Source: an uncultured Clostridia bacterium (GTDB lineage Bacteria > Bacillota > Clostridia > Christensenellales > DTU072). Taken from it: 64,000 bases of DNA. The translations under genes were made by a program, and so were the position numbers. The notes under the pieces are model-generated. The model was not told where the DNA came from, did no database searches, and was given only the letters and a program-made list of their open reading frames with translations. The stretch covers positions 24,134 through 88,133 of the forward strand of contig CALVJA010000005.1 in assembly GCA_944331875.1 (NCBI GenBank), written 5' to 3'. Below are positions 1 through 64,000 of this stretch, in pieces. Position 1 is the stretch's first letter, and every line of letters starts with the position of its first letter.

Positions 1-217
1 CGGCGGAGCCATTGAGCGTCTTGTCGCAGGCAAGGCGAATGCCGGAGGCTATCTCCTCGGCGCTCAAAAAGCGCCTGTCGCGCTCGGTGGGTGCGAAAGA
101 GGGGGCTATCACTTTGCATCTGCCGCAAAGCCCTTTGCCCCCGCAGGGGAAACGGAAGCCTTCGCGCTCCATTATTTCGCGAAGGCTCGTGTTAACTGCG
201 TTGAATTCCTGTTTCAT
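1..217 (-). CDS. 5' part of a gene starting with a 2Fe-2S ferredoxin-like domain, as seen at the N-terminus of ASKHA/DUF4445 corrinoid-activase-like proteins. It runs off the window.
   Basis: Not in the ORF track. Reverse-strand ATG at 215-217 is preceded by AAAGGAA. The translation MKQEFNAVNTSLREIMEREGFRFPCGGKGLCGRCKVIAPSFAPTERDRRFLSAEEIASGIRLACD carries a C-G-G-x-G-x-C-G-x-C cluster-binding pattern. It is translationally close to the upstream gene, which ends at 224. Confidence 0.5.
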   Translation of the reverse strand, partial: MKQEFNAVNTSLREIMEREGFRFPCGGKGLCGRCKVIAPSFAPTERDRRFLSAEEIASGIRLACDKTLNGSA

Positions 218-223
218 ATTCCT

Positions 224-1987
224 TTACGGTGTAATTTCGCCTGTATTCGTGTTCGCGGGCAGGCTCTCGATAAGCTGTATCAAAGTAAGTTTGTGCGTTT
301 CCGTTATGCCGTCAGTCTCGACTTTGGTGAGAGCGGTCGGGATGTAGTCGGGAGTCTCCGTAACGTCCCCCGTAATATCGACGTAGGCGCTCGCAGTCCC
401 GTCGTAATAGGCAATATTCGAAGCGGAGAAATACGCATAGCCGCCGCGCTTTTCGGGGAAGGAGACGGGAGCGGTCTCGGAGCCCACTAGGAGTCTGCCG
501 TCGCCCGCGGAGTCGTTCGTTTTCATATCGAGCGAGAACAGGAAGGGATATTCGCCCTCCAATATGATATTGATCCCGTCCGCGGTCTGCAATACGTCGC
601 CGTATGCGCCGTTGTTCGAGGTTATAAGTTGCTCCGCAAGGGCGGGTGTCAATACATAGTAGGGTATGCCGTCTACATCGCGCGCAACTGCGCCGGCATT
701 AGTAAGCGCCGCTTCGTCGATTTCCACGATATCGTATCCTAGCGCGTTCAAACTTCCCGCGCCGATTGCGCCCACGACGTCGTTTATTCCCGCGTTATGA
801 ACGGTCAGGCGCCTGACCAATGCCTCCGCGGTTATCACGTCGTCGCCGATAACGCCGCTCGTACCGCTCACGGAGTAGGAGAACAAGCCCACCGCGCGAA
901 GCGCGTACAGCGTGGTTGCCTGCACGGAATCGGTTATAGCGGAAGCGATGTCGTTTATCGGGGTGGCGGGGTCGATCAGCGAGAGGATGCCTTTGTCGTA
1001 GTCGGCAAACACTTCTTGCAGCTGAAGCGTTTGGATACGCTCGTTCAAACCGCCTATTTTAGTGTCTTTCAATGCCAAAAGTATGGGCTCCGCGTCCTCG
1101 GGGATATCCATGACCTCGCCGAGGGTGAGGGTGTTTATCCGCTCCTGCAGCACTGCGCCGTCGCCGAGTTCGTCCAAGGTAAGATCGGCAATGCTTTGCA
1201 TTACGGCGTGGCTGTTTTCGTCGATCGGTACGGCGTCGGAAAGCTGCATTTCGCGTATAGCGACGTCGAGTTCGCTTATGGTGAACGGGTTGCCGCCTTC
1301 GGCGCCGGAAGCGAGGTATTTGAGGAGTTCGGAGGAATTTTCATCCACGTCTATGACGTCGATGATGTATGTATCGTCGATTATGCCGTCGATTTGGGAG
1401 GATATCTGAGAAAGCTTTACGGTGCCGAGCTGCTGCAGGATCCCGCTGGATGCGGGGTTGTCCTCGGTCGCCTCATGGTCGTAGACCACGCTGATGAAGG
1501 AGTCCAAAGTATAGTCCTCGAGCGCCGCGAGCGCCTCGTTGACGGGGCGCGAAAGGAATGTTTCGTCCGCAAATATCGGGATATCCTCGGGGAGCGCGAT
1601 ACCGAAACTGTCCTGCATCCCCTCGAAAGTCAGATTGTCCGCGAGCGCTGCGCCGAGAGTGGAAAAACTCGACGTTTTGATGACGCCCGAAGAAACGCCT
1701 ACGGCTTCGCCGAGGTTGTAGCTTATGATATCCGTGCCGACGAGGCGTTCGATCTCGCCTATGGTCTTATCGGAGAATCCGTCGAAAGCGTTCGCGAGAT
1801 TCGAAGCGTATTGCAATACGCTCAGCGCACGCTGCTCTTCGTCGAGAGCTATTTGGTCAAGACTGTCGTCGATGGTGCCCATCATGCCGTCGCGGCTCAA
1901 AATTATGTACCCGCCGCCCCCAACGACCAGGACGACCAGAACGATGCCTATTATTATACCTACCAGGATATTACCCAGAGTTTTCAT
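224..1987 (-). CDS. Hypothetical membrane-anchored protein with one N-terminal TM helix and a large acidic soluble domain
   Basis: 587-aa ORF with GAGGTGG RBS upstream of the ATG. The N-terminus NILVGIIIGIVLVVLVVGGGGYIIL is a TM helix. No family recognised by eye. Confidence 0.6.
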   Translation of the reverse strand: MKTLGNILVGIIIGIVLVVLVVGGGGYIILSRDGMMGTIDDSLDQIALDEEQRALSVLQYASNLANAFDGFSDKTIGEIERLVGTDIISYNLGEAVGVSSGVIKTSSFSTLGAALADNLTFEGMQDSFGIALPEDIPIFADETFLSRPVNEALAALEDYTLDSFISVVYDHEATEDNPASSGILQQLGTVKLSQISSQIDGIIDDTYIIDVIDVDENSSELLKYLASGAEGGNPFTISELDVAIREMQLSDAVPIDENSHAVMQSIADLTLDELGDGAVLQERINTLTLGEVMDIPEDAEPILLALKDTKIGGLNERIQTLQLQEVFADYDKGILSLIDPATPINDIASAITDSVQATTLYALRAVGLFSYSVSGTSGVIGDDVITAEALVRRLTVHNAGINDVVGAIGAGSLNALGYDIVEIDEAALTNAGAVARDVDGIPYYVLTPALAEQLITSNNGAYGDVLQTADGINIILEGEYPFLFSLDMKTNDSAGDGRLLVGSETAPVSFPEKRGGYAYFSASNIAYYDGTASAYVDITGDVTETPDYIPTALTKVETDGITETHKLTLIQLIESLPANTNTGEITP

Positions 1988-2007
1988 ACCACCTCACATA
2001 TTCGGGG

Positions 2008-2841
2008 CTAGCTCCCGATGCTTGATAAGTCGATAAACTGCGACAGCAGCTCGTACAGGAAGTTGTTGTCCATTATCATCTTCGTTACCGTCGTGCCGTC
2101 GAGCGTTTCGTTTACCGCGGTCATGAACGACATGCCGGAGAGAAGCTGTATTATAGTCAGAATTATCAGCACGATGACCGCGCCGAGCGCAAGCCCGAGG
2201 ACGCCGCCCAAGGTCTTGTCCAAAAAGTACGCCAGATACACCCGCTGCGTGAGTTTTCTGAGGAGAAGGAGTATCAGCCACAGCAAAAGCCTGACGACTA
2301 TCGCCAAAACGATGAACGCGCCGACAAGGAATATCACGTTTACGAATGCCTGCGATACAACATTCAAAAGAGGCACGGTGTTTATCGCGCTGTCAAGCTC
2401 GATGTCCTCCGCCAAAGCCTGTTCGGTCAGTATATCGGCGGCGGCGCCCTCCAAAAGGCTGCCGGGGATGAGCCCCCACAGGAAGTTGTCGCCGAAAACT
2501 TCGGAAAGCGGCGCGGGCTCGTTGGACCCCTCCGGAACGAAAGCGAGTTCGAGGTCGGTTTCGGGGTCGCCGTCAAGATTGTCGTATATCACGTTTGCGT
2601 TCGAATTGGGAAGCGAATCGGCTATGGCGTTGGCGAGCTCCGTCCTGAGAGACGCATCCCACTCGGTGCTGTCCGCGACAAGTCCCGCGACCGGCTGCGT
2701 AAGGAATATAGCCGCGGCAAGCGTGATGACTATGCTCAACAGCCCGACAAGCGTCTTTACAAAGCCGCGCTTGATGCCTATTATCGCGACGATGAGGATT
2801 ATCGCTACGACTGCAATATCGATAATGATTCCGATGTTCAT
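2008..2841 (-). CDS. CvpA-family integral membrane protein
   Basis: 277-aa ORF with GGAGG RBS. The N-terminus MNIGIIIDIAVVAIILIVAIIGIKRGFVKTLVGLLSIV is typical of CvpA (colicin V production) family. Multiple TM segments. Confidence 0.6.
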   Translation of the reverse strand: MNIGIIIDIAVVAIILIVAIIGIKRGFVKTLVGLLSIVITLAAAIFLTQPVAGLVADSTEWDASLRTELANAIADSLPNSNANVIYDNLDGDPETDLELAFVPEGSNEPAPLSEVFGDNFLWGLIPGSLLEGAAADILTEQALAEDIELDSAINTVPLLNVVSQAFVNVIFLVGAFIVLAIVVRLLLWLILLLLRKLTQRVYLAYFLDKTLGGVLGLALGAVIVLIILTIIQLLSGMSFMTAVNETLDGTTVTKMIMDNNFLYELLSQFIDLSSIGS

Positions 2842-2996
2842 TTTCGCCTCCGGTTCACTCGTATGCGCGCCCGCGGCGCGCGCCGCAAACGTCTATGCTA
2901 AGAGTATATCATACTCTGTATATAAATTGCAATACTTAATTATTTATGCGGCGGCAAGCCCGCCGCATAAATATGAAATAATTCCGATTTGCGGAA

Positions 2997-3575
2997 TTAT
3001 CTCACGTTTGAATCGGAAGTACCGATAGCAAAAACAATACTCCCCGGTATTTTTTTAACTTCCTCGAAGCCGTATTTTCTGTAGAAGCCGACGCCTTTTA
3101 CGTTGGAAGCGCCGCACACCAAAAATACCCCCGGGATTCCGTCCGAGGAGAGTTTTTCGCGCAGTCTGTCGATAAGCGCAGTACCTAGCCCCATGCGCTG
3201 TCCCTCGGGGAGTATGTCGATATGCAGGTGCGCGGGGTAGCGCGACGCTATCTTTTTCACGATCATCGCCTCGGCGCGTTTCGAAAGCCACACGTCGGGC
3301 GCGCTCTTCAGAAGCTTTGCCGAATATGGAAGGCGTTTGGAAAAATAGTTCTCGCGGTACCTTTTGAAATCGGGAGCGCAGATGACATATCCCACAGCCT
3401 CGTCCGCGTCGGTCGCGGCAACGAAACAATACTCGGGTTCGCAGTCGATGTAATAATCCAGATACGCTGCGTACAGCGCGTCGCGGCGGGCGTCGGTGGA
3501 ATAGGTGGGCGCCGTGACGGCGCATACGCGTCTGAGCGCTTGTTTATCGGAAGGGCGATACTGCCTTATATGCAT
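2997..3575 (-). CDS. GNAT-family N-acetyltransferase
   Basis: 192 aa with AGGAG RBS. It has the acetyl-CoA-binding style segment QRMGLGTALIDRL and C-terminal FYRKYGFEE, typical of GNAT. Confidence 0.7.
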   Translation of the reverse strand: MHIRQYRPSDKQALRRVCAVTAPTYSTDARRDALYAAYLDYYIDCEPEYCFVAATDADEAVGYVICAPDFKRYRENYFSKRLPYSAKLLKSAPDVWLSKRAEAMIVKKIASRYPAHLHIDILPEGQRMGLGTALIDRLREKLSSDGIPGVFLVCGASNVKGVGFYRKYGFEEVKKIPGSIVFAIGTSDSNVR

Positions 3576-3636
3576 ATCCGGCTCCTTTTTTACGGCGTTA
3601 GGTATCCCGAAAACGGGATATTAATATACTTTCGAC

Positions 3637-3666
3637 AAAAAGAAAAGCGGCTCGCCGCCGCTTTTT
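3637..3666 (-). terminator. Rho-independent terminator downstream of the ferredoxin gene
   Basis: GC stem AAAGCGGC / GCCGCTTT with a short loop, followed on the minus strand by a T-run (CTTTTCTTTTT). Confidence 0.55.
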
Positions 3667-3673
3667 GGTGCCC

Positions 3674-3850
3674 TTATTCTTCGCTGATAGCGTCGACGGG
3701 GCAACCGCCCGCGCAAGCGCCGCAGGAAAGGCAGGAATCGGCGTCGATGACGTATTTGCCGTCGTCGTCGGCGCTGATAGCAGAAACGGGGCAGGTGGCT
3801 TCGCAAGAGCCGCAGCCGATGCAGGTTTCCTTGTCGATTACGTATGCCAT
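3674..3850 (-). CDS. 2x[4Fe-4S] clostridial-type ferredoxin (58 aa)
   Basis: Below the ORF-track size cut-off. Hand translation gives MAYVIDKETCIGCGSCEATCPVSAISADDDGKYVIDADSCLSCGACAGGCPVDAISEE, with two CxxCxxCxxxCP motifs. Confidence 0.85.
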   Translation of the reverse strand: MAYVIDKETCIGCGSCEATCPVSAISADDDGKYVIDADSCLSCGACAGGCPVDAISEE

Positions 3851-3935
3851 TTTTCGATATCTCCTTTGGATATTTTGATTTCTGTTTTATTTTACAACGC
3901 GCATTCTTTTTTTGTCAATCGATAAACGCATTTCG

Positions 3936-6422
3936 TCACAGTTTTTCGAAGAGTTTCGCCATAAATTTCGGCATTCTCATTTTTCGGAATGCGAGCGTGA
4001 ACAGCACCATGAATATCACGCCTCCCGCCGCGCACGGAGCGGTCAGTATCAGCATATTCATGTTGTACGTTTCCGATAGCCCGAACAGATTGCGCGCGAA
4101 CGGGACGAAGAAACACGCCGTGAAGAACGCCGCCAATACGACGATAAGCGCTATGCGTATCGGGTTTAACGGTATCGAGATCCTGATGATGAACGCGAGT
4201 CCCAAAGCTACCGTCGCGATAAGGGCGGACGTGCCGGTCTGATCGGCGTTCAGCCCCATTATCGGCCCCACCGAGGCGATGACGGAAACCGCTATCGCGA
4301 TGGCGAACGCCGTGGGACAGGCGTCGAGCACCACTTTCGGGAGGAACTTGCCGCGCACTATCTCGTTGTTGGGTTCGAGCGCAAGGACAAAAGCGGGCGG
4401 ACCTATGGTGATGTAACCGATAAGGGTGAGATTTTTGGGAGTGAACGGGAGCGTAGCCGGAATTATCATGAATATCAGCGCGAAAAGCGTGTTGTATATC
4501 GTCTTTATGAGGAACAGCGACGCGCTCCGCTGCAGGTTGTTTATACAGCGCCTGCCTTCCTGCACGACCTTGGGGAGCGAGGAAAAGTTATTGTCCAGAA
4601 GAACTATCTTGCTGACGTTTTTGCTGGCGTCCGAGCCCGCCGCGACGGCTATCGAGCAGTCCGCTTCGCGAAGAGCCAGCACGTCGTTTATACCGTCCCC
4701 GGTCATGCCGACGACGTGCCCCGCCGCTTTCAGCGCCTTGACTATGACGAGTTTCTGGTCGGGGGACACTCTGCCGAAAACGGTATAGTTGTCGACGTTC
4801 GCGCGAAGGGAATCGTCGTCCAATGCGCTGCAATCGACATACTTTTCGGCGTTCCTGACGCCCGCTCGCGTCGCTACCACGGACACCGTTACGGGATCGT
4901 CGCCGGATATTATCTTTATCGCGACCCCCTGACGGTCGAAGTAATCGAGCGTTTCCCCAGCTCCCGTGCGGATGACGTCCTCGATGACTATGAGTGCCAA
5001 AAGTTCGCGCTCGCCGTCTATCCCCGTCGTTATATTGCCGTATGTCTTCGCCAGCACCATCACTCTGTAACCTTCGCGGGCGTACGAGGAGATCTCCTCC
5101 TCCAGCGTTTCGGGCACTTCCTTAAGGACAAACTGCGCCGCTCCCATTACCAGCGAATAGCCGTCGAATTCGGCGCCGCTCCACTTTCTTGCGCTTGAAA
5201 AGGGTACCTTGTTTATTGCTTCGGGATACCCGGAAATGTCTTTTACGAATTCTTTCACGGCATTTGCGGTAGGATTGTCGTCCCCGGTCGCTGATGTCAA
5301 CGCTTTCAGCGCGGCGCGCGCTTGTTCTTCGTTTGCGCCTTTCGGTATAAGCTTTGCTACCGCCATGCTCCCTTCGGTTATGGTGCCCGTTTTATCCAGG
5401 CACAACACGTCCACGCGTGCAAGTATTTCGGAACAATACAGGTCCTGCGCCAGCGCCTTGCGCTTTGCGAGTTTTATGACGCTCACGCAAAAGACGGCGC
5501 TCGTCAGCGCCACCAGTCCGCTGGGTATCATGCCTATAAGCGTGCCGAGTACCGTCAGCACCGTGTCGTTCACGGGAGCGGTAGTGTCCTGAATGAAATA
5601 TTTTACGCAAAACAGCGCCACCCCGACGGGGACTAGGATGACCGACATGAATTTGATGACTTTGTTCAGACTGCGGTATATCTCGCTGTTTTGCGGCTTG
5701 TTCTTTTTAGCGTCGGCGGTTATCCGGGCGGCGTAATTGTCCTTTCCGACGTGGACGACCTTGACCGCGGCGGAGCCGCTCACGACGAATGAACCGCTTA
5801 AAAGCGAGTCGCCCGCCTTTTTCATGATCGGATCGGGTTCGCCGGTGATGAGAGCTTCGTTGACCTCTATCGTTCCGTCCAAAACTACGGAGTCCGCGGA
5901 GATCTCCGCGCCCGGTTTCAGTATCAGCACGTCGTCCAGGACGATGTCTTTCAGCGCTATTTCCGTCTCGGAGCCGTCACGCACGGCTATGGCGCGCGGC
6001 GCGTGCAGAAGCGAAAGTCTGTCTATCGTGCGTTTTGCTGCGAGTTCCTGAACGATGCCGATAAGGCAGTTCGTGACTGCGACCACGAAAAACCCGTAGT
6101 TGAACAAGCCGTCCAGGTTGTGTTCTACGAAAAACGCCATTATAATGGCTATGATCACAAACAAAATATTGAAAAACGTCACTATGTTCGTTCTGAGGAT
6201 ATGCGCGACGCTTTTCGTCTTTATGTTTACGTCTCCGTTCACTTTGCCGGAGGAGACTCGCTCTTTTATTTCCTCCGACGTAAGTCCCGCGGTCCGAGCC
6301 GCACAGGCGTCGGACGCGTCCGCGGCGGGCACGGGAGAAGCAGAGGCGGTATTCATATCAAAATCGTTTTCGTCCATAATCGACTCCTCCTCGGCAGCGT
6401 TTTGCGCCGCGTTCATATTCAT
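3936..6422 (-). CDS. Cation-translocating P-type ATPase (HAD-type)
   Basis: 828 aa with phosphorylation motif DKTGTITEG, hinge motif MTGDGINDVLALREAD and about 10 TM segments. An alternative start at 6377 (MDENDF...) has a much better RBS (GAGGAGGAG). Confidence 0.85.
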   Translation of the reverse strand: MNMNAAQNAAEEESIMDENDFDMNTASASPVPAADASDACAARTAGLTSEEIKERVSSGKVNGDVNIKTKSVAHILRTNIVTFFNILFVIIAIIMAFFVEHNLDGLFNYGFFVVAVTNCLIGIVQELAAKRTIDRLSLLHAPRAIAVRDGSETEIALKDIVLDDVLILKPGAEISADSVVLDGTIEVNEALITGEPDPIMKKAGDSLLSGSFVVSGSAAVKVVHVGKDNYAARITADAKKNKPQNSEIYRSLNKVIKFMSVILVPVGVALFCVKYFIQDTTAPVNDTVLTVLGTLIGMIPSGLVALTSAVFCVSVIKLAKRKALAQDLYCSEILARVDVLCLDKTGTITEGSMAVAKLIPKGANEEQARAALKALTSATGDDNPTANAVKEFVKDISGYPEAINKVPFSSARKWSGAEFDGYSLVMGAAQFVLKEVPETLEEEISSYAREGYRVMVLAKTYGNITTGIDGERELLALIVIEDVIRTGAGETLDYFDRQGVAIKIISGDDPVTVSVVATRAGVRNAEKYVDCSALDDDSLRANVDNYTVFGRVSPDQKLVIVKALKAAGHVVGMTGDGINDVLALREADCSIAVAAGSDASKNVSKIVLLDNNFSSLPKVVQEGRRCINNLQRSASLFLIKTIYNTLFALIFMIIPATLPFTPKNLTLIGYITIGPPAFVLALEPNNEIVRGKFLPKVVLDACPTAFAIAIAVSVIASVGPIMGLNADQTGTSALIATVALGLAFIIRISIPLNPIRIALIVVLAAFFTACFFVPFARNLFGLSETYNMNMLILTAPCAAGGVIFMVLFTLAFRKMRMPKFMAKLFEKL

Positions 6423-6560
6423 ATTATATAACGCTTTTATCCCGCGCGCAACAGAAAATCCACTTTTTCACGGCAGGAGACCCCGTAAAAGCGAATTTTG
6501 ATATTGAAAAGGAAATATTTTATTGTATAATAAAGATATAAAACTTACGCCGGAGGGCTT

Positions 6561-8612
6561 ATGGATAAAAAATACGAAGCTTTGTTTACCCCTTGGAAGA
6601 TAGGGAACGTAGAGATCAAAAACAGGATAGTCCTGTGTCCGATGGGCGGCACCTCGCTTTTCGGGTGGATAGAGCCGCACCATTTTGATAAGGAGGCGGC
6701 GGAATTTTTCCTGAAACGCGCCGAAAACAACGTGGGACTCATCATCCCGGGTATCGCGCCGCTCAGGAACCTTCTCGGCAACGGATGGCTGTACAAGGCG
6801 GACGGCGCTTTCAAAAAACTGAAGCCGTATATGGAAAAGATCCACGCTACGGGCGCCAAACTTTTCGTACAGCTTACGGCGGGATTCGGCAGATCTTTCG
6901 CGCTGGACCACATGATGGCGGTGATGGCGAAAAACAAGGTCCTCGGCGCGTTGGCGCGTCCGATATTGGACCCCTCGTACCTCAGCGCCGCGCCCAGTCC
7001 CTCGCCCTCCAGATGGGCGGAGGATCTCGAATGCCGGGAAATTACCGTAAAAGAGATCAAAAAACTCATTTTCGCGTATGCGGAGACGGCTAAAAAGCTG
7101 ATGGACGCGGGCGTCGACGGCGTCGAAGTCCATGCGGTGCACGAAGGGTACCTTTTGGATCAGTTCACGCTGAAATACGTCAATAAGCGTACCGACGAGT
7201 ACGGCGGCAGCTTCGAAAACCGCTATCGTTTCGCGGTAGAGGTGGTCCAAGCGATAAAAGCGCGCTGCGGCAAGGAGTTCCCGGTGTCGCTCAGGTATTC
7301 CGTCGTCAGCAAGACGAAAGGCTTTTCGGACGGCGCCGTGCCGGGCGAGGAGTATGTCGAGGCGGGCAGGGATATGGAGGAATCCGAAAAAGCGATCAAA
7401 TATTTGGAGGAAGCGGGCTACGATATGTTCAACGCCGACAACGGCACTTACGACGCGTGGTATTGGGCGCACCCGCCGGCATATATGCCGTTCAACTGCA
7501 ACCTCGAGGACGTCAGCCATATCAAAAAATTCACCTCCGCACCGGTGGTGTGCGCAGGACGTATGGAGCCGGAGGCTGCTGCAAAAGCGATAGCCGCGGG
7601 CGAGATCGACGCCATGGGCGTCGCGAGACAGTTTTTGGCGGACGGCGAGTGGATAACGAAACTCATCGAGGAGCGCGAAGAGGATATCCTCCCGTGTATC
7701 TCGTGCCACAACGGCTGTTTCACGATGTCGAAATCGAAAGGCACCGCAAATACGACTCCGCTCTCCGAGACCCGCGGGATGGCGCGCTGCGCGCTGAACC
7801 CGGAGACCATGCAGGGGCATAAATACGATATAAAACCCGCAAAAAAGAAAAAGAGGATTGCCGTTATCGGCGGCGGTATAGGCGGCATGGAAGCGGCTCG
7901 TGTGCTGGCAATGCGCGGGCACGACGTGACTATCTACGAAAAAAGCGATGTGCTCGGCGGCGTGTTCATCCCCGCTGCCGCTCCCGCCTTCAAGGAAAAG
8001 GACCGCGCTCTCATCGATTGGTACAGGCGTCAAATCGAAAAATTGCAGATAAAGGTATCCTACGATACGGAAATTACGGATATTTCGACCTTGGATGCCG
8101 ACGAAGTGATCGTCGCGACGGGCTCGAAACCGAAACATATCCCGATATCCGGACACGAGAAGGCCATCGAGGCGGTGGAATACTTAAACGGCAGGGAAGT
8201 AGGCGACAAAGTGGTCGTGATCGGCGGCGGACTCACGGGCGCGGAGATCGCGTACGACCTGGAACTCAAAGGAAAACACCCCGCGATAGTAGAGGCGATG
8301 AACGACATAATCACCACTCCTTCGATATGCCTTGCGAACTCGTCGTATCTGAGGGATTACTTCGAATGGAAGAAAGTGCCGCTGTACTTGGAGCACACCG
8401 TGACCGAGATAGGGGACGGCTATGTAAAGATAAAGGGAAAAGACGGCTCCGAAAAGACCATAGAGGCGGACGACGTCGTTTTGAGCATAGGCTATAACCC
8501 GTATCCCATAGCGCCGACCGGCAGGCACGTGCACGTCATCGGCGACGCGGCGAAGGTGGGAAACCTCAGAAGCGTCATCTGGGGCGCAAGGGCGCTCGCC
8601 TGCAAATTGTAA
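6561..8612 (+). CDS. Old-yellow-enzyme-like NADH:flavin oxidoreductase fused to an FAD/NAD(P)-binding domain (enoate reductase / 2,4-dienoyl-CoA reductase family)
   Basis: 683 aa with GGAGGG RBS. The N-terminal TIM-barrel motif is FTPWKIGNVEIKNRIVLCPMGG. It has the Fe-S motif CISCHNGC and a dinucleotide fold IAVIGGGIGGMEAA. Confidence 0.8.
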   Translation: MDKKYEALFTPWKIGNVEIKNRIVLCPMGGTSLFGWIEPHHFDKEAAEFFLKRAENNVGLIIPGIAPLRNLLGNGWLYKADGAFKKLKPYMEKIHATGAKLFVQLTAGFGRSFALDHMMAVMAKNKVLGALARPILDPSYLSAAPSPSPSRWAEDLECREITVKEIKKLIFAYAETAKKLMDAGVDGVEVHAVHEGYLLDQFTLKYVNKRTDEYGGSFENRYRFAVEVVQAIKARCGKEFPVSLRYSVVSKTKGFSDGAVPGEEYVEAGRDMEESEKAIKYLEEAGYDMFNADNGTYDAWYWAHPPAYMPFNCNLEDVSHIKKFTSAPVVCAGRMEPEAAAKAIAAGEIDAMGVARQFLADGEWITKLIEEREEDILPCISCHNGCFTMSKSKGTANTTPLSETRGMARCALNPETMQGHKYDIKPAKKKKRIAVIGGGIGGMEAARVLAMRGHDVTIYEKSDVLGGVFIPAAAPAFKEKDRALIDWYRRQIEKLQIKVSYDTEITDISTLDADEVIVATGSKPKHIPISGHEKAIEAVEYLNGREVGDKVVVIGGGLTGAEIAYDLELKGKHPAIVEAMNDIITTPSICLANSSYLRDYFEWKKVPLYLEHTVTEIGDGYVKIKGKDGSEKTIEADDVVLSIGYNPYPIAPTGRHVHVIGDAAKVGNLRSVIWGARALACKL

Positions 8613-8630
8613 ATGCGTTACTCCGAAAAA

Positions 8631-8655
8631 GGTCCGCGCCGAGCGGACCTTTTTT
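8631..8655 (+). terminator. Rho-independent terminator
   Basis: GGTCCGC-GCCGA-GCGGACC followed by TTTTTT, 19 nt after the stop codon. Confidence 0.7.
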
Positions 8656-8689
8656 CGCGTAGATAAAAAATTTATGACGGCGCATTCGT

Positions 8690-8718
8690 TTGACAACGCG
8701 TGCGTCCGGGAATATACT
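8690..8718 (+). promoter_or_regulatory. Sigma-70-type promoter candidate for the mrp/apbC-like gene
   Basis: TTGACA (8690-8695), 17-nt spacer, TATACT (8713-8718), about 40 nt upstream of the ATG. Confidence 0.5.
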
Positions 8719-8755
8719 TTACGCGTAGATATACAAGTAAAAAGGAGATATCTGT

Positions 8756-9562
8756 ATGGCAGAATGCAGTCATGATTGTTCCAGCTGCGGCGCCGACTGC
8801 CCGTCGAGGACGGCTTTGCAGAAGGAACCCCAGAACGCGCTTTCCGACGTAAAGCGCGTGATAGCGGTCATATCGGGAAAGGGCGGCGTAGGTAAATCCA
8901 CCGTCACCGCGACCCTTGCCGCCACCGCGCGCCGCATGGAGTACAAGGTAGGCGTACTTGACGCCGACATCACCGGACCTTCGATACCGAAGATGTTCGG
9001 AGTACACCGCATAGCGGACGCGATGGACGAAAACACCATCCTCCCCGTCGAGAGCCGCTCCGGCATAAAGCTCATGAGCATCAATCTTTTGCTGGAGGAC
9101 GAAACGGAACCCGTGATATGGCGGGGACCGATACTTGCGGGTACGTTGAAGCAGTTTTGGACGAACGTCGCGTGGGGAGACGTCGATTATTTGTTCGTCG
9201 ACATGCCTCCCGGCACCGGCGACGTAGTGCTGACGGCGTTCCAGTCCATCCCGATAGACGGACTCGTCGTCGTGACTTCGCCGCAGGAATTAGTGGGCAT
9301 GATAGTAGCCAAGGCTACCAAAATGGCGGAAATGATGAACATTCCGATCTTGGGTATAGTAGAGAATCTGTCCTACTTCGTGTGCCCCGATTGCGGCAAA
9401 AAACATTATATTTTCGGTAAGAGCGACGTTTCGGCTTACGCCGCGAAAGCGGGTATCGAAGTTGTCGCCGAACTTCCCGTCGATCCCGAGACCGCACGCC
9501 TCGCGGACGAGGGGATGATGGAAAAAGCTTTCAACGAGGAGCTGTTCCGCATAGTGGAATAA
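8756..9562 (+). CDS. Mrp/NBP35/ApbC-family Fe-S cluster carrier ATPase
   Basis: 268 aa with a Cys-rich N-terminus (CSHDCSSCGADC), deviant Walker A SGKGGVGKST, and a C-terminal CPDCG motif. Confidence 0.85.
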   Translation: MAECSHDCSSCGADCPSRTALQKEPQNALSDVKRVIAVISGKGGVGKSTVTATLAATARRMEYKVGVLDADITGPSIPKMFGVHRIADAMDENTILPVESRSGIKLMSINLLLEDETEPVIWRGPILAGTLKQFWTNVAWGDVDYLFVDMPPGTGDVVLTAFQSIPIDGLVVVTSPQELVGMIVAKATKMAEMMNIPILGIVENLSYFVCPDCGKKHYIFGKSDVSAYAAKAGIEVVAELPVDPETARLADEGMMEKAFNEELFRIVE

Positions 9563-9592
9563 CGCTTTCGTCGCTTGCGTCTAACGAATCAC

Positions 9593-9619
9593 GGTCCGCC
9601 GAACGGCGGACCTTTTTTT
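9593..9619 (+). terminator. Rho-independent terminator
   Basis: GGTCCGCC-GAAC-GGCGGACC followed by TTTTTTT. Confidence 0.75.
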
Positions 9620-9669
9620 CGTCGCCGCGTTTTTGTTATAAATTGCGGCGAGCGGTCAATATTTACGAT

Positions 9670-11106
9670 ATGTTGGTTTACGAGCGCGAGATAAAAGCCT
9701 TGAAAAAAGCGTTTAACGAAAGCGACGACATCATTTTCCGCGAAATATTGTCGGGGGAAAAGCGCGTTACCGTCATTTTTGCCGACGGCATGATAGATAT
9801 GCGCGACGCGGACATGGGCGTGTGTACTCCCGTCATACGGGCAAGCGGAGAATTTGATCCGGACCTTAAATCGCTTGCCGGCGTCATACAGACGGTACAG
9901 AAGCTGGACGAGGTCTCCGCTAGAAAAAAATTCGTCGAATCGGTCGCGCGCGGCGCCATGGGCGTCGTCATCGACGGCGCCGAGAAATATTTTACCGTCG
10001 CGGTGCACGGCTATCCCACGCGCTCCATAACCGAGCCGCCTACCTCTTCGGTCGTAAAAGGGCCCCGCGAGGGCTTTACCGAGGACTTCAAATCTAATAT
10101 GGTGATGCTTAGAAGAAGGTTCGGGAGCGGCAAACTCGTATTCAAGCCGATGGTACTCGGAAGATACACGAAAACGCAGATACGCATCGCATACGTAGAC
10201 GGCATAACGGACATGAAGATAGTAGAGGATATTTTCGAAACGCTGTCGAAAATAGACATCGACGGCGTCGTCGATTCCTCGTATATATCGTCGTTTTTGG
10301 AAAAGCGCGCCTATTCGGTATTCAAACAGGTGGGCGCAAGCGAGAAGCCCGATATCGTCGCTTCCAAGCTTCTGGACGGCAGGGCGGCGATAATCGTGGA
10401 CGGTTCGCCGATGGTATTGACGCTTCCGTTCGTGCTGGTCGAAGATTTCCACGATTCCGAGGACTATTACCGTCGTCCGATTAGGACGGGGATGATAAGG
10501 CTCATGCGCCTACTCGGGATATTTTTTGCGGTGCTTCTCCCGGCGGTATTCGTCGCGCTGACGTCCTTGCAGTACCAGATACTGCCGCTGGAGCTTATGA
10601 TAACGGTATTGAACTCGACGTCGGGGATACCGTTTTCGCCCGTGTTGGAGATGCTCATAGCGCTGATATTTTTCGAGGTCCTCGGCGAAGCCAGCGTCAG
10701 GATGCCGAGGTATTTCGGCATGGCAATATCGGTGGTCGGCGGCATAATCCTCGGCGAAACTGCGGTGCAGGCGGGCATTCTAAGCTCCCTTACCGTACTC
10801 ATCACCGCGATGTCAAGCATAGGCCTTTTTGCGATACCCGACGAGGTGGGCGCGTTCAGCGTAATCAGGATAGCGCTCGTTTTCGTGGGAGCGACGCTGG
10901 GTATCTACGGGATAGTGCTGTCGGTCGCGGCGCTCATCGCCTATGTTTCGTCGATGGAAAGATACGGGGTCGCATATCTTACACCGTTCGCGCCTCCGGT
11001 AAAAAGGGAGATGGGTGACGCCGTCCTGAAACGCGCGGTCAAAGACACCGAATTCCGTTCCGCCCGCATCAATAAAAACAAGAGGAGACTTCAATATGAA
11101 GAATAG
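9670..11106 (+). CDS. Spore germination protein, GerA/GerKA family (A subunit)
   Basis: Conserved GerA-family segment ITEPPTSSVVKGPREGFTEDFKSNMVMLRRR with C-terminal TM helices. The start is uncertain: the ORF track begins at TTG 9643 and the first ATG is at 9670. Confidence 0.8.
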   Translation: MLVYEREIKALKKAFNESDDIIFREILSGEKRVTVIFADGMIDMRDADMGVCTPVIRASGEFDPDLKSLAGVIQTVQKLDEVSARKKFVESVARGAMGVVIDGAEKYFTVAVHGYPTRSITEPPTSSVVKGPREGFTEDFKSNMVMLRRRFGSGKLVFKPMVLGRYTKTQIRIAYVDGITDMKIVEDIFETLSKIDIDGVVDSSYISSFLEKRAYSVFKQVGASEKPDIVASKLLDGRAAIIVDGSPMVLTLPFVLVEDFHDSEDYYRRPIRTGMIRLMRLLGIFFAVLLPAVFVALTSLQYQILPLELMITVLNSTSGIPFSPVLEMLIALIFFEVLGEASVRMPRYFGMAISVVGGIILGETAVQAGILSSLTVLITAMSSIGLFAIPDEVGAFSVIRIALVFVGATLGIYGIVLSVAALIAYVSSMERYGVAYLTPFAPPVKREMGDAVLKRAVKDTEFRSARINKNKRRLQYEE

Positions 11107-12202
11107 TCTTTCCCCTTCCCAATATGCGGTGACGTCGATAATATTGATGTCGGTGTTCAAACTCTCCGCGCTTCCCGGTATGCTTGCGGCATCGTCGGGA
11201 AGAGATATATGGATATCCGTTTCAGTAATGCTTGCGGGAGAGATACTGACGCTTGCGTTTATCATCCCGGTTTCGGTCAGGGGCGGGCTCATGGCCGTGG
11301 GCGAAAAATACGGCAATTTCGTGTATTCGCTTATAGCGGTACCCGTTATTGCTGTTTCGGTGATCAAAATATTGGTTTATGTCGCCGACGTAAACGCGTT
11401 CACGAGTTCGTATTTGTTTTACAACACATCCACCGACAAAGTTGGCATAGTGTTCGTGATAGCCGCGGCGTATATCGCGACCAAGGGTTTCAAAGGCATA
11501 GGGAGGAGCGTGTTGGTCGCCGTATGGTTTATCCCTCTGATACTTATAATAGGGCTGGTGTTCGGCAAAGCCGACCTCGATTTCGCGAGACTGAGACCCG
11601 TAGCGGCGTCGGACGCGGAGCATCTGTTCCGCTCTTTGGATTCGTCGCTGTTTTGGGGCTTCGACCTGAGCCCGCTCATGTTTTGCAGCCTGAAAGGGAG
11701 CGCCGAAAGATCGAAAACGGCGACTAAAAGGATCTATATATCGGTCTTCGCCGCAGTGACAGCCGCCTCGGCGGTCATCGCATTCGTATATGCGGCGTAC
11801 ATCGCCGTCTACGGCGGCGCGACGTATATCTCTCCGCACGCGTTCGCGGCGCTGGGTTCCTTTAACGTTGTAAATACGGAGATAGGCAGCATCGATTGGC
11901 CCGCAGTCGTGACATGGCTTGCGTTTGCGGTGCTCATGATATCGTTTTCGTTCGCCGCCGTCGGCGAAGGAGCGAAAACATACGGTATAAAGGCGCCGAT
12001 CGCGATAATCTTCGCGGCGATCGCGGTATGCGTTATCGGGCCGTTGTTTTTCTATAATTTCGAAAAAGCCGTCGAATTTGCGAAAACGCCGATAAAATAC
12101 GTCGTTTTCGGTATTAATATATTGCTTCCGCCCGCCGCATTCATATTAGTAATGCGAAAAAGCGCGCGCGGGCAAAGGAGAGCGTATGAAGCGCGCGTAT
12201 AA
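11096..12202 (+). CDS. Spore germination permease (GerAB/GerKB family, APC-like)
   Basis: 368 aa, polytopic membrane protein. AGAGGAG RBS. Overlaps the A-subunit stop by 11 nt. Confidence 0.75.
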   Translation: MKNSLSPSQYAVTSIILMSVFKLSALPGMLAASSGRDIWISVSVMLAGEILTLAFIIPVSVRGGLMAVGEKYGNFVYSLIAVPVIAVSVIKILVYVADVNAFTSSYLFYNTSTDKVGIVFVIAAAYIATKGFKGIGRSVLVAVWFIPLILIIGLVFGKADLDFARLRPVAASDAEHLFRSLDSSLFWGFDLSPLMFCSLKGSAERSKTATKRIYISVFAAVTAASAVIAFVYAAYIAVYGGATYISPHAFAALGSFNVVNTEIGSIDWPAVVTWLAFAVLMISFSFAAVGEGAKTYGIKAPIAIIFAAIAVCVIGPLFFYNFEKAVEFAKTPIKYVVFGINILLPPAAFILVMRKSARGQRRAYEARV

Positions 12203-13298
12203 ATGGATAGCGTTCGCGCTGTGCTTTGCGGCTTTTCTGCTGCTGGGTACGGAGTCCGTGTCTTTGACGGACAGAGCCGTCGTTTTGGGGCTCGGAATAG
12301 ACAAAGGCGAGACGGGTTACGTAGTGTCCGCGCAGATAGCGATGCCCGCAAAGGAAGAATCGAAAAGCGCGGGGTACATCGTCGCCATGGCGGAGGGCTC
12401 CACCGTCAGCGGCGCGCTGGACGTCCTGAGCCGCGAGGCGGGAAAACTGATATCGATGTCGCACTGCAACGTGGTGATACTCGGCTCCGGAGTCATACAG
12501 CACGAGGCTGTATCCGTTTTGGACTATGTGGTAAGGAACGCGTATCTTAGCGAAAACGCCATCCTGCTGGCGTCTACCGGGCAGGCTTCGGATATACTGT
12601 CCGCTAAGCCCGCTTTTTCGGATATGTCGAGCCTGTATATACAGAATATGATGATGAAATTCGGCTATTACCCCGTGCGCGCCCACAGGAACATCAAAGA
12701 ATTTTTGGTTTCATATAACACCACTAGATCCGCAAATTGGATCCCGATAGTGTCAATGACGGAAACCGAAAAGCCCGTTTCCGGCGAAGCGGGATCGGAA
12801 AGCGGCGAGGGGAACGCGGAGTATCTGTTCGATTTTACGGAAACCGCCGTGTTTTCGGGCGGGAACTACGTAATGAAACTTCCCGAAGAGTGCACGCGCG
12901 GAATAAACTATGTGGAATCCGTACTCGAAGAGGGCGCTTTGACGGTGACGGTCGGGGAGGCGGTCTATAACTTTTTCATAGTACGCTCTAAATGCAAAAA
13001 GAGTTTTTCGCGCGACATGACGGCGCGCTTCGACATAAAGCTGGAGCTTATACTAAAGGAAGTGATAACGAGCGGGACCTCTGTCCCCGCCAACATATCC
13101 GAGCCCGGGGAAAGAGTGGATCTTTCGGTCGCGGAGGAAGTGACTTCCGCCGTCCGCGCGGCATACGAAACGTGCATGGCGGAGGGAGTGGATATATTCA
13201 ACCTTTACGACGGTTTTTACGGCGTATTCGGCGACGATTGGGACGGCGACACCGCGAGGGCGAATATCAATATCGCGGTCGACTTGAGTTACGTTTGA
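12186..13298 (+). CDS. Ger(x)C-family spore germination protein (C subunit)
   Basis: 370 aa with an N-terminal hydrophobic signal followed by DRAVVLGLGIDK, typical of GerAC. AAAGGAGAG RBS. Overlaps the B-subunit end. Confidence 0.75.
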   Translation: MKRAYKWIAFALCFAAFLLLGTESVSLTDRAVVLGLGIDKGETGYVVSAQIAMPAKEESKSAGYIVAMAEGSTVSGALDVLSREAGKLISMSHCNVVILGSGVIQHEAVSVLDYVVRNAYLSENAILLASTGQASDILSAKPAFSDMSSLYIQNMMMKFGYYPVRAHRNIKEFLVSYNTTRSANWIPIVSMTETEKPVSGEAGSESGEGNAEYLFDFTETAVFSGGNYVMKLPEECTRGINYVESVLEEGALTVTVGEAVYNFFIVRSKCKKSFSRDMTARFDIKLELILKEVITSGTSVPANISEPGERVDLSVAEEVTSAVRAAYETCMAEGVDIFNLYDGFYGVFGDDWDGDTARANINIAVDLSYV

Positions 13299-13978
13299 TG
13301 TTCACCCGAGGCGATATCGGAGATTATCCTGTTCGCCATCACAAGCCCCATCGCCGAGGTAACGGGCATGAAGCTGTATAAAGCGGCGCCCGCCGTTACC
13401 TGTTCGTCGCTGTACACGACGGTCGCAGACGGTATCCCGCGGGCTCTCAGCCTCGAGCGCATGGCGCGCGCCATGGGGCAGTATTTTGTCGAATAGATGT
13501 CCGCTACCTTGAAGCGCATGGGATCGGTCTTGTTCGCGGCGCCCATCGCCGACAGAACGGGTATATCCAGCTCCTTTGCCGCGGCGATAAGCTCCGTCTT
13601 TTCGGGGAGCGAGTCTATGCAATCGGCGATATAATCGGTTTTTTCGGAGAACATTTCCTTGCCGCCCGTATAAAACGCGCGTATCCCCTTTACCGAGATC
13701 GAGGGGTTTATGTCGCGGACGCGTTCCGCCCATACCTCGGCTTTTGACCTTCCCAGAGTGGAATTGAGCGCGCCAAGCTGCCGGTTGAGGTTACTTTCCT
13801 CGAACACGTCGCCGTCGATAAGGATAAGTCCGCCTATACCGGAGCGCGCCAGCGCTTCCGCGACGGTGCCGCCCACTCCGCCGAGACCCACTACCGTCAC
13901 GACCGCGTTTTGCAGGCGGCAGAACGCCTCCTCGCCGATAAGCGGTATCAACCTTTCGAAGGGGCTATGCGTTTGCAT
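13289..13978 (-). CDS. tcdA: tRNA threonylcarbamoyladenosine dehydratase (ThiF/MoeB-like E1 fold)
   Basis: 229 aa with VVGLGGVGGTVAEALARSGIGGLILIDGDVFEESNLNRQ. The size and lack of a rhodanese or Cys-rich C-terminus fit TcdA. Confidence 0.7.
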   Translation of the reverse strand: MQTHSPFERLIPLIGEEAFCRLQNAVVTVVGLGGVGGTVAEALARSGIGGLILIDGDVFEESNLNRQLGALNSTLGRSKAEVWAERVRDINPSISVKGIRAFYTGGKEMFSEKTDYIADCIDSLPEKTELIAAAKELDIPVLSAMGAANKTDPMRFKVADIYSTKYCPMARAMRSRLRARGIPSATVVYSDEQVTAGAALYSFMPVTSAMGLVMANRIISDIASGEHQT

Positions 13979-15416
13979 CGTCCGGCTCCGCGATCTCGGC
14001 AGTTTCCGATCCGGCTCCCGCTCTCAGCGCCGCGAGCGCTTCCGAGACGCGCCGTTTTTTGTCGCCTACCAAGTCGTAAAACAGTATCGGCACGGCGGCG
14101 AGAAGCGAGGTTATCCCCGGTATTATCGTGTAAGCGAAGTATACGCCGCGTCTGGTTTCGAATGTGTATTCCGCGGCGGTCGCGGAATAGCCGACAAGAT
14201 CGCTGAACACCGTGGCGAGGCAGACCGCGGAGCCCAGAGCCAGCGTTACCTTTACGGAAAACGACAGCACCGCATACGCGACGCCCTCGGTGCGCCGTCC
14301 CGTTTTATGCTCGTAGTAATCGACGGAATCGGCGACCATGACCATCGGCATAATGTTCACCGCGCCGAATTGCAGACCCACCAAAAACAGCGTTGGTATC
14401 AGCGCGCCGAGGTGGAAATTCGTTGCCGTACCCGCAAAAAACGCGGCAATGCTTGCGACGAAACCGTATACGCTCATCGCGACGAAAACCTTTCTTTCGT
14501 CGAATTTTTTTATGAGTATCGGAGTCAGCGCCATCGATATCATAGTGCCTGCGGCGGTGGATACGCCCAGGATTATGATAAGGTTCTGACCGCCTAGTAT
14601 CGCGCTTGCAGCCTGCACCTGTATAGCCATGGCTCCCTGGCGCGCGAAGCCCAGAAAGTACGAAAGCATCACCAGGAGCAGATATTTATTGCTTTTTATG
14701 GCGCCGAACATCTCCTTGAACGTCATCTTTTCGGCGCGGTAGGGGACGCGCTCCTTGCTGAAAAACGAGATGAGCGCCAGCATCGCCGTGCCGATAACGC
14801 CTATCGCGACGGCGCCCCACAGGTATTCCGCGATCGATAGAGTGCCCTCGATGCCGGCGCCGCCGGGGACGATAAGGCACACCGCGGGCACGACGACATA
14901 GGGAGCCGCCTGACCTATCGAACGGAAAGTGCCCGAAAAACCGATGAGATTTGTCCTTTCGCCGGAGTCGGGAGTGAGAACGGCGCTCATCGCCTGCGAG
15001 GGTACGTCCGCCATCGTCATCGCCATGCTCCACAAAGTCGTTATCACGAATATGTATGCGAGAAGCCCGGCGCCCGAGAGGGGAACGTCGATAAACAACA
15101 TTATCGTGAACGCAACGAGCGGCAGCGAAGCGTATAAAATAAAGGGTTTCAGCTTGCCTTTGCCGGTGTCGCGCTTTCTTTCTATCAGATTGCCGACGAC
15201 GGGATCGAACAAAGCGGAAACTATCTTCGCGGCAAGTATCAAAAAGGGGACCGCGACCATTTCCTCGGCGGTCAGTCTTTTGGTCGTCGAATAGAATTCC
15301 AGCTGATACGAGTTCAGATAGAACACCACCATCTGAAGTCCGAAAAGACCCACCGAATAGATGAGGACTTCTTTGAAAGACATATATTTTTTTGGTTTTG
15401 ATGAGATATCGGTCAT
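13965..15416 (-). CDS. MFS/GPH-family (glycoside-pentoside-hexuronide:cation symporter-like) transporter
   Basis: Polytopic membrane ORF. I place the start at ATG 15416 (MTDISSKPKK...), which has a GGGAGGG RBS, rather than the track start at 15551. Confidence 0.65.
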   Translation of the reverse strand: MTDISSKPKKYMSFKEVLIYSVGLFGLQMVVFYLNSYQLEFYSTTKRLTAEEMVAVPFLILAAKIVSALFDPVVGNLIERKRDTGKGKLKPFILYASLPLVAFTIMLFIDVPLSGAGLLAYIFVITTLWSMAMTMADVPSQAMSAVLTPDSGERTNLIGFSGTFRSIGQAAPYVVVPAVCLIVPGGAGIEGTLSIAEYLWGAVAIGVIGTAMLALISFFSKERVPYRAEKMTFKEMFGAIKSNKYLLLVMLSYFLGFARQGAMAIQVQAASAILGGQNLIIILGVSTAAGTMISMALTPILIKKFDERKVFVAMSVYGFVASIAAFFAGTATNFHLGALIPTLFLVGLQFGAVNIMPMVMVADSVDYYEHKTGRRTEGVAYAVLSFSVKVTLALGSAVCLATVFSDLVGYSATAAEYTFETRRGVYFAYTIIPGITSLLAAVPILFYDLVGDKKRRVSEALAALRAGAGSETAEIAEPDDANA

Positions 15417-15505
15417 AGCGCCCTCCCGACTAATTATGACACAGCGCGGCTCGATTGTAAATAAAATTTTGATCCGTCGCTTGTCCGGGCGGACGATATA
15501 TCGCG

Positions 15506-17692
15506 TCAGATGCCTTTCAAAACCGCCGTCGTGTTCATATAATTCCTCCACGCCTGTGCATAGCGGGTATAAACGGTGGTGCTTGAATTCGTCAGCGTCG
15601 CCGTAGACACATATATCGCAAACGAGGACGCCAGCATGGAACGGTTGAACGATGAGCTCGTTATCGTAGGTGCAGTGAATGTGCTCGGGAGAGTTTCCGG
15701 CTCGAAGCGTATCGCAACGAGAGCGGGGCAGTCCGTGAACGCGAACGAACCGATATTGGTGATGTGGTTCGGAAGGGTCACTCTTTCGAGAGTTTCAAGC
15801 CCCGAAAAAGCGAACGGCAGGATATCGTCTATCGCCGCGCTTTTGACGCCGGAGCACAAAATTCCGTATAGATCTATTTCGATAGTGTCTTGATCGGTGT
15901 ACTCGGACACCATGTAATTTACCTTCGTTTCGTCCCTTGTGATGCCTGCAATGAGCGAGCCCTCGGCGGCAGCGGTGTTTTTGTCGAAATATACCCCCGA
16001 AGTGAACTCCGCAAACGGGGTACGCGCGTATACATACAGCGAATCGTACAGATTTGCGGTTTCGTAGATGTTTTGGGCGAGGTCGAACGAGTACACCGTC
16101 GGTACGTCGAAGTTTTCGTTGTCCTTGACGGCGACGAGCCATTTTTCGATATACATATCCGTCGTACCCGCCGGCACAACGATATCCATCGACGGCACGA
16201 TGTCGCCGCTGCCGGCGACGGTCTTTTGTCCGAACGCATATGTGCCGTAGGAGGGAACGGTCTCGGCGGCGGCTCCGGTAAATCGTACGATCCCCGCGGG
16301 TACGTCGTCGAACGCCTGACCCGCGATAAGCGTCGTGCCGCGTTTTATCTCGTAATCGCCGCGCGTGGACACGGGATAGGCGTATATCAATGCGTTTCCG
16401 AGGTACAAAAGTCCGTCCTCGTAGTTCGTATAGTTACCCAGATACGCCGTCGCATAGCGCGCGTTGCCGGTGCCGAGCCTTCCGAACGCAAAACTTCCTA
16501 TATTCGTCAAATTCTCCGTTCCGGTAATCGTTTCAAGCGATACGGCGCCCCAAAACACCTCGTTGTAGATATCTGTTACGTTTGTGATGTCTATCGACTT
16601 AAGCCCCGAGTAGCGGAACGTGCCGCGCTGCAGCACCTTCAGCGAAGCGGGGAGCGAGATAGACGTCAGCGCCTCCGCCGAATCGAACGCGTATTCGCCG
16701 AGCGTTTCGACGGAATCGGGAAGGGTCACGGCGTTAAGTTTCGTGCAGCCTTGGAAAGCGCTTGCGCCCACCGATATCAATCCGTTCCCCTCGGCGGTGA
16801 ACGACTCCAGAGCAGTGCAGCCGCTGAACGCATTTTCCCCCACGGATACGACGGAGGCGGGGATGGTGACTTCCCTGAGCGCCGTGCTTTCGCTGAAACA
16901 GTACTCTTCCAATACCCGTATGCCTTCCTCTATGACGACCGTTTCCAAAGATGCGTTTTCGGAAAACGCCGCACGGCGTATGCCGTATATCTCCCGCCCG
17001 TCCGCGGTGGCGGCGGGTATCACTATGTCGGTATAGGGTACTGCGGTATATCTGAAGCCCGTGATATAAAGGTTACCGTCTATTTCTGAATATAAGAAGG
17101 ACGGATCGCTCGCTCCCCACAGTGCCCACAACACGAGATTAGAAGTCACCGGCTCCGAAAAATCGTACTTGACGGTGTAATCGGGATTGGTATACCAGCC
17201 GTAGAGCTCGTATCCCGACGGCGCGCCGGTGATATTTCCCGGGTCAAAGGCGGTCTCACCCGAGGCGACCACCTGTTGAGCGACGGAGCCGTATTTGGTG
17301 ACGAAGCTAACCACATATCCGTCCCCCGAGTCCGTTCCCTCGGAAGCGCGGCGGGCAAGCACCCTCAAGGTCATGTTGGCGACGAGCCCGTTTTCGGTAG
17401 AGGCGGTCAGCGTGACTTGACCCGTCCTCAGCCCCGTGACCGACGTCATATCTTCGTTTACGCGGACGATAGTGGAATTGGACGACGACAGCGTGTAATC
17501 TGCGCCGCCGGGAGAAGTGGTAACGGCGGGGATATACGTTACGCCGCCCTCGCCGCCGTCGGAAAGGTATATCTCCGCGAGCGGGGAATCGAAGTATATA
17601 TTCCGCGGATCGGAGTTGCACGAAACGGCGGCGGTCAATACTATGAGCCCCAGCGCCGCAGCGAGCAATATCCGCAAAAACTTTCCTTTCAT
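15506..17692 (-). CDS. Surface lipoprotein with an Ig-like (Big_2-like) domain, a Listeria-Bacteroides-type repeat and BspA-type leucine-rich repeats
   Basis: Start chosen at MKGKFLRILLAAALGLIVLTAAVSC (lipobox). Contains YELYGWYTNPDYTVKYDF (Flg_new-like repeat). Has many I/V-x-IP-x-SV-x-x-IG-x-x-AF-x-x-C LRR units. Confidence 0.7.
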   Translation of the reverse strand: MKGKFLRILLAAALGLIVLTAAVSCNSDPRNIYFDSPLAEIYLSDGGEGGVTYIPAVTTSPGGADYTLSSSNSTIVRVNEDMTSVTGLRTGQVTLTASTENGLVANMTLRVLARRASEGTDSGDGYVVSFVTKYGSVAQQVVASGETAFDPGNITGAPSGYELYGWYTNPDYTVKYDFSEPVTSNLVLWALWGASDPSFLYSEIDGNLYITGFRYTAVPYTDIVIPAATADGREIYGIRRAAFSENASLETVVIEEGIRVLEEYCFSESTALREVTIPASVVSVGENAFSGCTALESFTAEGNGLISVGASAFQGCTKLNAVTLPDSVETLGEYAFDSAEALTSISLPASLKVLQRGTFRYSGLKSIDITNVTDIYNEVFWGAVSLETITGTENLTNIGSFAFGRLGTGNARYATAYLGNYTNYEDGLLYLGNALIYAYPVSTRGDYEIKRGTTLIAGQAFDDVPAGIVRFTGAAAETVPSYGTYAFGQKTVAGSGDIVPSMDIVVPAGTTDMYIEKWLVAVKDNENFDVPTVYSFDLAQNIYETANLYDSLYVYARTPFAEFTSGVYFDKNTAAAEGSLIAGITRDETKVNYMVSEYTDQDTIEIDLYGILCSGVKSAAIDDILPFAFSGLETLERVTLPNHITNIGSFAFTDCPALVAIRFEPETLPSTFTAPTITSSSFNRSMLASSFAIYVSTATLTNSSTTVYTRYAQAWRNYMNTTAVLKGI

Positions 17693-17752
17693 ATCCGAAT
17701 TATAGCATAATCCTTTTCCCCATTTCAACACGATACGGAAATGTTCACCGGG

Positions 17753-18081
17753 ATTTCACCGCGCGCTCCCTTTGGAGCGCGGGGTGAAATGGCTCAAAAC
17801 TTCGCAAGCGAAGTTTTGAGCGTGAAATATTTTTGCTCCGCAAAATTGTGAAATAATACGACCTCGCGGGGTCGTATTGTGAAATAAATTGAAACTTCGC
17901 GGGGCAAAGTTTCAATTTGTGAAATAAAATTCGAACCGCACTTTTGCATCCTCGCACAAGCAAAAAGATGTACACTCCACCCGTTCAAGCAAAAAGTTTC
18001 GAATTTTGTTGCGGTCATTAGATTTATAATTTAAGATCGGAGTGAAGCGACCCTTAACAAAATCCGCAGACGATATTTCAC
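17753..18081 (+). repeat. Array of five direct GTGAAAT motifs separated by unrelated perfect hairpins and bounded by inverted ATTTCAC copies
   Basis: GTGAAAT occurs at 17784, 17822, 17848, 17879 and 17919. ATTTCAC occurs at 17753 and 18075. Every spacer (31, 19, 24, 33 and ~80 nt) is itself a palindrome with a different sequence. Confidence 0.7.
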
Positions 18082-18104
18082 ATTTTTATGGCGACGGCGC
18101 CGTC

Positions 18105-18141
18105 GTGTCGGTGAAAGTCGAAAATCGGCTTGAGCCGACAC
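18105..18141. repeat. Minimal 37-bp version of the GTGKCGG...CCGMCAC element (two termini abutted, no interior)
   Basis: GTGTCGGTGAAAGTCGAAAATCGGCTTGAGCCGACAC. It is preceded by the palindrome CGACGGCGCCGTCG, which also follows two of the longer elements. Confidence 0.65.
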
Positions 18142-18165
18142 ATATAAAAATATTCATTAAATCGT

Positions 18166-18194
18166 TTGATTTATTCATTTGAAGAGTGTAATAT
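18166..18194 (+). promoter_or_regulatory. Sigma-70-type promoter candidate for the amino-acid ABC operon
   Basis: TTGATT (18166-18171), 17-nt spacer, TAATAT (18189-18194). Confidence 0.5.
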
Positions 18195-18238
18195 ATATCG
18201 CATAACAGAAATTGCCTTAGGGCAGAGGAGAAAAGAAA

Positions 18239-19135
18239 ATGAAAAAGATCATCAGCATCATAGCGATCGTCGCGTTGCTTTGCGTGGGCGTTTTCGCCGT
18301 CACCGCTTGCACGGATGACAAGGAGACCATAACGATGTATACCGAATCGGGATTCGCTCCATACGAGTTTGTCAGCTCTTCCGGTTCCATCGTCGGAGTG
18401 GATGTCGCTATCATGAGCGAAGTAGCCGAAAGAATGGGAATGAAACTTAATATTCGTGACGTTGCCTTCGACTTCATCACTTCCAACGTTGCAAGCGACG
18501 CCGGACTTGCGGTAGGAGCCGCGGGACTCAGCATAACCGATGAGCGCAGACAGACCGTCGATTTCAGTAATATTTATGCAAGCTCGACGCTTGTCATCGT
18601 GTCCGCGGCAGCCAACGCCTACGATTCCGTAGCCGATCTCGCCGGCAAAACCGTAGCGGTTCAGCAGGGAACGAGCGGCGACCTTATCATAACGGACGCT
18701 GCGGACAGCGGATACGAATATGTCACGACCGACGAGAACGACGAAGAAATTACCGTTACCGTGACCGCAGCCGGCGCGACCGTGCAACAGTATCAGACGT
18801 ATGCTCTCTGCATGACCGAGCTTATATCCGGTCGCGTGGACGCTATACTTATGGATAAACTTCCCGCTAACAGTCTTGTCGCTACCGCTTCCGATCCGTC
18901 CGCTTACGCGATCGAAGACGCCTCCGATCTGCTTTCCGAAGACTTCGGCATAGCGTTTAAGAAAGGCGCCGACGAAACGCTGGTCAACACCGTAAATCAG
19001 GTCATAACCGAATGGCTCGCAAACGGCAACATGGCTGCGTATACCGAATACTACACCGCGCTGGACGCTTATGAAAAAGGAACGGGCGAAGCACCCGTAG
19101 CTCCGGACGGCTTGAAGCTCAGCTGGGACGTGTAA
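18239..19135 (+). CDS. Amino-acid ABC transporter substrate-binding lipoprotein (family 3 SBP)
   Basis: 298 aa with lipobox VFAVTAC, a periplasmic-binding fold pattern and GAGGAG RBS. Confidence 0.8.
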   Translation: MKKIISIIAIVALLCVGVFAVTACTDDKETITMYTESGFAPYEFVSSSGSIVGVDVAIMSEVAERMGMKLNIRDVAFDFITSNVASDAGLAVGAAGLSITDERRQTVDFSNIYASSTLVIVSAAANAYDSVADLAGKTVAVQQGTSGDLIITDAADSGYEYVTTDENDEEITVTVTAAGATVQQYQTYALCMTELISGRVDAILMDKLPANSLVATASDPSAYAIEDASDLLSEDFGIAFKKGADETLVNTVNQVITEWLANGNMAAYTEYYTALDAYEKGTGEAPVAPDGLKLSWDV

Positions 19136-19150
19136 TCACCGTTGAACCGA

Positions 19151-19180
19151 CGGCGGGGACGGAGTTCCCCGCCGTTTTAT
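19151..19180 (+). terminator. Intra-operon stem-loop/attenuating terminator after the SBP gene
   Basis: CGGCGGGGA-CGGAGT-TCCCCGCCG followed by TTTTAT. Confidence 0.55.
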
Positions 19181-19198
19181 CTTTATTAAGGAACGATA

Positions 19199-19981
19199 AT
19201 GAGTTTAGGAGAAAGATTTTATAACGCGTTCATATTATATGATCGTTGGAAAATGTATTTTGAGGGGCTTGGCAACACTTTGATAATAGCGGCGTTCGCG
19301 GTCGTTATCGGAGTTGTCATAGGGATATTGCTTGCGCTCGTCAATTATGTGCATAAACGCACCGGAAAACTGAAACCCTTGCACGCCGTGGCGCAGGTAT
19401 ATATCACGGTCATACGCGGAACTCCCGTCGTATTGCAGATGTTCCTAATGTACCTCGTAATATTCGTATCGATGCCTATCGATATACAAATAGGCGGCTT
19501 GGTATGGCGCAGCGGCGGCGGTATCGTTATCGGCGGAATGACGTTCGGGATAAATTCTTCCGCATATGTTGCGGAGATAGTGCGCGCCGGCTTCGAGTCC
19601 GTAGACGAGGGACAAATGGAAGCGGGCAGATCGTTAGGGCTTAGCACCGGGCAGACTATGGGCGCCGTAATAACGCCGCAGGCGGTCAGAAACGTTCTTC
19701 CTCCGCTTTTCAACGAATTCATAATTCTGGTCAAAGAAACCGCTATTATAGGGTATGTCGGAGTTTACGATCTCGGGAAGATCCCTTCCGTGATACAGAC
19801 AAGGACTTTCGATATCCTTCCGCCTCTTATCATCGCCGCGGTGCTTTATCTTATCGTGGTCATGATCTTGACGCTGCTGTTGAAAGTGCTTGAAAAGTGG
19901 CTTGCGAAGAGCGACAGATCCGGCGGTTATAAGCCGATCCGAGTCAGAAAAAAGCTGCGCTTCGGTAAGAAGGAGGCATAA
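19199..19981 (+). CDS. Amino-acid ABC transporter permease (HisMQ/GlnP type)
   Basis: 260 aa with TM helices and the EAA-like loop [30 protein letters not shown]. Confidence 0.85.
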
Positions 19982-19982
19982 C

Positions 19983-21062
19983 ATGGATAACAAGCTTATC
20001 GAAGTCGTCGGGCTGACGAAAAAATTCGGGGATCTCACCGTTCTGGACAACATCACGGAAAGCATCGCCAAGGGCGAAAAGATAGCCATCATCGGACCCA
20101 GCGGCGGCGGAAAATCGACGTTTTTGAGGTGTTTGAACGTTCTCGAGGATCCCACGGCGGGCAGAGTGTTTTTTGACGGCGTGGATCTTGCCGATGTCAA
20201 GGTCGATATCAACGAGCACCGCCGTAAAATGGGCATGGTTTTCCAGCAATTCAACCTGTTCAACAATCTGACCGTTCGCAAAAACATCACCCTCGCGCCC
20301 GTAAAAACGGCGTACAAGGACATCGCCAAATATCGCAGGGCGAAAGCGTTGGAGCCGCTGTACAACAGGTACGTCGAGATATTCGGAGCCAAGATAAACG
20401 CTTCGCGCGCCGCTAAACGCGAAAAACTCGCCGCCTCGATCGAAACGTTGAAAAGCGAGCTCGAGCCCGTGAACGCAGCGTGGGAGAAGACGAAGTCCGT
20501 CACCGAAAGGGCGGGGAAAGAATACGTGACGTATGACTCGGAGCTCACGAAGAAAAAGCTGAAACTCACCGCGAAGCTCGAAAAAGCGGAACGCGCCTTG
20601 AACCACACCGTGGACATCGCCGAGATGCACGCCGTAATGCCCGCCGAAACCGATAAGAAGAAAATAAAAGCGGACGCGGACGCTCTCGCGATGAAGCTTC
20701 TAAAGCGCATAGGGCTGGAGGAAAAAGCCGATTCATATCCTTCCACGCTGTCGGGCGGACAGAAACAGCGCATAGCGATAGTCAGGGCGCTCGCGATGAA
20801 CCCCGAGGTCATGCTCTTCGACGAACCTACTTCGGCTCTCGATCCCGAGATGGTGGGCGAGGTCCTGGACCTAATCCGCGAACTTGCGGCGGAAGGAATG
20901 ACGATGGTCATCGTCACCCACGAAATGGGATTCGCGCGCGAAGTCGCCAGCCGCGTCATGTTCATGGACTCCGGTAAAATAGCCGAACAGGGCACCCCGG
21001 AGGAGCTTTTCGGAAACCCGAAGTCTCCTAGGTTGAAGGAATTTTTAGCAAAAGTTCTTTAA
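19983..21062 (+). CDS. Amino-acid ABC transporter ATP-binding protein with a ~115-aa helical insertion
   Basis: Start at ATG 19983 ([16 protein letters not shown]), 1 nt after the permease stop. It has Walker [11 protein letters not shown]-loop MVFQQFNLF, signature LSGGQKQR, Walker [12 protein letters not shown] and an H-loop VTHEMGFA. At 359 aa it is longer than the ~240-250 aa usual for this family. Confidence 0.85.
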
Positions 21063-21069
21063 TTTAATT

Positions 21070-21233
21070 GTGTCGGCTCAAGCCGATTTTCGACTCCGTA
21101 GGGCGCGTCTTTTCCGCCATATTCTTAAAAGCCCCGCTCGGCAATACCGCAAGAGTATTGACTTCGGGGGCTTTTTGCGATATGACAAAAAATCTTTCGC
21201 CCTACGGAGCCGAAAATCGACTTTCACCGCCAC
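21070..21233. repeat. 164-bp TIR-bounded miniature element (variant type)
   Basis: The left end GTGTCGGCTCAAGCCGATTTTCGACTCCGTAGGGCG pairs with the right end CGCCCTACGGAGCCGAAAATCGACTTTCACCGCCAC. There is an internal hairpin AAAAGCCCC...GGGGCTTTT. It begins 8 nt after the ABC ATPase stop. Confidence 0.7.
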
Positions 21234-21345
21234 AACGGCGCCGTCGGAAGCTTTTGGCTTGTGGCACTTAAATGTTTTTAACGAAGTATTGTCTTACAAC
21301 GCGACACTCCACTAATAAATAAACATAAAATCGACGATGTGCCCA

Positions 21346-21476
21346 ATCTTACGCTTCCCGGCGCCTTTTTCGCCGAAAGAAATTCCTTGGTTACTTGGTT
21401 GAATTTCTTTCGGCGAGGCACCGCGCGAGCGCGGTGTTGTTATGCGGTTGATTAATTTAGCTCATTAGGAAGTATA
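21346..21476 (+). repeat. ~131-bp repeat block, nearly identical to 46886-47018
   Basis: Contains a perfect 15-bp-stem hairpin CGCCGAAAGAAATTC-(15 nt)-GAATTTCTTTCGGCG and the hairpin CACCGCGC-GA-GCGCGGTG. The copy at 46886-47018 differs at only a few positions. Confidence 0.75.
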
Positions 21477-21639
21477 GTGTCGGTGAAGCAAAAATTTTGG
21501 TGTTCTGTGGTAGGAGATTTTTCGCTAATGCGAAGAAAACTTCCGACGTTAATACCCGGAGGGTCTTAGCTAGGAAGTTTTCAAAGTAGTAGCGGAAAAG
21601 ATACGCCGCAGGGCATCAAAATTTTTGATGAGCCGACAC
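21477..21639 (+). repeat. 163-bp TIR-bounded miniature element (MITE/REP-like) with a conserved central hairpin
   Basis: Termini are GTGTCGGTGAAGCAAAAATTTTG and CAAAATTTTTGATGAGCCGACAC. The central hairpin is GAAAACTTCC-GACGTTAATACCCGGAGGGTCTTAGCTA-GGAAGTTTTC. It ends 5 nt from the ybaK stop. Confidence 0.75.
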
Positions 21640-21644
21640 AAAAA

Positions 21645-22145
21645 TTATTTCACTTCGTCTCGAGACGCGTCTCGAGACGAAACCCCTACGAACCTTCCTT
21701 CCGCGGCGTTTTTGAGCGCTATAGGCGATATTTTTATCTGCAGTCCCACTCTGCCGCCGGATACGAAAATATAGTCTAAATTTTCCGCCGAGGAGTCGAT
21801 AAAGGTGGGGAATCGCTTTTTCATGCCTATCGGGGAACAGCCGCCGTGTACGTAGCCGGTGATGGGCAGTAGATTTTTCGCGGGCAGCATATTGACCGAC
21901 TTCTCCCCCGCGGCAAGGGCGGCTTTTTTTAGGTCGAGTTCCTCCGCTGCCGGTATGACGAAAACATAATGCTCCCCCGATTTCCCTATGGTGACGAGGG
22001 TCTTGTAGACGAATCGGGGATCGACTCCGAGAAGTCTTGCCGCCTCGGTGCCGGAGACCGCTTCTTTTATATTCAAAGCGACCGCTTCGTAGCCCGTGCC
22101 CAAAGTGTCCAGAATGCGCAATGCGTTGGTCTTCGATACTTTCAT
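21645..22145 (-). CDS. ybaK: Cys-tRNA(Pro)/Cys-tRNA(Cys) deacylase (YbaK/EbsC family)
   Basis: 166 aa with N-terminal KTNALRILD and GYVHGGCSPIGMKK, typical of YbaK. Confidence 0.8.
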   Translation of the reverse strand: MKVSKTNALRILDTLGTGYEAVALNIKEAVSGTEAARLLGVDPRFVYKTLVTIGKSGEHYVFVIPAAEELDLKKAALAAGEKSVNMLPAKNLLPITGYVHGGCSPIGMKKRFPTFIDSSAENLDYIFVSGGRVGLQIKISPIALKNAAEGRFVGVSSRDASRDEVK

Positions 22146-22147
22146 AC

Positions 22148-23854
22148 TCAGAATATCTCTATATCGAGTACGGATTCGTCGGGCGTCGATTCCTCCTCGC
22201 GTTTTCGGACGCCGAGCCGCTCCTCCATTTTGACGATGCAGCGGCGGTGTTCTTCGCGCGTGAACGTGTAGAAGAAGTACGGTATCGTGGAAACGACGAG
22301 TCCGACCGCGGTTATCAATATGTGCGCCATGTAAACGTTGTCGGCAATTCCGGAGTCGAACATGACGTCCCAGTCGCTGGTGAGCCCCTGCGATTCCAAT
22401 ATGAACGGCGTAACGTAGCTGAACGCCAACGTCAAAGGAGCGAAAAGATATTGGAACAGCGTTATGAAACTGTCCGCTCTTTCACCGGTCTTACATTGGT
22501 AATAATCGAGCTGGTCGGCGATAAACGATTTGCCCACGCCGTTGTTTACGGTTGAGGCGATGTTTTTGATAAGCATCACGAACACGTATCCGACCAGGCT
22601 CTGACCCATGATGGCGAGTATGCTCAGTCCCATGGACGCTACCCACAGCACGCGGCACCACACCATTATCGTACGCTTTTCGAAGCGCCGCACCAGCCAC
22701 GGGGATATGAAATTCGCGACTATCGCGGTGGCTCCCGATACGAACACGATGACGCCGGAGAGCCATTCCATGCGCGTCGTGTAGATTATGTAGTAATCGA
22801 GTACTTTGTTCGCGGTGTTATTGAAGTATCCGACGTAGTTTGCAAGCTGTATCATCCAGATGTTCTTGCTCTTCAATATCTTCTTCGCGCCCCGCCAGAA
22901 TTCCACCTTGGGGCGGTTTTCGACGTCCTCGATGACGCGTTCCTTACAGGGTATTATAAACAGTCCGACGAGTATCGAAAACAGCGTTAAAAGCGGGATG
23001 AAAACCCTGTAGCTCATGATGTTCAGCAGGCCGCCCGTCGCCTGCGCCACGATGGGGAAACCTATGCGGTACACGCTGCCGAGCACGCCGGTGATTATCG
23101 GTATTATGCTCAAAAATTTCTGTCTTTCGTCCGAGTTCGGCGTCATCACGTTGATGATGTCGTCGGAATGGGTCTGATAGGTATTCAGGAATCTGTTGAG
23201 ACACGTGAACAGGAAGCTGATGACGATGAGAAGCGTCGTATAGTCCATCGTATCGTAGGGAAGATACACGATAGCCAGGAATATAAGCGCGGTAGGCCAG
23301 CCGAGCGCGATGAGCTGCGGTTTGTATCTGCCGTATTTTGCGCTGAACAGGCGGCGCGTAATGTAGTTGAAGTAGAAAAATATGACGTTTCCGAACAGCT
23401 CGCACGCTATTATCTGCGGCAGTCCTTTTATGAGAGATTCGAACGGCACGGGATCTACGAACATCAGCGCCGCGCCGACCGCGACCTGCATGAAGTTCAG
23501 CGAGTGCATCGCTATAAGCGTTTTCCGCTCCAATCTGCCGTGGTTTTCAAAGATAAGGATATTGAACGGCTGCATGAAAATGAGCAGGAAACTCATTATC
23601 TGCGTTATTATGCTTATGATCGCTATATCCGCGTACGCTACCCCCATTATAGCGCCCACCAGGAAAGCGGAGGCGGAGAATTGCACGATCTCCTCTATGT
23701 ATTTGGTGGCGTCGTTGCCGGTGACGCCTATCGTATAAGCCACGACCTCGCGGTAGGGGATATATTCGCCTTTCCGCGGCACTCTCCAATGGTGGCGCAC
23801 GTCGTAGGCGACGCCTTTTATGAGTTCTTTCGCTTTCGTCGTTATCTTGCCCAT
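22148..23854 (-). CDS. GPH/MFS-like polytopic transporter (paralogue of 26173-27957)
   Basis: 568 aa, about 12 TM helices. Its N-terminal region resembles that of the 26173-27957 protein (PRKGEYIPYREVVAY vs PPKGRYLNLKEIVCF). Confidence 0.6.
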   Translation of the reverse strand: MGKITTKAKELIKGVAYDVRHHWRVPRKGEYIPYREVVAYTIGVTGNDATKYIEEIVQFSASAFLVGAIMGVAYADIAIISIITQIMSFLLIFMQPFNILIFENHGRLERKTLIAMHSLNFMQVAVGAALMFVDPVPFESLIKGLPQIIACELFGNVIFFYFNYITRRLFSAKYGRYKPQLIALGWPTALIFLAIVYLPYDTMDYTTLLIVISFLFTCLNRFLNTYQTHSDDIINVMTPNSDERQKFLSIIPIITGVLGSVYRIGFPIVAQATGGLLNIMSYRVFIPLLTLFSILVGLFIIPCKERVIEDVENRPKVEFWRGAKKILKSKNIWMIQLANYVGYFNNTANKVLDYYIIYTTRMEWLSGVIVFVSGATAIVANFISPWLVRRFEKRTIMVWCRVLWVASMGLSILAIMGQSLVGYVFVMLIKNIASTVNNGVGKSFIADQLDYYQCKTGERADSFITLFQYLFAPLTLAFSYVTPFILESQGLTSDWDVMFDSGIADNVYMAHILITAVGLVVSTIPYFFYTFTREEHRRCIVKMEERLGVRKREEESTPDESVLDIEIF

Positions 23855-23867
23855 ATCTTATCCCCCC

Positions 23868-24761
23868 TTATTCCGCGTAGATCAATTCGTAGCCGTCGCG
23901 CTCTCTGCCGTTGTTGGTGGGATACCATTTTTTGCCCCACGCGCCCGACTCCTCCAAGGCGGCGACCTCGCTTTCCGTCTTGTTTACATATATTGTGACG
24001 ATGGCGTTGGTGTTGTACATCGCGTATTCGCCTATCCTTTCGACGGAAGCGGGGATAGAGAGCTCAGTAAAATCTTCCGACCAGCAATATGCGAAAGCGT
24101 CCTTGCCGATCTCTATAAGCCCCTCGGGAAGCGTGAATCCCTTTACTGCGGAGCAGTAGTGGAAGGCTTTTTCTTCTATGACTTCGAGGGAATCCGGTAA
24201 ATTTATCTCTTCCAAATGTCCGCATTTGTAAAACGCTTTGCTGCGGATGACTCTGACCCCGTCCGGGATCGTGTAACTAAGTCCCGCGGAATCGTCCAGG
24301 ACGACGTTATCGTCGCTTATATCGACCCCTTTCGCGGGCGGGTACGCCACCAGCGTTTCGAGGTCTTTCGTATATATCACTCCGTCTATCGACGTAAAAT
24401 ATTCGTTCTCGGGTGAAACGTTGAACGCCTGCAGCTTTTGATTGTTCGTCATAGCCCAAGCGCCTATCTCGCGCACGTTTTTTCCGATGTTTATGACCCG
24501 CAAAGTCTCCGCGTTGCAAACGGAAAAATCGGATATCACCGTGACGGGCACGCCGTCGACGTCGTCCGGGATAGTGACGGTATCCCTTATGGTGGAATCG
24601 GTATAGTCCTCGATGTGGACCTCGCCGTTCCTAACGACATACCCGAGTCCCGTGTCGCCGAGGGCGGTGGGGAATACTATTTCCTCGCACCCCGCCGCGA
24701 AGACCACGGGCGACAGAACGCAAAGCACGATCAAAACCCCCAAAAAACGCTTTTTCATCAT
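23868..24761 (-). CDS. BspA-type leucine-rich-repeat lipoprotein
   Basis: 297 aa with signal plus lipobox VVFAAGC and repeated IP-x-x-V-x-x-I-x-x-x-AF-x-x-C units. Confidence 0.7.
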   Translation of the reverse strand: MMKKRFLGVLIVLCVLSPVVFAAGCEEIVFPTALGDTGLGYVVRNGEVHIEDYTDSTIRDTVTIPDDVDGVPVTVISDFSVCNAETLRVINIGKNVREIGAWAMTNNQKLQAFNVSPENEYFTSIDGVIYTKDLETLVAYPPAKGVDISDDNVVLDDSAGLSYTIPDGVRVIRSKAFYKCGHLEEINLPDSLEVIEEKAFHYCSAVKGFTLPEGLIEIGKDAFAYCWSEDFTELSIPASVERIGEYAMYNTNAIVTIYVNKTESEVAALEESGAWGKKWYPTNNGRERDGYELIYAE

Positions 24762-24964
24762 AACGGACTCCGTGAATACCCCGCTTTTGAGCGCGGGAAA
24801 AAGTTTATGAAATTATGTTTCGAAGCATACGCCTCGGTAAGGGAGAGCCGCGCGCCGAATAAGCCGCGGTCGAACGACTTGCAGCGTACAGCGTCGTTTT
24901 CGGAGAAAAAGCCCAAAAACACTGCAGTAAAGACGGCTTGTATCAATTTTTGTTTAGAATTCAT
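24758..24964 (-). CDS. Possible small membrane protein (68 aa) translationally coupled to the LRR lipoprotein gene
   Basis: GAGGGAG RBS 5 nt before the ATG. There is an ATGA stop/start overlap with the downstream gene and one hydrophobic helix (LIQAVFTAVFLGFF). No homology recognised. Confidence 0.35.
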   Translation of the reverse strand: MNSKQKLIQAVFTAVFLGFFSENDAVRCKSFDRGLFGARLSLTEAYASKHNFINFFPRSKAGYSRSPL

Positions 24965-25021
24965 TCCGGCTCCCTCAGGCGCGCGCCTATGTAACTATAT
25001 TATCATCCGGCAATGGCGATG

Positions 25022-26131
25022 TCAATACAGAGCCTTTGCGCCGCGCTTCAATAAAAAATTGCATTCCAAAGATGCGTTGTACAATTTTCTCCTCTTGTCC
25101 GCCGCGATTCCTATCGCCTTTTCCGCAAACGGATATGCGGTCAGTATACCCGCGGTGAATCCGGGCATCGCCTTCAGCGCCGTGCCGAAGGTTTTATACA
25201 GCTTGAACAGCTCGCGTTCGTTTCCGAGCCTGACGCCGTAGGGCGGATTGGTGACGACATGCCCCGAGGAAAAGCGGGAAGACAGCTCCTTTACGTCGCG
25301 GCATTGGAAATGAACTTTCCCTTTGAGCCCCGCCGCGGCGAGGTGTTTTATCGCGAGCCGCACCGCCTCGGGGTCGATGTCGTAGCCGCAGATATCGGGC
25401 GTGACGTCGACTATTTCGGATGACAGCCGCTCGCGCACCTTTTCGGCATTCGCCGAACTGAAAAGAGGGTAACGCTCGAACGAAAAGGAGCGGTTTAGCC
25501 CCGGCGCGGTGTTCGTCGCCATCAAAGCCGCCTCTATCGGTATCGTGCCGCTTCCCGAAAAGGGATCTATCAGAACGCCGCCGTTATATCCCGCGAGGAT
25601 GAGCATCGCCGCGGCGAGCGTCTCCGCAAGCGGCGCCGCCCCCACATACGTCCTGTAGCCGCGCTTGTGGAGCGGCTCTCCCGACGTATCCAGAAGTATC
25701 TTTGCGTTGTCGTCGTCTATCGACACTAGGAAGCGATAGCGCTCTCCCGTCTCCGACATACTTCCGCCCATATTGGCGGCGACGGCGCGTTTCGTAACGC
25801 TCTGCACGGCGCTTAAAGCGAACAATTTCGATTTGTGCGACCGCGCGTCCACGGTGACTCGCGCGTCCCTCGGCAGAAAATCTTTGAACGGTATGCCCGC
25901 GACAAGCTCGTAAAGCTCGTCGAAAGTCTCCGCGACCCCTTCGGATATCGTGAAATACACTCTTCCCGCCGTTCTCAGGCGCATATTCAGTTCCGCCGCG
26001 CATTCCGCGCCGCCCTTTACGGGCACAAGCCCGTATTCGGCGCTCCCGGGAGTATAGCGCATTCGGATAAGTTCCTTTTTGACAACGCTCTCCACGCCCG
26101 AGGCGGCGGCAACGTAAAATTTATCGAACAT
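25022..26131 (-). CDS. THUMP-domain class I SAM-dependent RNA methyltransferase (RlmL/YpsC-like)
   Basis: 369 aa with SAM-binding LIDPFSGSGTIPIEA and catalytic VVTNPPYG. Confidence 0.8.
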   Translation of the reverse strand: MFDKFYVAAASGVESVVKKELIRMRYTPGSAEYGLVPVKGGAECAAELNMRLRTAGRVYFTISEGVAETFDELYELVAGIPFKDFLPRDARVTVDARSHKSKLFALSAVQSVTKRAVAANMGGSMSETGERYRFLVSIDDDNAKILLDTSGEPLHKRGYRTYVGAAPLAETLAAAMLILAGYNGGVLIDPFSGSGTIPIEAALMATNTAPGLNRSFSFERYPLFSSANAEKVRERLSSEIVDVTPDICGYDIDPEAVRLAIKHLAAAGLKGKVHFQCRDVKELSSRFSSGHVVTNPPYGVRLGNERELFKLYKTFGTALKAMPGFTAGILTAYPFAEKAIGIAADKRRKLYNASLECNFLLKRGAKALY

Positions 26132-26172
26132 AACGTTTCGGCGCCGTACGGCGCCGAACTCCTTTTTATCGT

Positions 26173-27957
26173 TTAATCTTTTTGGTCTTCCGGATCGTCG
26201 CTCGCGGTGGCGGACGGAGTTTCTTGATTTTCCTTCGTTTCCGCCGTGACGCCCGTCGTATCGGTTACCGTTTCTTCGTTTTCGGACACCGAATCGGCGC
26301 TTCCGTGATATGCAGCGACGCCCATTATCACGGCGGCTTCTTCCTCGTTTATAGCGTTTATCGAAGCCTTGCCCACTTCCTCGTCAAGGGTGTATTTGCC
26401 TTCTTCGCGGCTCTTTTGCTCCAATGCCGCGACGATCTGAGCGTGCTCTTTTTTGCCGAGAGGATAAAAACATATTACGATAAACATCAACGCGGCTGAA
26501 ATTGCAGAAACACACAAAGCAAGGTCGAAATAATCCGTTGCGATAGTCATTAACTCATCGGACACAGTTTGTACGTTATAGTAGTTGGCGGGCTGATATC
26601 CCATACCTTGTTTTACATAGGCTATGACGACGTAGCCGATGTTGGTCGCCACCAGCACCAGAACGTACGCAAAGGTCTGCATATAGCCTTCCAAACGTTT
26701 GCCGGTTTTTAATTGCTGATAGTCGGACATCTGTCCCATCATCAACGGCTGCAGGCTGGCGATCGCATTAAACAGAGCTATGTACCTTAATAACGTAATG
26801 GCGAAAGCGCTTTGCCAACCTTGGGGGATGTTTGCTATGCCTATGCAGGCCAATATCAAATATCCCACAACGTTACAACCCGACCAAATCATCAATATAT
26901 GTTTACTGTTCATTTTGCGGGTCATCAGCGGAAGCAGTATCATATTCGGCGTTACTGCGAAACCCGTTATAAGAGATAGTGAAGAGAATATCGCCCAGCC
27001 TTGATCGATAGTGGAGGCGTATCGCAGTTTACCCATTACGGAGGCGTCTATCTCGATCGTCGTGCGCAGACAGCCGCAAATCAGCGCGAGAGAGAATATC
27101 ATCAGCGGCTTGTTTTTGACTATCATTTTCAAACCTTCAAAAAGTCCGACTTTTTCGGTGTTTTCGTTGGTAACGATGATACGCTCTTTGACCTTCAGCA
27201 GCAGCATGACCAGCAATAAACCGAATACCGCGTAAACAAGCCCCATATATCTGTAAGCCAAATACTCGCGGCTGACGACTTCGCCCAAATCGTTGATGTA
27301 AGTATCGTTTATGAAGAAGCCGCGCACCCAGCCGTTCAGGAAGTTCATCAGCGTGGGAGAAAATCCTATAACGAGTCCTATCGGCGCCCAGATATCTGTC
27401 CTTTCCTGCTGGTTCGGGGTGACAACGCTGGGCATCATGTAGAATGTGTTGTTGAACAGATTCCAAAGGATCAGCGTAGGTGTGCAGATGCAATACGCGT
27501 AAATTATCTTACTCGGATGATTGAACGCAAGATCTTGAATAAAATCGGGCGACCAGGTGGCGGCTATCGCAAACGCGGCGAAAACGGGAGCCATAAATAA
27601 TATGTAAGGTTTATATTTGCCCCATTTCGTGTTTGTATTTTGCAAAAGTTTACCGAAGAGCGGCTGTATTATCAGCCCTAAAATGCTTGCTATCAGACAT
27701 ATGTACGGTCCGTGGATAACGTCTATGCCGAATTGCTCGGATATCTGCGTGGCGGTGATAAGACCGGATACTATGCATACCAAGGTCGAAACGCCGAATG
27801 CACTGCCGCCGAAGCAGACTATCTCTTTCAAATTCAGATATCTGCCTTTCGGCGGGTTCTTCCAGAAGACTTTTATCTTTGCGGGGAGAGTCTTCAGGAA
27901 ATTTTTGAGCGAAAATTTTGGTTTTTGTTCTGGAGTTACTTGCAAATTGTCGTCCAT
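26173..27957 (-). CDS. GPH/MFS-like polytopic transporter with an acidic C-terminal tail
   Basis: 594 aa, multiple TM helices, paralogous to 22148-23854. Confidence 0.6.
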   Translation of the reverse strand: MDDNLQVTPEQKPKFSLKNFLKTLPAKIKVFWKNPPKGRYLNLKEIVCFGGSAFGVSTLVCIVSGLITATQISEQFGIDVIHGPYICLIASILGLIIQPLFGKLLQNTNTKWGKYKPYILFMAPVFAAFAIAATWSPDFIQDLAFNHPSKIIYAYCICTPTLILWNLFNNTFYMMPSVVTPNQQERTDIWAPIGLVIGFSPTLMNFLNGWVRGFFINDTYINDLGEVVSREYLAYRYMGLVYAVFGLLLVMLLLKVKERIIVTNENTEKVGLFEGLKMIVKNKPLMIFSLALICGCLRTTIEIDASVMGKLRYASTIDQGWAIFSSLSLITGFAVTPNMILLPLMTRKMNSKHILMIWSGCNVVGYLILACIGIANIPQGWQSAFAITLLRYIALFNAIASLQPLMMGQMSDYQQLKTGKRLEGYMQTFAYVLVLVATNIGYVVIAYVKQGMGYQPANYYNVQTVSDELMTIATDYFDLALCVSAISAALMFIVICFYPLGKKEHAQIVAALEQKSREEGKYTLDEEVGKASINAINEEEAAVIMGVAAYHGSADSVSENEETVTDTTGVTAETKENQETPSATASDDPEDQKD

Positions 27958-28066
27958 TCTTCCTCCGGGCGGGTCTTATATAGTATATCGACGCCGTTTC
28001 GCTCATTATACTACATCGCGCGCCCGCGAGTCAATAGCGAAAAGGAATTCCGACGGACGATGACGA

Positions 28067-29368
28067 TCATTTTCCGCGTCGGCGGCGGAAAAAGCAGAGA
28101 AAAAGGCGTTTGAATTTGTTTTCCCTTCGGGCGCCCTTCAGGTAATGCGTTTCCTTGATGAACGCGTCGAGCTTTGCCTGCATTGAACGAAGTACTCCCG
28201 AATACACGGGATCGTACAGGCGGTTTTCCGTTTCCGCGGGGTCGACGGCTTTGTCCAGGAGAAGCCACGCTACGCGCGCGCCTTCGGACTCCTTTTCGGC
28301 ATAGATATATCTTTCGTTCACGACGGCTGCGCCCTTCAACGATTCGCTTATCTCGATGTACAGACAGTCGTGCGCCCTTTTGCCGGAGAGCACATAAGGC
28401 ATCAGATCGCTGCCGCGGTACTCGGGCGGCGCGGGTATCCCCGCTAGTCCCAAAAGGGTGGGCGGCAGGTCGTAAAGGGAAACGGGCGCGTCGTATATTT
28501 TTCCGTGCGGCACGCCGTCGCCGAACAATATCATCGGGATATGCGTGGAAGCGGAGTGCGGCGAGCGTTTGTATTCGGAGTTACGGGTCATGAAATGACA
28601 GCCGTGGTCGGAAGAGTATACAAACACCGTCTTGCCGCCCGCGGCACGCGCGGCGGCGACTATGCGGGAGAGGTTTTCGTCCAAAGTCCTGCACAGCCCC
28701 AGGTAGTCCGCGTAGTTTTCGGGCGCGTTGCCCTTGAGCTTAAGATCCGCCGGTAGGGGTGCCGTTTTGAACATTTCGGATACCCGTTCTTCGCATTCGA
28801 ATTTACCGGTAGTGTTTTGGTGGTGCGGCTCCAGATACGATATCATCAAAAAATACGGCTTGTCGTGGGGGCGCGATATGTACTCCAAGGCATGATCCGT
28901 ATACGCCTTTACGCGCCCGTTTTCGAAGGGGTGCGGAGTGCCGTCCGCCTCCCACAGAACGCCCCGTTTGCCGTCGGAGGAAAACTCCGGTAGATCCGCC
29001 GCGAGCGTGAAGTCGTAGCCGTAGATCTTACCGGATGGTATTGGGGTGTCGCGGTATTGAAGACCCTCGGAGGCAAGGTGCCATTTGCCGATATACGCCG
29101 TTTCGTATCCCGCGTCCGAAAAGTATTTCCCGAGCGTGCGCGTTTCGCTTAGAGGTATGCCGTTTATCTCGTTTCCCGCGTCGGAAGCGTACATGCCCGT
29201 CTGAAGTACTGCGCGCGCGGGGCCGCACAGCGGCTGCGCGGTGTGCGCCTCGGTAAAACGCACTCCCTCCTCGGAGTATGCGTAAAGGGCGGGAGTCACC
29301 TCCCTTGTCACGGTGTCCGCGCGCTGTTGGTCGCTGAAGATAAATATGATATTCGGTCTAACATCCAT
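28067..29368 (-). CDS. Sulfatase (Cys-type formylglycine motif)
   Basis: 433 aa with N-terminal PNIIFIFSDQQRAD and the C-x-P-x-R motif in PLCGPARAVLQTG. No signal peptide is visible. Confidence 0.8.
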   Translation of the reverse strand: MDVRPNIIFIFSDQQRADTVTREVTPALYAYSEEGVRFTEAHTAQPLCGPARAVLQTGMYASDAGNEINGIPLSETRTLGKYFSDAGYETAYIGKWHLASEGLQYRDTPIPSGKIYGYDFTLAADLPEFSSDGKRGVLWEADGTPHPFENGRVKAYTDHALEYISRPHDKPYFLMISYLEPHHQNTTGKFECEERVSEMFKTAPLPADLKLKGNAPENYADYLGLCRTLDENLSRIVAAARAAGGKTVFVYSSDHGCHFMTRNSEYKRSPHSASTHIPMILFGDGVPHGKIYDAPVSLYDLPPTLLGLAGIPAPPEYRGSDLMPYVLSGKRAHDCLYIEISESLKGAAVVNERYIYAEKESEGARVAWLLLDKAVDPAETENRLYDPVYSGVLRSMQAKLDAFIKETHYLKGARRENKFKRLFLCFFRRRRGK

Positions 29369-29445
29369 ACCGAAAGTTTATCAAAAAACAGCGAAAGGGT
29401 CAATAGCGTTTGCTATATAGTTTGCGCGCGTGATATACTAAGCTC

Positions 29446-30168
29446 ATGAACAGAGCACAGACTTTTGGTGGCAGAGCGGCGCTTACGGCTGTGGCGCTTG
29501 TCGTTTTATTATATTTCGTGACCGCGGCGGGCGCGATGTTTTCGCGCTTCAGAAACGGGTTCAGCATCTATCACGACGTCAAAGTCGCGGCGTTCGAGAG
29601 TGAGAACGAGTCCGCGGAAAAAGGCGGCGTGGTGTTCCTCGGCGACAGCATAACCGATTTTTGCGATCTGGAGCGCTGGTATCCCGGGCTCAACGCGTAT
29701 AACCGCGGCATAGCGGGCGACATGACCCTCGGAGTCATGCGCAGGATGGACTCCTCGGTATTCGACCTGGAACCGCGCCTTGTGGTCATGCTTATCGGAA
29801 TAAACGACCTCGCAAGGCATCAAAGCGTCGGGGACACCGCCGCAAACATCGCTTCGATAATATCAGAGATACGTTCCGCGCTCCCCGAGACCTATATCAT
29901 CGTACAGTCGGTGTATCCCGTAAATTCCGATTGGGGTACTGCGTACGCGGAGCGCGTGTCGCCGCTCGTTACGGAGCTGAACGCGCTGATATCCGCGGGC
30001 GCGGAGGCGGGCGGATACGTTTATGCGGACATATACCCCGTTTTGGACGACGGCACCGGACGGCTCATACGGGAGTACTCCTCCGACGGACTGCATCCGA
30101 ACGAGGCGGGTTACGCGGTCATATCCCGGGCGCTCATGCCCTATATAGAAGCCGCCGAAGCGGGATAA
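29446..30168 (+). CDS. SGNH/GDSL-family hydrolase, membrane-anchored or secreted
   Basis: 240 aa with an N-terminal hydrophobic segment, block I VVFLGDSITD, block III GINDL and block V DGLHPN. Confidence 0.8.
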   Translation: MNRAQTFGGRAALTAVALVVLLYFVTAAGAMFSRFRNGFSIYHDVKVAAFESENESAEKGGVVFLGDSITDFCDLERWYPGLNAYNRGIAGDMTLGVMRRMDSSVFDLEPRLVVMLIGINDLARHQSVGDTAANIASIISEIRSALPETYIIVQSVYPVNSDWGTAYAERVSPLVTELNALISAGAEAGGYVYADIYPVLDDGTGRLIREYSSDGLHPNEAGYAVISRALMPYIEAAEAG

Positions 30169-30187
30169 AGGAAAGCATACATAACGG

Positions 30188-30229
30188 ATATATTCACTTC
30201 TATTGAATATATCGCCGAAAATATTCAAT
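30188..30229. promoter_or_regulatory. Candidate ArgR/AhrC operator (ARG-box-like half-sites)
   Basis: ATATATTCA (30188-30196), TGAATATAT (30204-30212) and ATATTCAAT (30221-30229) form two overlapping inverted repeats built from TGAAT/ATTCA cores, just upstream of the argG promoter. Confidence 0.35.
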
Positions 30230-30247
30230 TTTACGGCGCGGATACAT

Positions 30248-30276
30248 TTGATTTATACAATCCTTTATATTATAAT
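30248..30276 (+). promoter_or_regulatory. Sigma-70-type promoter candidate for the arg/car operon
   Basis: TTGATT (30248-30253), 17-nt spacer, TATAAT (30271-30276). GGAGG RBS before ATG 30306. Confidence 0.55.
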
Positions 30277-30305
30277 GGGACACAACAAATGCGGAGGCAT
30301 CGATA

Positions 30306-31532
30306 ATGGATAAAAAGATCAAAAAAATAGTGCTTGCATATTCCGGCGGACTGGATACGTCCATAATCATTCCCTGGCTGAAGGAAAACTACGACGACCC
30401 CGAAATAATCGCGGTCAGCGGCGACGTCGGTCAGGGCACCGAGCTTGACGGACTCGAGGAAAAGGCGATAAAGACGGGCGCGTCGAAACTGTATGTACTG
30501 GACCTCAAAGAACAGTTCGTGACCGATTACGTCTTCCCCACGCTGAAAGCGGGCGCCAAATACGAGGAGTACCTTTTGGGCACCGCGTTCGCGCGTCCCA
30601 TCATCGCGAAGGGCATCGTCGATATCGCCCTGAAAGAGGGCGCCGACGCCATCTGCCACGGCTGCACGGGAAAGGGAAACGACCAGGTGCGTTTCGAGCT
30701 GACGATAAAAGCGTTTGCGCCGGGCATGAAGATAATCGCCCCGTGGCGTATATGGGACATAAAATCGAGGGAGGAGGAGATAGAGTACGCCGAAAAACAC
30801 AACGTACCGCTCAAGATAAACCGCGAGACCAACTACTCCAAGGACAAAAACCTGTGGCATCTGTCTCACGAGGGGCTCGACCTCGAGGATCCCGCGAACG
30901 AGCCGCAGTACGAAAAGAAGGGCTTTTTGGAGATGGGCGTGAGCCCCTTGGAAGCGCCCGATAAACCCACATACGTCACGATAGGCTTCGAAAAGGGCGT
31001 TCCCGTGACGGTGGACGGCGAAAAACTGAACCCCGTGGCGCTAGTCGAAAAGCTCAACAAGCTCGGCGGCGAGAACGGCATAGGACTATTGGACATCGTC
31101 GAGAACAGGCTGGTCGGCATGAAATCGAGGGGCGTATACGAGACCCCCGGCGGAGCGATACTCTACCGCGCGCACGAGATACTCGAAACGATATGCTTAG
31201 ACCGCGACACCGCGCATTATAAAGCAATAGTCGCTCAGCAATTTGCGGAGCAGGTGTACTTCGGCAAATGGTTCACGCCGCTGAGGGAAGCGCTCTCCGC
31301 GTTCGTCGACAAAACGCAGGAGACCGTGACCGGCGAAGTCAAACTCAAACTCTACAAGGGTAACATCATAAACGCGGGAGTCACCTCTCCGTACTCCCTG
31401 TATAACCCCGAATTTGCCACGTTCGACGAGGACGACGTGTACGATCAAAGCGATTCCGAGGGCTTCATAAACCTGTTCGGACTGCCGCTCACCGTGCGCG
31501 CCATAATGGAGAGTAAAACCAAAAAACAATAG
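30306..31532 (+). CDS. argG: Argininosuccinate synthase
   Basis: 408 aa with the [12 protein letters not shown]-binding motif and high overall family likeness. Confidence 0.95.
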
Positions 31533-31564
31533 TATACGGTAGCTACAGCTACAAAAGGAGACAT

Positions 31565-32944
31565 ATGAGCGATCTTTGGTCGGCAAGGTTCAAAAAGGAA
31601 ACGGATAGGCTTTTGAAAAAGTTCAATTCCTCCATAAGCGTAGATTCTAAGATGTACGCGGAGGACATAGCGGGGAGCAAAGCGCACGCCGCGATGCTGA
31701 ACGAAAAGGGCATAATATCCGACCCGGACCTTGCCGCGATACGCTCGGGGCTTGACGGGATAAAAGCGGATATCGATTCCGGGAAACTTAAAATAGATCC
31801 CGAAGCGGAGGACATACATATGTTCATCGAGGGGGAGCTGACCAAAAGGATCGGCGAACCCGGGAAGCGCCTGCACACCGCCAGAAGCAGAAACGACCAG
31901 GTTGCAACGGACATACGCCTTTACCTTAAAAACCGCGCCGCGGAGTTGAAAGAAAAACTTTACGGTATGATAGAGGCGCTCTACAAAACGGCGGAGGGCG
32001 CCACCGACGCGGTGATGCCGGGGTACACCCACCTGCAGCGCGCGCAGCCGGTGACGATGGCGCACCATATGCTCGCGTACGCGTTCATGTTCATAAGGGA
32101 CTGCACGCGCCTTACGGACGCGGTGAAGAGGATGGATTTAAGCCCTTTGGGCTCCGCGGCGCTTGCCGGGACAACCTACGACATCGACAGGCACTTTACC
32201 GCCGAGGTCTTGGGATTCAGCGGAGTCGTTCAAAACTCGATGGACGGCGTGTCCGACCGCGATTTCGCGGCGGAGCTCGCGTTTACGTCTTCACTTATCA
32301 TGACGCACCTTAGCCGCCTAGCGGAGGAGATAATACTGTGGTGCTCGTGGGAGTTCAAGTTTATCGAACTCGACGACTCGTTCGCGACGGGCTCGAGCAT
32401 CATGCCCCAAAAGAAAAACCCCGACGTTGCGGAGCTGGTCAGGGGAAAAACGGGAAGAGTATACGGCGACCTTATTACGCTCCTCACGATGCTGAAAGGG
32501 CTTCCGCTCGCGTACAACAAGGATATGCAGGAGGACAAAGAGGCGGTCTTCGACGCCATAAAAACGGCGCGCGATTCGCTTGAGATATTCGCGCCCATGA
32601 TTCTCACGATGAAATTAAGGCGCGACAACATGCTTTTAGCCGCCAAGCGCGGATTCATAAACGCCACAGACATGGCGGACTACCTGACGAAAAAGGGGAT
32701 GCCTTTCCGCACCGCGTACAAGATAACCGGAGAACTCGTCGCCTACGCGCAGGATAAAGGCGCGGGGCTCGAGGACCTGCCGCTTGAGGAACTCAAGGAA
32801 AAGTGCGAACTTTTCGATACCGACGTATACGAGGCGATAGCCGTTAAAAACTGCCTCGAAAAGCGCGTATCCGAGGGCGGTCCCTCCGCCGCGGCGGTTG
32901 AGAAACAGCTTGACGCCGTAAAGGAGTTTTTAGACAATGTATAA
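31565..32944 (+). CDS. argH: Argininosuccinate lyase
   Basis: 459 aa with the fumarate-lyase signature GSSIMPQKKNPD. Confidence 0.95.
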   Translation: MSDLWSARFKKETDRLLKKFNSSISVDSKMYAEDIAGSKAHAAMLNEKGIISDPDLAAIRSGLDGIKADIDSGKLKIDPEAEDIHMFIEGELTKRIGEPGKRLHTARSRNDQVATDIRLYLKNRAAELKEKLYGMIEALYKTAEGATDAVMPGYTHLQRAQPVTMAHHMLAYAFMFIRDCTRLTDAVKRMDLSPLGSAALAGTTYDIDRHFTAEVLGFSGVVQNSMDGVSDRDFAAELAFTSSLIMTHLSRLAEEIILWCSWEFKFIELDDSFATGSSIMPQKKNPDVAELVRGKTGRVYGDLITLLTMLKGLPLAYNKDMQEDKEAVFDAIKTARDSLEIFAPMILTMKLRRDNMLLAAKRGFINATDMADYLTKKGMPFRTAYKITGELVAYAQDKGAGLEDLPLEELKEKCELFDTDVYEAIAVKNCLEKRVSEGGPSAAAVEKQLDAVKEFLDNV

Positions 32945-33851
32945 GGTATTCGTCGACGGCTGGCAGGGTACGACGGGGCTCAGGATAGCGGAGCGGCTCG
33001 CGGAAAGAGAGGACATCGAACCCGTCATTTTGGAGGACGCCGCGAGAAAAGATATCTTCAGGCGGCTCGAAGCGATGAAGTCTTCCGACATCACCGTATT
33101 GTGCCTTCCCGACGACGCGGCGCGCGAGATAGCAAGTTTGGCTCCCGATAAGGCGCGGATAATAGACGCTTCCACCGCGCACAGGACTTCTCCCGGGTGG
33201 GTATACGGTATGCCGGAGCTCGGCTTAGATCTCAGGGAAAAAATAGCCCTCGCAAAGCGCGTCGCGAATCCCGGCTGCCACGCCTCCGGCGTGACGGCGA
33301 TAATTTATCCGCTCATAAAAAGCGGAGTTTTGACTCCCGAAGCGCTTGTTTCGGCAACCTCGATAACGGGTTACAGCGGCGGGGGCAAAAAGATGATAGC
33401 GGAATACGAAGAAAAAAATTATATGTATCCGCGCCCCTATTCGCCGGGACAAAACCACAAGCATCTGGCGGAGATAACATATGTAACGGGGCTTAAAAAC
33501 GCCCCCGTATTCGTCCCCGTCGTAGCCCCATTTTATTCGGGGATGATGGTGACTGTACCGCTTCATATCTCCGAACTGAACGGCATCGATTCGCCCGAAA
33601 GGCTGAACGAGCTGTACTCCGATTTTTACGTGGGCGGCGTCATACGATCGGGAGAGATTTACGAAAACGGATTCGCTTCGGCGGGGATGCTCTCGGGAAG
33701 GGACGACATGATAATCTCCGTAAACGGCAACGGCGAAAGGCTGACGGTGACGGCGGTCTTCGACAACCTCGGCAAGGGCGCATCGGGCGCGTGCTTACAA
33801 AACATGAACATAATGCTCGGAATAAACGAAAGGACGGGACTTAATATATGA
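32937..33851 (+). CDS. argC: N-acetyl-gamma-glutamyl-phosphate reductase (short, type-2 form)
   Basis: 304 aa. N-terminus VFVDGWQGTTGLRI, active-site region ANPGCHASG. Overlaps the argH stop. Confidence 0.85.
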   Translation: MYKVFVDGWQGTTGLRIAERLAEREDIEPVILEDAARKDIFRRLEAMKSSDITVLCLPDDAAREIASLAPDKARIIDASTAHRTSPGWVYGMPELGLDLREKIALAKRVANPGCHASGVTAIIYPLIKSGVLTPEALVSATSITGYSGGGKKMIAEYEEKNYMYPRPYSPGQNHKHLAEITYVTGLKNAPVFVPVVAPFYSGMMVTVPLHISELNGIDSPERLNELYSDFYVGGVIRSGEIYENGFASAGMLSGRDDMIISVNGNGERLTVTAVFDNLGKGASGACLQNMNIMLGINERTGLNI

Positions 33852-35068
33852 TAATCACAACATACGACGACGGCGTGACTTTTCCCAAGGGCTTTACCGC
33901 TTCCGGAGTACACGCGGGCTTCAGAAAAAACAGAGCGAAACTCGATCTTGCGCTCATAATGGCGGAAAAAGCGGTGCCCGCCGCGGCGGTATATACGACT
34001 AATACAGTAAAAGGCGCGCCTCTCGTCGTTACGAAAAAACACTTGGAAAACGGTTACGCGCGCGCGATAATCGTAAATTCCGGCAACGCCAACACCTGTA
34101 ACGACAACGGCATAGAGATAGCGGAAAAGACCTGCTCCATTCTCGCCGACAAATGCGGCATGTCCGCAGACGACGTCATAGTCGCCTCGACCGGCGTCAT
34201 CGGGCAGAGGATGAGTATAGAGCCATTTGAAAAGGGGATACCGGAATTGGTCGATTCCCTTTCCGCCAGTGGCGGCGAAGACGCTATGCGGGCTATAATG
34301 ACTACGGACACCGTGCCGAAGCGCGCCGCAGCGGCAGCGATGATAAACGGGCGGCAGGTAAGGATCGGCGGCATCGCCAAAGGCTCCGGGATGATATGCC
34401 CGAATATGGCGACGCTTCTCGCGTTCGTCACCACCGACGCCGTGATATCCCCCGAGGCGCTGAAACGCGCGCTGGATATCGACGTCAAAAAATCGTTCAA
34501 CATGGTCACGATAGACGGCGACACCTCGACAAACGATATGTTCGCGATAATGGCTTCGGGCGCCGCCGGGAACGAGGAGATAAAGGCGGGCACGCCCGCG
34601 TTCATGCGCTTTGTAGAACTGCTCTCAAAAGTCACCGCGTCGCTTTGCAAGCAGATCGCCGCAGACGGAGAGGGCGCCACAAAGGCTATCGAATGCCGCA
34701 TAAAGGGAGCCCAAAACATCGATATAGCGAAGAAAGCCGCAAAGGCCGTAGCAGGCAGCGCGCTGGTGAAAGCCGCTATATTCGGCGCCGACGCGAACTG
34801 GGGCAGGGTGTTGTGCGCTCTCGGATATTCCGACGAAAAACTGAACGCGGACAAAGCGGACGTCACGTTCATATCCTCTGCGGGCGAGATAGCCGTCTGC
34901 CGCGGCGGATTCGGCGCGGACTTTTCGGAGGAAAAGGCGAAGGAGATACTTTCCGCGCGTGAAATTACGATAGACGTAGACCTTCATTCGGGAGAAGCCG
35001 TGGCCACGGCGTGGGGGTGCGATCTGACGTACGACTACGTCAAAATAAACGGGGATTACCGTACCTGA
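33848..35068 (+). CDS. argJ: Bifunctional glutamate N-acetyltransferase / amino-acid acetyltransferase
   Basis: 406 aa with the autoprocessing site PNMATLLAFVTTDA. Confidence 0.95.
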   Translation: MIITTYDDGVTFPKGFTASGVHAGFRKNRAKLDLALIMAEKAVPAAAVYTTNTVKGAPLVVTKKHLENGYARAIIVNSGNANTCNDNGIEIAEKTCSILADKCGMSADDVIVASTGVIGQRMSIEPFEKGIPELVDSLSASGGEDAMRAIMTTDTVPKRAAAAAMINGRQVRIGGIAKGSGMICPNMATLLAFVTTDAVISPEALKRALDIDVKKSFNMVTIDGDTSTNDMFAIMASGAAGNEEIKAGTPAFMRFVELLSKVTASLCKQIAADGEGATKAIECRIKGAQNIDIAKKAAKAVAGSALVKAAIFGADANWGRVLCALGYSDEKLNADKADVTFISSAGEIAVCRGGFGADFSEEKAKEILSAREITIDVDLHSGEAVATAWGCDLTYDYVKINGDYRT

Positions 35069-35082
35069 AAAACGGAGGAGAT

Positions 35083-35934
35083 ATGAAACTGACAAATCAC
35101 GACAAAGCGGAAGTGCTGCTGCAGGCGCTTCCTTACATTACTAAATATGCCGGCGAGACGATAGTCATCAAATACGGCGGCAGCGCCATGACCGACGAGT
35201 CACTCAAAAAAAGCGTCGCGATGGATATCGCCTTGCTGCAAAGCACCGGCGTGAGGACCGTAGTCGTCCACGGCGGCGGACCCGAGATCAGCGAAACGCT
35301 GAAATCGATGGGGATACCGACGAAATTTTCGGGCGGGCTGCGCGTGACGGACGCCGCCACGATGAAAGTGGTGCAGATGGTGCTCGCGGGAAAGATAAAC
35401 AAAGACCTTGTCGCCCTTTTGGGCGGCGCGGGAGCCGAAGCGGTAGGGCTCAGCGGCGTGGACGGCGGCATGATAAAAGCAAAACCCCTAGGGAAAGAAA
35501 TGGGATTCGTCGGCGACGTCGAATCGGTGAACGTCAAACCCGTCACCGACCTATTGAACGCGGGATATATCCCGGTCATCGCCCCCGTGGGTATCGGCGA
35601 AGGCGGCGAGGTATACAACATAAACGCCGACACCGCCGCGGCGAGAGTCGCGGGCGCGCTGAAAGCGAAGTCGTTTTTGAACATGACGGACGAGCCGGGC
35701 ATATTGGAAGACCCCTCCGATCCCGCCTCGCTCATCCGCTCCGTCAGCGCCAGCGAAGCGAAGGAACTCATCTCCGACGGCATAGTCACTGGCGGTATGC
35801 TCCCCAAGGTAAACTGCTGCATAGACGCTATCCGACGCGGAGTGGACAAGGTATTTATAATTGACGGCAGGGAGCCGCATTCGCTCCTGATAGAGATGCT
35901 CTCCGACGAGGGCATCGGCACGATGTTTTATTGA
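35083..35934 (+). CDS. argB: Acetylglutamate kinase
   Basis: Start at ATG 35083 (GGAGGAG RBS). Contains IVIKYGGSAM and VVVHGGGPEI. Confidence 0.95.
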   Translation: MKLTNHDKAEVLLQALPYITKYAGETIVIKYGGSAMTDESLKKSVAMDIALLQSTGVRTVVVHGGGPEISETLKSMGIPTKFSGGLRVTDAATMKVVQMVLAGKINKDLVALLGGAGAEAVGLSGVDGGMIKAKPLGKEMGFVGDVESVNVKPVTDLLNAGYIPVIAPVGIGEGGEVYNINADTAAARVAGALKAKSFLNMTDEPGILEDPSDPASLIRSVSASEAKELISDGIVTGGMLPKVNCCIDAIRRGVDKVFIIDGREPHSLLIEMLSDEGIGTMFY

Positions 35935-35941
35935 GGTCGGT

Positions 35942-36856
35942 ATGAAACACTTATTGAAACTGATGGATCTCGGCGCAAAGGAGATAACGGATCTATTGAA
36001 TCTCGCGGACCAGCTGAAGTTCGAGAGGAAAAACGGCATAGAACATCCGCATCTGAAGGGTAAAACGCTCGGGATGATATTCACGAAAGCTTCCACCAGG
36101 ACGCGCGTTTCGTTCGAGGTGGGCATGTATCAGCTTGGCGGCAACGCGCTGTTTTTGAGCGGCGCCGATATGCAGATAGGAAGGGGCGAACCCGCCGAGG
36201 ACACCGCGAGGGTGCTGTCTAAATATCTTGACGGCATCATGATCAGGACCTTCAAGCAGGAAGAGGTCGAAAAGCTCGCCGCATTCGGAACGATACCCGT
36301 CATAAACGGGCTGACCGACTACTGCCACCCCTGCCAGGTGCTCGCGGACCTGATGACGATACGCGAGTTTTTAGGTTCTTTCCGCGGCAAGAAAGTGTGC
36401 TACGTCGGCGACGGCAACAACATGGCTAATTCCCTTATCGCCGGCTGCATAAAGATGGGTATGGATATAGCGATCGCTTGCCCTAAAGGCTATGAACCGG
36501 ATCCCGAACTCGTAAAATGGGGGCACGAACAGGGAAAACTCACGATAACCGACGACATAAAAGCGGCGGCGGAAAACGCCTCGGTGATGTACACGGACGT
36601 ATGGGCGAGCATGGGTCAGGAAGCGGAGAGGGAGAAGCGCATGAAGGACTTCGGGGGCTTCTGCATAGACTCAACGCTTATGAAATACGCCGCAAAAAAC
36701 GCAATAGTTCTGCACTGTCTTCCCGCGCACCGCGGCGAGGAGATCTCCGCCGAGATACTCGAAGCGCACGCGAAGGAAATATTCGAGCAGGCGGAAAACC
36801 GACTGCACGCCCAGAAAGCGGTGATGGTCGAGCTGATGGCGGATAAAAAAATCTGA
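35942..36856 (+). CDS. argF: Ornithine carbamoyltransferase
   Basis: 304 aa with STRTRVSFE, HPCQ and HCLPAHRGEE motifs. Confidence 0.9.
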   Translation: MKHLLKLMDLGAKEITDLLNLADQLKFERKNGIEHPHLKGKTLGMIFTKASTRTRVSFEVGMYQLGGNALFLSGADMQIGRGEPAEDTARVLSKYLDGIMIRTFKQEEVEKLAAFGTIPVINGLTDYCHPCQVLADLMTIREFLGSFRGKKVCYVGDGNNMANSLIAGCIKMGMDIAIACPKGYEPDPELVKWGHEQGKLTITDDIKAAAENASVMYTDVWASMGQEAEREKRMKDFGGFCIDSTLMKYAAKNAIVLHCLPAHRGEEISAEILEAHAKEIFEQAENRLHAQKAVMVELMADKKI

Positions 36857-36857
36857 T

Positions 36858-37931
36858 ATGCACAGATACATCGTACTCGAAAACGGAAAGGTATTCAAGG
36901 GACTCGCCTTCGGCGCCGAGGGAGACGCTCGGGGCGAGCTCGTCTTCACGACCGGTATGGTGGGATACGTAGAAACGCTGACTGACCCGTCGTATTACGG
37001 GCAGATCATCATGCAGACTTTCCCCGCTATCGGGAATTACGGCGTGATGTACGAGGATATGGAATCCGACCGCGCATATTGCCGCGCGTATGTGGTGAAC
37101 GATTACTGCCGCCACCCTTCGAATTTCAGAACGGATACGGATATAGATACGTTTTTGAAGGAGCAGGGTATCCCCGGCGTATACGGCGTGGACACCCGCG
37201 CGATAACGCGCGCCATCCGTTCCGAGGGCGTCATGAACGCGTATATAGTATCCGATCCCGGCGCGGTCGATATGTCGGCGCTCGCCGCCTACCGCATCGA
37301 AAACGCGGTAGAAAGCGTTACGCGCGGCAAAGAGGAGATATTCGAACCCGAAAAGGCGGAATACACCGTCGCTTTATTCGATTACGGCGCAAAACAGAAT
37401 ATAATCCGCTCGCTCGTAAAGCACAACGCGCGCGTGGTGTGCGTGCCTGCGGGCACCTCGGCAAAACGGATAAAAGACATCGCCCCGGACGGGATAATGC
37501 TCTCGAACGGTCCCGGCGACCCCGCCGAAAACAAGCGCGAAATAGGCGTTATCGCCTCTTTGTTCGGATATAAACCGATATTCGGGATATGCCTGGGGCA
37601 CCAGCTCGCGGCGCTTGCCGCGGGCGCGAAGACGGTGAAACTGAAATACGGTCACCGCGGCGCCAACCAACCCGTCAAACAGCTTGCGACGGGGCGCACG
37701 TTCATAACGAGCCAGAACCACGGCTACGCCGTCGATCCCGATTCCGTAAAGACGGGTAAGGTCAGCTATTTGAATGCGAACGACTTCACCTGCGAGGGGA
37801 TAGACTATCCCGAGTTCGGCGCAATGACGGTGCAGTTCCACCCCGAGGCCACCGCGGGTCCCACGGATATGCGCGGCTTGTTCGACGCGTTCACGGAAAT
37901 GATGAAAGGAGGTACCGATGCCTCTAGATAG
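36858..37931 (+). CDS. carA: Carbamoyl-phosphate synthase small (glutaminase) subunit
   Basis: 357 aa with the GATase triad region GICLGHQ and N-terminal LVFTTGMVGYVETLTDPSY. Confidence 0.95.
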   Translation: MHRYIVLENGKVFKGLAFGAEGDARGELVFTTGMVGYVETLTDPSYYGQIIMQTFPAIGNYGVMYEDMESDRAYCRAYVVNDYCRHPSNFRTDTDIDTFLKEQGIPGVYGVDTRAITRAIRSEGVMNAYIVSDPGAVDMSALAAYRIENAVESVTRGKEEIFEPEKAEYTVALFDYGAKQNIIRSLVKHNARVVCVPAGTSAKRIKDIAPDGIMLSNGPGDPAENKREIGVIASLFGYKPIFGICLGHQLAALAAGAKTVKLKYGHRGANQPVKQLATGRTFITSQNHGYAVDPDSVKTGKVSYLNANDFTCEGIDYPEFGAMTVQFHPEATAGPTDMRGLFDAFTEMMKGGTDASR

Positions 37932-40900
37932 ATCGATAAAAAAGGTTTTGGTCATAGGATCCGGCCCGATAGTGATAGGTCAGGCGGCGGAATTCGATTA
38001 TGCGGGCACGCAGGCTTGCCGCGTACTGAAAGCGGAGGGGATAAAGGTGGTCCTCGTGAACTCGAACCCCGCCACCATCATGACCGACGCGGCGCTTGCG
38101 GACGCCATTTACACGGAGCCGTTGACCATCGAAACGGTAAAAAGGATAATCATAAAGGAAAAGCCCGATTCCGTCCTCGGCACGCTGGGCGGTCAGACGG
38201 GACTTACTCTGTCGATGCAGCTCGAAAAAGAGGGCTTCCTGAAAAAACACAACGTGCGCCTCATCGGCACGGGCGCCGAAGCGATATGCCTTGCCGAGGA
38301 CAGGGAGCTGTTCAAGGAAACGATGCAGTCTATCAATATGCCCTGCATCCCTTCGGACATCGCCTCCACGGTCGAGGAAGCGCTTCATGCGGCGGAAAAG
38401 ACGGGTTATCCCGTAATCGTACGCCCCGCGTTCACTTTGGGCGGGCACGGCGGCGGCGTCGCATACGATCCCGAGGGACTGAAGGAAGTCGCCGCGGGCG
38501 GCATAGACGCCTCCCCCATATCGCAGATATTGGTCGAAAGATACATCTACGGCTGGAAAGAGATAGAATTCGAGGCGGTGCGCGACAACATAGGAAACTG
38601 CATAGCTGTGTGCAGCATGGAAAACGTCGACCCCGTCGGCGTGCACACCGGCGACTCCGTCGTCGTGGCGCCCGCTCTGACGCTGTCGGACAAGGAATAC
38701 GAAATGCTGAGGACCGCGTCCATCGAGATCGTGTCGGCACTCGGGATACGCGGCGGCTGCAACTGCCAATTCGCGCTCGACCCCGATTCGATGCGTTTTG
38801 CGGTCATAGAGGTGAATCCGAGGCTGTCGCGCTCGTCCGCGCTCGCCAGTAAGGCGACGGGATATCCGATAGCGAAAGTGGCTACGCGCATAGCTTTAGG
38901 GTATGACCTGGACGAGATAAAAAACGAGGTGACGGGAAAGACCTGCGCCTGCTTCGAGCCCGCGATAGACTACGTCGTGTGCAAATTCCCGAAGTGGCCC
39001 TTCGATAAATTCGTGTATGCGGACAGGACTTTGGGCACGCAGATGAAGGCGACGGGCGAGGTGATGAGCATTGCGCCGAATTTCGAGGCGGCGATAATGA
39101 AAGCGGTCAGGGGCGCGGAGATAGGGCTCGATACCCTGAATATGCCCGCGCTTAGCGACATAGACGTCCGTAAAGCGCTCCGCGTGACGGACGACAGGCG
39201 CATATTCGTCATATTCAAAGCGCTCAAAGAGGGCGTAACGCCCGAGGAGATATTCGAGATAACGCGGGTGGATAAATTCTTCCTGTACAAGATGAAAAAC
39301 CTCGCGGAGTACGAGGCGAAGATTTCCTCGAAGGCGCTGACGAGAGAGGAGTATCTCGAAGGGAAACGTTTGGGGTATACGGACAAGGCGCTTGAACGCA
39401 TATCCGCTCATCCGGTACCCGAACATCGCCAAGCGGTATACAAAATGGTGGATACATGCGCCGCGGAGTTCGACGCGGAAACGCCGTACTTCTATGCCGC
39501 GTACTCGGACGAGGACGAGGCGGAAGCGCATATAGACCGCTCCAAAAAAAGCGTTCTGGTGCTGGGCTCCGGTCCCATTCGCATAGGGCAGGGCATAGAG
39601 TTCGATTATTCCAGCGTGCACTGCGCGTGGGCGATAAAAAAAGAGGGATACGAAGTCAGTATCATAAACAACAACCCGGAAACCGTATCCACCGATTTCG
39701 ACGTCGCGGACAGGCTCTATTTCGAGCCGCTGACTCCGGAGGACGTCGACAACGTGATAGCGGTCGAGCAGCCGATAGGCGTAGTGGTCGCGTTCGGCGG
39801 CCAGACCGCGATAAAGCTGACGAAGCACCTCGACGAAAAGGGGATAAAGGTCCTCGGGACGTCCGCCGACGGCATAGACATGGCGGAGGACAGGGAGCGT
39901 TTCGACAAACTCCTGGAAGAGGTCGGTTTCAAACGTCCGAAAGGATTCGGCGTCACCAATAAAACGGACGCCGTCGAAGTGGCTTCGGGGCTGGGGTATC
40001 CCGTTTTAGTGCGCCCCTCGTACGTCATCGGCGGTCAGAACATGACGATAGCGTACAACGATTTCGACGTCGAGGAGTATATGGATCTTATACTTTCGGC
40101 GGGAGCGGTCGATTCGCCGATACTCATCGATAAGTACCTGATGGGGACGGAGCTCGAAGTAGACGTCATCTCGGACGGCGAGGACGTTCTCCTTCCCGGC
40201 ATAATGCAGCACGTCGAGCGCGCCGGCGTTCATTCGGGGGACTCGATAGCGGTGTATCCGCCGTACAACATCGGCGACGTCATGCGCGAAAAGATAGTGG
40301 ACTGTTCGACAAGGCTCGCGCTCCTTTTGGGGACGAAAGGGCTTGTAAACATCCAGTATGTAATATACGAGAACGAGCTGTACGTCATCGAGGTCAACCC
40401 GAGAGCTTCGAGGACGATACCGTATCTGAGCAAAGTCACCGGCATACCCATGGTGGATATAGCCACGCACATCATGCTCGGCGGTAAACTGAAAGATTTC
40501 GATTACGGCACGGGACTTCACAAGACCGTACCTTACGTCACGGCGAAAGTGCCGGTGTTCTCTTTCGAGAAGCTGAGAAACGTCAACTCGATATTGGGAC
40601 CCGAGATGAAATCGACGGGCGAGGTGCTGGGAGTCGGCAAAAACCTGGTGGAAGCGCTTTTCAAGGGGCTCACCGCGGCGGGATTCAAAATAGATATCGA
40701 CAAACCCGACCGCGGCGTATACATGTCGGTCAGGGACGTCGACAAATACGACGCCATGCGCCTTGCCAAAAAGTTTTTGGACCTCGGCGTGACGATATAT
40801 GCCGACGGCTCGGCGGCGGAGGCGGTGAGGGAGCTCGGCAGCGACTGCGTAACGGTCACCGGCGACGGCATTTATCCGCTGCTTGAAGAGGGCAGGATAG

Positions 40901-41937
40901 ACTATATCGTCAGCACATGTCCGAATACCAAGCACTATGTGGACAATTATATAAAGCTCAGGACGCGCGCCATACAGCTCGGGGTCGCGTGCATGACCTC
41001 GCTGGACACCGCGAACGCTCTCGCGGATATCCTGGCTTCGCGATTCACCGAAAAGAACACCGAGCTCGTCGACCTGAACTCAATGAGGAAGGAGCGCCTG
41101 AAGATAGCGTTTTCGAAGATGCAATCGCTCGGGAACGACGGCGTTTATATCTACGATCCCGACCACTCGATAAACTGCCCCGAAAGCCTTTCGATACACT
41201 TTTCCGACCGCAACTTCGGTATAGGCTCCAACGGGCTCGCGGTCATATCGAAATCCGATATCGCCGACGCCAGGATGGATATTTATAATAAGGACGGCTC
41301 CGACGGAAGGATATCGGGAACGTCGCTAATATGCACGGGTAAATTCCTGTACGACCACGGATATGTGAAAAAAACCGATATCTCGATAGAAACGGCGTCG
41401 GGAGTGAGAAGGCTGGGGCTGTATCTCTCGGACGGCGTCGTCTCGGGGGTGACGGCGGATATGGGAGAACCGATATTTACCCCGGAGCTTATACCCTGCA
41501 CACTGGAGGGCGACAGGATAGTAGGTGAAAAAGTAAACGTGCGCGGCAGGGAATATACCGTCACCGCGCTGTCGCTAGGCAATCCGCACCTGGTGCTGTT
41601 TCAGGACAGGGTGGACGACATCGATATCGCTTCGGTGGGCCCCGCGTTCGAGTACGCGCCCTTCTTCCCGGAAAGGACCAACGTCGAATTCGTCCGCGTA
41701 GTCAATCCCACCACCCTCAAGATGCGCGTCTGGGAGCGCGCCAACGGCGAAACGCTCGCTTCGGGTACGGGGGCTTCCGCCTCCGTCGTGGCGGCGGTCC
41801 TAAACGGCTACGTCGAAAAGGGCGTTCCCGTCACCGTCAAAACAAGGGGCGGCGACGTAGTGGTGACCTACGACGGCAATACGGTGTCGCTGACCAGTTC
41901 CGCGCACCTCGTGTTCGAGGGCGTCATCAAGCTGTAA
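37918..41937 (+). CDS. carB: Carbamoyl-phosphate synthase large subunit fused in frame to a C-terminal DapF-like (diaminopimelate-epimerase-fold) domain
   Basis: 1339 aa, against ~1070 aa for typical CarB. Two ATP-grasp halves, an oligomerisation domain and an MGS-like allosteric domain are recognisable. Residues ~1061-1339 align by eye with DapF (MQSLGNDGVYIYD ... GNPHLVLF ... FPERTNVEF ... VWERANGETLASGTG). Confidence 0.9.
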   Translation: MPLDRSIKKVLVIGSGPIVIGQAAEFDYAGTQACRVLKAEGIKVVLVNSNPATIMTDAALADAIYTEPLTIETVKRIIIKEKPDSVLGTLGGQTGLTLSMQLEKEGFLKKHNVRLIGTGAEAICLAEDRELFKETMQSINMPCIPSDIASTVEEALHAAEKTGYPVIVRPAFTLGGHGGGVAYDPEGLKEVAAGGIDASPISQILVERYIYGWKEIEFEAVRDNIGNCIAVCSMENVDPVGVHTGDSVVVAPALTLSDKEYEMLRTASIEIVSALGIRGGCNCQFALDPDSMRFAVIEVNPRLSRSSALASKATGYPIAKVATRIALGYDLDEIKNEVTGKTCACFEPAIDYVVCKFPKWPFDKFVYADRTLGTQMKATGEVMSIAPNFEAAIMKAVRGAEIGLDTLNMPALSDIDVRKALRVTDDRRIFVIFKALKEGVTPEEIFEITRVDKFFLYKMKNLAEYEAKISSKALTREEYLEGKRLGYTDKALERISAHPVPEHRQAVYKMVDTCAAEFDAETPYFYAAYSDEDEAEAHIDRSKKSVLVLGSGPIRIGQGIEFDYSSVHCAWAIKKEGYEVSIINNNPETVSTDFDVADRLYFEPLTPEDVDNVIAVEQPIGVVVAFGGQTAIKLTKHLDEKGIKVLGTSADGIDMAEDRERFDKLLEEVGFKRPKGFGVTNKTDAVEVASGLGYPVLVRPSYVIGGQNMTIAYNDFDVEEYMDLILSAGAVDSPILIDKYLMGTELEVDVISDGEDVLLPGIMQHVERAGVHSGDSIAVYPPYNIGDVMREKIVDCSTRLALLLGTKGLVNIQYVIYENELYVIEVNPRASRTIPYLSKVTGIPMVDIATHIMLGGKLKDFDYGTGLHKTVPYVTAKVPVFSFEKLRNVNSILGPEMKSTGEVLGVGKNLVEALFKGLTAAGFKIDIDKPDRGVYMSVRDVDKYDAMRLAKKFLDLGVTIYADGSAAEAVRELGSDCVTVTGDGIYPLLEEGRIDYIVSTCPNTKHYVDNYIKLRTRAIQLGVACMTSLDTANALADILASRFTEKNTELVDLNSMRKERLKIAFSKMQSLGNDGVYIYDPDHSINCPESLSIHFSDRNFGIGSNGLAVISKSDIADARMDIYNKDGSDGRISGTSLICTGKFLYDHGYVKKTDISIETASGVRRLGLYLSDGVVSGVTADMGEPIFTPELIPCTLEGDRIVGEKVNVRGREYTVTALSLGNPHLVLFQDRVDDIDIASVGPAFEYAPFFPERTNVEFVRVVNPTTLKMRVWERANGETLASGTGASASVVAAVLNGYVEKGVPVTVKTRGGDVVVTYDGNTVSLTSSAHLVFEGVIKL
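41098..41934 (+). other. DapF-like domain of the CarB fusion, with both catalytic Cys positions occupied by Ser
   Basis: ISGTSLIC stands in place of the xCGNGxRC motif, and ETLASGTGASA stands in place of the ETxACGTGACA motif. Confidence 0.7.
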
Positions 41938-42433
41938 AGCTTGTAAATAATATCCCGCCTATGCACGCCGCCGTTACGACGGCGGCATAGACCGAAAGCG
42001 CTATTTCCGCTTTTCGGTCGCCGATATTCATAAAAGGGTATCCCGAAACTGCGCCTGCGATGAACGCGACGGCGCAGTTTATAATATGCAGAGGCAGTAC
42101 GGACGGGACGCCGAATATATCGACAAAGAGAAAGTCGAACATCACGACGGATACCGCGGCGGCGCCTGCGCCGACGGCTCCGGCGAGCGCGTATCCCGCT
42201 GCATTTTCACGCGCCCTAAGGAAGGCGTATCCCGCGCACCACAATATCAAAAAGGGATAGTAGACGATCTTCAGATGTTCCCACAGCGATTCGTTTACCG
42301 GCGCCACCGCGCCGATAACGGGAGAGGGTATAAGATCGTACAGAAAATGCCACGCCGAAGCGAGCGCCGTGCCCGCGAGCGGCAGAAGAGCGATATAAAC
42401 GACAAGTCTTTTTTGCGCACGCGTTGTTTCCAT
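41927..42433 (-). CDS. Hypothetical integral membrane protein (~5 TM)
   Basis: 168 aa, hydrophobic throughout, with a conserved-looking VNESLWEHLK segment. Its 3' end overlaps the carB fusion 3' end by 11 nt (convergent). Confidence 0.55.
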   Translation of the reverse strand: METTRAQKRLVVYIALLPLAGTALASAWHFLYDLIPSPVIGAVAPVNESLWEHLKIVYYPFLILWCAGYAFLRARENAAGYALAGAVGAGAAAVSVVMFDFLFVDIFGVPSVLPLHIINCAVAFIAGAVSGYPFMNIGDRKAEIALSVYAAVVTAACIGGILFTSFTA

Positions 42434-42641
42434 AACAAAAACAGTATGCCGAAAATGACGGCGTTAAAACGCGTCAAAGCCGTTTTGTACCTCATTATGT
42501 CTATTTCGCGCGCGGTGAGCGACCCCCGAATTTTTTGTTTCGACCCCGCTCAATCCGTTGACTTTACTTCGTAAAATCACTATAATTTCTATACTCCGCG
42601 ATTTCGGATATGCCCCGGCTTTGGGGGCTGAAAGGAGACGT

Positions 42642-44390
42642 ATGCATATTTTGAAGACTATTGCGAAAAGCGTCAAAGAGTACAAGCTTCCGTCGATACT
42701 GACGCCCGTATTCATCGTAGTCGAGGTGGTGATGGAGACGGTCATACCGATGATCATGTCGAGCCTCATCGACGAGTTCGGTCAGGGTATGGATCCTATA
42801 CTCAAATACGGCGCGATACTTTTGGCGATGGCTGTCGTGTCGCTGGTTTCCGGCATGCTTGCCGCGCGCTTTGCCGCGCGAGCTTCGACGGGACTTGCCG
42901 CAAACCTCAGGCGCGACATGTACTATTCGGTGCAGGACTTTTCATTCAAAGAGATAGACAAGTTCTCCGTTTCCAGTCTGGTCACGCGCATGACGACGGA
43001 CGTGACCAACGTACAAAACGCCTATCAGATGGTGATCCGCGGCGCGATACGCACGCCGCTGATGCTTATTTTCGCGTTCGCGATGGCGTTCAGTCTGAAC
43101 TGGGAAATAGCTCTCTGCTACCTCGCCGCAGTGCCGATAGTGGGCGTCGCGCTGTTTTTGATAGTGTTCAAGGTAATGCCTTATTTCCGCAGGAGCTTCC
43201 GCCGCTACGACGCTATGAACGCGTCCATTCAGGAAAACGTCCGCGCGATAAGGGTCGTTAAATCGTTCGTTACCGAGGACTACGAAAAGCAAAAATTCGC
43301 GCGCCACGTCGAGGACGTCAAGAACGACTTCACGCGCGCCGAAAAGATATTGGCGCTCAACAACCCCGTCATGATGTTTTCGATCTACACGATAATCATG
43401 ATAATCGCCGCCATCGGTTCTCAGATGATAATAAATTCGGGCGGCACCGCGTTGACGACGGGCGAGCTTACGGCGCTCATCGGCTATGCGGGACAGATTT
43501 TGGGCTCGATGATGATGCTTTCGATGATAATGGTCATGATCTCCATGTCCATCGAATCCGCAAAGCGTATCACCGAGGTCCTTGACACCAAGACCTCGAT
43601 AGTCTCCCCCGAAAACGGCATAGAGGACGTGCCGAACGGCGAGATAGTTTTCGACCGGGTCAGCTTCCGCTATTCCGAAAAGGCGGAGAGGAACGCTTTG
43701 GAGAACATCAACCTCACGATCCGTTCCGGCGAGACCGTGGGCATCATAGGCGGCACGGGCTCCTCCAAAAGCACTCTGATACAGCTGATACCGCGCCTTT
43801 ACGACGTCACCGAGGGCACTCTCACCGTGGGCGGCATAAACGTCAAGGATTACGACGTCAAGGCGCTCCGCGACGCCGTTTCGGTGGTGCTGCAGAAAAA
43901 CGTGCTGTTCGAAGGCAGCATTGCCGAAAACATCCGCTGGGGCAACAAGGACGCCTCGGACGAAGAGGTCAAGCGCGTTTGTGAGCTGGCGCAGGCGGCG
44001 GAGTTCATAAACGAATTTCCCGACAAATACGATACGCATATCGAACAGGGCGGCGCCAACGTCTCGGGCGGACAGAAACAGCGGCTTTGCATAGCGCGGG
44101 CGCTCCTGAAAAAACCTAAGATACTCATACTCGACGATTCGACGTCGGCGGTGGATACCAAAACGGACGCGCTGATACGCAAAGCGATGCGCGAGGAGAT
44201 CCCCGACACGACGAAGATAATCATCGCACAGAGAGTGGTCTCCGTCGAGGACGCGGACAAGATACTCGTCATGGACGGAGGCAGGATCGTGGACGTCGGC
44301 ACGCACGAGGAACTCTTGAAAACTTCCGCGATATACCGCGAAGTCTACGAATCGCAGACCAAGGGAAAGGAGGTAGAGGACAATGGCTGA
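42642..44390 (+). CDS. ABC exporter, fused TMD-NBD half-transporter (type I exporter, multidrug/lipid-like), subunit 1
   Basis: Start at ATG 42642 (AAAGGAG RBS). Six TM helices. Walker A GGTGSSKST, signature VSGGQKQR, Walker B LILDDSTSAVD. Confidence 0.85.
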   Translation: MHILKTIAKSVKEYKLPSILTPVFIVVEVVMETVIPMIMSSLIDEFGQGMDPILKYGAILLAMAVVSLVSGMLAARFAARASTGLAANLRRDMYYSVQDFSFKEIDKFSVSSLVTRMTTDVTNVQNAYQMVIRGAIRTPLMLIFAFAMAFSLNWEIALCYLAAVPIVGVALFLIVFKVMPYFRRSFRRYDAMNASIQENVRAIRVVKSFVTEDYEKQKFARHVEDVKNDFTRAEKILALNNPVMMFSIYTIIMIIAAIGSQMIINSGGTALTTGELTALIGYAGQILGSMMMLSMIMVMISMSIESAKRITEVLDTKTSIVSPENGIEDVPNGEIVFDRVSFRYSEKAERNALENINLTIRSGETVGIIGGTGSSKSTLIQLIPRLYDVTEGTLTVGGINVKDYDVKALRDAVSVVLQKNVLFEGSIAENIRWGNKDASDEEVKRVCELAQAAEFINEFPDKYDTHIEQGGANVSGGQKQRLCIARALLKKPKILILDDSTSAVDTKTDALIRKAMREEIPDTTKIIIAQRVVSVEDADKILVMDGGRIVDVGTHEELLKTSAIYREVYESQTKGKEVEDNG

Positions 44391-46311
44391 AAAAAGAAAA
44401 GGATCCGCAATGCCTTCGGGACCCTCGATACCCAAGGGCACGGCGATGCGCCTGTTGAAATACGTCTTTTCCGGATATAAAGCATACTGGATCGTCGTGA
44501 TGCTGTGCATCGCCGTTTCCGCTATATGCGGGGTCATAGCCCAGACGTATCTGCAGTCTCTTATCGACGACTGCATCATACCCGGCATCGAAAACGGTAT
44601 GGCGTCGGTGGCGGAGGACCTGTTGACGATATTGTGTACGATGGGCTCAATATATCTTGCGGGCGTGGTGTGTTCGTTCTTTTATACCCGCCTCGGCGCG
44701 ATAATCACCCAGGGCACGCTGAAGCGCTTCCGTATCGATATGTTCAACAAAATGGAAACGCTGCCCGTGAAATACTTCGACACCCACTCCTTCGGAGACA
44801 TTATGAGCACGTATACCAACGATACCGACGCGCTCCGTCAGATGATAGGGCAGTCGCTGCCGATGGTGTTCCAGAGCGCTCTGACGCTGACCGCGATATT
44901 CATCATGATGATAGTGTACAGCCTGTGGATGTTCCTTTTGGTCGTCGCCGTAATAGTCGTCATGCTGTTCGTGGTCAAGAAGTTCGCCGGCGGCTCCGCC
45001 AAATACATGCTTTCGCAGCAGCGCTCTCTCGCGACCGCCGAAGGTTACATCGAGGAAATGATGAACGGGCAGAAGGTCGTCAAGGTATTCAATCACGAGG
45101 AGGAAAGCAAACACAAGTTCGACGATCTGAACGAAAAACTGCGTTCCGATTCCTCCACGGCGCACGAATACGCCAATATCCTGATGCCGATACTGAACAA
45201 CATCGGCAACATCATGTATGTACTTTTAGCGGTGTTAGGGGGACTGTTGTTGACGTTTGAGGCTACCAATGTCGGACTTAACGGCATCGGCGTGATATCC
45301 GTCGGAACTATAGTGTACTTTTTGTCGGTGTCCCGTCAGATGGCGCAGACGATAGGTCAGACCTCGATGCAGGTAAACATGATAACGATGGGTCTTGCGG
45401 GTGCTGGAAGGATATTCGAGCTTATCGACGAGGTCAGCGAGACCGACGACGGTTACGTCACTTTGGTCAACGCCGCCGTGGACACGAGCGGAAATTTGGT
45501 CGAGAGCAAAGAGCGCACCGGCAAGTGGGCTTGGAAACACTTCCACAAAGCGACGGGCACCACGACTTACGTCGAGCTCAAAGGCAACATCGAGTTGTTC
45601 CAGGTCGACTTCGGCTACACCGACGACAAGATGGTGCTTCACGACGTCACGATAAACGCAAAGGCGGGCGAGAAATTCGCTTTCGTCGGGGCAACGGGCG
45701 CGGGAAAGACCACGATAACGAATCTGATAAACCGCTTCTACGACATCCAGGACGGCAAGATCCGCTACGACGGCATAAACGTCAACAAGATCAAAAAAGC
45801 GGACCTGAGGCGCTCCCTCGGCATGGTGCTGCAGGACACCAATCTGTTCACGGGCACGGTGGAGGAAAACATCCGCTACGGCAAGCAGGACGCCACCCAC
45901 GACGAAGTCGTCGCCGCGGCGCGGCTTGCGGGCGCGCACGATTTTATAACTAGGCTCCCGGACGGTTACAACACGATGCTTACCGGAAACGGCTCCGAAC
46001 TGTCGCAGGGACAGCGCCAGCTGGTATCGATAGCGCGCGCGGCGCTCACCGATCCGCCCGCCATGATACTCGACGAGGCGACGTCTTCCATAGACACGCG
46101 TACCGAAGCGCTCGTCCAGACGGGCATGGACAATCTGATGAAAGGAAGGACGGTATTCGTCATCGCGCACCGCCTGTCCACGGTCAGAAACTCCGATATG
46201 ATCATAGTCCTCGACCACGGCAGGATCATCGAACAGGGCACGCACGACGAACTCATATCCCGCCACGGGACATATTACGCGCTCTATACCGGAGCGTTTG
46301 AGTTAGAGTGA
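44383..46311 (+). CDS. ABC exporter half-transporter, subunit 2 (heterodimer partner)
   Basis: 642 aa, overlaps subunit 1 by 8 nt. Walker A GATGAGKTT, signature LSQGQRQ, Walker B ILDEATSSID. Confidence 0.85.
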   Translation: MAEKRKGSAMPSGPSIPKGTAMRLLKYVFSGYKAYWIVVMLCIAVSAICGVIAQTYLQSLIDDCIIPGIENGMASVAEDLLTILCTMGSIYLAGVVCSFFYTRLGAIITQGTLKRFRIDMFNKMETLPVKYFDTHSFGDIMSTYTNDTDALRQMIGQSLPMVFQSALTLTAIFIMMIVYSLWMFLLVVAVIVVMLFVVKKFAGGSAKYMLSQQRSLATAEGYIEEMMNGQKVVKVFNHEEESKHKFDDLNEKLRSDSSTAHEYANILMPILNNIGNIMYVLLAVLGGLLLTFEATNVGLNGIGVISVGTIVYFLSVSRQMAQTIGQTSMQVNMITMGLAGAGRIFELIDEVSETDDGYVTLVNAAVDTSGNLVESKERTGKWAWKHFHKATGTTTYVELKGNIELFQVDFGYTDDKMVLHDVTINAKAGEKFAFVGATGAGKTTITNLINRFYDIQDGKIRYDGINVNKIKKADLRRSLGMVLQDTNLFTGTVEENIRYGKQDATHDEVVAAARLAGAHDFITRLPDGYNTMLTGNGSELSQGQRQLVSIARAALTDPPAMILDEATSSIDTRTEALVQTGMDNLMKGRTVFVIAHRLSTVRNSDMIIVLDHGRIIEQGTHDELISRHGTYYALYTGAFELE

Positions 46312-46319
46312 GTTTTTTT

Positions 46320-46482
46320 GTGGCGGCTCAGCGGAAATTTTAACGCTTTGCGGCGTATCTTTTCCGCTACTGCTTTGAAAACTTCCTAGTTAAGACCCTC
46401 CGGGTATTAACGTCGGAAGTTTTCTTCGCATTAACGAAAAATCTCCGGCCGCAAAACGCTAAAATTTCCGCTTCACCGCCAC
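46320..46482 (-). repeat. 163-bp miniature element, inverted copy of 48588-48750 (4 mismatches by hand alignment)
   Basis: GTGGCGGCTCAGCGGAAATTTTAACG...CGCTAAAATTTCCGCTTCACCGCCAC. The interior is the reverse complement of the central-hairpin module. It starts 9 nt after the ABC exporter stop. Confidence 0.8.
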
Positions 46483-46527
46483 AGGACTGCTTAACGAAGT
46501 TTTCTCAAAAGATTGTAAGGAAGCCTA

Positions 46528-46690
46528 GTGTCGGTGAAGAAAAAATTTTGCTGTGGTACGGTGATGGATCTCGAATACAGACGAAGAAAGGCGGTGCCGC
46601 TAATACCCGTAGGGTCTTAGCAAACCGCCTTTCAATGTATGTATTCGTGAGACGCGCCGTAGCATAGTAAAATTTTAGCTGAATCGACAC
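46528..46690 (+). repeat. 163-bp miniature element, divergent copy with compensatory stem changes
   Basis: GTGTCGGTGAAGAAAAAATTTTGC...AGTAAAATTTTAGCTGAATCGACAC. The central hairpin is GAAAGGCGGT-GCCGCTAATACCCGTAGGGTCTTAGCAA-ACCGCCTTTC. Confidence 0.75.
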
Positions 46691-46699
46691 AAAAAAATT

Positions 46700-46773
46700 A
46701 GCTGCGGGGGTTTTCTTAGACGTAACGAAAATTCCACTGCCCTACGGAGCCGAAAATCGACTTTCACCGCCAC
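46700..46773. repeat. Right-half fragment of the 21070-21233-type element
   Basis: The ending GCCCTACGGAGCCGAAAATCGACTTTCACCGCCAC is identical to 21199-21233. It is followed by the ACGGCGCCGT palindrome, as at 21235. Confidence 0.65.
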
Positions 46774-46885
46774 TACGGCGCCGTTGGAACCTCTTGGCCC
46801 GAGGCGCTTATAAGGTTTCATCGAATTAAAGCAGTCAAAGCGACACGAAGCCATAAAATTAACATCAAATCGCGCTTGCGCCTCG

Positions 46886-47018
46886 ATCTTACGCTTCCCG
46901 GCGCCTTTTTCGCCGAAAGAAATTCCTTGGTTGCTTGGTTGAATTTCTTTCGGCGAGGCACCGCGCAAGCGCGGTGGAATTATACGGTTTGATTTTATTT
47001 AGCTCATTAGGAAGTATA
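46886..47018 (+). repeat. Second copy of the ~131-bp double-hairpin block (see 21346-21476)
   Basis: ATCTTACGCTTCCCGGCGCCTTTTTCGCCGAAAGAAATTCCTTGGTTGCTTGGTTGAATTTCTTTCGGCGAGGCACCGCGCAAGCGCGGTG... Confidence 0.75.
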
Positions 47019-47181
47019 GTGTCGGTGAAGAAAAAATTTTGGCATAAAGCGGCTGTGAATTTTTTGTTGCGGGGAAGGAAAACGGCGACGTTAATACCTG
47101 GAGGGTCTTAACTAGGAAGTTTTCAATGCAGTAGCGGAAAAGATACGCAGCAAAGCGTTAAAATTTTCGCTGAGCCGACAC
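47019..47181 (+). repeat. 163-bp miniature element
   Basis: GTGTCGGTGAAGAAAAAATTTTGG...CGTTAAAATTTTCGCTGAGCCGACAC, with central TAATACCTGGAGGGTCTTAACTA loop. Confidence 0.75.
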
Positions 47182-47240
47182 AAAAAGCCGCGGCGGAAAA
47201 GACGCGCCGCATTGTGTCAAAATTTTTGATGAGCCGACAC
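47182..47240. repeat. Truncated element (right terminus only)
   Basis: Ends in GTCAAAATTTTTGATGAGCCGACAC, like the right end of 21477-21639. Lies 18 nt from the Fic stop codon. Confidence 0.55.
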
Positions 47241-47257
47241 AAAAACATAACTAACAA

Positions 47258-48304
47258 CTAGTTTTTGCGAATATAAAAGGTGCTTCTACCCGCACCGTGC
47301 TTGGTAAGCTCGCCATTTGCAACGAGCTTTTTGATCGCGACTTCCACAGAGCTTGCGCTGAGCGACGGGCAAAGTTCATGGATTCGGGTCTTGGTGATTT
47401 TGCCCACCGAGCTTTGAACGGCTTTCCGCACCGCGTCGATCGCGGGCAGCTTTTGAGCAATTATTTCCATTCTGTCCTCAAAGTCGCGATACGCAGATAT
47501 AATGGTGCCGAGAAGATATTTGATAAACGGAGTCGGATCGTCTTTACCATCATGCCAGCCTATTTGCGCAGCGGACAGAGCATCATAATAGAGTTCCTTG
47601 TTTTTGGCGATTTTCGCCTCGAGTGAAACGTATTTACCTACCGAATAGCCTGAGCGATATAAGAGTAAAGCGGTTAGCAATCTGCTCATTCTGCCGTTGC
47701 CGTCCGAAAACGGGTGGATACACAAAAAGTCGTGAATGAAAATCGGAATGAGAATGAGCGGATCGACGTCGCCCGCCGCAATAGCAAGATCGAACTGCTC
47801 GCAGATGGAGTCAACGGCAATCGGCGTTTCATAAGGTGCAAGCGGTGTAAAAACGGTGTATTCCCTGCCGTCGTCGCCTATAGCGTTGATATAATTTTGC
47901 ACATTCTTGAACTTGCCGCCAATGCTCTTCCCCGAATGGCTGTAAAGAATTTTATGCAGTTGCAAAATGTAGTTTGCCGTTACGGGGATGTATTCGTAAT
48001 TTTCGTGTATCACATTCAGAACGTCCCTGTATCCCGCGATTTCTTCCTCGTCGCGCGTTCGGGGCATCGTCTTATCGGACAAAAGCTGTTTCAGCCTTGT
48101 ATTTGTTGTGCGAATACCCTCGATTTCGTTCGACGTTTCGGTGCTCTGTATCTTTGCCACTTCCACGAGCTTTTCAAGCTCCTGCGGCTTTTGCCCTGCA
48201 TACACGTCTTGCTTGCCCTTCGCCTCATGGATAGCGGCGATATAGGCGACCGTTTCGGAATCCCATTTTTGATTTTTAAGGGCAACATAGTCGAAAATTC
48301 GCAT
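47258..48304 (-). CDS. Fic-family protein (AMPylase-type motif) with an N-terminal inhibitory-helix motif and a C-terminal winged-helix domain
   Basis: Start chosen at ATG 48304 (GGGAGA RBS; the track start is 48337). Fic core HPFSDGNGRMSRLL matches HxFx(D/E)GNGRxxR. SNEIEG matches (S/T)xxxE(G/N). The C-terminus is wHTH-like. Confidence 0.85.
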   Translation of the reverse strand: MRIFDYVALKNQKWDSETVAYIAAIHEAKGKQDVYAGQKPQELEKLVEVAKIQSTETSNEIEGIRTTNTRLKQLLSDKTMPRTRDEEEIAGYRDVLNVIHENYEYIPVTANYILQLHKILYSHSGKSIGGKFKNVQNYINAIGDDGREYTVFTPLAPYETPIAVDSICEQFDLAIAAGDVDPLILIPIFIHDFLCIHPFSDGNGRMSRLLTALLLYRSGYSVGKYVSLEAKIAKNKELYYDALSAAQIGWHDGKDDPTPFIKYLLGTIISAYRDFEDRMEIIAQKLPAIDAVRKAVQSSVGKITKTRIHELCPSLSASSVEVAIKKLVANGELTKHGAGRSTFYIRKN

Positions 48305-48587
48305 AGCTTTATCTCCCGAACATTTTTCTTTTCTCATAAATCATAGCCATTTTTACGAGAAAAGTCAATAGGCTACGAGATTATTCTCGTAAAACACATG
48401 CCTAAATACGAGATAATGTGCTTATTCTGTCATTTTGGAAGGGTCATATGATACGGAGCGAAGCGACCCGCATAAACACACCGCGCCTGCGCGGTGACTC
48501 GCCGAAAGAAATTCACAGCAAAATTATAGCTTCACCGACACTTTACTTCCTAATAATATTTTGCTGAAATGCTTGGTAAGCAGTCCC

Positions 48588-48750
48588 GTGGCGGTGAAGC
48601 GGAAATTTTAGCGTTTTGCGGCAGGAGATTTTTCGTTAATGCGAAGAAAACTTCCGACGTTAATACCCGGAGGGTCTTAACTAGGAAGTTTTCAAGGCAG
48701 TAGCGGAAAAGATACGCCGCAAAACGTTAAAATTTTCGCTGAGCCGCCAC
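48588..48750 (+). repeat. 163-bp miniature element, inverted partner of 46320-46482
   Basis: GTGGCGGTGAAGCGGAAATTTTAGCG...CGTTAAAATTTTCGCTGAGCCGCCAC, with central GAAAACTTCC-GACGTTAATACCCGGAGGGTCTTAACTA-GGAAGTTTTC. Confidence 0.8.
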
Positions 48751-48865
48751 ACTTATATATTTATTATATAAATATTAAGGCAAATAAAAAGTAAAAGGGC
48801 TATATGCGCTCGGGGTCTTGTGGTAGTATGGGAACGTGGATACTATTCACTTGCGAGGTATTGCG

Positions 48866-51800
48866 ATGAGCTTAAGAACCGTATCGAGAGGAAAATTACT
48901 GCTTATAATATTGGCGGCTCTTGCCGTGGTGACGGCGGTCGCCGTTTCCGGGTTCTGTGCAAAGCCTGTTTCGCTTTATGCTTCCGCCGACGGCAACGCG
49001 GCGTATTCGTTCAGCGTTACCTCCGATTACACGTTCGGTTACACATTCGACGCGGGCACGAACAGCCGGCTTCCCGTCATCACCTTGCAATTCAACGGTT
49101 CCGCGACGAACTACTCCACGATGAGTTTCTGGTATCTTCTGAGCGACGACGGGGTCATAGACGCGGACGAAGACTGGGCTGAGCTTCCCGTCGGGAATTA
49201 CAATGCGACCACGGGTGAGGGAACGATCTATGTCGATTCCCTGACCGGATATGCTGCGGACGGCAGATTCGAAACATATATCTTCTTCCGCGGCGGGCTC
49301 GAAGGCGGTACGGGCGACGACGATTTTTACATAGATACCACGCCCAGGCATATATCGATCATAGGTCTTTCGACCTCAAACGACGTATACAACATCACCG
49401 AAGTCAGCGCCTCATGGAACGGCGCCCGGTACGACATGACGACGAGTTCGCCCGTATGGGCCGGCAGCGCCATCACCTTGACCGCCAGGACCAACGGCAC
49501 CGATAACGTAAATTATTTTTACAAGCTCGGCGATTCCGACCCCGTACCGTTTTCGGTTCATACCGACGCAAACGGCGATTATTACGGGCAGGCGGTCATA
49601 GGCGGCGCGGATTCCGCGATCACCGCTTACAGCGGAGCGATAATCGTCTATTCCCAAAACCGCAGCGGAACATACACGAACTATTATACCGACACCCACG
49701 ATCTATACATAAATCTGGATACGGTGCAGCCGACGTTCGCGGTATCGGCGACGGTGCCGGAGGGTTCCGGCACTGCGGCGTACTCCGAGGGTTCGTGGAC
49801 GGATAGGGCGGTCACTTTCCGTATATCTCCCACATCGGTGATATCGGGAGCGAATTACGCTTATTATACGACCGATCCAGCGGACCTGACGAACCTGTCC
49901 GAAGCCGGGAACGAATATATTTTGGATATATCCGAGGAGGGCGTTACGAACGTCACGTTCGTGGCGACCAGCGGCTCCGGACTCAGATACACTTCCCCCG
50001 GACACATTGTGCGCCGCGACTCTTCGGCGCCGGAGCTTAACGTTGCCGCCGTCGACGCGAACGGGACCTCGATAACGTCGCTCGGAACGACTCCGGGCTC
50101 GGGAGCAAGGGAGGGATACGCTTCGGGCGGCATCACTTTCACGCTTTCCAACCTGACCGCACAGCAATCCGGAAATACGGCGACGTTCTCGTACTCCGCG
50201 GACGACGGCGCGAATTTTACCGAACTCAATCCCACGAACGGACTGTATACGCTGCCCCTAGCGAATTCCGGCTCCGCCGTGTTCAACGGGACGAAATATA
50301 TTTTCAGAGTAAGTCTTGCAAGCGGACTGTACGATGAATACGCATTCGATTTTGCCATTCTGAACGGCAATTTCTATACCGACATGGAGCTCGGCGTTCC
50401 CGAGGCAAATCCCGCGGGCTGGATAAACGAACCGGTAACGGTTTCTTTCACTTTGCCCGCGTTCCTTTCCGAGGCGTTCATCGGCGTGTCCGGTACGGAA
50501 TACGATATACACGGCTACATCACCGGCGACACCTCGACCGACGTCATCATGGAAGCCGAGATATCCGATTCGCCTCTCGGCGCGGGATACAAAGTGTATA
50601 CCGTTTCGGTGGAACGCAATCTGAACGGGCAAAGTTACTCCTTCGTAATTTATGACAGGGCGGGGAACGCCGTTCGTTACGAGACCGACGAAAACGGCAA
50701 TATCGTCACCGATCCCGATACCGAGGAGACGTTCCCGCTCAGGACGGGGATACTGTATCTGGATCTCGTGACCCCGGGGTACGACGTCGTAAAGACCGTC
50801 GGTTCGAGTTCCATAGTTCTCGAGGACGACGGCTGGTCGGCGGAGGAAGTCGTTATCACGATAACTCCCGTCGTTCCCGTATCCGGCGTCAACCTTTATA
50901 TAATGCGTTCCGAAAATCAGCCTTCTACCGAGACTCTGACCATGACGGAGGACGGCACATATGTGTTCACCGCTTCCGCGTCCGGCAGATACGGTTTCAG
51001 GCTCATGAGCGGAGCGGGAAATTACGCGGATATCTGGACGGAAGTCAACATCGACTCCGCCGCTATATCCTATGTCGAACCCGACGAGCCTTGGGCGGCG
51101 TACAGAATGGAGCCGGACGGCACACGCGGCAGTGAGATAGATTATGTTTATGAGTCCAATTCCTACGGCACCGTCGCCACGGATATCCTCTTGACGTTCG
51201 CGACGAACCAGAACGCGGGCGAAGACAGGGGACATTTCGATATTTTTTATTACGACTATACTGCCGCGGGCAGTTTGAACGACACGATCGATAATTACAC
51301 TTTGTACGACGACGAATACGTTCTGAACGCGTTCCCCGATTCGTTTTTGCTGACGATGCCCGACAACGCTTCGCGCGGAACGCTCCGCTACGCGTTCATT
51401 CTGCGCTCCAAAGCGGTCGATTCGAACGGAACGTATACGTATACCGAAGTCAGGCGCATCGAGATAAATTACGACGTAACTCCCTTCCGGATAAGCGTCA
51501 CCAGCTCGTACGGCGACTCGTCCGCGTGGACGGGGAGCGAGATAACCTTCGATCTTTCGCTCAGCGATCCGGACAACACGGCGGAGATAGATATAGCGTA
51601 TTACGAGTATCGTCTGGGCGATAACGGCGCATGGGTCGGGATCGAGCCCGCTTTCGGTTCCTCCGTGAGCTTTACGCAGACCTTTATATTCGGTGGCATC
51701 AAACAGTATGTGGATATCCCCGGCATAGACGAGTCCTCGGGCGACAGCTCGGAGTCCGCGAATTTCATGAGCTATAACGGGAACATTTATTTCCGCGCCG

Positions 51801-54739
51801 TGACGAGCGCCGGACTTGCGAGCGAGACCGTAGGTCAGTATATCAGAGTGGACCGTTCGACGCCCAACGCGCTTTACGCGCTGGATCTCGGATCCGGCGA
51901 GATCGTATGGGACGCCGACGCGGGCTTGTACCGCGTTTACAGCGATACGAGCGCGTCGCTGTATCCGAGGTCCGTGGACTTCAAAGCGCCTATAACTTTC
52001 TACTATAACCAAAGCACTGCCGACTCCGCGCCCACATTTGTGGGTGACGGCGACAGTTACGGCTGGCACGAGCTGAGATCGGCGTTGTCTCTTTCCAACG
52101 CCGATACATACTGGCTGTATGCCGTGAACGGCGTCGGAGCCACGTCCGCTTTTGTAAAGATCCATGTCACGCTCGATTCCACCGTGCCGCAGCTTTCCGT
52201 ATCCGTATCCGGACCTTCGACGGGCGCGGGCGGCGGGCTCGAGTTCCAATGGACCGACGAGGCCGAGCTGCAGCTGAACGTCACGAACCTTACCGCGGTC
52301 AATACCGGAGTGTACTTCGAATACAAAATGGACGGTTCCGACGAGTGGGTGAGGCTCAGCGACACCGCGCGCGATCTGCAGGCGAACGGATTCCTGTCTC
52401 AGCAGATAATTTTCCGCGGCGACGGCGTACCCGAAGATTTCGTCATTCCCGGAAACCGCATCAATACGGTAGTGTTCAGAGTAATAAATCTGGGCGGGAG
52501 TTCGGTGACGAGCGCTTCCGTCGTGGTGCGCATAGACGCAGCCGCCCCGGATTTCGAACCGGTGTTCGAAACGCCTTCGCTCGGCGAGGTCACCGACCTT
52601 GATATATGGTATACCGAGGCAATGACCGTGACCATAATTCCGGAGGCTCCCGCAAACGACTACGGTTCAGACGTCAGAAACCCCGGCGGCGTGGAATATT
52701 TCTACCGCGTGGTATCGGGTGCCGCTGGCTCGAGCGATTATCAGCGTATGCGCGGAAATTCCTTCTCCACGGACGACATCGTGGGATTTACCGGCAACGG
52801 CGAGATAAAGGTCGAACTCAGAGCGGTATCAACCGCAAACGAAGCTTCCGTTTCGCGTACGTATACGTTCAAAATAGATAAAACGGCGCCTGTTTTCGAT
52901 CTTATCGGCACCGCCATACGTAACGATATGGACGCGGGGACGATCCTTTCCGGCACTTGGACAAACGCCGATTCCGTGAACATAGCGATAGCGAACCGCG
53001 CCGCAAACGAGTCCCCGGTGATATACACGTATTATTGGGAGAATATGTCGTCCGGCGAGAGCAACTGGCCCGAGGTGGGCGGGGCGCTCGGTACGTTGAA
53101 CAGAACGCAGATGGACGTACTGCACGTTACGGCTGTCAGCGGCAACGGGGACGGCATACGCGTGGAGCGCGTGTTCGAAGTGCTCATCGACAACACGCCG
53201 CCCGTCATATATGCCGGGAACATCGTCAACAACGTCGACGATCCGAACAATCCGTACAGATATTATATCGACCAGGTCATAAGATACGAAGAGGCGAACC
53301 TCGCCAGCGCGATGTACAACAATTTCCCGCTCTCCAACGGGCAGATAATCGCCACGAACACCGTCGACAATTCCAACGGCGGCTACGTCCATATCGTTAT
53401 AACGGACCTTGCGGGTAACACGGCGGAGCTCACTTTCTATATGACCGTTTTCCCGCTTACGGTCAATACGATAACGCTTTCCGACGAACACCGCGAGCTT
53501 TTGGATGAGTTCACCGAGGATTTCTACGCCGCGGAACAGGATCTGACCGATTCCAGACGTCAGTATTTCTCGACGCTGATATCGCGCCTCGAAGACAGGC
53601 TGTTCATGCTCGAGAAGATGGTCGAGGACTATCAGGGATATTTGAGGCAGGTCAACTCGCAGCAGTCGTTCACTTTGGTCAGCGATTACGACCTGATGTA
53701 TACCTATATTAATTACTTTACGACGGAGGACGAGCTGACGCGCTATCCCGACTGGCTGCAGGAAGAGATATTGACCGGCGTGTACTCCTCGTATTACACA
53801 AAACTCGTCAGCCAGTTCAATACGCTGCATTCGCTGATGATCGAGGTTTTGGACATCGAAGACTCCGTGGTCGCTCTGCCCGCGACGAACGTCGTGGAGC
53901 GCACCGATTATCAAAACGTGATCCGCGTCTACAACGCTTACGACTCGCTTGCGGGCGACCAGAAGGCGGTGTTTACGCCGAACCTGTACAATAAGCTCAC
54001 CGAACTCAAGCGCATATGCGAAGTACTCCTGATGCAGGACGAATCGACGGGCATCAGCATCGACGGCGACAATCTGGTAGGGGAGACCAACGGCGCAATG
54101 CTCATGGTGACCTCGTACGCGCCCGAATCGCAGTACTTTATCGAGGCGCAGACGACTTTGTACAATATGCTGACGGCGGCGGATTCCAGAAAAATATTGA
54201 CGATAAACCGCTTGTATCTGGACGGCGAGGGCGCTGAGTACGATACGGGTACCATCACCGTCACGCTGCCGATACCGGAAGATTACCAAAATTACGTTTA
54301 CTTCGCGGTGTACAGGCTGTCCTCCGACGGCACGATAACCAGGATAGAAACGTCCAGGCGCACGCCCGACGGCGAAAACGTGACGTTCACGACGAATTCG
54401 CTGGCGACCTACATACTTGCCACGACCGCCAACGTCGTCGTCGCGGAGACTCCGGAAAAAGTATACGGTTCGATAGCCGGTATAGAGATAGACGGAACGC
54501 TTTTGACCTATATAACCTATTCGGTCGTGGCGATGTTCGTCGTATTCGTCATCATAATAATAGCGGTAGCGCTGCGCCGCCGCAAATTCCTGCAAAATTA
54601 CAACCGCGACCACAAGAAGGCTTTGGTCCGCCGCGGCATTCGCAGTATACCGAAAGGCAACGCGCCGCCGCCGTCCAACCCTGCCCGTCCTGAGGAGCGC
54701 GTAGGACACGAACCGAACGTCTATTACCGTAAAAAGTGA
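48866..54739 (+). CDS. Giant (~1957 aa) cell-surface protein: N-terminal signal/anchor, many Ig-like beta-rich modules, a helical region, and a C-terminal TM helix with a basic cytoplasmic tail
   Basis: Single uninterrupted ORF. I prefer ATG 48866 (GAGG 7 nt upstream) over the track GTG at 48836. The N-terminus is KLLLIILAALAVVTAVAVSGF. The C-terminus is YSVVAMFVVFVIIIIAVALRRRKF followed by a Pro/Arg/Lys tail. No LPXTG motif. Confidence 0.75.
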   Translation: MSLRTVSRGKLLLIILAALAVVTAVAVSGFCAKPVSLYASADGNAAYSFSVTSDYTFGYTFDAGTNSRLPVITLQFNGSATNYSTMSFWYLLSDDGVIDADEDWAELPVGNYNATTGEGTIYVDSLTGYAADGRFETYIFFRGGLEGGTGDDDFYIDTTPRHISIIGLSTSNDVYNITEVSASWNGARYDMTTSSPVWAGSAITLTARTNGTDNVNYFYKLGDSDPVPFSVHTDANGDYYGQAVIGGADSAITAYSGAIIVYSQNRSGTYTNYYTDTHDLYINLDTVQPTFAVSATVPEGSGTAAYSEGSWTDRAVTFRISPTSVISGANYAYYTTDPADLTNLSEAGNEYILDISEEGVTNVTFVATSGSGLRYTSPGHIVRRDSSAPELNVAAVDANGTSITSLGTTPGSGAREGYASGGITFTLSNLTAQQSGNTATFSYSADDGANFTELNPTNGLYTLPLANSGSAVFNGTKYIFRVSLASGLYDEYAFDFAILNGNFYTDMELGVPEANPAGWINEPVTVSFTLPAFLSEAFIGVSGTEYDIHGYITGDTSTDVIMEAEISDSPLGAGYKVYTVSVERNLNGQSYSFVIYDRAGNAVRYETDENGNIVTDPDTEETFPLRTGILYLDLVTPGYDVVKTVGSSSIVLEDDGWSAEEVVITITPVVPVSGVNLYIMRSENQPSTETLTMTEDGTYVFTASASGRYGFRLMSGAGNYADIWTEVNIDSAAISYVEPDEPWAAYRMEPDGTRGSEIDYVYESNSYGTVATDILLTFATNQNAGEDRGHFDIFYYDYTAAGSLNDTIDNYTLYDDEYVLNAFPDSFLLTMPDNASRGTLRYAFILRSKAVDSNGTYTYTEVRRIEINYDVTPFRISVTSSYGDSSAWTGSEITFDLSLSDPDNTAEIDIAYYEYRLGDNGAWVGIEPAFGSSVSFTQTFIFGGIKQYVDIPGIDESSGDSSESANFMSYNGNIYFRAVTSAGLASETVGQYIRVDRSTPNALYALDLGSGEIVWDADAGLYRVYSDTSASLYPRSVDFKAPITFYYNQSTADSAPTFVGDGDSYGWHELRSALSLSNADTYWLYAVNGVGATSAFVKIHVTLDSTVPQLSVSVSGPSTGAGGGLEFQWTDEAELQLNVTNLTAVNTGVYFEYKMDGSDEWVRLSDTARDLQANGFLSQQIIFRGDGVPEDFVIPGNRINTVVFRVINLGGSSVTSASVVVRIDAAAPDFEPVFETPSLGEVTDLDIWYTEAMTVTIIPEAPANDYGSDVRNPGGVEYFYRVVSGAAGSSDYQRMRGNSFSTDDIVGFTGNGEIKVELRAVSTANEASVSRTYTFKIDKTAPVFDLIGTAIRNDMDAGTILSGTWTNADSVNIAIANRAANESPVIYTYYWENMSSGESNWPEVGGALGTLNRTQMDVLHVTAVSGNGDGIRVERVFEVLIDNTPPVIYAGNIVNNVDDPNNPYRYYIDQVIRYEEANLASAMYNNFPLSNGQIIATNTVDNSNGGYVHIVITDLAGNTAELTFYMTVFPLTVNTITLSDEHRELLDEFTEDFYAAEQDLTDSRRQYFSTLISRLEDRLFMLEKMVEDYQGYLRQVNSQQSFTLVSDYDLMYTYINYFTTEDELTRYPDWLQEEILTGVYSSYYTKLVSQFNTLHSLMIEVLDIEDSVVALPATNVVERTDYQNVIRVYNAYDSLAGDQKAVFTPNLYNKLTELKRICEVLLMQDESTGISIDGDNLVGETNGAMLMVTSYAPESQYFIEAQTTLYNMLTAADSRKILTINRLYLDGEGAEYDTGTITVTLPIPEDYQNYVYFAVYRLSSDGTITRIETSRRTPDGENVTFTTNSLATYILATTANVVVAETPEKVYGSIAGIEIDGTLLTYITYSVVAMFVVFVIIIIAVALRRRKFLQNYNRDHKKALVRRGIRSIPKGNAPPPSNPARPEERVGHEPNVYYRKK

Positions 54740-54806
54740 CCCGATGACCTGCGGCGCCATGCGACGCCGCAGGCAACTTAAATATTTGCGCAAAGGAGGT
54801 AACTAA

Positions 54807-55592
54807 ATGACAATCGACGTGAAGACTTTGGCGTACGTCAATTTTTACGCGGCAATGGGAACGCTCGAAAAGTACGTCGAGTACGACAAATCGGCGCGCG
54901 ACATAGCCGCAGCGCAGGACATCACCGTCCGTTTCAAAGTAAAGGACGGGCCCGACGGCGTCCTGGTTTTCGAAGGAGGCAAAATATCGGTGCTGCGCTA
55001 TGACGGCGTGCGCAAAACGGATATAGTTCTTCTTTGCAAAGATCCGGATAACTTCAACAAGGTCGTCGACGGCAAGGCGATGCCGTTACCCGTAAAGGGA
55101 CTGTTCAAGACTTTGGCTTTTATGGGAAAACCCGAAAGCCCCTTCATGGTCCTGACCGGGAAAATGGCGGAGTTGATGCGCAAAAAAGAGTTTGATAACC
55201 CGCAAGAGCGTGAACTTAGCACCAAACTTGCGTTTTACGCGATGGTCGCGGGTATCGCCGAGGTCGGCAACCACGACCCCATAGCGCGCTATGCGATGAA
55301 ACGCGTATTGGACGGCGAGATAATTCTGGGTATCAAGGACGTCTGCTACGCCACCCTCGTAAAAACGGGCGGCAAGGGCGAGGACGCGCGCCTTACCTGC
55401 GTTCGTTCCCGCGGCTCCAACGGCAGGGCGTTTATGACGTTCGACTCCATAGACACCGCAAAGGGACTTATCGACGGCGATCTGGACGCCATGGCTTGCA
55501 TAAGCGGCGGATCGCTCGAGACGCGCGGACATATGCTCATGCTCGATAACCTGAACAGGATATTGAACATAGTACCGAAGTATTTGGCGTAG
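54807..55592 (+). CDS. Hypothetical protein, possibly SCP2-like lipid-binding fold
   Basis: 261 aa with AGGAGG RBS. The C-terminal segment LIDGDLDAMACISGGSLETRGHMLMLDNLNRIL resembles the SCP2 C-terminal pattern. The call is weak. Confidence 0.35.
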   Translation: MTIDVKTLAYVNFYAAMGTLEKYVEYDKSARDIAAAQDITVRFKVKDGPDGVLVFEGGKISVLRYDGVRKTDIVLLCKDPDNFNKVVDGKAMPLPVKGLFKTLAFMGKPESPFMVLTGKMAELMRKKEFDNPQERELSTKLAFYAMVAGIAEVGNHDPIARYAMKRVLDGEIILGIKDVCYATLVKTGGKGEDARLTCVRSRGSNGRAFMTFDSIDTAKGLIDGDLDAMACISGGSLETRGHMLMLDNLNRILNIVPKYLA

Positions 55593-55601
55593 GAGGCAAC
55601 G

Positions 55602-56861
55602 ATGAAGACATATACATATACTAAAAATGTGGAAACAATGGCGCGCGCCGGCAAAGTGATCCCCTCCGGCGTGTACGGGCACCTGGGCCCCGCCGAGGGC
55701 TGCATGATACCTTCGAGCGCATATCCGTTTTTCGTGGAGCGGGCAAAGGGCAGCGAAATGTGGGACGTGGACGGCAACCGTTTCATAGACTTTATGTGCG
55801 GTTACGGACCAAACGTCACCGGCTACTGCGACCCCGACGTCGACGGGGCGGCGCTGGAGCAGATCAAAAAGGGTAACTGCACCTCTATCCCCTCGCATAT
55901 AATGGTGGATTTCGCGGAGCTCTTGACCGCGACCGTCAAAAAGGATTGGGCGTTCTTCTGCAAAAACGGCGGCGACGTCACCACTTTCGCAGTGATGATA
56001 GCGCGCTATTATACCGGAAAGAAAAAAATAATCTTCGTCAATAATTATTACCACGGCGTGGCGCCCTGGACGCAAAAACCCGATTCGCCCGGAACGATAT
56101 GGGAAGATTGCTGCAACGCGCTGTACGTAGACTGGAACGACATCGAAGGACTCAAAAAAATCATCGCGGAAAACAAGGACGACATCGCCTGCTTCATATC
56201 CACCCCGTATATGCACGGCAACTTCGTCGACAACGAACTGCCTGCCGAAGGGTATTGGCAGGCGGTCAGAAAGCTGTGCACCGACAACGGTATCATATTG
56301 ATAGTGGACGACATCCGCGCAGGGTTCAGGCTATCTCTCGAAGGAAGCGACAACTATTTCGGCTTCGAGGCGGACCTCATATGCTTCTGCAAGGCGCTCG
56401 CGAACGGTTACAACGTGTCGGCGCTGTGCGGCAAGGAGTTTTTGAAGGGAGCCGCGGGGACCGTGCCTTACACCGGTTCCTACTGGATGAGCGCGGTGCC
56501 GTTCGCCGCGGGCATAGCCAATATCAACAAGCTGAAAGCAAACGACGCCTGCGCGCATTTCAAGGCGATGGGCGAAAGGCTCTCCGCGGGTCTCATGAAG
56601 ACCGCGAACGAACTGAACGTGCCGCTCATCATATCGGGTCCTCCCGCGCTTTTCTATATGCGCATAGCGGACAAGAACAACAACTTCCTCATCCACCAGG
56701 AATGGATCGCGGAGTGCGTCAGGCGCGGCGTGTTCATCACGAACCACCACAACCACTTCATGAATCTGTCGATGACTCCGGAACTGATAGACGAGACCGT
56801 CACGATTTGTTCGGAGGCGATGAAGATAACGGTGGACAACCACCCCGAGATCTTCAAATAA
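55602..56861 (+). CDS. Class-III PLP-dependent aminotransferase (glutamate-1-semialdehyde aminomutase-like)
   Basis: 419 aa with ERAKGSEMWDVDGNRFIDFMCGYGPN, VDDIRAGFR and the PLP-lysine context FCKALANG. Confidence 0.75.
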   Translation: MKTYTYTKNVETMARAGKVIPSGVYGHLGPAEGCMIPSSAYPFFVERAKGSEMWDVDGNRFIDFMCGYGPNVTGYCDPDVDGAALEQIKKGNCTSIPSHIMVDFAELLTATVKKDWAFFCKNGGDVTTFAVMIARYYTGKKKIIFVNNYYHGVAPWTQKPDSPGTIWEDCCNALYVDWNDIEGLKKIIAENKDDIACFISTPYMHGNFVDNELPAEGYWQAVRKLCTDNGIILIVDDIRAGFRLSLEGSDNYFGFEADLICFCKALANGYNVSALCGKEFLKGAAGTVPYTGSYWMSAVPFAAGIANINKLKANDACAHFKAMGERLSAGLMKTANELNVPLIISGPPALFYMRIADKNNNFLIHQEWIAECVRRGVFITNHHNHFMNLSMTPELIDETVTICSEAMKITVDNHPEIFK

Positions 56862-56873
56862 CCATTACATTGC

Positions 56874-56900
56874 GGCGCCCCCGCAAGGGGGCGCCTTTTA
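56874..56900 (+). terminator. Rho-independent terminator
   Basis: GGCGCCCCC-GCAA-GGGGGCGCC followed by TTTTA. Confidence 0.7.
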
Positions 56901-56911
56901 TCGGAGGATAA

Positions 56912-58237
56912 ATGGAAACGCTTTTGATCGTTTCGATAATACTTTCCGCGCTGTCGCTTATCGGGGCGGCGCTCGTCGTCTATTTGGTAAAAAAAGGCTC
57001 CGTCTCCTCCTCGGGCGACGGTTTAGAGGCTTCCGAAGCACGGCTGAAAGAAGATATCCGTGTTTTGAAAGAGACCGTCGCGGCTACCGTTTCCACTCAA
57101 ACGGATACCCTGAATAAATCATTCGGCACGTTTGCGGACGCTTTGGACAAATCGCAGCAGAGGACGAACGAGGGCGTTCAAAAACAAAGCGAACAAGTGC
57201 TGGAGAGAGTGAAAGCCCAGTCCGACAATAACGAAAAACGCATCGGCGAGATGAAAGAGGAACTGCGCTTAAGTCTCGGCGAGATGAAAAACGAAATGAA
57301 GGCGGCGCTCGACAAACTGCGCGAAGACAACAACGCGCAGCTCGACCGTATGCGCGGCACGGTTGACGAGAAGCTGACGAAGACGCTGAACGAGAGGCTG
57401 GAATCATCCTTCAAAAACGTCAGCGATTCATTGGCTAAACTATATAAGGATCTGGGCGAATTGAAGAGCCTGGACAACGCGGTGTCCGATCTGAACAAGA
57501 CATTGAGCGGCGTGAAGACGCGCGGAAATTGGGGAGAGCTGTCTTTGGACGGGCTCCTTAGCGACATCCTGACCGACGACCAGTACGAAAAGCAGTCCAA
57601 TATGGGCAGGCGCACGAAGGAGATGGTCGATTTCGCCGTCGTATTGCCCGGTTCCAAGGAAGGCGGGAAGGTATATCTTCCCATCGACTCCAAATTCCCC
57701 GTCGAGGACTTCCAGCGCATGAACTCGGCGTTCGAGGAGGGTAATATCGATGAATACAACCGCCTTAGGCGTGATTTCGAACGCAACATCAAAACGCAGG
57801 CTACGTCCATCAAACAAAAATACATCGCGCCTCCCGCGACGACGGACTTTGCCGTGATGTACCTGCCGATGGAAAGCCTGTACGCCGAAGTCCTTCGTAT
57901 ACCCGGACTTGCCGAGGAGATACAACGAAAGCACCGCGTGATAATCGCGGGGCCCACCAACGCCGCCGCGCTTCTGAACAGCTTGAGGCTCGGTTTCAGA
58001 ACGCTTCAGATCCAGAAGAACTCGGGCGAAGTGTTCAAAGTGTTGGAAAATTTCAAAAAGCAGTTCGAAAATTTCACGACGATACTCGTAAAGATGTCGG
58101 ACTACCTGGATAAAGCGCGCAGCGCCGTCGCCGATGCGGAGGACAGGACCGAAAAGATCCAAAAAGCGCTCCGCCGCGCCGAAAAGTACAATATCTCCGA
58201 CCCGGACGACTCCGACGACCCGCCGAAGCTGATTTAA
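56912..58237 (+). CDS. rmuC: DNA recombination protein RmuC
   Basis: 441 aa: N-terminal TM helix, long coiled coil, and a C-terminal RmuC nuclease-like region (VDFAVVLPG...YLPIDSKFP...YLPMESLY). Confidence 0.8.
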   Translation: METLLIVSIILSALSLIGAALVVYLVKKGSVSSSGDGLEASEARLKEDIRVLKETVAATVSTQTDTLNKSFGTFADALDKSQQRTNEGVQKQSEQVLERVKAQSDNNEKRIGEMKEELRLSLGEMKNEMKAALDKLREDNNAQLDRMRGTVDEKLTKTLNERLESSFKNVSDSLAKLYKDLGELKSLDNAVSDLNKTLSGVKTRGNWGELSLDGLLSDILTDDQYEKQSNMGRRTKEMVDFAVVLPGSKEGGKVYLPIDSKFPVEDFQRMNSAFEEGNIDEYNRLRRDFERNIKTQATSIKQKYIAPPATTDFAVMYLPMESLYAEVLRIPGLAEEIQRKHRVIIAGPTNAAALLNSLRLGFRTLQIQKNSGEVFKVLENFKKQFENFTTILVKMSDYLDKARSAVADAEDRTEKIQKALRRAEKYNISDPDDSDDPPKLI

Positions 58238-58343
58238 GGTGTTGTATATCTGATTACATAGCTTGATCTTAAGGAATGCCGCATATGTAGAATTTTGAAA
58301 GAACGGAGAATAAAAAAATTTTTTAAAAATCATGCATTAACTC

Positions 58344-58372
58344 TTGATTTTTTTTGTCGAAGATTGTATAAT
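58344..58372 (+). promoter_or_regulatory. Strong sigma-70-type promoter candidate in the AT-rich junction upstream of the ESCRT-like operon
   Basis: TTGATT (58344-58349), 17-nt spacer, TATAAT (58367-58372). This would give a ~260-nt leader before ATG 58632. Confidence 0.45.
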
Positions 58373-58631
58373 TTATTCAGAATATGTTGTTCGTTATATT
58401 TTGATATGGCGGATCACATATTTCGCTTGAGTGATTAAAGCTCTGCGCGAGGGATTATGGTGAACGAAAATTAAGAGCTTGATCAACAAACATATTGTCG
58501 CTTTTCGGATTTTGAATTAGAGGCGACCCCGCAAGATTTAATTCTTTACCTAACCCCATTCAATAATAGCTCTACCTATAATACTATGGTATATAAGTAT
58601 ATATACCTAAAAGAATAGAAGGAGGATTATA

Positions 58632-59261
58632 ATGGCAAGGATCATTCGCTCCCACCGCAAACGCGTCAAGGATGCAAAAGCCTTGATCGAGGCCGATCCG
58701 CTGTACAGAACCATGGATATCCGCTTTCCCAATACGGAGGCGTTTATAGAGGTTTTGCTTTTGGAGGATATCATGAAAATGATCGAAAAGCAGCTGAAGG
58801 CCGAACAAAACAGCAGACCGACGACCAAATTAGGGAAACAGGCTCGCGAAATCAACATCGTTAAATATAAGGCTCTTCACGAACTATTCAAAAACCTTAT
58901 CGAATTGAGCCGCTCTGCGATAATTTCACAGAAATTCAGTTTGGTTTACAGATCCATACCCGAGACTCAGCTGATGCGGGCGGCGCGAAGCGTGCGTAAG
59001 CTGGATAGATTAAAGGAGCTGGCGCTTAACGTACATAGTGCGCTTGCCGCCGACAGCAATCTAGCCGTTAGCACTGCGCGCGACTTGGACAGGCAAGCCG
59101 ACGCCGCTGAAAGTCTGCGGAGAAACCAGGAGCTTGTAGACCAGGCGAGATACGGTGGTCCGGATCAATATTCTTCCGATAAACTAGAGGAGGTCTTGCC
59201 GGAAGAAGAGGAAGAACGGACGACAGATAACGAGATCAACTCAAGACTCATAACAAAATAA
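58632..59261 (+). CDS. Alpha-helical 209-aa protein with a basic N-terminus, acidic tail and C-terminal MIM1-like motif (possible ESCRT-III-like or adaptor subunit)
   Basis: AGGAGG RBS. The N-terminus is MARIIRSHRKRVKDAK. The tail is LPEEEEERTTDNEINSRLITK. Heptad-like helical sequence throughout. No family recognised with certainty. Confidence 0.4.
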   Translation: MARIIRSHRKRVKDAKALIEADPLYRTMDIRFPNTEAFIEVLLLEDIMKMIEKQLKAEQNSRPTTKLGKQAREINIVKYKALHELFKNLIELSRSAIISQKFSLVYRSIPETQLMRAARSVRKLDRLKELALNVHSALAADSNLAVSTARDLDRQADAAESLRRNQELVDQARYGGPDQYSSDKLEEVLPEEEEERTTDNEINSRLITK

Positions 59262-59274
59262 AAGGAGGACCAAT

Positions 59275-59895
59275 ATGAGACTTAGAAGGAACAAAAAAGA
59301 AGAACATCAGGAGAATATCGCTGCGGCGATGACGTCGATCGATGATGCCGTCGGGAAGCTAAAAAGAGTTTCCAAATTGCATGAAAACTGGATCGACGAG
59401 GAGATCATGAACGGCAACGACGCGCGCGCTAAGGAGCTGATTTTGGCGAAAATTGCTTTCGACGAGCATGCTAAGTACCATGAATCCCTCAAAAGAATGC
59501 TTTTGCAAAGCTCGGTACAGGCCGAGGCAATGTCTGCGCTCGGAGGACTCAACGATGTGATCAAAGGCTTAGGCAGCCTTATGGGAGAAATTCCCGATTT
59601 CGACACGCTTAAAAAGAACACCACTAAGGTATTCAGTGAACTACGCAAGCAGGAGGCGGCGCTTGCCAAATACAGCGAGGAGTTCAAGATCAAGCCTACT
59701 CCCAAAAGCGCGATGGACAGCGGAGTGGAAGGCGAGGACAGCGAAGCGGTCAGGGCGGAATTGGCTGCGGCGAACGAGCGCGTCAGAGCCAAACTCGCTG
59801 CAAACAAATCTAACAGCGTGATAGCGCCGACACCGACTGGCGGACTCGATATCGACGCGATAGAAAAAGTCATCGAAGAAGAGAATAAAAAATAG
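59275..59895 (+). CDS. Snf7/ESCRT-III-like protein (206 aa)
   Basis: AAGGAGG RBS, 13 nt after the previous stop. It has a basic N-terminus (MRLRRNKKEE) and a long helical hairpin region (NDARAKELILAKIAFDEHAKYHESLKRMLLQSSVQAEAMSALGGLNDVIKGLGSLMGEI). An acidic second half follows, ending in the amphipathic tail LDIDAIEKVIEEENKK. The size and charge polarity match the ESCRT-III layout. Confidence 0.55.
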   Translation: MRLRRNKKEEHQENIAAAMTSIDDAVGKLKRVSKLHENWIDEEIMNGNDARAKELILAKIAFDEHAKYHESLKRMLLQSSVQAEAMSALGGLNDVIKGLGSLMGEIPDFDTLKKNTTKVFSELRKQEAALAKYSEEFKIKPTPKSAMDSGVEGEDSEAVRAELAAANERVRAKLAANKSNSVIAPTPTGGLDIDAIEKVIEEENKK

Positions 59896-59919
59896 CCGTC
59901 ATCGTAGGGGAGAGTTACT

Positions 59920-61068
59920 ATGGCGAACAACATTGAGACTTTCAACATGAAGGTCAGAAATTATAACGATGCCGTTAATCGAGGCGACGTCGCCGTCTAC
60001 AGCGAGATTGGCGCCGAGATGTTACGTATGGCGCTGGGTGAGTGTTCCAAACCCGGTATAGGCGAAGCTTTAAAATCCCAATATCGCAATCAGTGCGATC
60101 ATATCATCACACGTTTCATGAAAGACTCCAAGCGCGCCGGCGTACCGGCGCGCGCCGGAGCCGGTACGGAAGCCGTCGATCCTTATTATACCGAAAAGGA
60201 TTGGTTTTCGGACGACGTTCCGGAATTGAATTTTACCGACATCATCGGCGTACAGGAAGTCAAGGACGCCTTCATGGTTGACGTCATAGCGCCTCTTCAC
60301 CCTGACTGCCGAGAGATCTACCACACATTCAGAGGTGACCAGCTCGGCACGCAGATACTGCTGTACGGGCCTCCCGGGACCGGTAAGACTCACATCGTAA
60401 AATGTCTTGCGGGGGCGCTCGGATGTAAAATAGCCGTCGTACAAACCAGCGAGATACTTGCCAGCATTGTAGGCGTTGCCGAAAAACACATGCGCGACGT
60501 TTTCGCTCAGGCATCCGAACTCGATCGCTGTATCATATTCATCGACGAGATAGACAGCCTTTGTTCCGACCGCGACAGCATAGATTCCCGTAACACTAAG
60601 TCAATATTGACGACCATGCTAACCTGTATGGACGGATTCGTAAAAACTAAGTCCCCGGAACAACTCAGGATAATCGTGGCGGCAACGAATCTACCGTGGA
60701 AACTCGATGCGGCGTTAAAGCGCGGCGGCAGGTTCGAAAAGCAGATCTATGTGCCGCTGCCCGACTATAGCGCGCGAAAAAAGTTCGTTAATATCGAGCT
60801 TGAGCATGTTCCCCATGCGGAGGACGTGACGGATGAATATCTTGCCGATAAATTCGACGGCTTTTCCGGAGCAGACATCAAGGCGGCAATGCGACAGATA
60901 GCAAACAGACCGTTGCGTCGCGAGATCGAGCACATTCTAAGAGAGCGCAAAGGCGCGCAGGGCGAAGTCATTACACTCGGCGACTGCGAAGCAGTTTTGA
61001 GTTCCTACATTTCGGTCACCACTCCGGAAATGATGGAACAATTCGACATATACCGTCGCGGATTATAA
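59920..61068 (+). CDS. Vps4-like classic-clade AAA ATPase with an MIT-like N-terminal three-helix region
   Basis: 382 aa with Walker A LLYGPPGTGKT and Walker B IIFIDEID. The SRH AATNLPWKLDAALKRGGRFEKQIYVPLPD compares with ATNIPW.LD.A..RRFE.RIYIPLP of Vps4/katanin/spastin. The C-terminal helix VTTPEMMEQFDIYRRG is Vps4_C-like. N-terminal residues 1-72 are helical. Confidence 0.7.
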   Translation: MANNIETFNMKVRNYNDAVNRGDVAVYSEIGAEMLRMALGECSKPGIGEALKSQYRNQCDHIITRFMKDSKRAGVPARAGAGTEAVDPYYTEKDWFSDDVPELNFTDIIGVQEVKDAFMVDVIAPLHPDCREIYHTFRGDQLGTQILLYGPPGTGKTHIVKCLAGALGCKIAVVQTSEILASIVGVAEKHMRDVFAQASELDRCIIFIDEIDSLCSDRDSIDSRNTKSILTTMLTCMDGFVKTKSPEQLRIIVAATNLPWKLDAALKRGGRFEKQIYVPLPDYSARKKFVNIELEHVPHAEDVTDEYLADKFDGFSGADIKAAMRQIANRPLRREIEHILRERKGAQGEVITLGDCEAVLSSYISVTTPEMMEQFDIYRRGL

Positions 61069-61175
61069 TTTTTCCGCACATGCCAAGAGAGGGAGGAAGG
61101 TTAATTTTTACATATTCCTACATCTCATCTAGCTTAAACCGAAACAGTTAATTTTCGACCAAGGAGACATTCATT

Positions 61176-62285
61176 ATGGATGAAAGATCCTTAATAGCCA
61201 CCTATTATTCCGGAGCTCGAGAGCTCGTCAAACAAAAAAAGCCGAAAGAAGCGCGGAAAAATGTGCTTGCGCTGATCAATTATGCATTTTCGCAGCATAA
61301 AAACGCTAAAACCATGATCGCCAAAATAAGATTGGAAATATTCATGTGCGATTGGCTGGAAGTCTCTCGCGAATTGTACTCCAAAGGTATAACCGATTTG
61401 GTGCTGGAGCGCTTCCAACTGCTCCCCAAGAAGGAATTGCCGAAGGTAACTCCCGCACCCGTCAAGAAGGCGGCTACGCCGAAGCCGAAAACGCAGACGC
61501 CCGAAAAAAAAGAACCTGCTCCGCCTGTAACTGCGGCGGACTCTGTCGGAGAAGATAAAGACGCTCCCGAAAAAGAAGAAGCGGCAATGCCGCCGGAAAA
61601 CCCGACGCCGACGCCGTCAGCGGGGGGCGTCAACTACGACGGACTTTTTGAAAATGATAGCCAGGGCTGGTGCGCCGATATTTTCGACAAATATATAGGC
61701 GCGATAGTCAAAATAACGCTCGATAACGACACCTCTATTTCCAATGGTACGGGGTTTATAATATCCGAGAAAGGTTACTTGCTGACCAACGACCATGTCG
61801 TGTTCGACGACGATAACGGTACATATAACGCCGATATCCGCATGTCTTTGGGCGACGGTAAGGCACGCTATAAAATCGAGACCCTTTGCTCTGATAAAAA
61901 GGCCGATATCGCTCTTTGCAGATTCGACCCCGCGAAGGTCAAGAATTTTTCGGTAGTAAAGCGCATAAGCGACTATTCCAAGGTCAAACCCGGCGCAGAT
62001 TGCCTGTTGATAGGCAATGCGTTCGGTTTAGGTCTTTCGCCGATATCCGGAACTATTAGGTTTGTACACGACCAGAACGGCAACCTGGTTTTCAGCGCGT
62101 TCTCCAACCCCGGCGATTCCGGCGGTCCCGTATTCAATCGGCAGGGAGAATGCATCGGCGTCAATAAATCTAAAACAACCAGCTACAACCATGTGGCCGC
62201 TGATGGTTACATTAACGCGACGCCCATGGATAAGGTCGAGGCATTGCTCGATAAGTGGTGCAAAGCCAACGATATTACTTTGTAA
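61176..62285 (+). CDS. Cytoplasmic trypsin-like (S1/S1C-type) serine protease with an N-terminal helical MIT-like domain and a Pro/Lys/Thr-rich linker
   Basis: 369 aa with no signal peptide. The catalytic triad contexts are LLTNDHVV (His), KADIALC (Asp) and NPGDSGGPVF (Ser). The linker is KVTPAPVKKAATPKPKTQTPEKKEPAPP. Confidence 0.7.
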   Translation: MDERSLIATYYSGARELVKQKKPKEARKNVLALINYAFSQHKNAKTMIAKIRLEIFMCDWLEVSRELYSKGITDLVLERFQLLPKKELPKVTPAPVKKAATPKPKTQTPEKKEPAPPVTAADSVGEDKDAPEKEEAAMPPENPTPTPSAGGVNYDGLFENDSQGWCADIFDKYIGAIVKITLDNDTSISNGTGFIISEKGYLLTNDHVVFDDDNGTYNADIRMSLGDGKARYKIETLCSDKKADIALCRFDPAKVKNFSVVKRISDYSKVKPGADCLLIGNAFGLGLSPISGTIRFVHDQNGNLVFSAFSNPGDSGGPVFNRQGECIGVNKSKTTSYNHVAADGYINATPMDKVEALLDKWCKANDITL

Positions 62286-62299
62286 GGAGAGTCGATACT

Positions 62300-63856
62300 A
62301 TGTCGTTTATTGATGATTTCAGAAAAAAGTACAGAATCGCGCGCGAGGCGGCGCGTGCAAACAACAGTGCGGAGACCGAACAGGGGCTCAAAGATATCTG
62401 TGAGCTTTTCCGCAGTCAATATGAGCTGAAAAACGGAGATCCGATGATCACCAAGATAAAGTTGTCCGAATGGTTGGATGTCTTCAATAAATATCTCGAG
62501 ATCATTAAAAAATGCGGCTTGACCGATAAGCGCATTCAAAGGCTCTTCGGATTTATCGATGACGACGCGCTTCCTTCGTTTGGTGACATCATCAAAAACG
62601 GCGGGAAAACGGCTCCGAACAAAATCCCCGATCCCTCCGGACTTTTCGTACCCGACTTGCCTTCGAGTGGCGCGTCTGCAGCCGAAAACGGCGTAGGCCC
62701 CGATCAAAACGCCGGTAGCGCCGGCGCCGCGGGAACGCCTAACGACAAATCGGATGCGCCGCCCGCCGCAGCTGCGGGAGCTCCTGCCGCGGGCGAAGAA
62801 GCACCGGCGGCAGAGGCGGAGGCCGGCGCACCCAATGAGGTCGCGGAACTTGAACCGCGCGGCGAAAACGCCGTTGTCAATCCTCAGCTCAGCCCCGACA
62901 GCCTCGATAATTTTATAGGCCAAAGGGAGACCGTGGAAAGGCTTAAAAGGGTGATAGCTATTGCCAGAAACAACGGAAAAAGACACCTGGACAACATATT
63001 GCTCCTCGGAAATCCGGGACTCGGGAAAACGACATTGATGAAGCTCATAGCCAAGGAGTTAGGAGTTCCCATCGAGATAATGGACTGCTCACAATACAGA
63101 AATAGTCAAGCATCTCAGAAGCAGTTGCAGAGCTTTTTGCAGCGAGTCGCACGTCTCGGGGAGCCCGTCGTGATCGGCCTGGACGAAATACACATGCTCA
63201 ACGAACAGCTTCAGGCGGCGCTTTTGACGCTTTTGAATGACCGTGTATATGTTTCTCCGCCCGACGTCAACGGTAGGATATGGCGTACGCCGATAGAAGA
63301 ATTTACGTTTATAGGCGCCACTACAAATGACGAGCGACTGCTGCCGACGATAAAAGACAGATGTCGCCACCTGACTTTCAGAATGGAAGAGTACACCCGG
63401 GACGAGCTTCAACGCATATATCGGGCGAAAGTGGCGGCGATGGGGCTTACCATGACCGATGACGCCATAAATTCGTGCATACCCAGAAGCCGCGGCTCTT
63501 TGAGATATGTTGATTCCTTTATAAAAGGCCTTGACGAAGAGCTTTATGACGACAGCGGCAGGCGCGTCTCCACGCATATCGATATCGACGTCGTCAACAG
63601 ATATTTCGATCGTAACGGTATAGACCCCGTCGGACTTCTCAGAAAGGATCTCGAAATATTGAATGCGCTTTTGGAAACGCCGGACCATACTTTGGCGGCG
63701 GAAACGCTTGCCCAGCGTGTAGACTTGGAACCCAATAAGTATAAATCTGAATTTGAGCCTTACCTGATCCGTATAAGATTCATCGAGATCATAAATCGCG
63801 GCAGGATCCTAACCGAAAGGGCGATCAAATACCTTCGAACCGGAGAATTGGAATAA
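62300..63856 (+). CDS. RuvB-like AAA+ ATPase (all three RuvB domains) with an N-terminal helical MIT-like domain and an Ala/Pro/Gly-rich linker
   Basis: Start at ATG 62300 (AAGGAGAG RBS). Contains LDNFIGQRETVERLKRVIAIARNNGKRHLDNILLLGNPGLGKTTLMKLIAKELG, Walker B VIGLDEIH, sensor FIGATTN, and RSRGSLRY. The C-terminal winged-helix segment is FEPYLIRIRFIEIINRGRILTERA. Confidence 0.7.
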   Translation: MSFIDDFRKKYRIAREAARANNSAETEQGLKDICELFRSQYELKNGDPMITKIKLSEWLDVFNKYLEIIKKCGLTDKRIQRLFGFIDDDALPSFGDIIKNGGKTAPNKIPDPSGLFVPDLPSSGASAAENGVGPDQNAGSAGAAGTPNDKSDAPPAAAAGAPAAGEEAPAAEAEAGAPNEVAELEPRGENAVVNPQLSPDSLDNFIGQRETVERLKRVIAIARNNGKRHLDNILLLGNPGLGKTTLMKLIAKELGVPIEIMDCSQYRNSQASQKQLQSFLQRVARLGEPVVIGLDEIHMLNEQLQAALLTLLNDRVYVSPPDVNGRIWRTPIEEFTFIGATTNDERLLPTIKDRCRHLTFRMEEYTRDELQRIYRAKVAAMGLTMTDDAINSCIPRSRGSLRYVDSFIKGLDEELYDDSGRRVSTHIDIDVVNRYFDRNGIDPVGLLRKDLEILNALLETPDHTLAAETLAQRVDLEPNKYKSEFEPYLIRIRFIEIINRGRILTERAIKYLRTGELE

Positions 63857-64000
63857 TGGCGGACAAAATTATGACGATCAAAGACTCTATATATCAGATG
63901 GAGAAGATCCGCGCTAAATATTCGATAAAAGACGGAGCGGAAGATAACATTGCGTCCGCTTTAAAATATATAATCGACAGATTTAAAGATATCGAAAACG
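63856..64000 (+). CDS. 5' end of a further operon gene (helical N-terminus), truncated by the window
   Basis: The TAATG stop/start overlap with the previous gene suggests coupling. Hand translation gives MADKIMTIKDSIYQMEKIRAKYSIKDGAEDNIASALKYIIDRFKDIEN. Confidence 0.5.
   Translation, partial: MADKIMTIKDSIYQMEKIRAKYSIKDGAEDNIASALKYIIDRFKDIEN

Follow-up and report, generated by a model that had tools for sequence, protein, structure and literature searches.

The window, that is, the whole 64,000-nt stretch of clostridial DNA that was analysed, carries an arginine operon with the gene order argG-H-C-J-B-F-carA-carB (Table 1); argD, encoding a PLP enzyme, is the sole arginine-pathway gene absent from it. 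The carbamoyl phosphate synthetase (CPSase) gene of this operon is a single uninterrupted ORF encoding a 1339-aa protein in which CarB is followed by a diaminopimelate epimerase (DapF)-like domain. A preliminary description of this DNA had the carB frame running about 275 codons past the usual end of CarB; an extension of about 277 residues was found (positions 41104-41934). The gene order of the operon is conserved at five homologous loci (L001, L002, L004, L005 and L008), and carA lies upstream of the fused carB in relatives as well. The reported 11-nt overlap of the carB 3' end with a convergent membrane-protein gene is real, as seen from the ORF coordinates; this DUF6512 gene is probably a neighbour and not part of the system. 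A DUF6512 homologue also lies downstream in L001 and L002, but there it does not overlap the carB stop codon.

Table 1. Features of the arginine operon and of the carB::dapF fusion, in window coordinates.
Feature	Position	Strand	Evidence or remark
argG	30306-31532	+	NCBIfam equivalog above cut-off
argH	31565-32944	+	NCBIfam equivalog above cut-off
argC	32937-33851	+	NCBIfam equivalog above cut-off
argJ	33848-35068	+	NCBIfam equivalog above cut-off
argB	35011-35934	+	NCBIfam equivalog above cut-off
argF, ornithine carbamoyltransferase (carbamoyl phosphate consumer)	35942-36856	+	NF001986 437 bits, TIGR00658 410 bits
carA, CPSase small (glutaminase) subunit	36858-37931	+	NF009475 433 bits; 14-nt overlap with carB start
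Fused ORF, CarB + DapF domain	37918-41937	+	
CarB proper, residues 1-1042	37918-41043	+	NF003671 1384 bits, TIGR01369 1367 bits, Pfam CPSase_L_D1/D2/D3 and MGS
Junction, residues 1043-1062 (...RFTEKNTELVDLNSMRKERLK)	41044-41103	+	natural CarB C-terminus into DapF residue 2, without stop codon
DapF-like domain, residues 1063-1339, and stop codon	41104-41937	+	TIGR00652, PDB 2otn (E=7e-57), AF2, Foldseek
N1073 (N11), retained	41134-41136	+	alignment mapping
Distal (L-centre) substrate-binding residues N1124 (N64), N1222 (N157), H1224 (H159), N1255 (N190), E1273 (E208), R1274 (R209)	41287-41739	+	alignment mapping; roles from PMC8225329
S-G-T-S replacing C73-G74-N75-G76	41314-41325	+	first catalytic Cys to Ser1133; invariant in window and L001-L008
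S-G-T replacing C217-G218-S/T219	41761-41769	+	second catalytic Cys to Ser1282; invariant in window and L001-L008
DUF6512 membrane-protein gene, convergent	41927-42433	-	overlaps carB 3' end by 11 nt

The CarB part is full length: it matches the carB equivalog profile NF003671 over model positions 1-1049 of 1058, far above the cut-off of 599 bits, exceeds the TIGR01369 cut-off of 1027 bits, and its alignment with E. coli CarB reaches residue 1068 of 1073. Pfam and the equivalog profiles identify two ATP-grasp halves, an oligomerisation domain and an MGS-like allosteric domain. In an alignment read by hand, the residues that we take to form the UMP/IMP effector pocket of the E. coli type are in part retained (S948 and K954) and in part different (T974D, T977A, K993V, N1015S and T1017C). 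The linker between CarB and the DapF-like domain is conserved and counts only about 20 residues; the fusion is a near-seamless read-through, and the junction motif NTELVD[IL]N..MR is kept at the protein level throughout the fused family. The AF2 model gives the junction a lower confidence (pLDDT 59-75).

The extension had been read by eye as an entire DapF, and profile searches agree: TIGR00652 matches residues 1063-1337 over model positions 1-268 of 270 with 206-211.5 bits (curated cut-off 114.65), and Pfam PF01678 matches the domain twice. Identity to characterised DapFs (H. influenzae 1gqz/2gke, B. anthracis 2otn) is 36-40% over the full length. The AF2 model of the domain, with pLDDT mostly above 90, has the same two-lobed fold, and when it was submitted to Foldseek the best 26 matches were all DapF or DcsC chains; the nearest structures to this predicted one were ligand-bound closed DapFs (TM 0.92 and rmsd 1.5 Å with 9mro). 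At a pTM of 0.80, a fixed arrangement of the domains is not provable from the model.

To locate the catalytic positions, the domain was aligned by phmmer with DapFs of known structure and by MAFFT with H. influenzae DapF, whose sequence is identical to that of PDB 1gqz/2gke. SCGNGLRC of B. anthracis 2otn corresponds to ISGTSLIC in the query, and ACGTGACA to ASGTGASA. The phmmer and MAFFT alignments place Ser1133 and Ser1282 (both codon TCG, at 41314-41316 and 41761-41763) at the positions of Cys73 and Cys217 of the H. influenzae enzyme and no Cys at either position, as the preliminary description had it. The second Cys of the GACA motif is also Ser, in the window sequence only. The reactive centre carries further changes (N75 to Thr1135, the neighbouring G76 to Ser1136, F/Y13 to Gly1075 and D43 to Asn1105), and the reactive-centre binders N11, G74, G218 and T219 are retained. 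Cys-to-Ser variants of DapF and related racemases keep less than 0.1% activity (PMC8225329, which is also the source of the residue roles used here for reactive-centre and distal binders). The DapF part, devoid of the thiol pair, is thus predicted from its sequence to be the pseudo-epimerase first suggested, and probably no longer epimerises DAP.

The reading of the locus as a true fusion depended on relatives sharing it, and an intact fused ORF (~1340 aa) was found in the genomes of 10 species, in at least 13 other assemblies that are near-identical (members of the 1339-aa cluster) and on some 25 contigs from metagenomes. Relatives of the query are over-represented among the homologues sampled. 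The homologous-protein listing gave fragments alone of fused proteins, although the collection holds full-length ones, and this was taken as tool bias. Fragments of fused relatives, most without the first cysteine, are named "diaminopimelate epimerase" in NCBI, and the fused dead proteins score above the curated DapF cut-off; automated pathway reconstruction may therefore wrongly credit the organisms with a working DapF. When a canonical Syntrophomonadaceae DapF was used as query, other families dominated the best 120 matches. Several candidates were set aside. The 465-aa protein P0003, whose gene does not lie at the end of a contig, resembled a separate architecture made of MGS and DapF only, but carB continues upstream of it in shifted frames; P0035 is similarly split in its annotation, where a gene for a 783-aa product overlaps the gene for the MGS-DapF protein that follows it. 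L072 and L092, in which the frame is open upstream, are both stand-alone dapF genes and were left out.

The fused family comes in two forms. In form 1, mostly Cys/Cys, the gene lies in carA-carB::dapF-pyrG-dapL clusters, which adjoin glnA, amt-PII or purine genes and a receiver-ANTAR regulator. Form 2, to which the query belongs, is monophyletic and always dead, and lies in arginine operons beside the OTCase gene; 40-42% "argF-like" neighbours, considered as pyrB, proved to be OTCases. Cys73 is lost in every member of this arg-operon clade, position 73 being A, G or S, and position 217 is C or S, with Cys217 kept in most. Ser/Ser characterises one sub-lineage, Ca. Stercoripulliclostridium and its relatives, in which the reactive-centre half was remodelled (Y13G, D43N, N75T, G76S) and then frozen. 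MAGs with the Ser/Ser form include CALVUD01, CALVZV01, CALVTP01, DVNF01, JADINF01 and CASFAV01. A copy in Syntrophomonas palmitatica (P0047) is Ser/Ala and belongs to a sister dead lineage. Overall, the Cys/Cys pair is present in 11 of 66 CarB-verified fused domains versus 179 of 193 stand-alone homologues. The dapL gene follows 9 of 10 live but 1 of 26 dead fused loci, and arg/OTC genes precede 15 of 20 dead but none of 7 live ones, counts that are not phylogenetically independent, the live loci representing about six lineages. In the CarB tree, the all-dead arg clade stands apart from the mostly live dapL clade (the trees are neighbour-joining, without support values and without an unfused outgroup).

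The Cys/Cys fusions (L039, L040, L043, L048, L051 and L057) have the same junction and architecture as the query and are 57-61% identical to it overall; they keep the thiol pair, adjoin the LL-DAP aminotransferase gene, and are presumably true bifunctional enzymes, whereas the query belongs to their dead sister clade. The existence of this Cys/Cys version in another context argues that the dead domain descends from a bifunctional enzyme, rather than having been added afresh to serve as a sensor. An origin of the fusion through a still-visible carB-dapF gene pair was also considered, but carB lay within about 6 kb in none of 12 stand-alone dapF loci.

The DapF domain is under purifying selection, with dN/dS of 0.017-0.23: omega is 0.12-0.23 in pairs with saturated dS and 0.017 in an unsaturated pair (L006/L007). 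The Ser codons drift synonymously, at the first catalytic position between TCG and TCC. The ratio of DapF to CarB divergence is 1.38 for Ser/Ser domains, 1.43 for other dead domains and 1.34 for live ones; measured against its own CarB, the dead domain does not diverge any faster than its live fused counterparts. The domain is therefore a pseudoenzyme as the term is used: catalytic residues are missing from an intact homologue, which is conserved under purifying selection in a monophyletic clade. All five distal L-amino-acid binders (N64, N157, N190, E208 and R209) are present in the query, as is H159, and distal-site residues are kept at 94-98% in 55 dead fused domains, where mean column conservation is 66%. 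The dead form also has conserved residues of its own (CPES, RVVN, ERGNGET and VKxRGG). With the domain under selection and much of the binding pocket intact, the repurposing for binding that had been suggested would fit these sequences. Conservation of the pocket residues could instead reflect stability of the fold or of its closure. In the query's clade, the substitutions N75T, G76S and D43N fall where the carboxylate and amine of the reaction are bound, so that DAP itself may no longer fit.

Taken together, the domain is most likely a retained non-catalytic module, either ligand-binding and regulatory or structural. We favour, at about even confidence, the reading in which the final 277 residues form a DapF domain that derives from a bifunctional CarB-DapF ancestor, has lost catalysis and is kept for ligand binding. 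According to this proposal, the DapF half of the ancestor would have lost catalysis in the arg-operon branch and the inactive domain would have been kept to bind, without turnover, a small molecule, either DAP or an L-amino acid that is related to it and similar in size. CPSase serves as a textbook example of allostery, and to our knowledge its known regulatory inputs all act via the MGS-like domain; from its position on the C-terminus of this allosteric domain, the DapF-derived domain would probably modulate this arginine-pathway enzyme, in its activity or its oligomeric state. The more specific proposal, a sensor of LL- or meso-DAP, citrulline or ornithine that sets the activity or oligomeric state of the arginine-specific CPSase, is only tentative and, taken by itself, rather unlikely.

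A structural relic is the rival that survives best, and we regard it as a real, if minority, possibility: the ancestor would have needed the DapF domain for folding or CPSase assembly, and the domain would have stayed on, once catalysis could be dispensed with, as an entrenched scaffold that senses no ligand. DapF is a dimer and is attached here to the allosteric domain, which contributes one of the oligomer interfaces of CPSase, and the short conserved junction implies tight coupling. The fused forms include live Cys/Cys ones at a basal position, so that the domain was inherited and not recruited, and the replacement of Cys73 by the chemically unrelated A, G and S in the dead clade suggests that nothing specific is needed there. 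Inactive enzyme-like domains also serve as scaffolds in other CPSase multienzymes, CPS1 and yeast URA2. However, the domain is constrained as much as live enzymes, its polar ligand-contacting distal residues are conserved far above the domain average, which a spacer would not obviously need, and the reactive-centre pocket of the Ser/Ser clade was remodelled in concert before being frozen.

That the domain acquired a new chemistry, acting on a DAP-like or arginine-pathway substrate via Ser, Thr or other residues, appears unlikely. The pocket is conserved and, after remodelling, its reactive centre carries hydroxyl residues (S, T, S, S), Cys217 is still kept by most members of the dead clade, and relatives of the same fold with altered catalytic pairs are real enzymes (the 3-hydroxyproline dehydratases 6r76 and 4k7g, and PhzF), such dehydratases having arisen within the superfamily when proline racemase lost one Cys. 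Yet the catalytic positions vary over the arg-operon clade, with no common dyad, although constraint is equal throughout; no arginine step is obviously missing for a cofactor-free DapF fold, the absent argD being a PLP enzyme; and Ser hydroxyls are very poor acid/base catalysts at carbon (PMC8225329).

It is highly improbable that a slow Ser/Ser domain is the working diaminopimelate epimerase of the cell. The domain does score above the DapF cut-off, tblastn found no stand-alone dapF within the 64-kb window and the fetched flanks, and E. coli with a dapF null mutation grows normally, so that low activity can suffice (10.1101/2024.10.14.618325). Against this, a single Cys-to-Ser change already leaves less than 0.1% activity, and here both cysteines are replaced and the carboxylate-binding N75 is changed; the gene lies in an arginine operon and not among DAP or lysine genes, whereas its Cys/Cys fused relatives sit with dapL; and the dapF search covered about 64 kb of genome, with a non-homologous DapF2 existing in Firmicutes. 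An assembly error, frameshift or lost stop codon joining two genes has a negligible probability and is effectively refuted, since, although some entries of relatives are fragmented or frameshifted (e.g., L024/P0003 and L025/P0035), the same unbroken frame recurs in the independent assemblies counted above, the junction is conserved at the protein level, and the Ser substitutions do not depend on the join.

Dead domains kept for structural or regulatory reasons have precedents among CPSases: the glutaminase-like domain of mammalian CPS1 (5dot/5dou), likewise inactivated by a Cys-to-Ser change, and the DHOase-like domain of yeast URA2. These belong to other families and are N-terminal or internal, whereas the DapF-derived domain of the query is C-terminal. 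DapF mutants engineered from Cys to Ser reportedly fold normally and still bind substrate analogues. H. influenzae DapF C73S and C217S (PDB 2q9h and 2q9j) and a Cys-to-Ser M. tuberculosis DapF have the same substitutions at the same positions as the query; those are single laboratory mutations, whereas both substitutions of the query are natural, fixed in its clade and accompanied by other pocket changes. A DapF fold acting non-catalytically is known from E. coli, where DapF binds and activates RppH (PMC4227774, PMC6061791; PDB 6d13); there, DapF is free and catalytically active and its partner is an RNA pyrophosphohydrolase, whereas the domain described here is fused to CPSase, its putative partner. 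The same fold has been retuned at its catalytic positions or distal site in the 3-hydroxyproline dehydratases, in the O-ureidoserine racemase DcsC (7vdy) and in the Dab racemase PddB, all of which are still enzymes and have a consistent catalytic set; in DcsC and PddB it is the distal site that has changed and Cys/Cys that persists, the reverse of the query.

The fusion had been put forward as undescribed, and our literature searches, which also covered C73S/C217S and DapF pseudoenzymes, likewise found no published description of it. A clade of gut and sediment Clostridia carries an extra, conserved, dead DapF domain at the allosteric end of its arginine-pathway CPSase. If this domain senses a metabolite, it would constitute a new kind of regulatory connection, which might tie arginine synthesis to precursors of the cell wall or of lysine, and would represent both a class of CPSase regulation unknown till now, made by inactivating half of a bifunctional enzyme, and the first natural case of a DapF turned into a receptor domain. 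If its role is purely structural, the family would offer a clean example from nature of how a bifunctional enzyme becomes an enzyme with an entrenched pseudo-domain, in which live and dead forms can be compared.

The carB frame of the window runs on without a stop past the normal end of CarB, as the preliminary description had noted, and encodes a single protein (hereafter the query). In profile searches, residues 1-1042 gave an end-to-end match to the carB equivalog NF003671 (1384 bits), with the full usual Pfam set including the C-terminal MGS-like allosteric domain, and residues 1063-1337 covered 268 of the 270 positions of TIGR00652, the curated DapF (diaminopimelate epimerase) model (206-211 bits; cut-off 114.65 bits), so that the extension is, as had been read by eye, a whole DapF. 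At the junction the natural CarB C-terminus is followed directly by DapF residue 2, and the motif ...TSLDTANALADI.ASRF...NTELVDIN.MR....F.KMQ..GND... is kept family-wide. The 11-nt overlap of the carB 3' end with the convergent DUF6512 gene is real; because the downstream homologue in two related loci (L001 and L002) lies clear of the carB stop, we give this overlap no meaning. The same unbroken frame of ~1340 aa was found by genome scan in ten species-level genomes (Ca. Stercoripulliclostridium merdigallinarum and S. pullicola, a number of bins of uncultured Clostridia, and a further two that are more distant). The identical protein is present in NCBI and ENA, at least 13 further full-length 1339-aa variants each come from a separate assembly, and a metagenome scan run with a junction-specific alignment yielded another ~25 complete fused ORFs, 1335-1387 aa long, in samples that include human gut and sediment. 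The fused ORF is not an artefact, an explanation to which we give almost no credence. Full-text literature searches returned no description of a CarB-DapF fusion, which is thus apparently undescribed.

Among solved structures, the best match was B. anthracis DapF (2otn, E = 7e-57); in this alignment ISGTSLIC lies opposite SCGNGLRC and ASGTGASA opposite ACGTGACA. Residues were mapped onto H. influenzae DapF, using a sequence copy verified as identical to PDB 1gqz/2gke, and both catalytic cysteines, C73 and C217, proved to be serine, as first proposed. Other pocket changes are N75 to Thr, G76 to Ser, F/Y13 to Gly and D43 to Asn. In DapF, G74, N75, G218 and S219 bind the reacting carboxylate and N11 binds the reacting amine, while at the distal L-centre the carboxylate is bound by N64, N157, N190 and R209 and the amine by E208 and Q44 (PMC8225329, citing H. 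influenzae structures). In the query, N11, G74, G218 and T219 are retained, as are all residues of the distal site (N64, N157, N190, E208, R209). An AlphaFold2 model of residues 926-1339 was confident (pLDDT 89.8, pTM 0.80), only the linker dipping to 59-75, and superposed best on ligand-bound closed DapFs (9mro, TM 0.92, rmsd 1.5 A; 3ejx, TM 0.90, rmsd 1.8 A). As replacing Cys by Ser leaves DapF and related racemases with <0.1% activity (PMC8225329), and as the query has a second Ser and has lost N75, its domain is predicted to be effectively no epimerase, in line with the pseudo-epimerase reading; a slow yet functional epimerase is very improbable. Neither another DAP (diaminopimelate) epimerase nor a second carB was found in the window and the fetched flanks. 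DapF2 is a DAP epimerase non-homologous to canonical DapF.

Features of the window
Feature	Position	Strand	Remark
arg operon	30306-41937		
carB::dapF fused ORF, 1339 codons	37918..41937	+	single open frame
CarB residues ~751-1062	40168-41103		read by hand against E. coli CarB
C73 to Ser1133, codon TCG	41314-41316	+	mapped onto H. influenzae DapF
C217 to Ser1282, codon TCG	41761-41763	+	mapped onto H. influenzae DapF
DUF6512 membrane-protein gene	41927..42433	- (convergent)	11-nt overlap with carB 3' end
1957-aa ORF	48866-54739	+	no Pfam match
Class-III aminotransferase (Aminotran_3, 139 bits)	55602-56861		~14 kb downstream of arg operon
Spore germination operon, BspA-type proteins, sulfatase, Fic-domain protein	9670-13298; 15506-17692; 23868-24761; 28067-29368; 47258-48337		

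The domain is not decaying. Throughout the query's clade (the query and L001-L008; 72-81% identity in the DapF-like domain), neither Ser/Ser nor the S-G-T-S motif varies, with the Ser codons alternating between TCG and TCC. The dN/dS of the DapF-like part was 0.12-0.23 with saturated dS (Nei-Gojobori), and the only unsaturated pair gave 0.017, against 0.024 for CarB. When the divergence of the DapF part was divided by that of the CarB part for 33 full-length fused proteins, the ratio was 1.34 for Cys/Cys (live) forms, 1.38 for Ser/Ser forms and 1.43 for other dead forms (at least one cysteine lost); relative to CarB, the dead domain is therefore under as much constraint as the live one. Retention of the distal residues is 94-98% across the 55 CarB-fused domains that lack one or both cysteines, where columns are conserved at 66% on average. 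Conserved features rare in stand-alone DapF (the CPES motif, RVVN, ERGNGET and VKxRGG) have also been gained by the dead fused domains, and the Ser/Ser clade carries invariant specific changes (Y13G, D43N, C73S, N75T and C217S) clustered at the reactive centre. The dead domain is inherited and under selection, with an intact distal site, and we infer that it is a non-catalytic module.

In a homologue sample skewed towards the query, Cys/Cys was found in 179 of 193 stand-alone DapFs but in only 11 of 66 CarB-verified fused domains, the others being Ala/Cys (28), Ser/Ser (10), Gly/Cys (5), Ser/Ala (3) and further types. One homologue search listed only fragments (up to 471 aa) of fused proteins, although the collection searched also contains complete 1339-aa forms, the query among them; its word-index step apparently under-recovers long proteins. 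In a Syntrophomonas-like group (P0047, P0031, P0054, P0061, P0062), mostly CarB-fused, position 73 is Ser and 217 Ala or Thr (MSGNALTC / AAGTS); P0047, a 272-aa protein from a Syntrophomonas palmitatica isolate genome, is annotated there as a diaminopimelate epimerase that stands alone, and this may be a wrong label on a dead copy. In the domain tree, the fused sequences form essentially a single block with Cys/Cys forms basal; this tree and that of the CarB part are neighbour-joining trees without support values or unfused outgroups.

Gene context divides the family. The query operon reads argG-argH-argC-argJ-argB-argF-carA-carB*, carB* being the fused gene, and this order is kept in relatives. 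Among fused loci with enough flank, genes for arg enzymes or ornithine carbamoyltransferase (OTCase) were found upstream of 15 of the 20 dead forms but of none of the 7 Cys/Cys forms (Fisher p = 9e-4), the more divergent argF-like neighbours being genuine OTCases, whereas dapL lies downstream of 9 of 10 live versus 1 of 26 dead forms (p = 1e-6), counts that are not phylogenetically independent, the live forms representing about six lineages. The dapL genes match TIGR03542 (LL-diaminopimelate aminotransferase, 513-541 bits), the enzyme that makes the substrate of DapF. Around Cys/Cys forms the order is (glnA, amt-PII or purA) - receiver-ANTAR regulator - carA - carB::dapF - pyrG - dapL. The cluster from the receiver-ANTAR gene to dapL is conserved in L039, L040, L043, L044, L048, L049 and L051 (e.g., L043:3123-11819), and glnA, an amt-PII fusion or purA/purF often comes before it. 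It resembles a nitrogen-regulated operon that brings together glutamine- and glutamate-dependent enzymes, its fused product presumably being a bifunctional carbamoyl-phosphate synthetase (CPSase)-DAP epimerase. At another locus, L072:8097-10234, a stand-alone Cys/Cys dapF is immediately followed by dapL, so this adjacency exists without the CarB fusion. In the CarB-part tree, an all-dead clade including the query, with an arg operon wherever the context is known, stands apart from a dapL-context clade that is mostly Cys/Cys with a few sporadic independent losses (L055 and L058, Gly/Cys; L050, Cys/Ser; and the exception L038:4821-8954, an Ala/Cys fused gene in the live-type context purF, carA, carB*, pyrG, dapL). 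The simplest reading is a three-step history: a read-through fusion would have produced a bifunctional CarB-DapF; one descendant would have become the arginine-operon CPSase with early loss of Cys73; and the domain would have been retained since, the query lineage later also losing Cys217 and reshaping its reactive-centre pocket.

A ligand-binding role of the retained domain, to which we give about an even chance, is favoured for two reasons: the polar residues that contact ligand show conservation well above background, and the reactive-centre half was first remodelled and then frozen, as if its specificity had been retuned. DAP would be the default candidate ligand; arginine-pathway amino acids of similar length are a speculative one. 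The location directly on the C-terminus of the allosteric domain would suit an effect on CPSase activity or oligomerisation. Of what we take to be the ornithine-site residues of E. coli CarB (E783, D791, E892, T1042), by-hand reading shows all kept except E892, which is Val, and the presumed UMP/IMP-site residues T974, T977, K993, N1015 and T1017 are D, A, V, S and C. This is only a hint that the classical UMP/IMP pocket may be degenerate, as would fit an arginine-specific CPSase. The main rival, a purely structural, entrenched scaffold, is possible although less probable than ligand binding: unrelated residues replace Cys73 across the clade, and other CPSase multienzymes, CPS1 and URA2, carry dead enzyme-like domains, which are among the closest precedents. 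A domain with new chemistry is unlikely, since the equally constrained clade shares no consistent catalytic pair.

The product of the 1957-aa ORF of the window carries a segment resembling a signal peptide at its N-terminus and a hydrophobic anchor with a basic tail at its C-terminus, and Thr, Ser, Gly, Asp and Tyr are abundant in it. The GC3 of the ORF is 0.71, like that of real genes of the window; it probably encodes a giant surface protein of no described family. argD is absent from the arg operon, and the class-III aminotransferase might fill its role. The window also carries two BspA-type leucine-rich-repeat surface proteins, a sulfatase, a Fic-domain protein and a GerA/GerB/GerC-type germination operon; the organism is therefore a spore-former.

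The query domain is a DapF homologue by sequence and fold, but the defining catalytic feature is absent. Although it passes the HMM cut-off, it should not be annotated as a diaminopimelate epimerase; the best description is a pseudoenzyme domain of DapF origin attached to CarB. Several NCBI fragments of fused relatives, most without the first cysteine, are named "diaminopimelate epimerase, partial". Further close precedents are the engineered C73S/C217S DapF mutants (2q9h, 2q9j), same-fold enzymes retuned through catalytic-pair changes, and E. coli DapF, which moonlights as a protein-binding partner of RppH (PMC4227774, PMC6061791). A pseudoenzyme domain within a CPSase polypeptide is of a kind already known; the DapF-derived version is new. 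The domain is an unproven candidate regulator of CPSase. The evolutionary history of CarB-DapF is clear and testable, and the origin of the dead domain, together with the split between live and dead contexts, is the main new result.

Follow-up and report, generated by a model that had tools for sequence, protein, structure and literature searches.

REPINs, hairpin-forming doublets of REP sequences, are mobilised by RAYT transposases (Bertels and Rainey 2011, PMC3116915). Compensatory changes on both sides of their hairpins are common, and REPINs are predicted to fold either in ssDNA or in mRNA (PMC3116915). The Firmicutes are not among the phyla for which the cited survey of REP sequences lists GTAG and CGTC REPs. 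In the Bacillus cereus group, the ~155-bp element bcr1 (Økstad 2004 and Klevan 2007, summarised in PMC3184786) shows compensatory changes at the RNA level, and some of its copies have lost stability (PMC3184786). Other described elements of this kind include ERIC/IRU (127 bp), YPAL/RU-2 (~168 bp) and the Chunjie-type hairpin MITEs (reviewed in PMC3184786); ERIC-type repeats can be co-transcribed with genes and alter mRNA stability (PMC3184786).

The DNA analyzed here, a 64-kb stretch from an uncultured Clostridia bacterium (hereafter, the window), contains five copies of a 163-nt element. The host carries Spo0A and a GerA spore-germination operon and is therefore spore-forming; its G+C content is ~54%, and its ArgG shares 88% identity with proteins labelled "MAG: Clostridia bacterium". 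The sequences quoted in a first-pass annotation of this DNA were found where that annotation had placed them, and five occurrences of the loop core TAATACCYGNAGGGTCTTA were counted in the window, where none was expected. The copies are designated A (21477-21639, + strand), B (46320-46482, - strand), C (46528-46690, + strand), D (47019-47181, + strand) and E (48588-48750, + strand). They align without gaps at a mean column identity of 84%, copy C being the outlier. Copies A, B and E belong to one subfamily (subfamily 1), of which B (183.5 bits with the covariance model, CM) and E are intact and 95% identical to each other, while A carries compensated differences relative to both. Copy C (155.8 bits) belongs to subfamily 2, and copy D is a chimera, composed of a 5' arm of a different type (termed "Y"; ~47019-47073) and the apex and 3' arm of subfamily 1.

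In RNA folding, each copy forms a single long hairpin of ~65 pairs. The minimum free energy (MFE) of the intact copies ranges from -84 to -98 kcal/mol (z ~ -13), the values for copies C and E being -89 (z -14.3) and -95.2 kcal/mol (z -12.7), respectively. Copy C may serve to illustrate the anatomy. A basal stem (46528-46535/46683-46690) is followed by a tandem G·A (46536-46537/46681-46682), a long stem (46538-46562/46656-46680) and an internal loop (46563-46568/46651-46655). Above these lie a stem (46569-46581/46638-46650), a second internal loop (46582-46585/46634-46637), a further stem (46586-46595/46624-46633) and the apical stem (46599-46608/46612-46621), closed by a triloop (46609-46611). 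At the apex, TAATACCC pairs with GGGTCTTA with one U/C mismatch, and a GNA triloop lies between them. The "central loop" of the first-pass annotation is therefore the top of the hairpin, i.e., a stem (TAATACCC/GGGTCTTA) with its triloop.

Searches with the termini recovered relatives that share the basal stem GTGKCGGTGAA...TGAGCCGMCAC and have a different interior. One of these, termed ALT (21070-21233, - strand; 164 nt; CM score 155.4 bits), is a full copy of a further subfamily (subfamily 4) with the same architecture, other stems and the apex CAATACTCTTGCGGTATTG, and it aligns column for column with the 163-nt copies. The window also contains a 37-nt stub (18105-18141, + strand; CM score 29.2 bits), in which ALT-type basal ends are joined by internal deletion, and an ALT-like fragment (46690-46773, - strand), consisting of a 5' arm with an ALT-like outer part (GTGGCGGTGAAAGTCGATTTTCGG...) that is cut at the apex. 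A "Y" 3'-arm fragment (47184-47240, + strand), the partner of the 5' arm of copy D, is followed by an A-run, with the stop codon of a Fic gene 18 nt away; the same sequence is found at the end of contig L051. Finally, a 27-nt 5'-end fragment (GTGTCGGTGAAGCTATAATTTTGCTGT; 48515-48541, - strand) is joined to a truncated unit of the spacer repeat described below.

Additional copies were fetched from ENA metagenome contigs (designated by L numbers), using the spurious ORFs that lie over the repeats as protein queries. Copies F (L015:193-356) and G (L049:6581-6730, with an internal 14-nt deletion) constitute subfamily 3, and both carry the apex TAATACTCTTGCGGTCTTA. Copies H (L047:10107-10220) and I (L050:5136-5249) are of the C type and carry deletions of the 3' and the 5' arm, respectively. 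A decayed ALT-type copy (L050:5488-5639), a second 37-nt stub (L050:6852-6888) and end fragments in L051 and L052 complete the set. The subfamilies recur across independent metagenome samples, and the copies fall into ~5 lineages: (1) A, B and E; (2) C, H and I; (3) F and G; (4) ALT; and (5) the "Y" arms.

Among these at least four or five subfamilies, the basal stem GTGKCGGT...CGMCAC is common, and the stems between the conserved boxes differ in sequence yet stay complementary. The features kept across subfamilies are the tandem G·A internal loop (columns 9-10 with 155-156), which is invariant, an AAATTTT box in each arm, a GAAGAAA/TTTTC box, a GA at columns 40-41 facing G125, and the small apical stem-loop with U77 unpaired. 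The K-turn was considered as a known motif and rejected, since the tandem G·A lacks a 3-nt bulge. Retention of the loop core, as proposed in the first-pass annotation, holds for subfamilies 1 and 2 only, the other subfamilies carrying TAATACTCTTGCGGTCTTA or CAATACTCTTGCGGTATTG in its place. Likewise, of the four copies said to share one central stem, the perfect GAAAACTTCC/GGAAGTTTTC pairing is confined to A, B and E, whereas D carries GAAAACGGCG on its 5' side.

The substitution of stem sequence on both sides was examined with the enlarged set. Among the seven full copies (RNAalifold), 35 of the 65 pairs are changed on both sides. With ten copies, 94.6% of the cells are paired (82.6% in shuffled alignments), and there are 35 double-change pairs against 15.3 in the shuffles, a number that none of 500 shuffles reached. 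The shuffle control ignores the relatedness of the copies, which comprise ~10 informative sequences from ~5 lineages; the structure is further supported by the number of distinct pair types and by a control with slid registers, where 39-49% of the cells are paired and 6-10 pairs show double changes. In copy C the stem is indeed replaced on both sides with pairing kept, and the outer-arm covariation noted between copies A (21477-21639) and E (48588-48750) is present. Compensated differences occur within lineages as well; at pairs 4/161, 25/140 and 29/136, for instance, copy A departs from B and E. The observation of compensated stems is thus real; with more copies aligned its support persists, and it is stronger than could be seen in the first-pass annotation.

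Selection on structure was the meaning originally given to this pattern. For one strand of the element the claim stands; its second part, that covariation is the signature of a functional RNA, does not, since mobile hairpin repeats show the same. As this signature is documented for such repeats, covariation alone identifies no RNA gene: it is not diagnostic of functional RNA, and it constitutes no demonstration of a new RNA gene.

The two strands of the element are not equivalent. In the orientation that starts with GTGKCGGTGAAG (hereafter, the sense strand), the aligned copies contain 54 G·U cells and 3 A·C cells or, counted by position, 21 versus 3 (binomial p = 0.0003); the only three A·C cells belong to copy D, which has 12 non-standard pairs in all. 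The sense strand is more stable by 18-32 kcal/mol in all eight copies of at least 150 nt (in copy B, -98.1 versus -75.5 kcal/mol), and with DNA parameters copy C likewise gives -46.4 kcal/mol for the sense and -36.0 kcal/mol for the antisense strand. The same strand of the element is favored whatever its orientation in the genome, as in B (- strand) and E (+ strand). A duplex palindrome, or mutation that symmetrizes its arms, would be blind to strand; since the strands differ, the hairpin matters in single-stranded form. The element therefore folds as a single strand, either RNA or ssDNA, between which the strand test cannot separate.

This asymmetry bears directly on the possibility that the element is simply a palindrome in DNA whose symmetry is maintained by mutation (hairpin template switching with quasi-palindrome correction, or gene conversion between the arms) with no selection on any single-stranded form. 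We consider this quite improbable. The element is indeed palindromic over almost its whole length, unrelated hairpin repeats of the same organism also show matched changes, and the chimeras attest to recombination among copies. Template switching, however, is strand-blind and yields perfect Watson-Crick pairs; it predicts neither the 54 G·U versus 3 A·C cells nor the same favored strand in copies B and E. Correction of this kind would, moreover, erase the tandem G·A, the apical U/C mismatch and the asymmetric internal loops.

Two other hairpin repeat families were observed in this organism. At 17760-17930 (- strand), upstream of the gene for an LRR protein (15506-17731), there is a tandem array in which every unit consists of a constant TTATTTCACAA and a short perfect hairpin. 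The window array has five units, the hairpin sequence varying from unit to unit. Further arrays lie at L049:6735-6880, L015:612-650 and L013:~770-920 and 2560-2660; in L049 the first three hairpins of the window array recur in the same order, with small compensated differences. The array could represent successive protein-binding sites or terminator-like hairpins. The second family, cgcaaacRcaaaggcgRcatacg...cgcctttgYgtttgcg, is found at L049:6268-6325, L051:303-352 and L052:385-436, with matched changes across copies (caaagg/cctttg versus caacgg/ccgttg). Compensated hairpin repeats are general in the host organism.

A second alternative, which we hold to be possible though doubtful, is that the element is a functional structured RNA whose dispersal is secondary. 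It might act in cis within a UTR, as a stabilizer of mRNA 3' ends, a processing site for RNase III or RNase E, or a barrier to read-through between transcription units; otherwise, it might be an independent small RNA of ~163 nt, in which the tandem G·A loops and the apex bind a protein. Strand-specific pairing with many G·U pairs would be expected of such an RNA, as would an unvarying tandem G·A (columns 9-10/155-156), a motif by which RNAs typically bind proteins, and purine conservation in the remaining internal loops. All three copies situated between co-directional genes (F in L015, H in L047 and I in L050) are in the sense orientation, and both ERIC and bcr1 are known to act or fold at the RNA level.

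The surroundings of the element argue against an RNA role. No conserved promoter was detected upstream of the element and no conserved terminator downstream; in place of a U-tract, the sense strand has an A-run directly after it. The elements with a stop codon less than 20 nt away number four (A, B, ALT and the fragment 47184-47240), and each of them is antisense to the gene that this codon ends. Thus, the 3' end of copy A, with its A-run, is 6 nt from the stop codon of a convergent gene (21645-22145, - strand), and that of copy B, again with the A-run, lies 9 nt past the stop codon of a convergent ABC transporter gene (44383-46311); copy E occupies a divergent region, ahead of the next gene on the + strand. 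In the fold itself, conservation is no higher in the unpaired than in the paired columns (0.81 versus 0.78). Many copies are truncated or chimeric, and the family is confined to one lineage. Rfam 15 gave no match at the gathering score over the 64 kb; in a scan of 46250-48850 at a permissive E-value, only three chance-level matches (E >= 2.8) were obtained. No tRNA or tmRNA was found.

Other assignments were considered and rejected. A coding function was dismissed because the reading frames are broken and shift between copies. An intrinsic terminator does not agree with the AAAAA that follows the sense strand or with the antisense T-run, which precedes the hairpin, and the terminator scan misses the elements. 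A retron was set aside, since no RT gene lies nearby. Next to copy A, a unit of ATTTCAC plus a palindrome (ttatttcac ttcgtctcgagacgcgtctcgagacgaa; 21645-21690) spans the stop codon of the convergent gene and the ~14 codons before it; the gene encodes a protein with a tRNA_edit domain, the C-terminus of which appears to come from a repeat element.

In the first-pass annotation the element was contrasted with "decaying junk". This opposition does not hold, as many copies are truncated, internally deleted, reduced to stubs or chimeric. The damage is of the type seen in palindromes, including arm deletions (H and I), an internal deletion (G) and the 37-nt stubs (18105-18141 and L050:6852-6888); the fragments at 46690-46773, 47184-47240 and 48515-48541 are further decay products. 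In copy D, pairing of the 5' arm with its own 3' arm was rejected, since the downstream fragment 47184-47240 pairs with it better (-64.7 kcal/mol and continuous, compared to -51.8 kcal/mol and gapped). These energies indicate that an older "Y" element was interrupted by a subfamily 1 apex and 3' arm with its A-run. Similarly, copy C with its A-run begins exactly where the ALT-like element at 46690-46773 is cut at the apex.

The repeats are always intergenic and occur in mosaics with other repeat units. BIMEs of E. coli are likewise intergenic mosaics, in which several short repeat modules appear in variable combinations and orientations. The mosaics described here resemble them in this respect, whereas their modules are much longer (the 163-nt hairpins and a spacer of 210 nt) and unrelated in sequence. 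The spacer unit (~210 nt) always adjoins the hairpins and is present at 21236-21447 (+ strand) and, between the ALT-like fragment (46690-46773) and copy D, at 46776-46987 (+ strand); it is also found in other contigs (L013:928-1140 and L015:~395-606). It has hairpins of its own, one a 15-bp CGCCGAAAGAAATTC/GAATTTCTTTCGGCG and the other the GC-rich CACCGCGCGAGCGCGGTG, and in many ENA metagenome contigs it has been annotated with spurious ORFs of 47-169 aa (21 distinct products). ALT (-), the spacer and a 163-nt hairpin (+) combine into a composite, which at 21070-21639 is ~570 bp long and made up of ALT, the spacer and copy A. The composite recurs at 46690-47181 and in L050, and its spacer and 163-nt hairpin part recurs in L015 and L047. 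The latter contig, which belongs to the same or a closely related organism, also carries a complete type I-C CRISPR-Cas operon (L047:125-7691; cas3, cas5d, csd1, cas7, cas4, cas1 and cas2), ~2.4 kb from the mosaic repeat cluster.

A spacer-end fragment (48461-48515, - strand) is inverted with respect to 46940-46994, and the two flank the Fic gene. The Fic module (47251-48515; gene at 47258-48337, - strand) is 99.6% identical in another sample (L013:1093-2357 and L014), and its flanks differ wholly between the samples, from 7 nt past the stop codon on one side and beyond 48515 on the other. In the other sample the flanks carry a different arrangement of the same repeats, and in both contexts the inverted spacer ends (TGAATTTCTTTCGGCGAG.CACCGCGC..GCGCGGTG; 46940-46994 and 48461-48515) bracket the gene. 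The outer flanks of the module appear swapped, while L013:1-927 has no match in the window. The arrangement suggests that the Fic module may have been inverted or relocated by recombination between repeats. Upstream of the module in L013 there is a different gene, for a 113-aa protein of the 23S_rRNA_IVP family, situated in a part of the contig that is unmatched in the window.

The Fic module raises the question of whether the hairpins and spacers are site-specific recombination sites, attC-like or dif-like, that are folded as ssDNA and bound modules of this kind. The attC sites are the classic case in which structure is conserved without sequence. The near-identity of the module, its different flanks and the inverted spacer ends on both sides in both samples agree with this proposal, yet we consider it very improbable indeed. 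The termini here are GTGKCGG/CCGMCAC and not the RYYYAAC/GTTRRRY core sites of attC, and no integrase or recombinase was seen near the elements among the ORFs scanned. Most copies, furthermore, flank ordinary housekeeping operons, and several adjoin one another without genes between them.

A gene that might mobilize the repeats was not seen in the window. Among the window ORFs scanned there is no transposase, integrase or recombinase, only housekeeping families; no RAYT transposase is present among the genes called in the fetched loci; and neither the window nor ~70 kb of related contigs revealed a parent IS that shares the ends of the element. Two further ORFs of the window are unusual in themselves. 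The first (37918-41937) is a single ORF of 1339 aa that combines the large chain of carbamoyl-phosphate synthase with a C-terminal pair of diaminopimelate epimerase (DapF) domains, and is either an unusual fusion or the result of a missed stop codon or frameshift. The second (48836-54739; 1967 aa) has no Pfam match.

The junctions of copies A-E, F and G, of ALT and of the stub show no direct repeat that would represent a target-site duplication. On the 3' side there is usually an A-run, and the 5' flank is a conserved linker. No clean pair of filled and empty sites was obtained, the orthologous contigs found being identical to the window, and 10 kb recovered beyond the window through a neighboring protein contain no copies.

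The distribution of the family was assessed in several public collections. In 185,579 GTDB species genomes, the loop motif gave 12 single occurrences in unrelated phyla, approximately the chance estimate, and none of them matched the covariance model. The loop core had no match in JGI metagenomes, whereas the 5'-end pattern had 30, none of which fitted the model beyond E = 0.48; the best of these (L040) proved to be unrelated on inspection. IMG/VR contained neither the loop nor the 5'-end motif, and a BLAST search with copy E against plasmids and phages produced no match. Absence from public collections is thus defined by two short motifs or by BLAST, and by this measure the hairpin family is lineage-specific, with a narrow distribution.

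Compared with REPINs, the family shares multiple extragenic copies that form long hairpins, compensatory changes, remnants in the form of singlets or stubs, and clustering. The arms here, however, contain no palindrome of their own except AAATTT, and together they form one continuous hairpin of ~65 bp. The 163-nt type lacks a GTAG or CGTC tag, its 5' flanks being TATA, CCTA, TCCT, TCCC and GTCA; CGTC is found solely in front of two elements, the 37-nt stub at 18105 and the copy at L049:6581. No RAYT gene was seen among the ORFs scanned, and the host belongs to the Clostridia. The likeness to bcr1 comprises a Firmicutes host, a similar size, the non-coding character, a non-conserved genomic distribution, compensatory changes that keep the structure, and destabilized copies. 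Unlike the present single extended hairpin, bcr1 is cruciform-like, with two independent stem-loops and flanking 5-bp direct repeats; there is no target duplication here, and the two are not similar in sequence. Like ERIC, YPAL and Chunjie, the elements are imperfect palindromes of 100-170 bp, intergenic, often just downstream of genes, and very stable as RNA hairpins. No sequence relationship to these repeats was found; their hosts are Proteobacteria, and the present elements lack target duplications and are antisense next to stop codons. The terminal inverted repeats GTGKCGG...CCGMCAC and the pairing of the whole length are reminiscent of MITEs, again in the absence of a target-site duplication. 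The family therefore works like REP/REPIN/ERIC/bcr1-type repeats but is separate from them, and in the strict sense it belongs to none of the named families.

Taken together, we put at roughly 60% the probability that these elements constitute a new, lineage-specific family of non-coding, long-hairpin repeats of the REP/REPIN/ERIC/bcr1-like kind, in an uncultured spore-forming Clostridia host, with a single-strand fold that is needed in their propagation or use. Mobility is inferred, as are a single-stranded intermediate and selection acting on the element as such. Copies would be spread or exchanged at the DNA level, and one defined strand would pass through a single-stranded, folded stage, either as an ssDNA intermediate with a trans-acting enzyme or as a transcript. 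Only lineages that keep the hairpin would leave descendants, which would produce the covariation between subfamilies, with G·U (G·T) tolerated and A·C not. After insertion, the copies would decay as palindromes typically do, by deletion and recombination. An RNA role would account equally well for the conservation of the tandem G·A loops and for the sense orientation shared by copies F, H and I.

A bolder extension of the mobile-repeat reading, which we rate as unlikely, would be a REPIN-like "replicator" system in Clostridia, in which the long hairpins are propagated, by way of a strand-specific single-stranded intermediate, by an enzyme other than a classical RAYT, for which the G·A loops and the apex would be recognition sites. 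The hairpins or their transcripts may also have been co-opted by the host, and might act, e.g., as barriers or processing sites between transcription units.

For scans of genomes, the family carries a caution, in that strong covariation in a repeated hairpin can also come from mobile repeats. The asymmetry between G·U and A·C reveals which strand folds, and the subfamilies constitute natural "compensatory mutants" of one architecture. The mobile-repeat reading would extend REP/REPIN/ERIC-like elements to an uncultured, gut-type lineage of Clostridia, and should a partner enzyme or an RNA role be found, the family would provide a Gram-positive example of how such elements persist.
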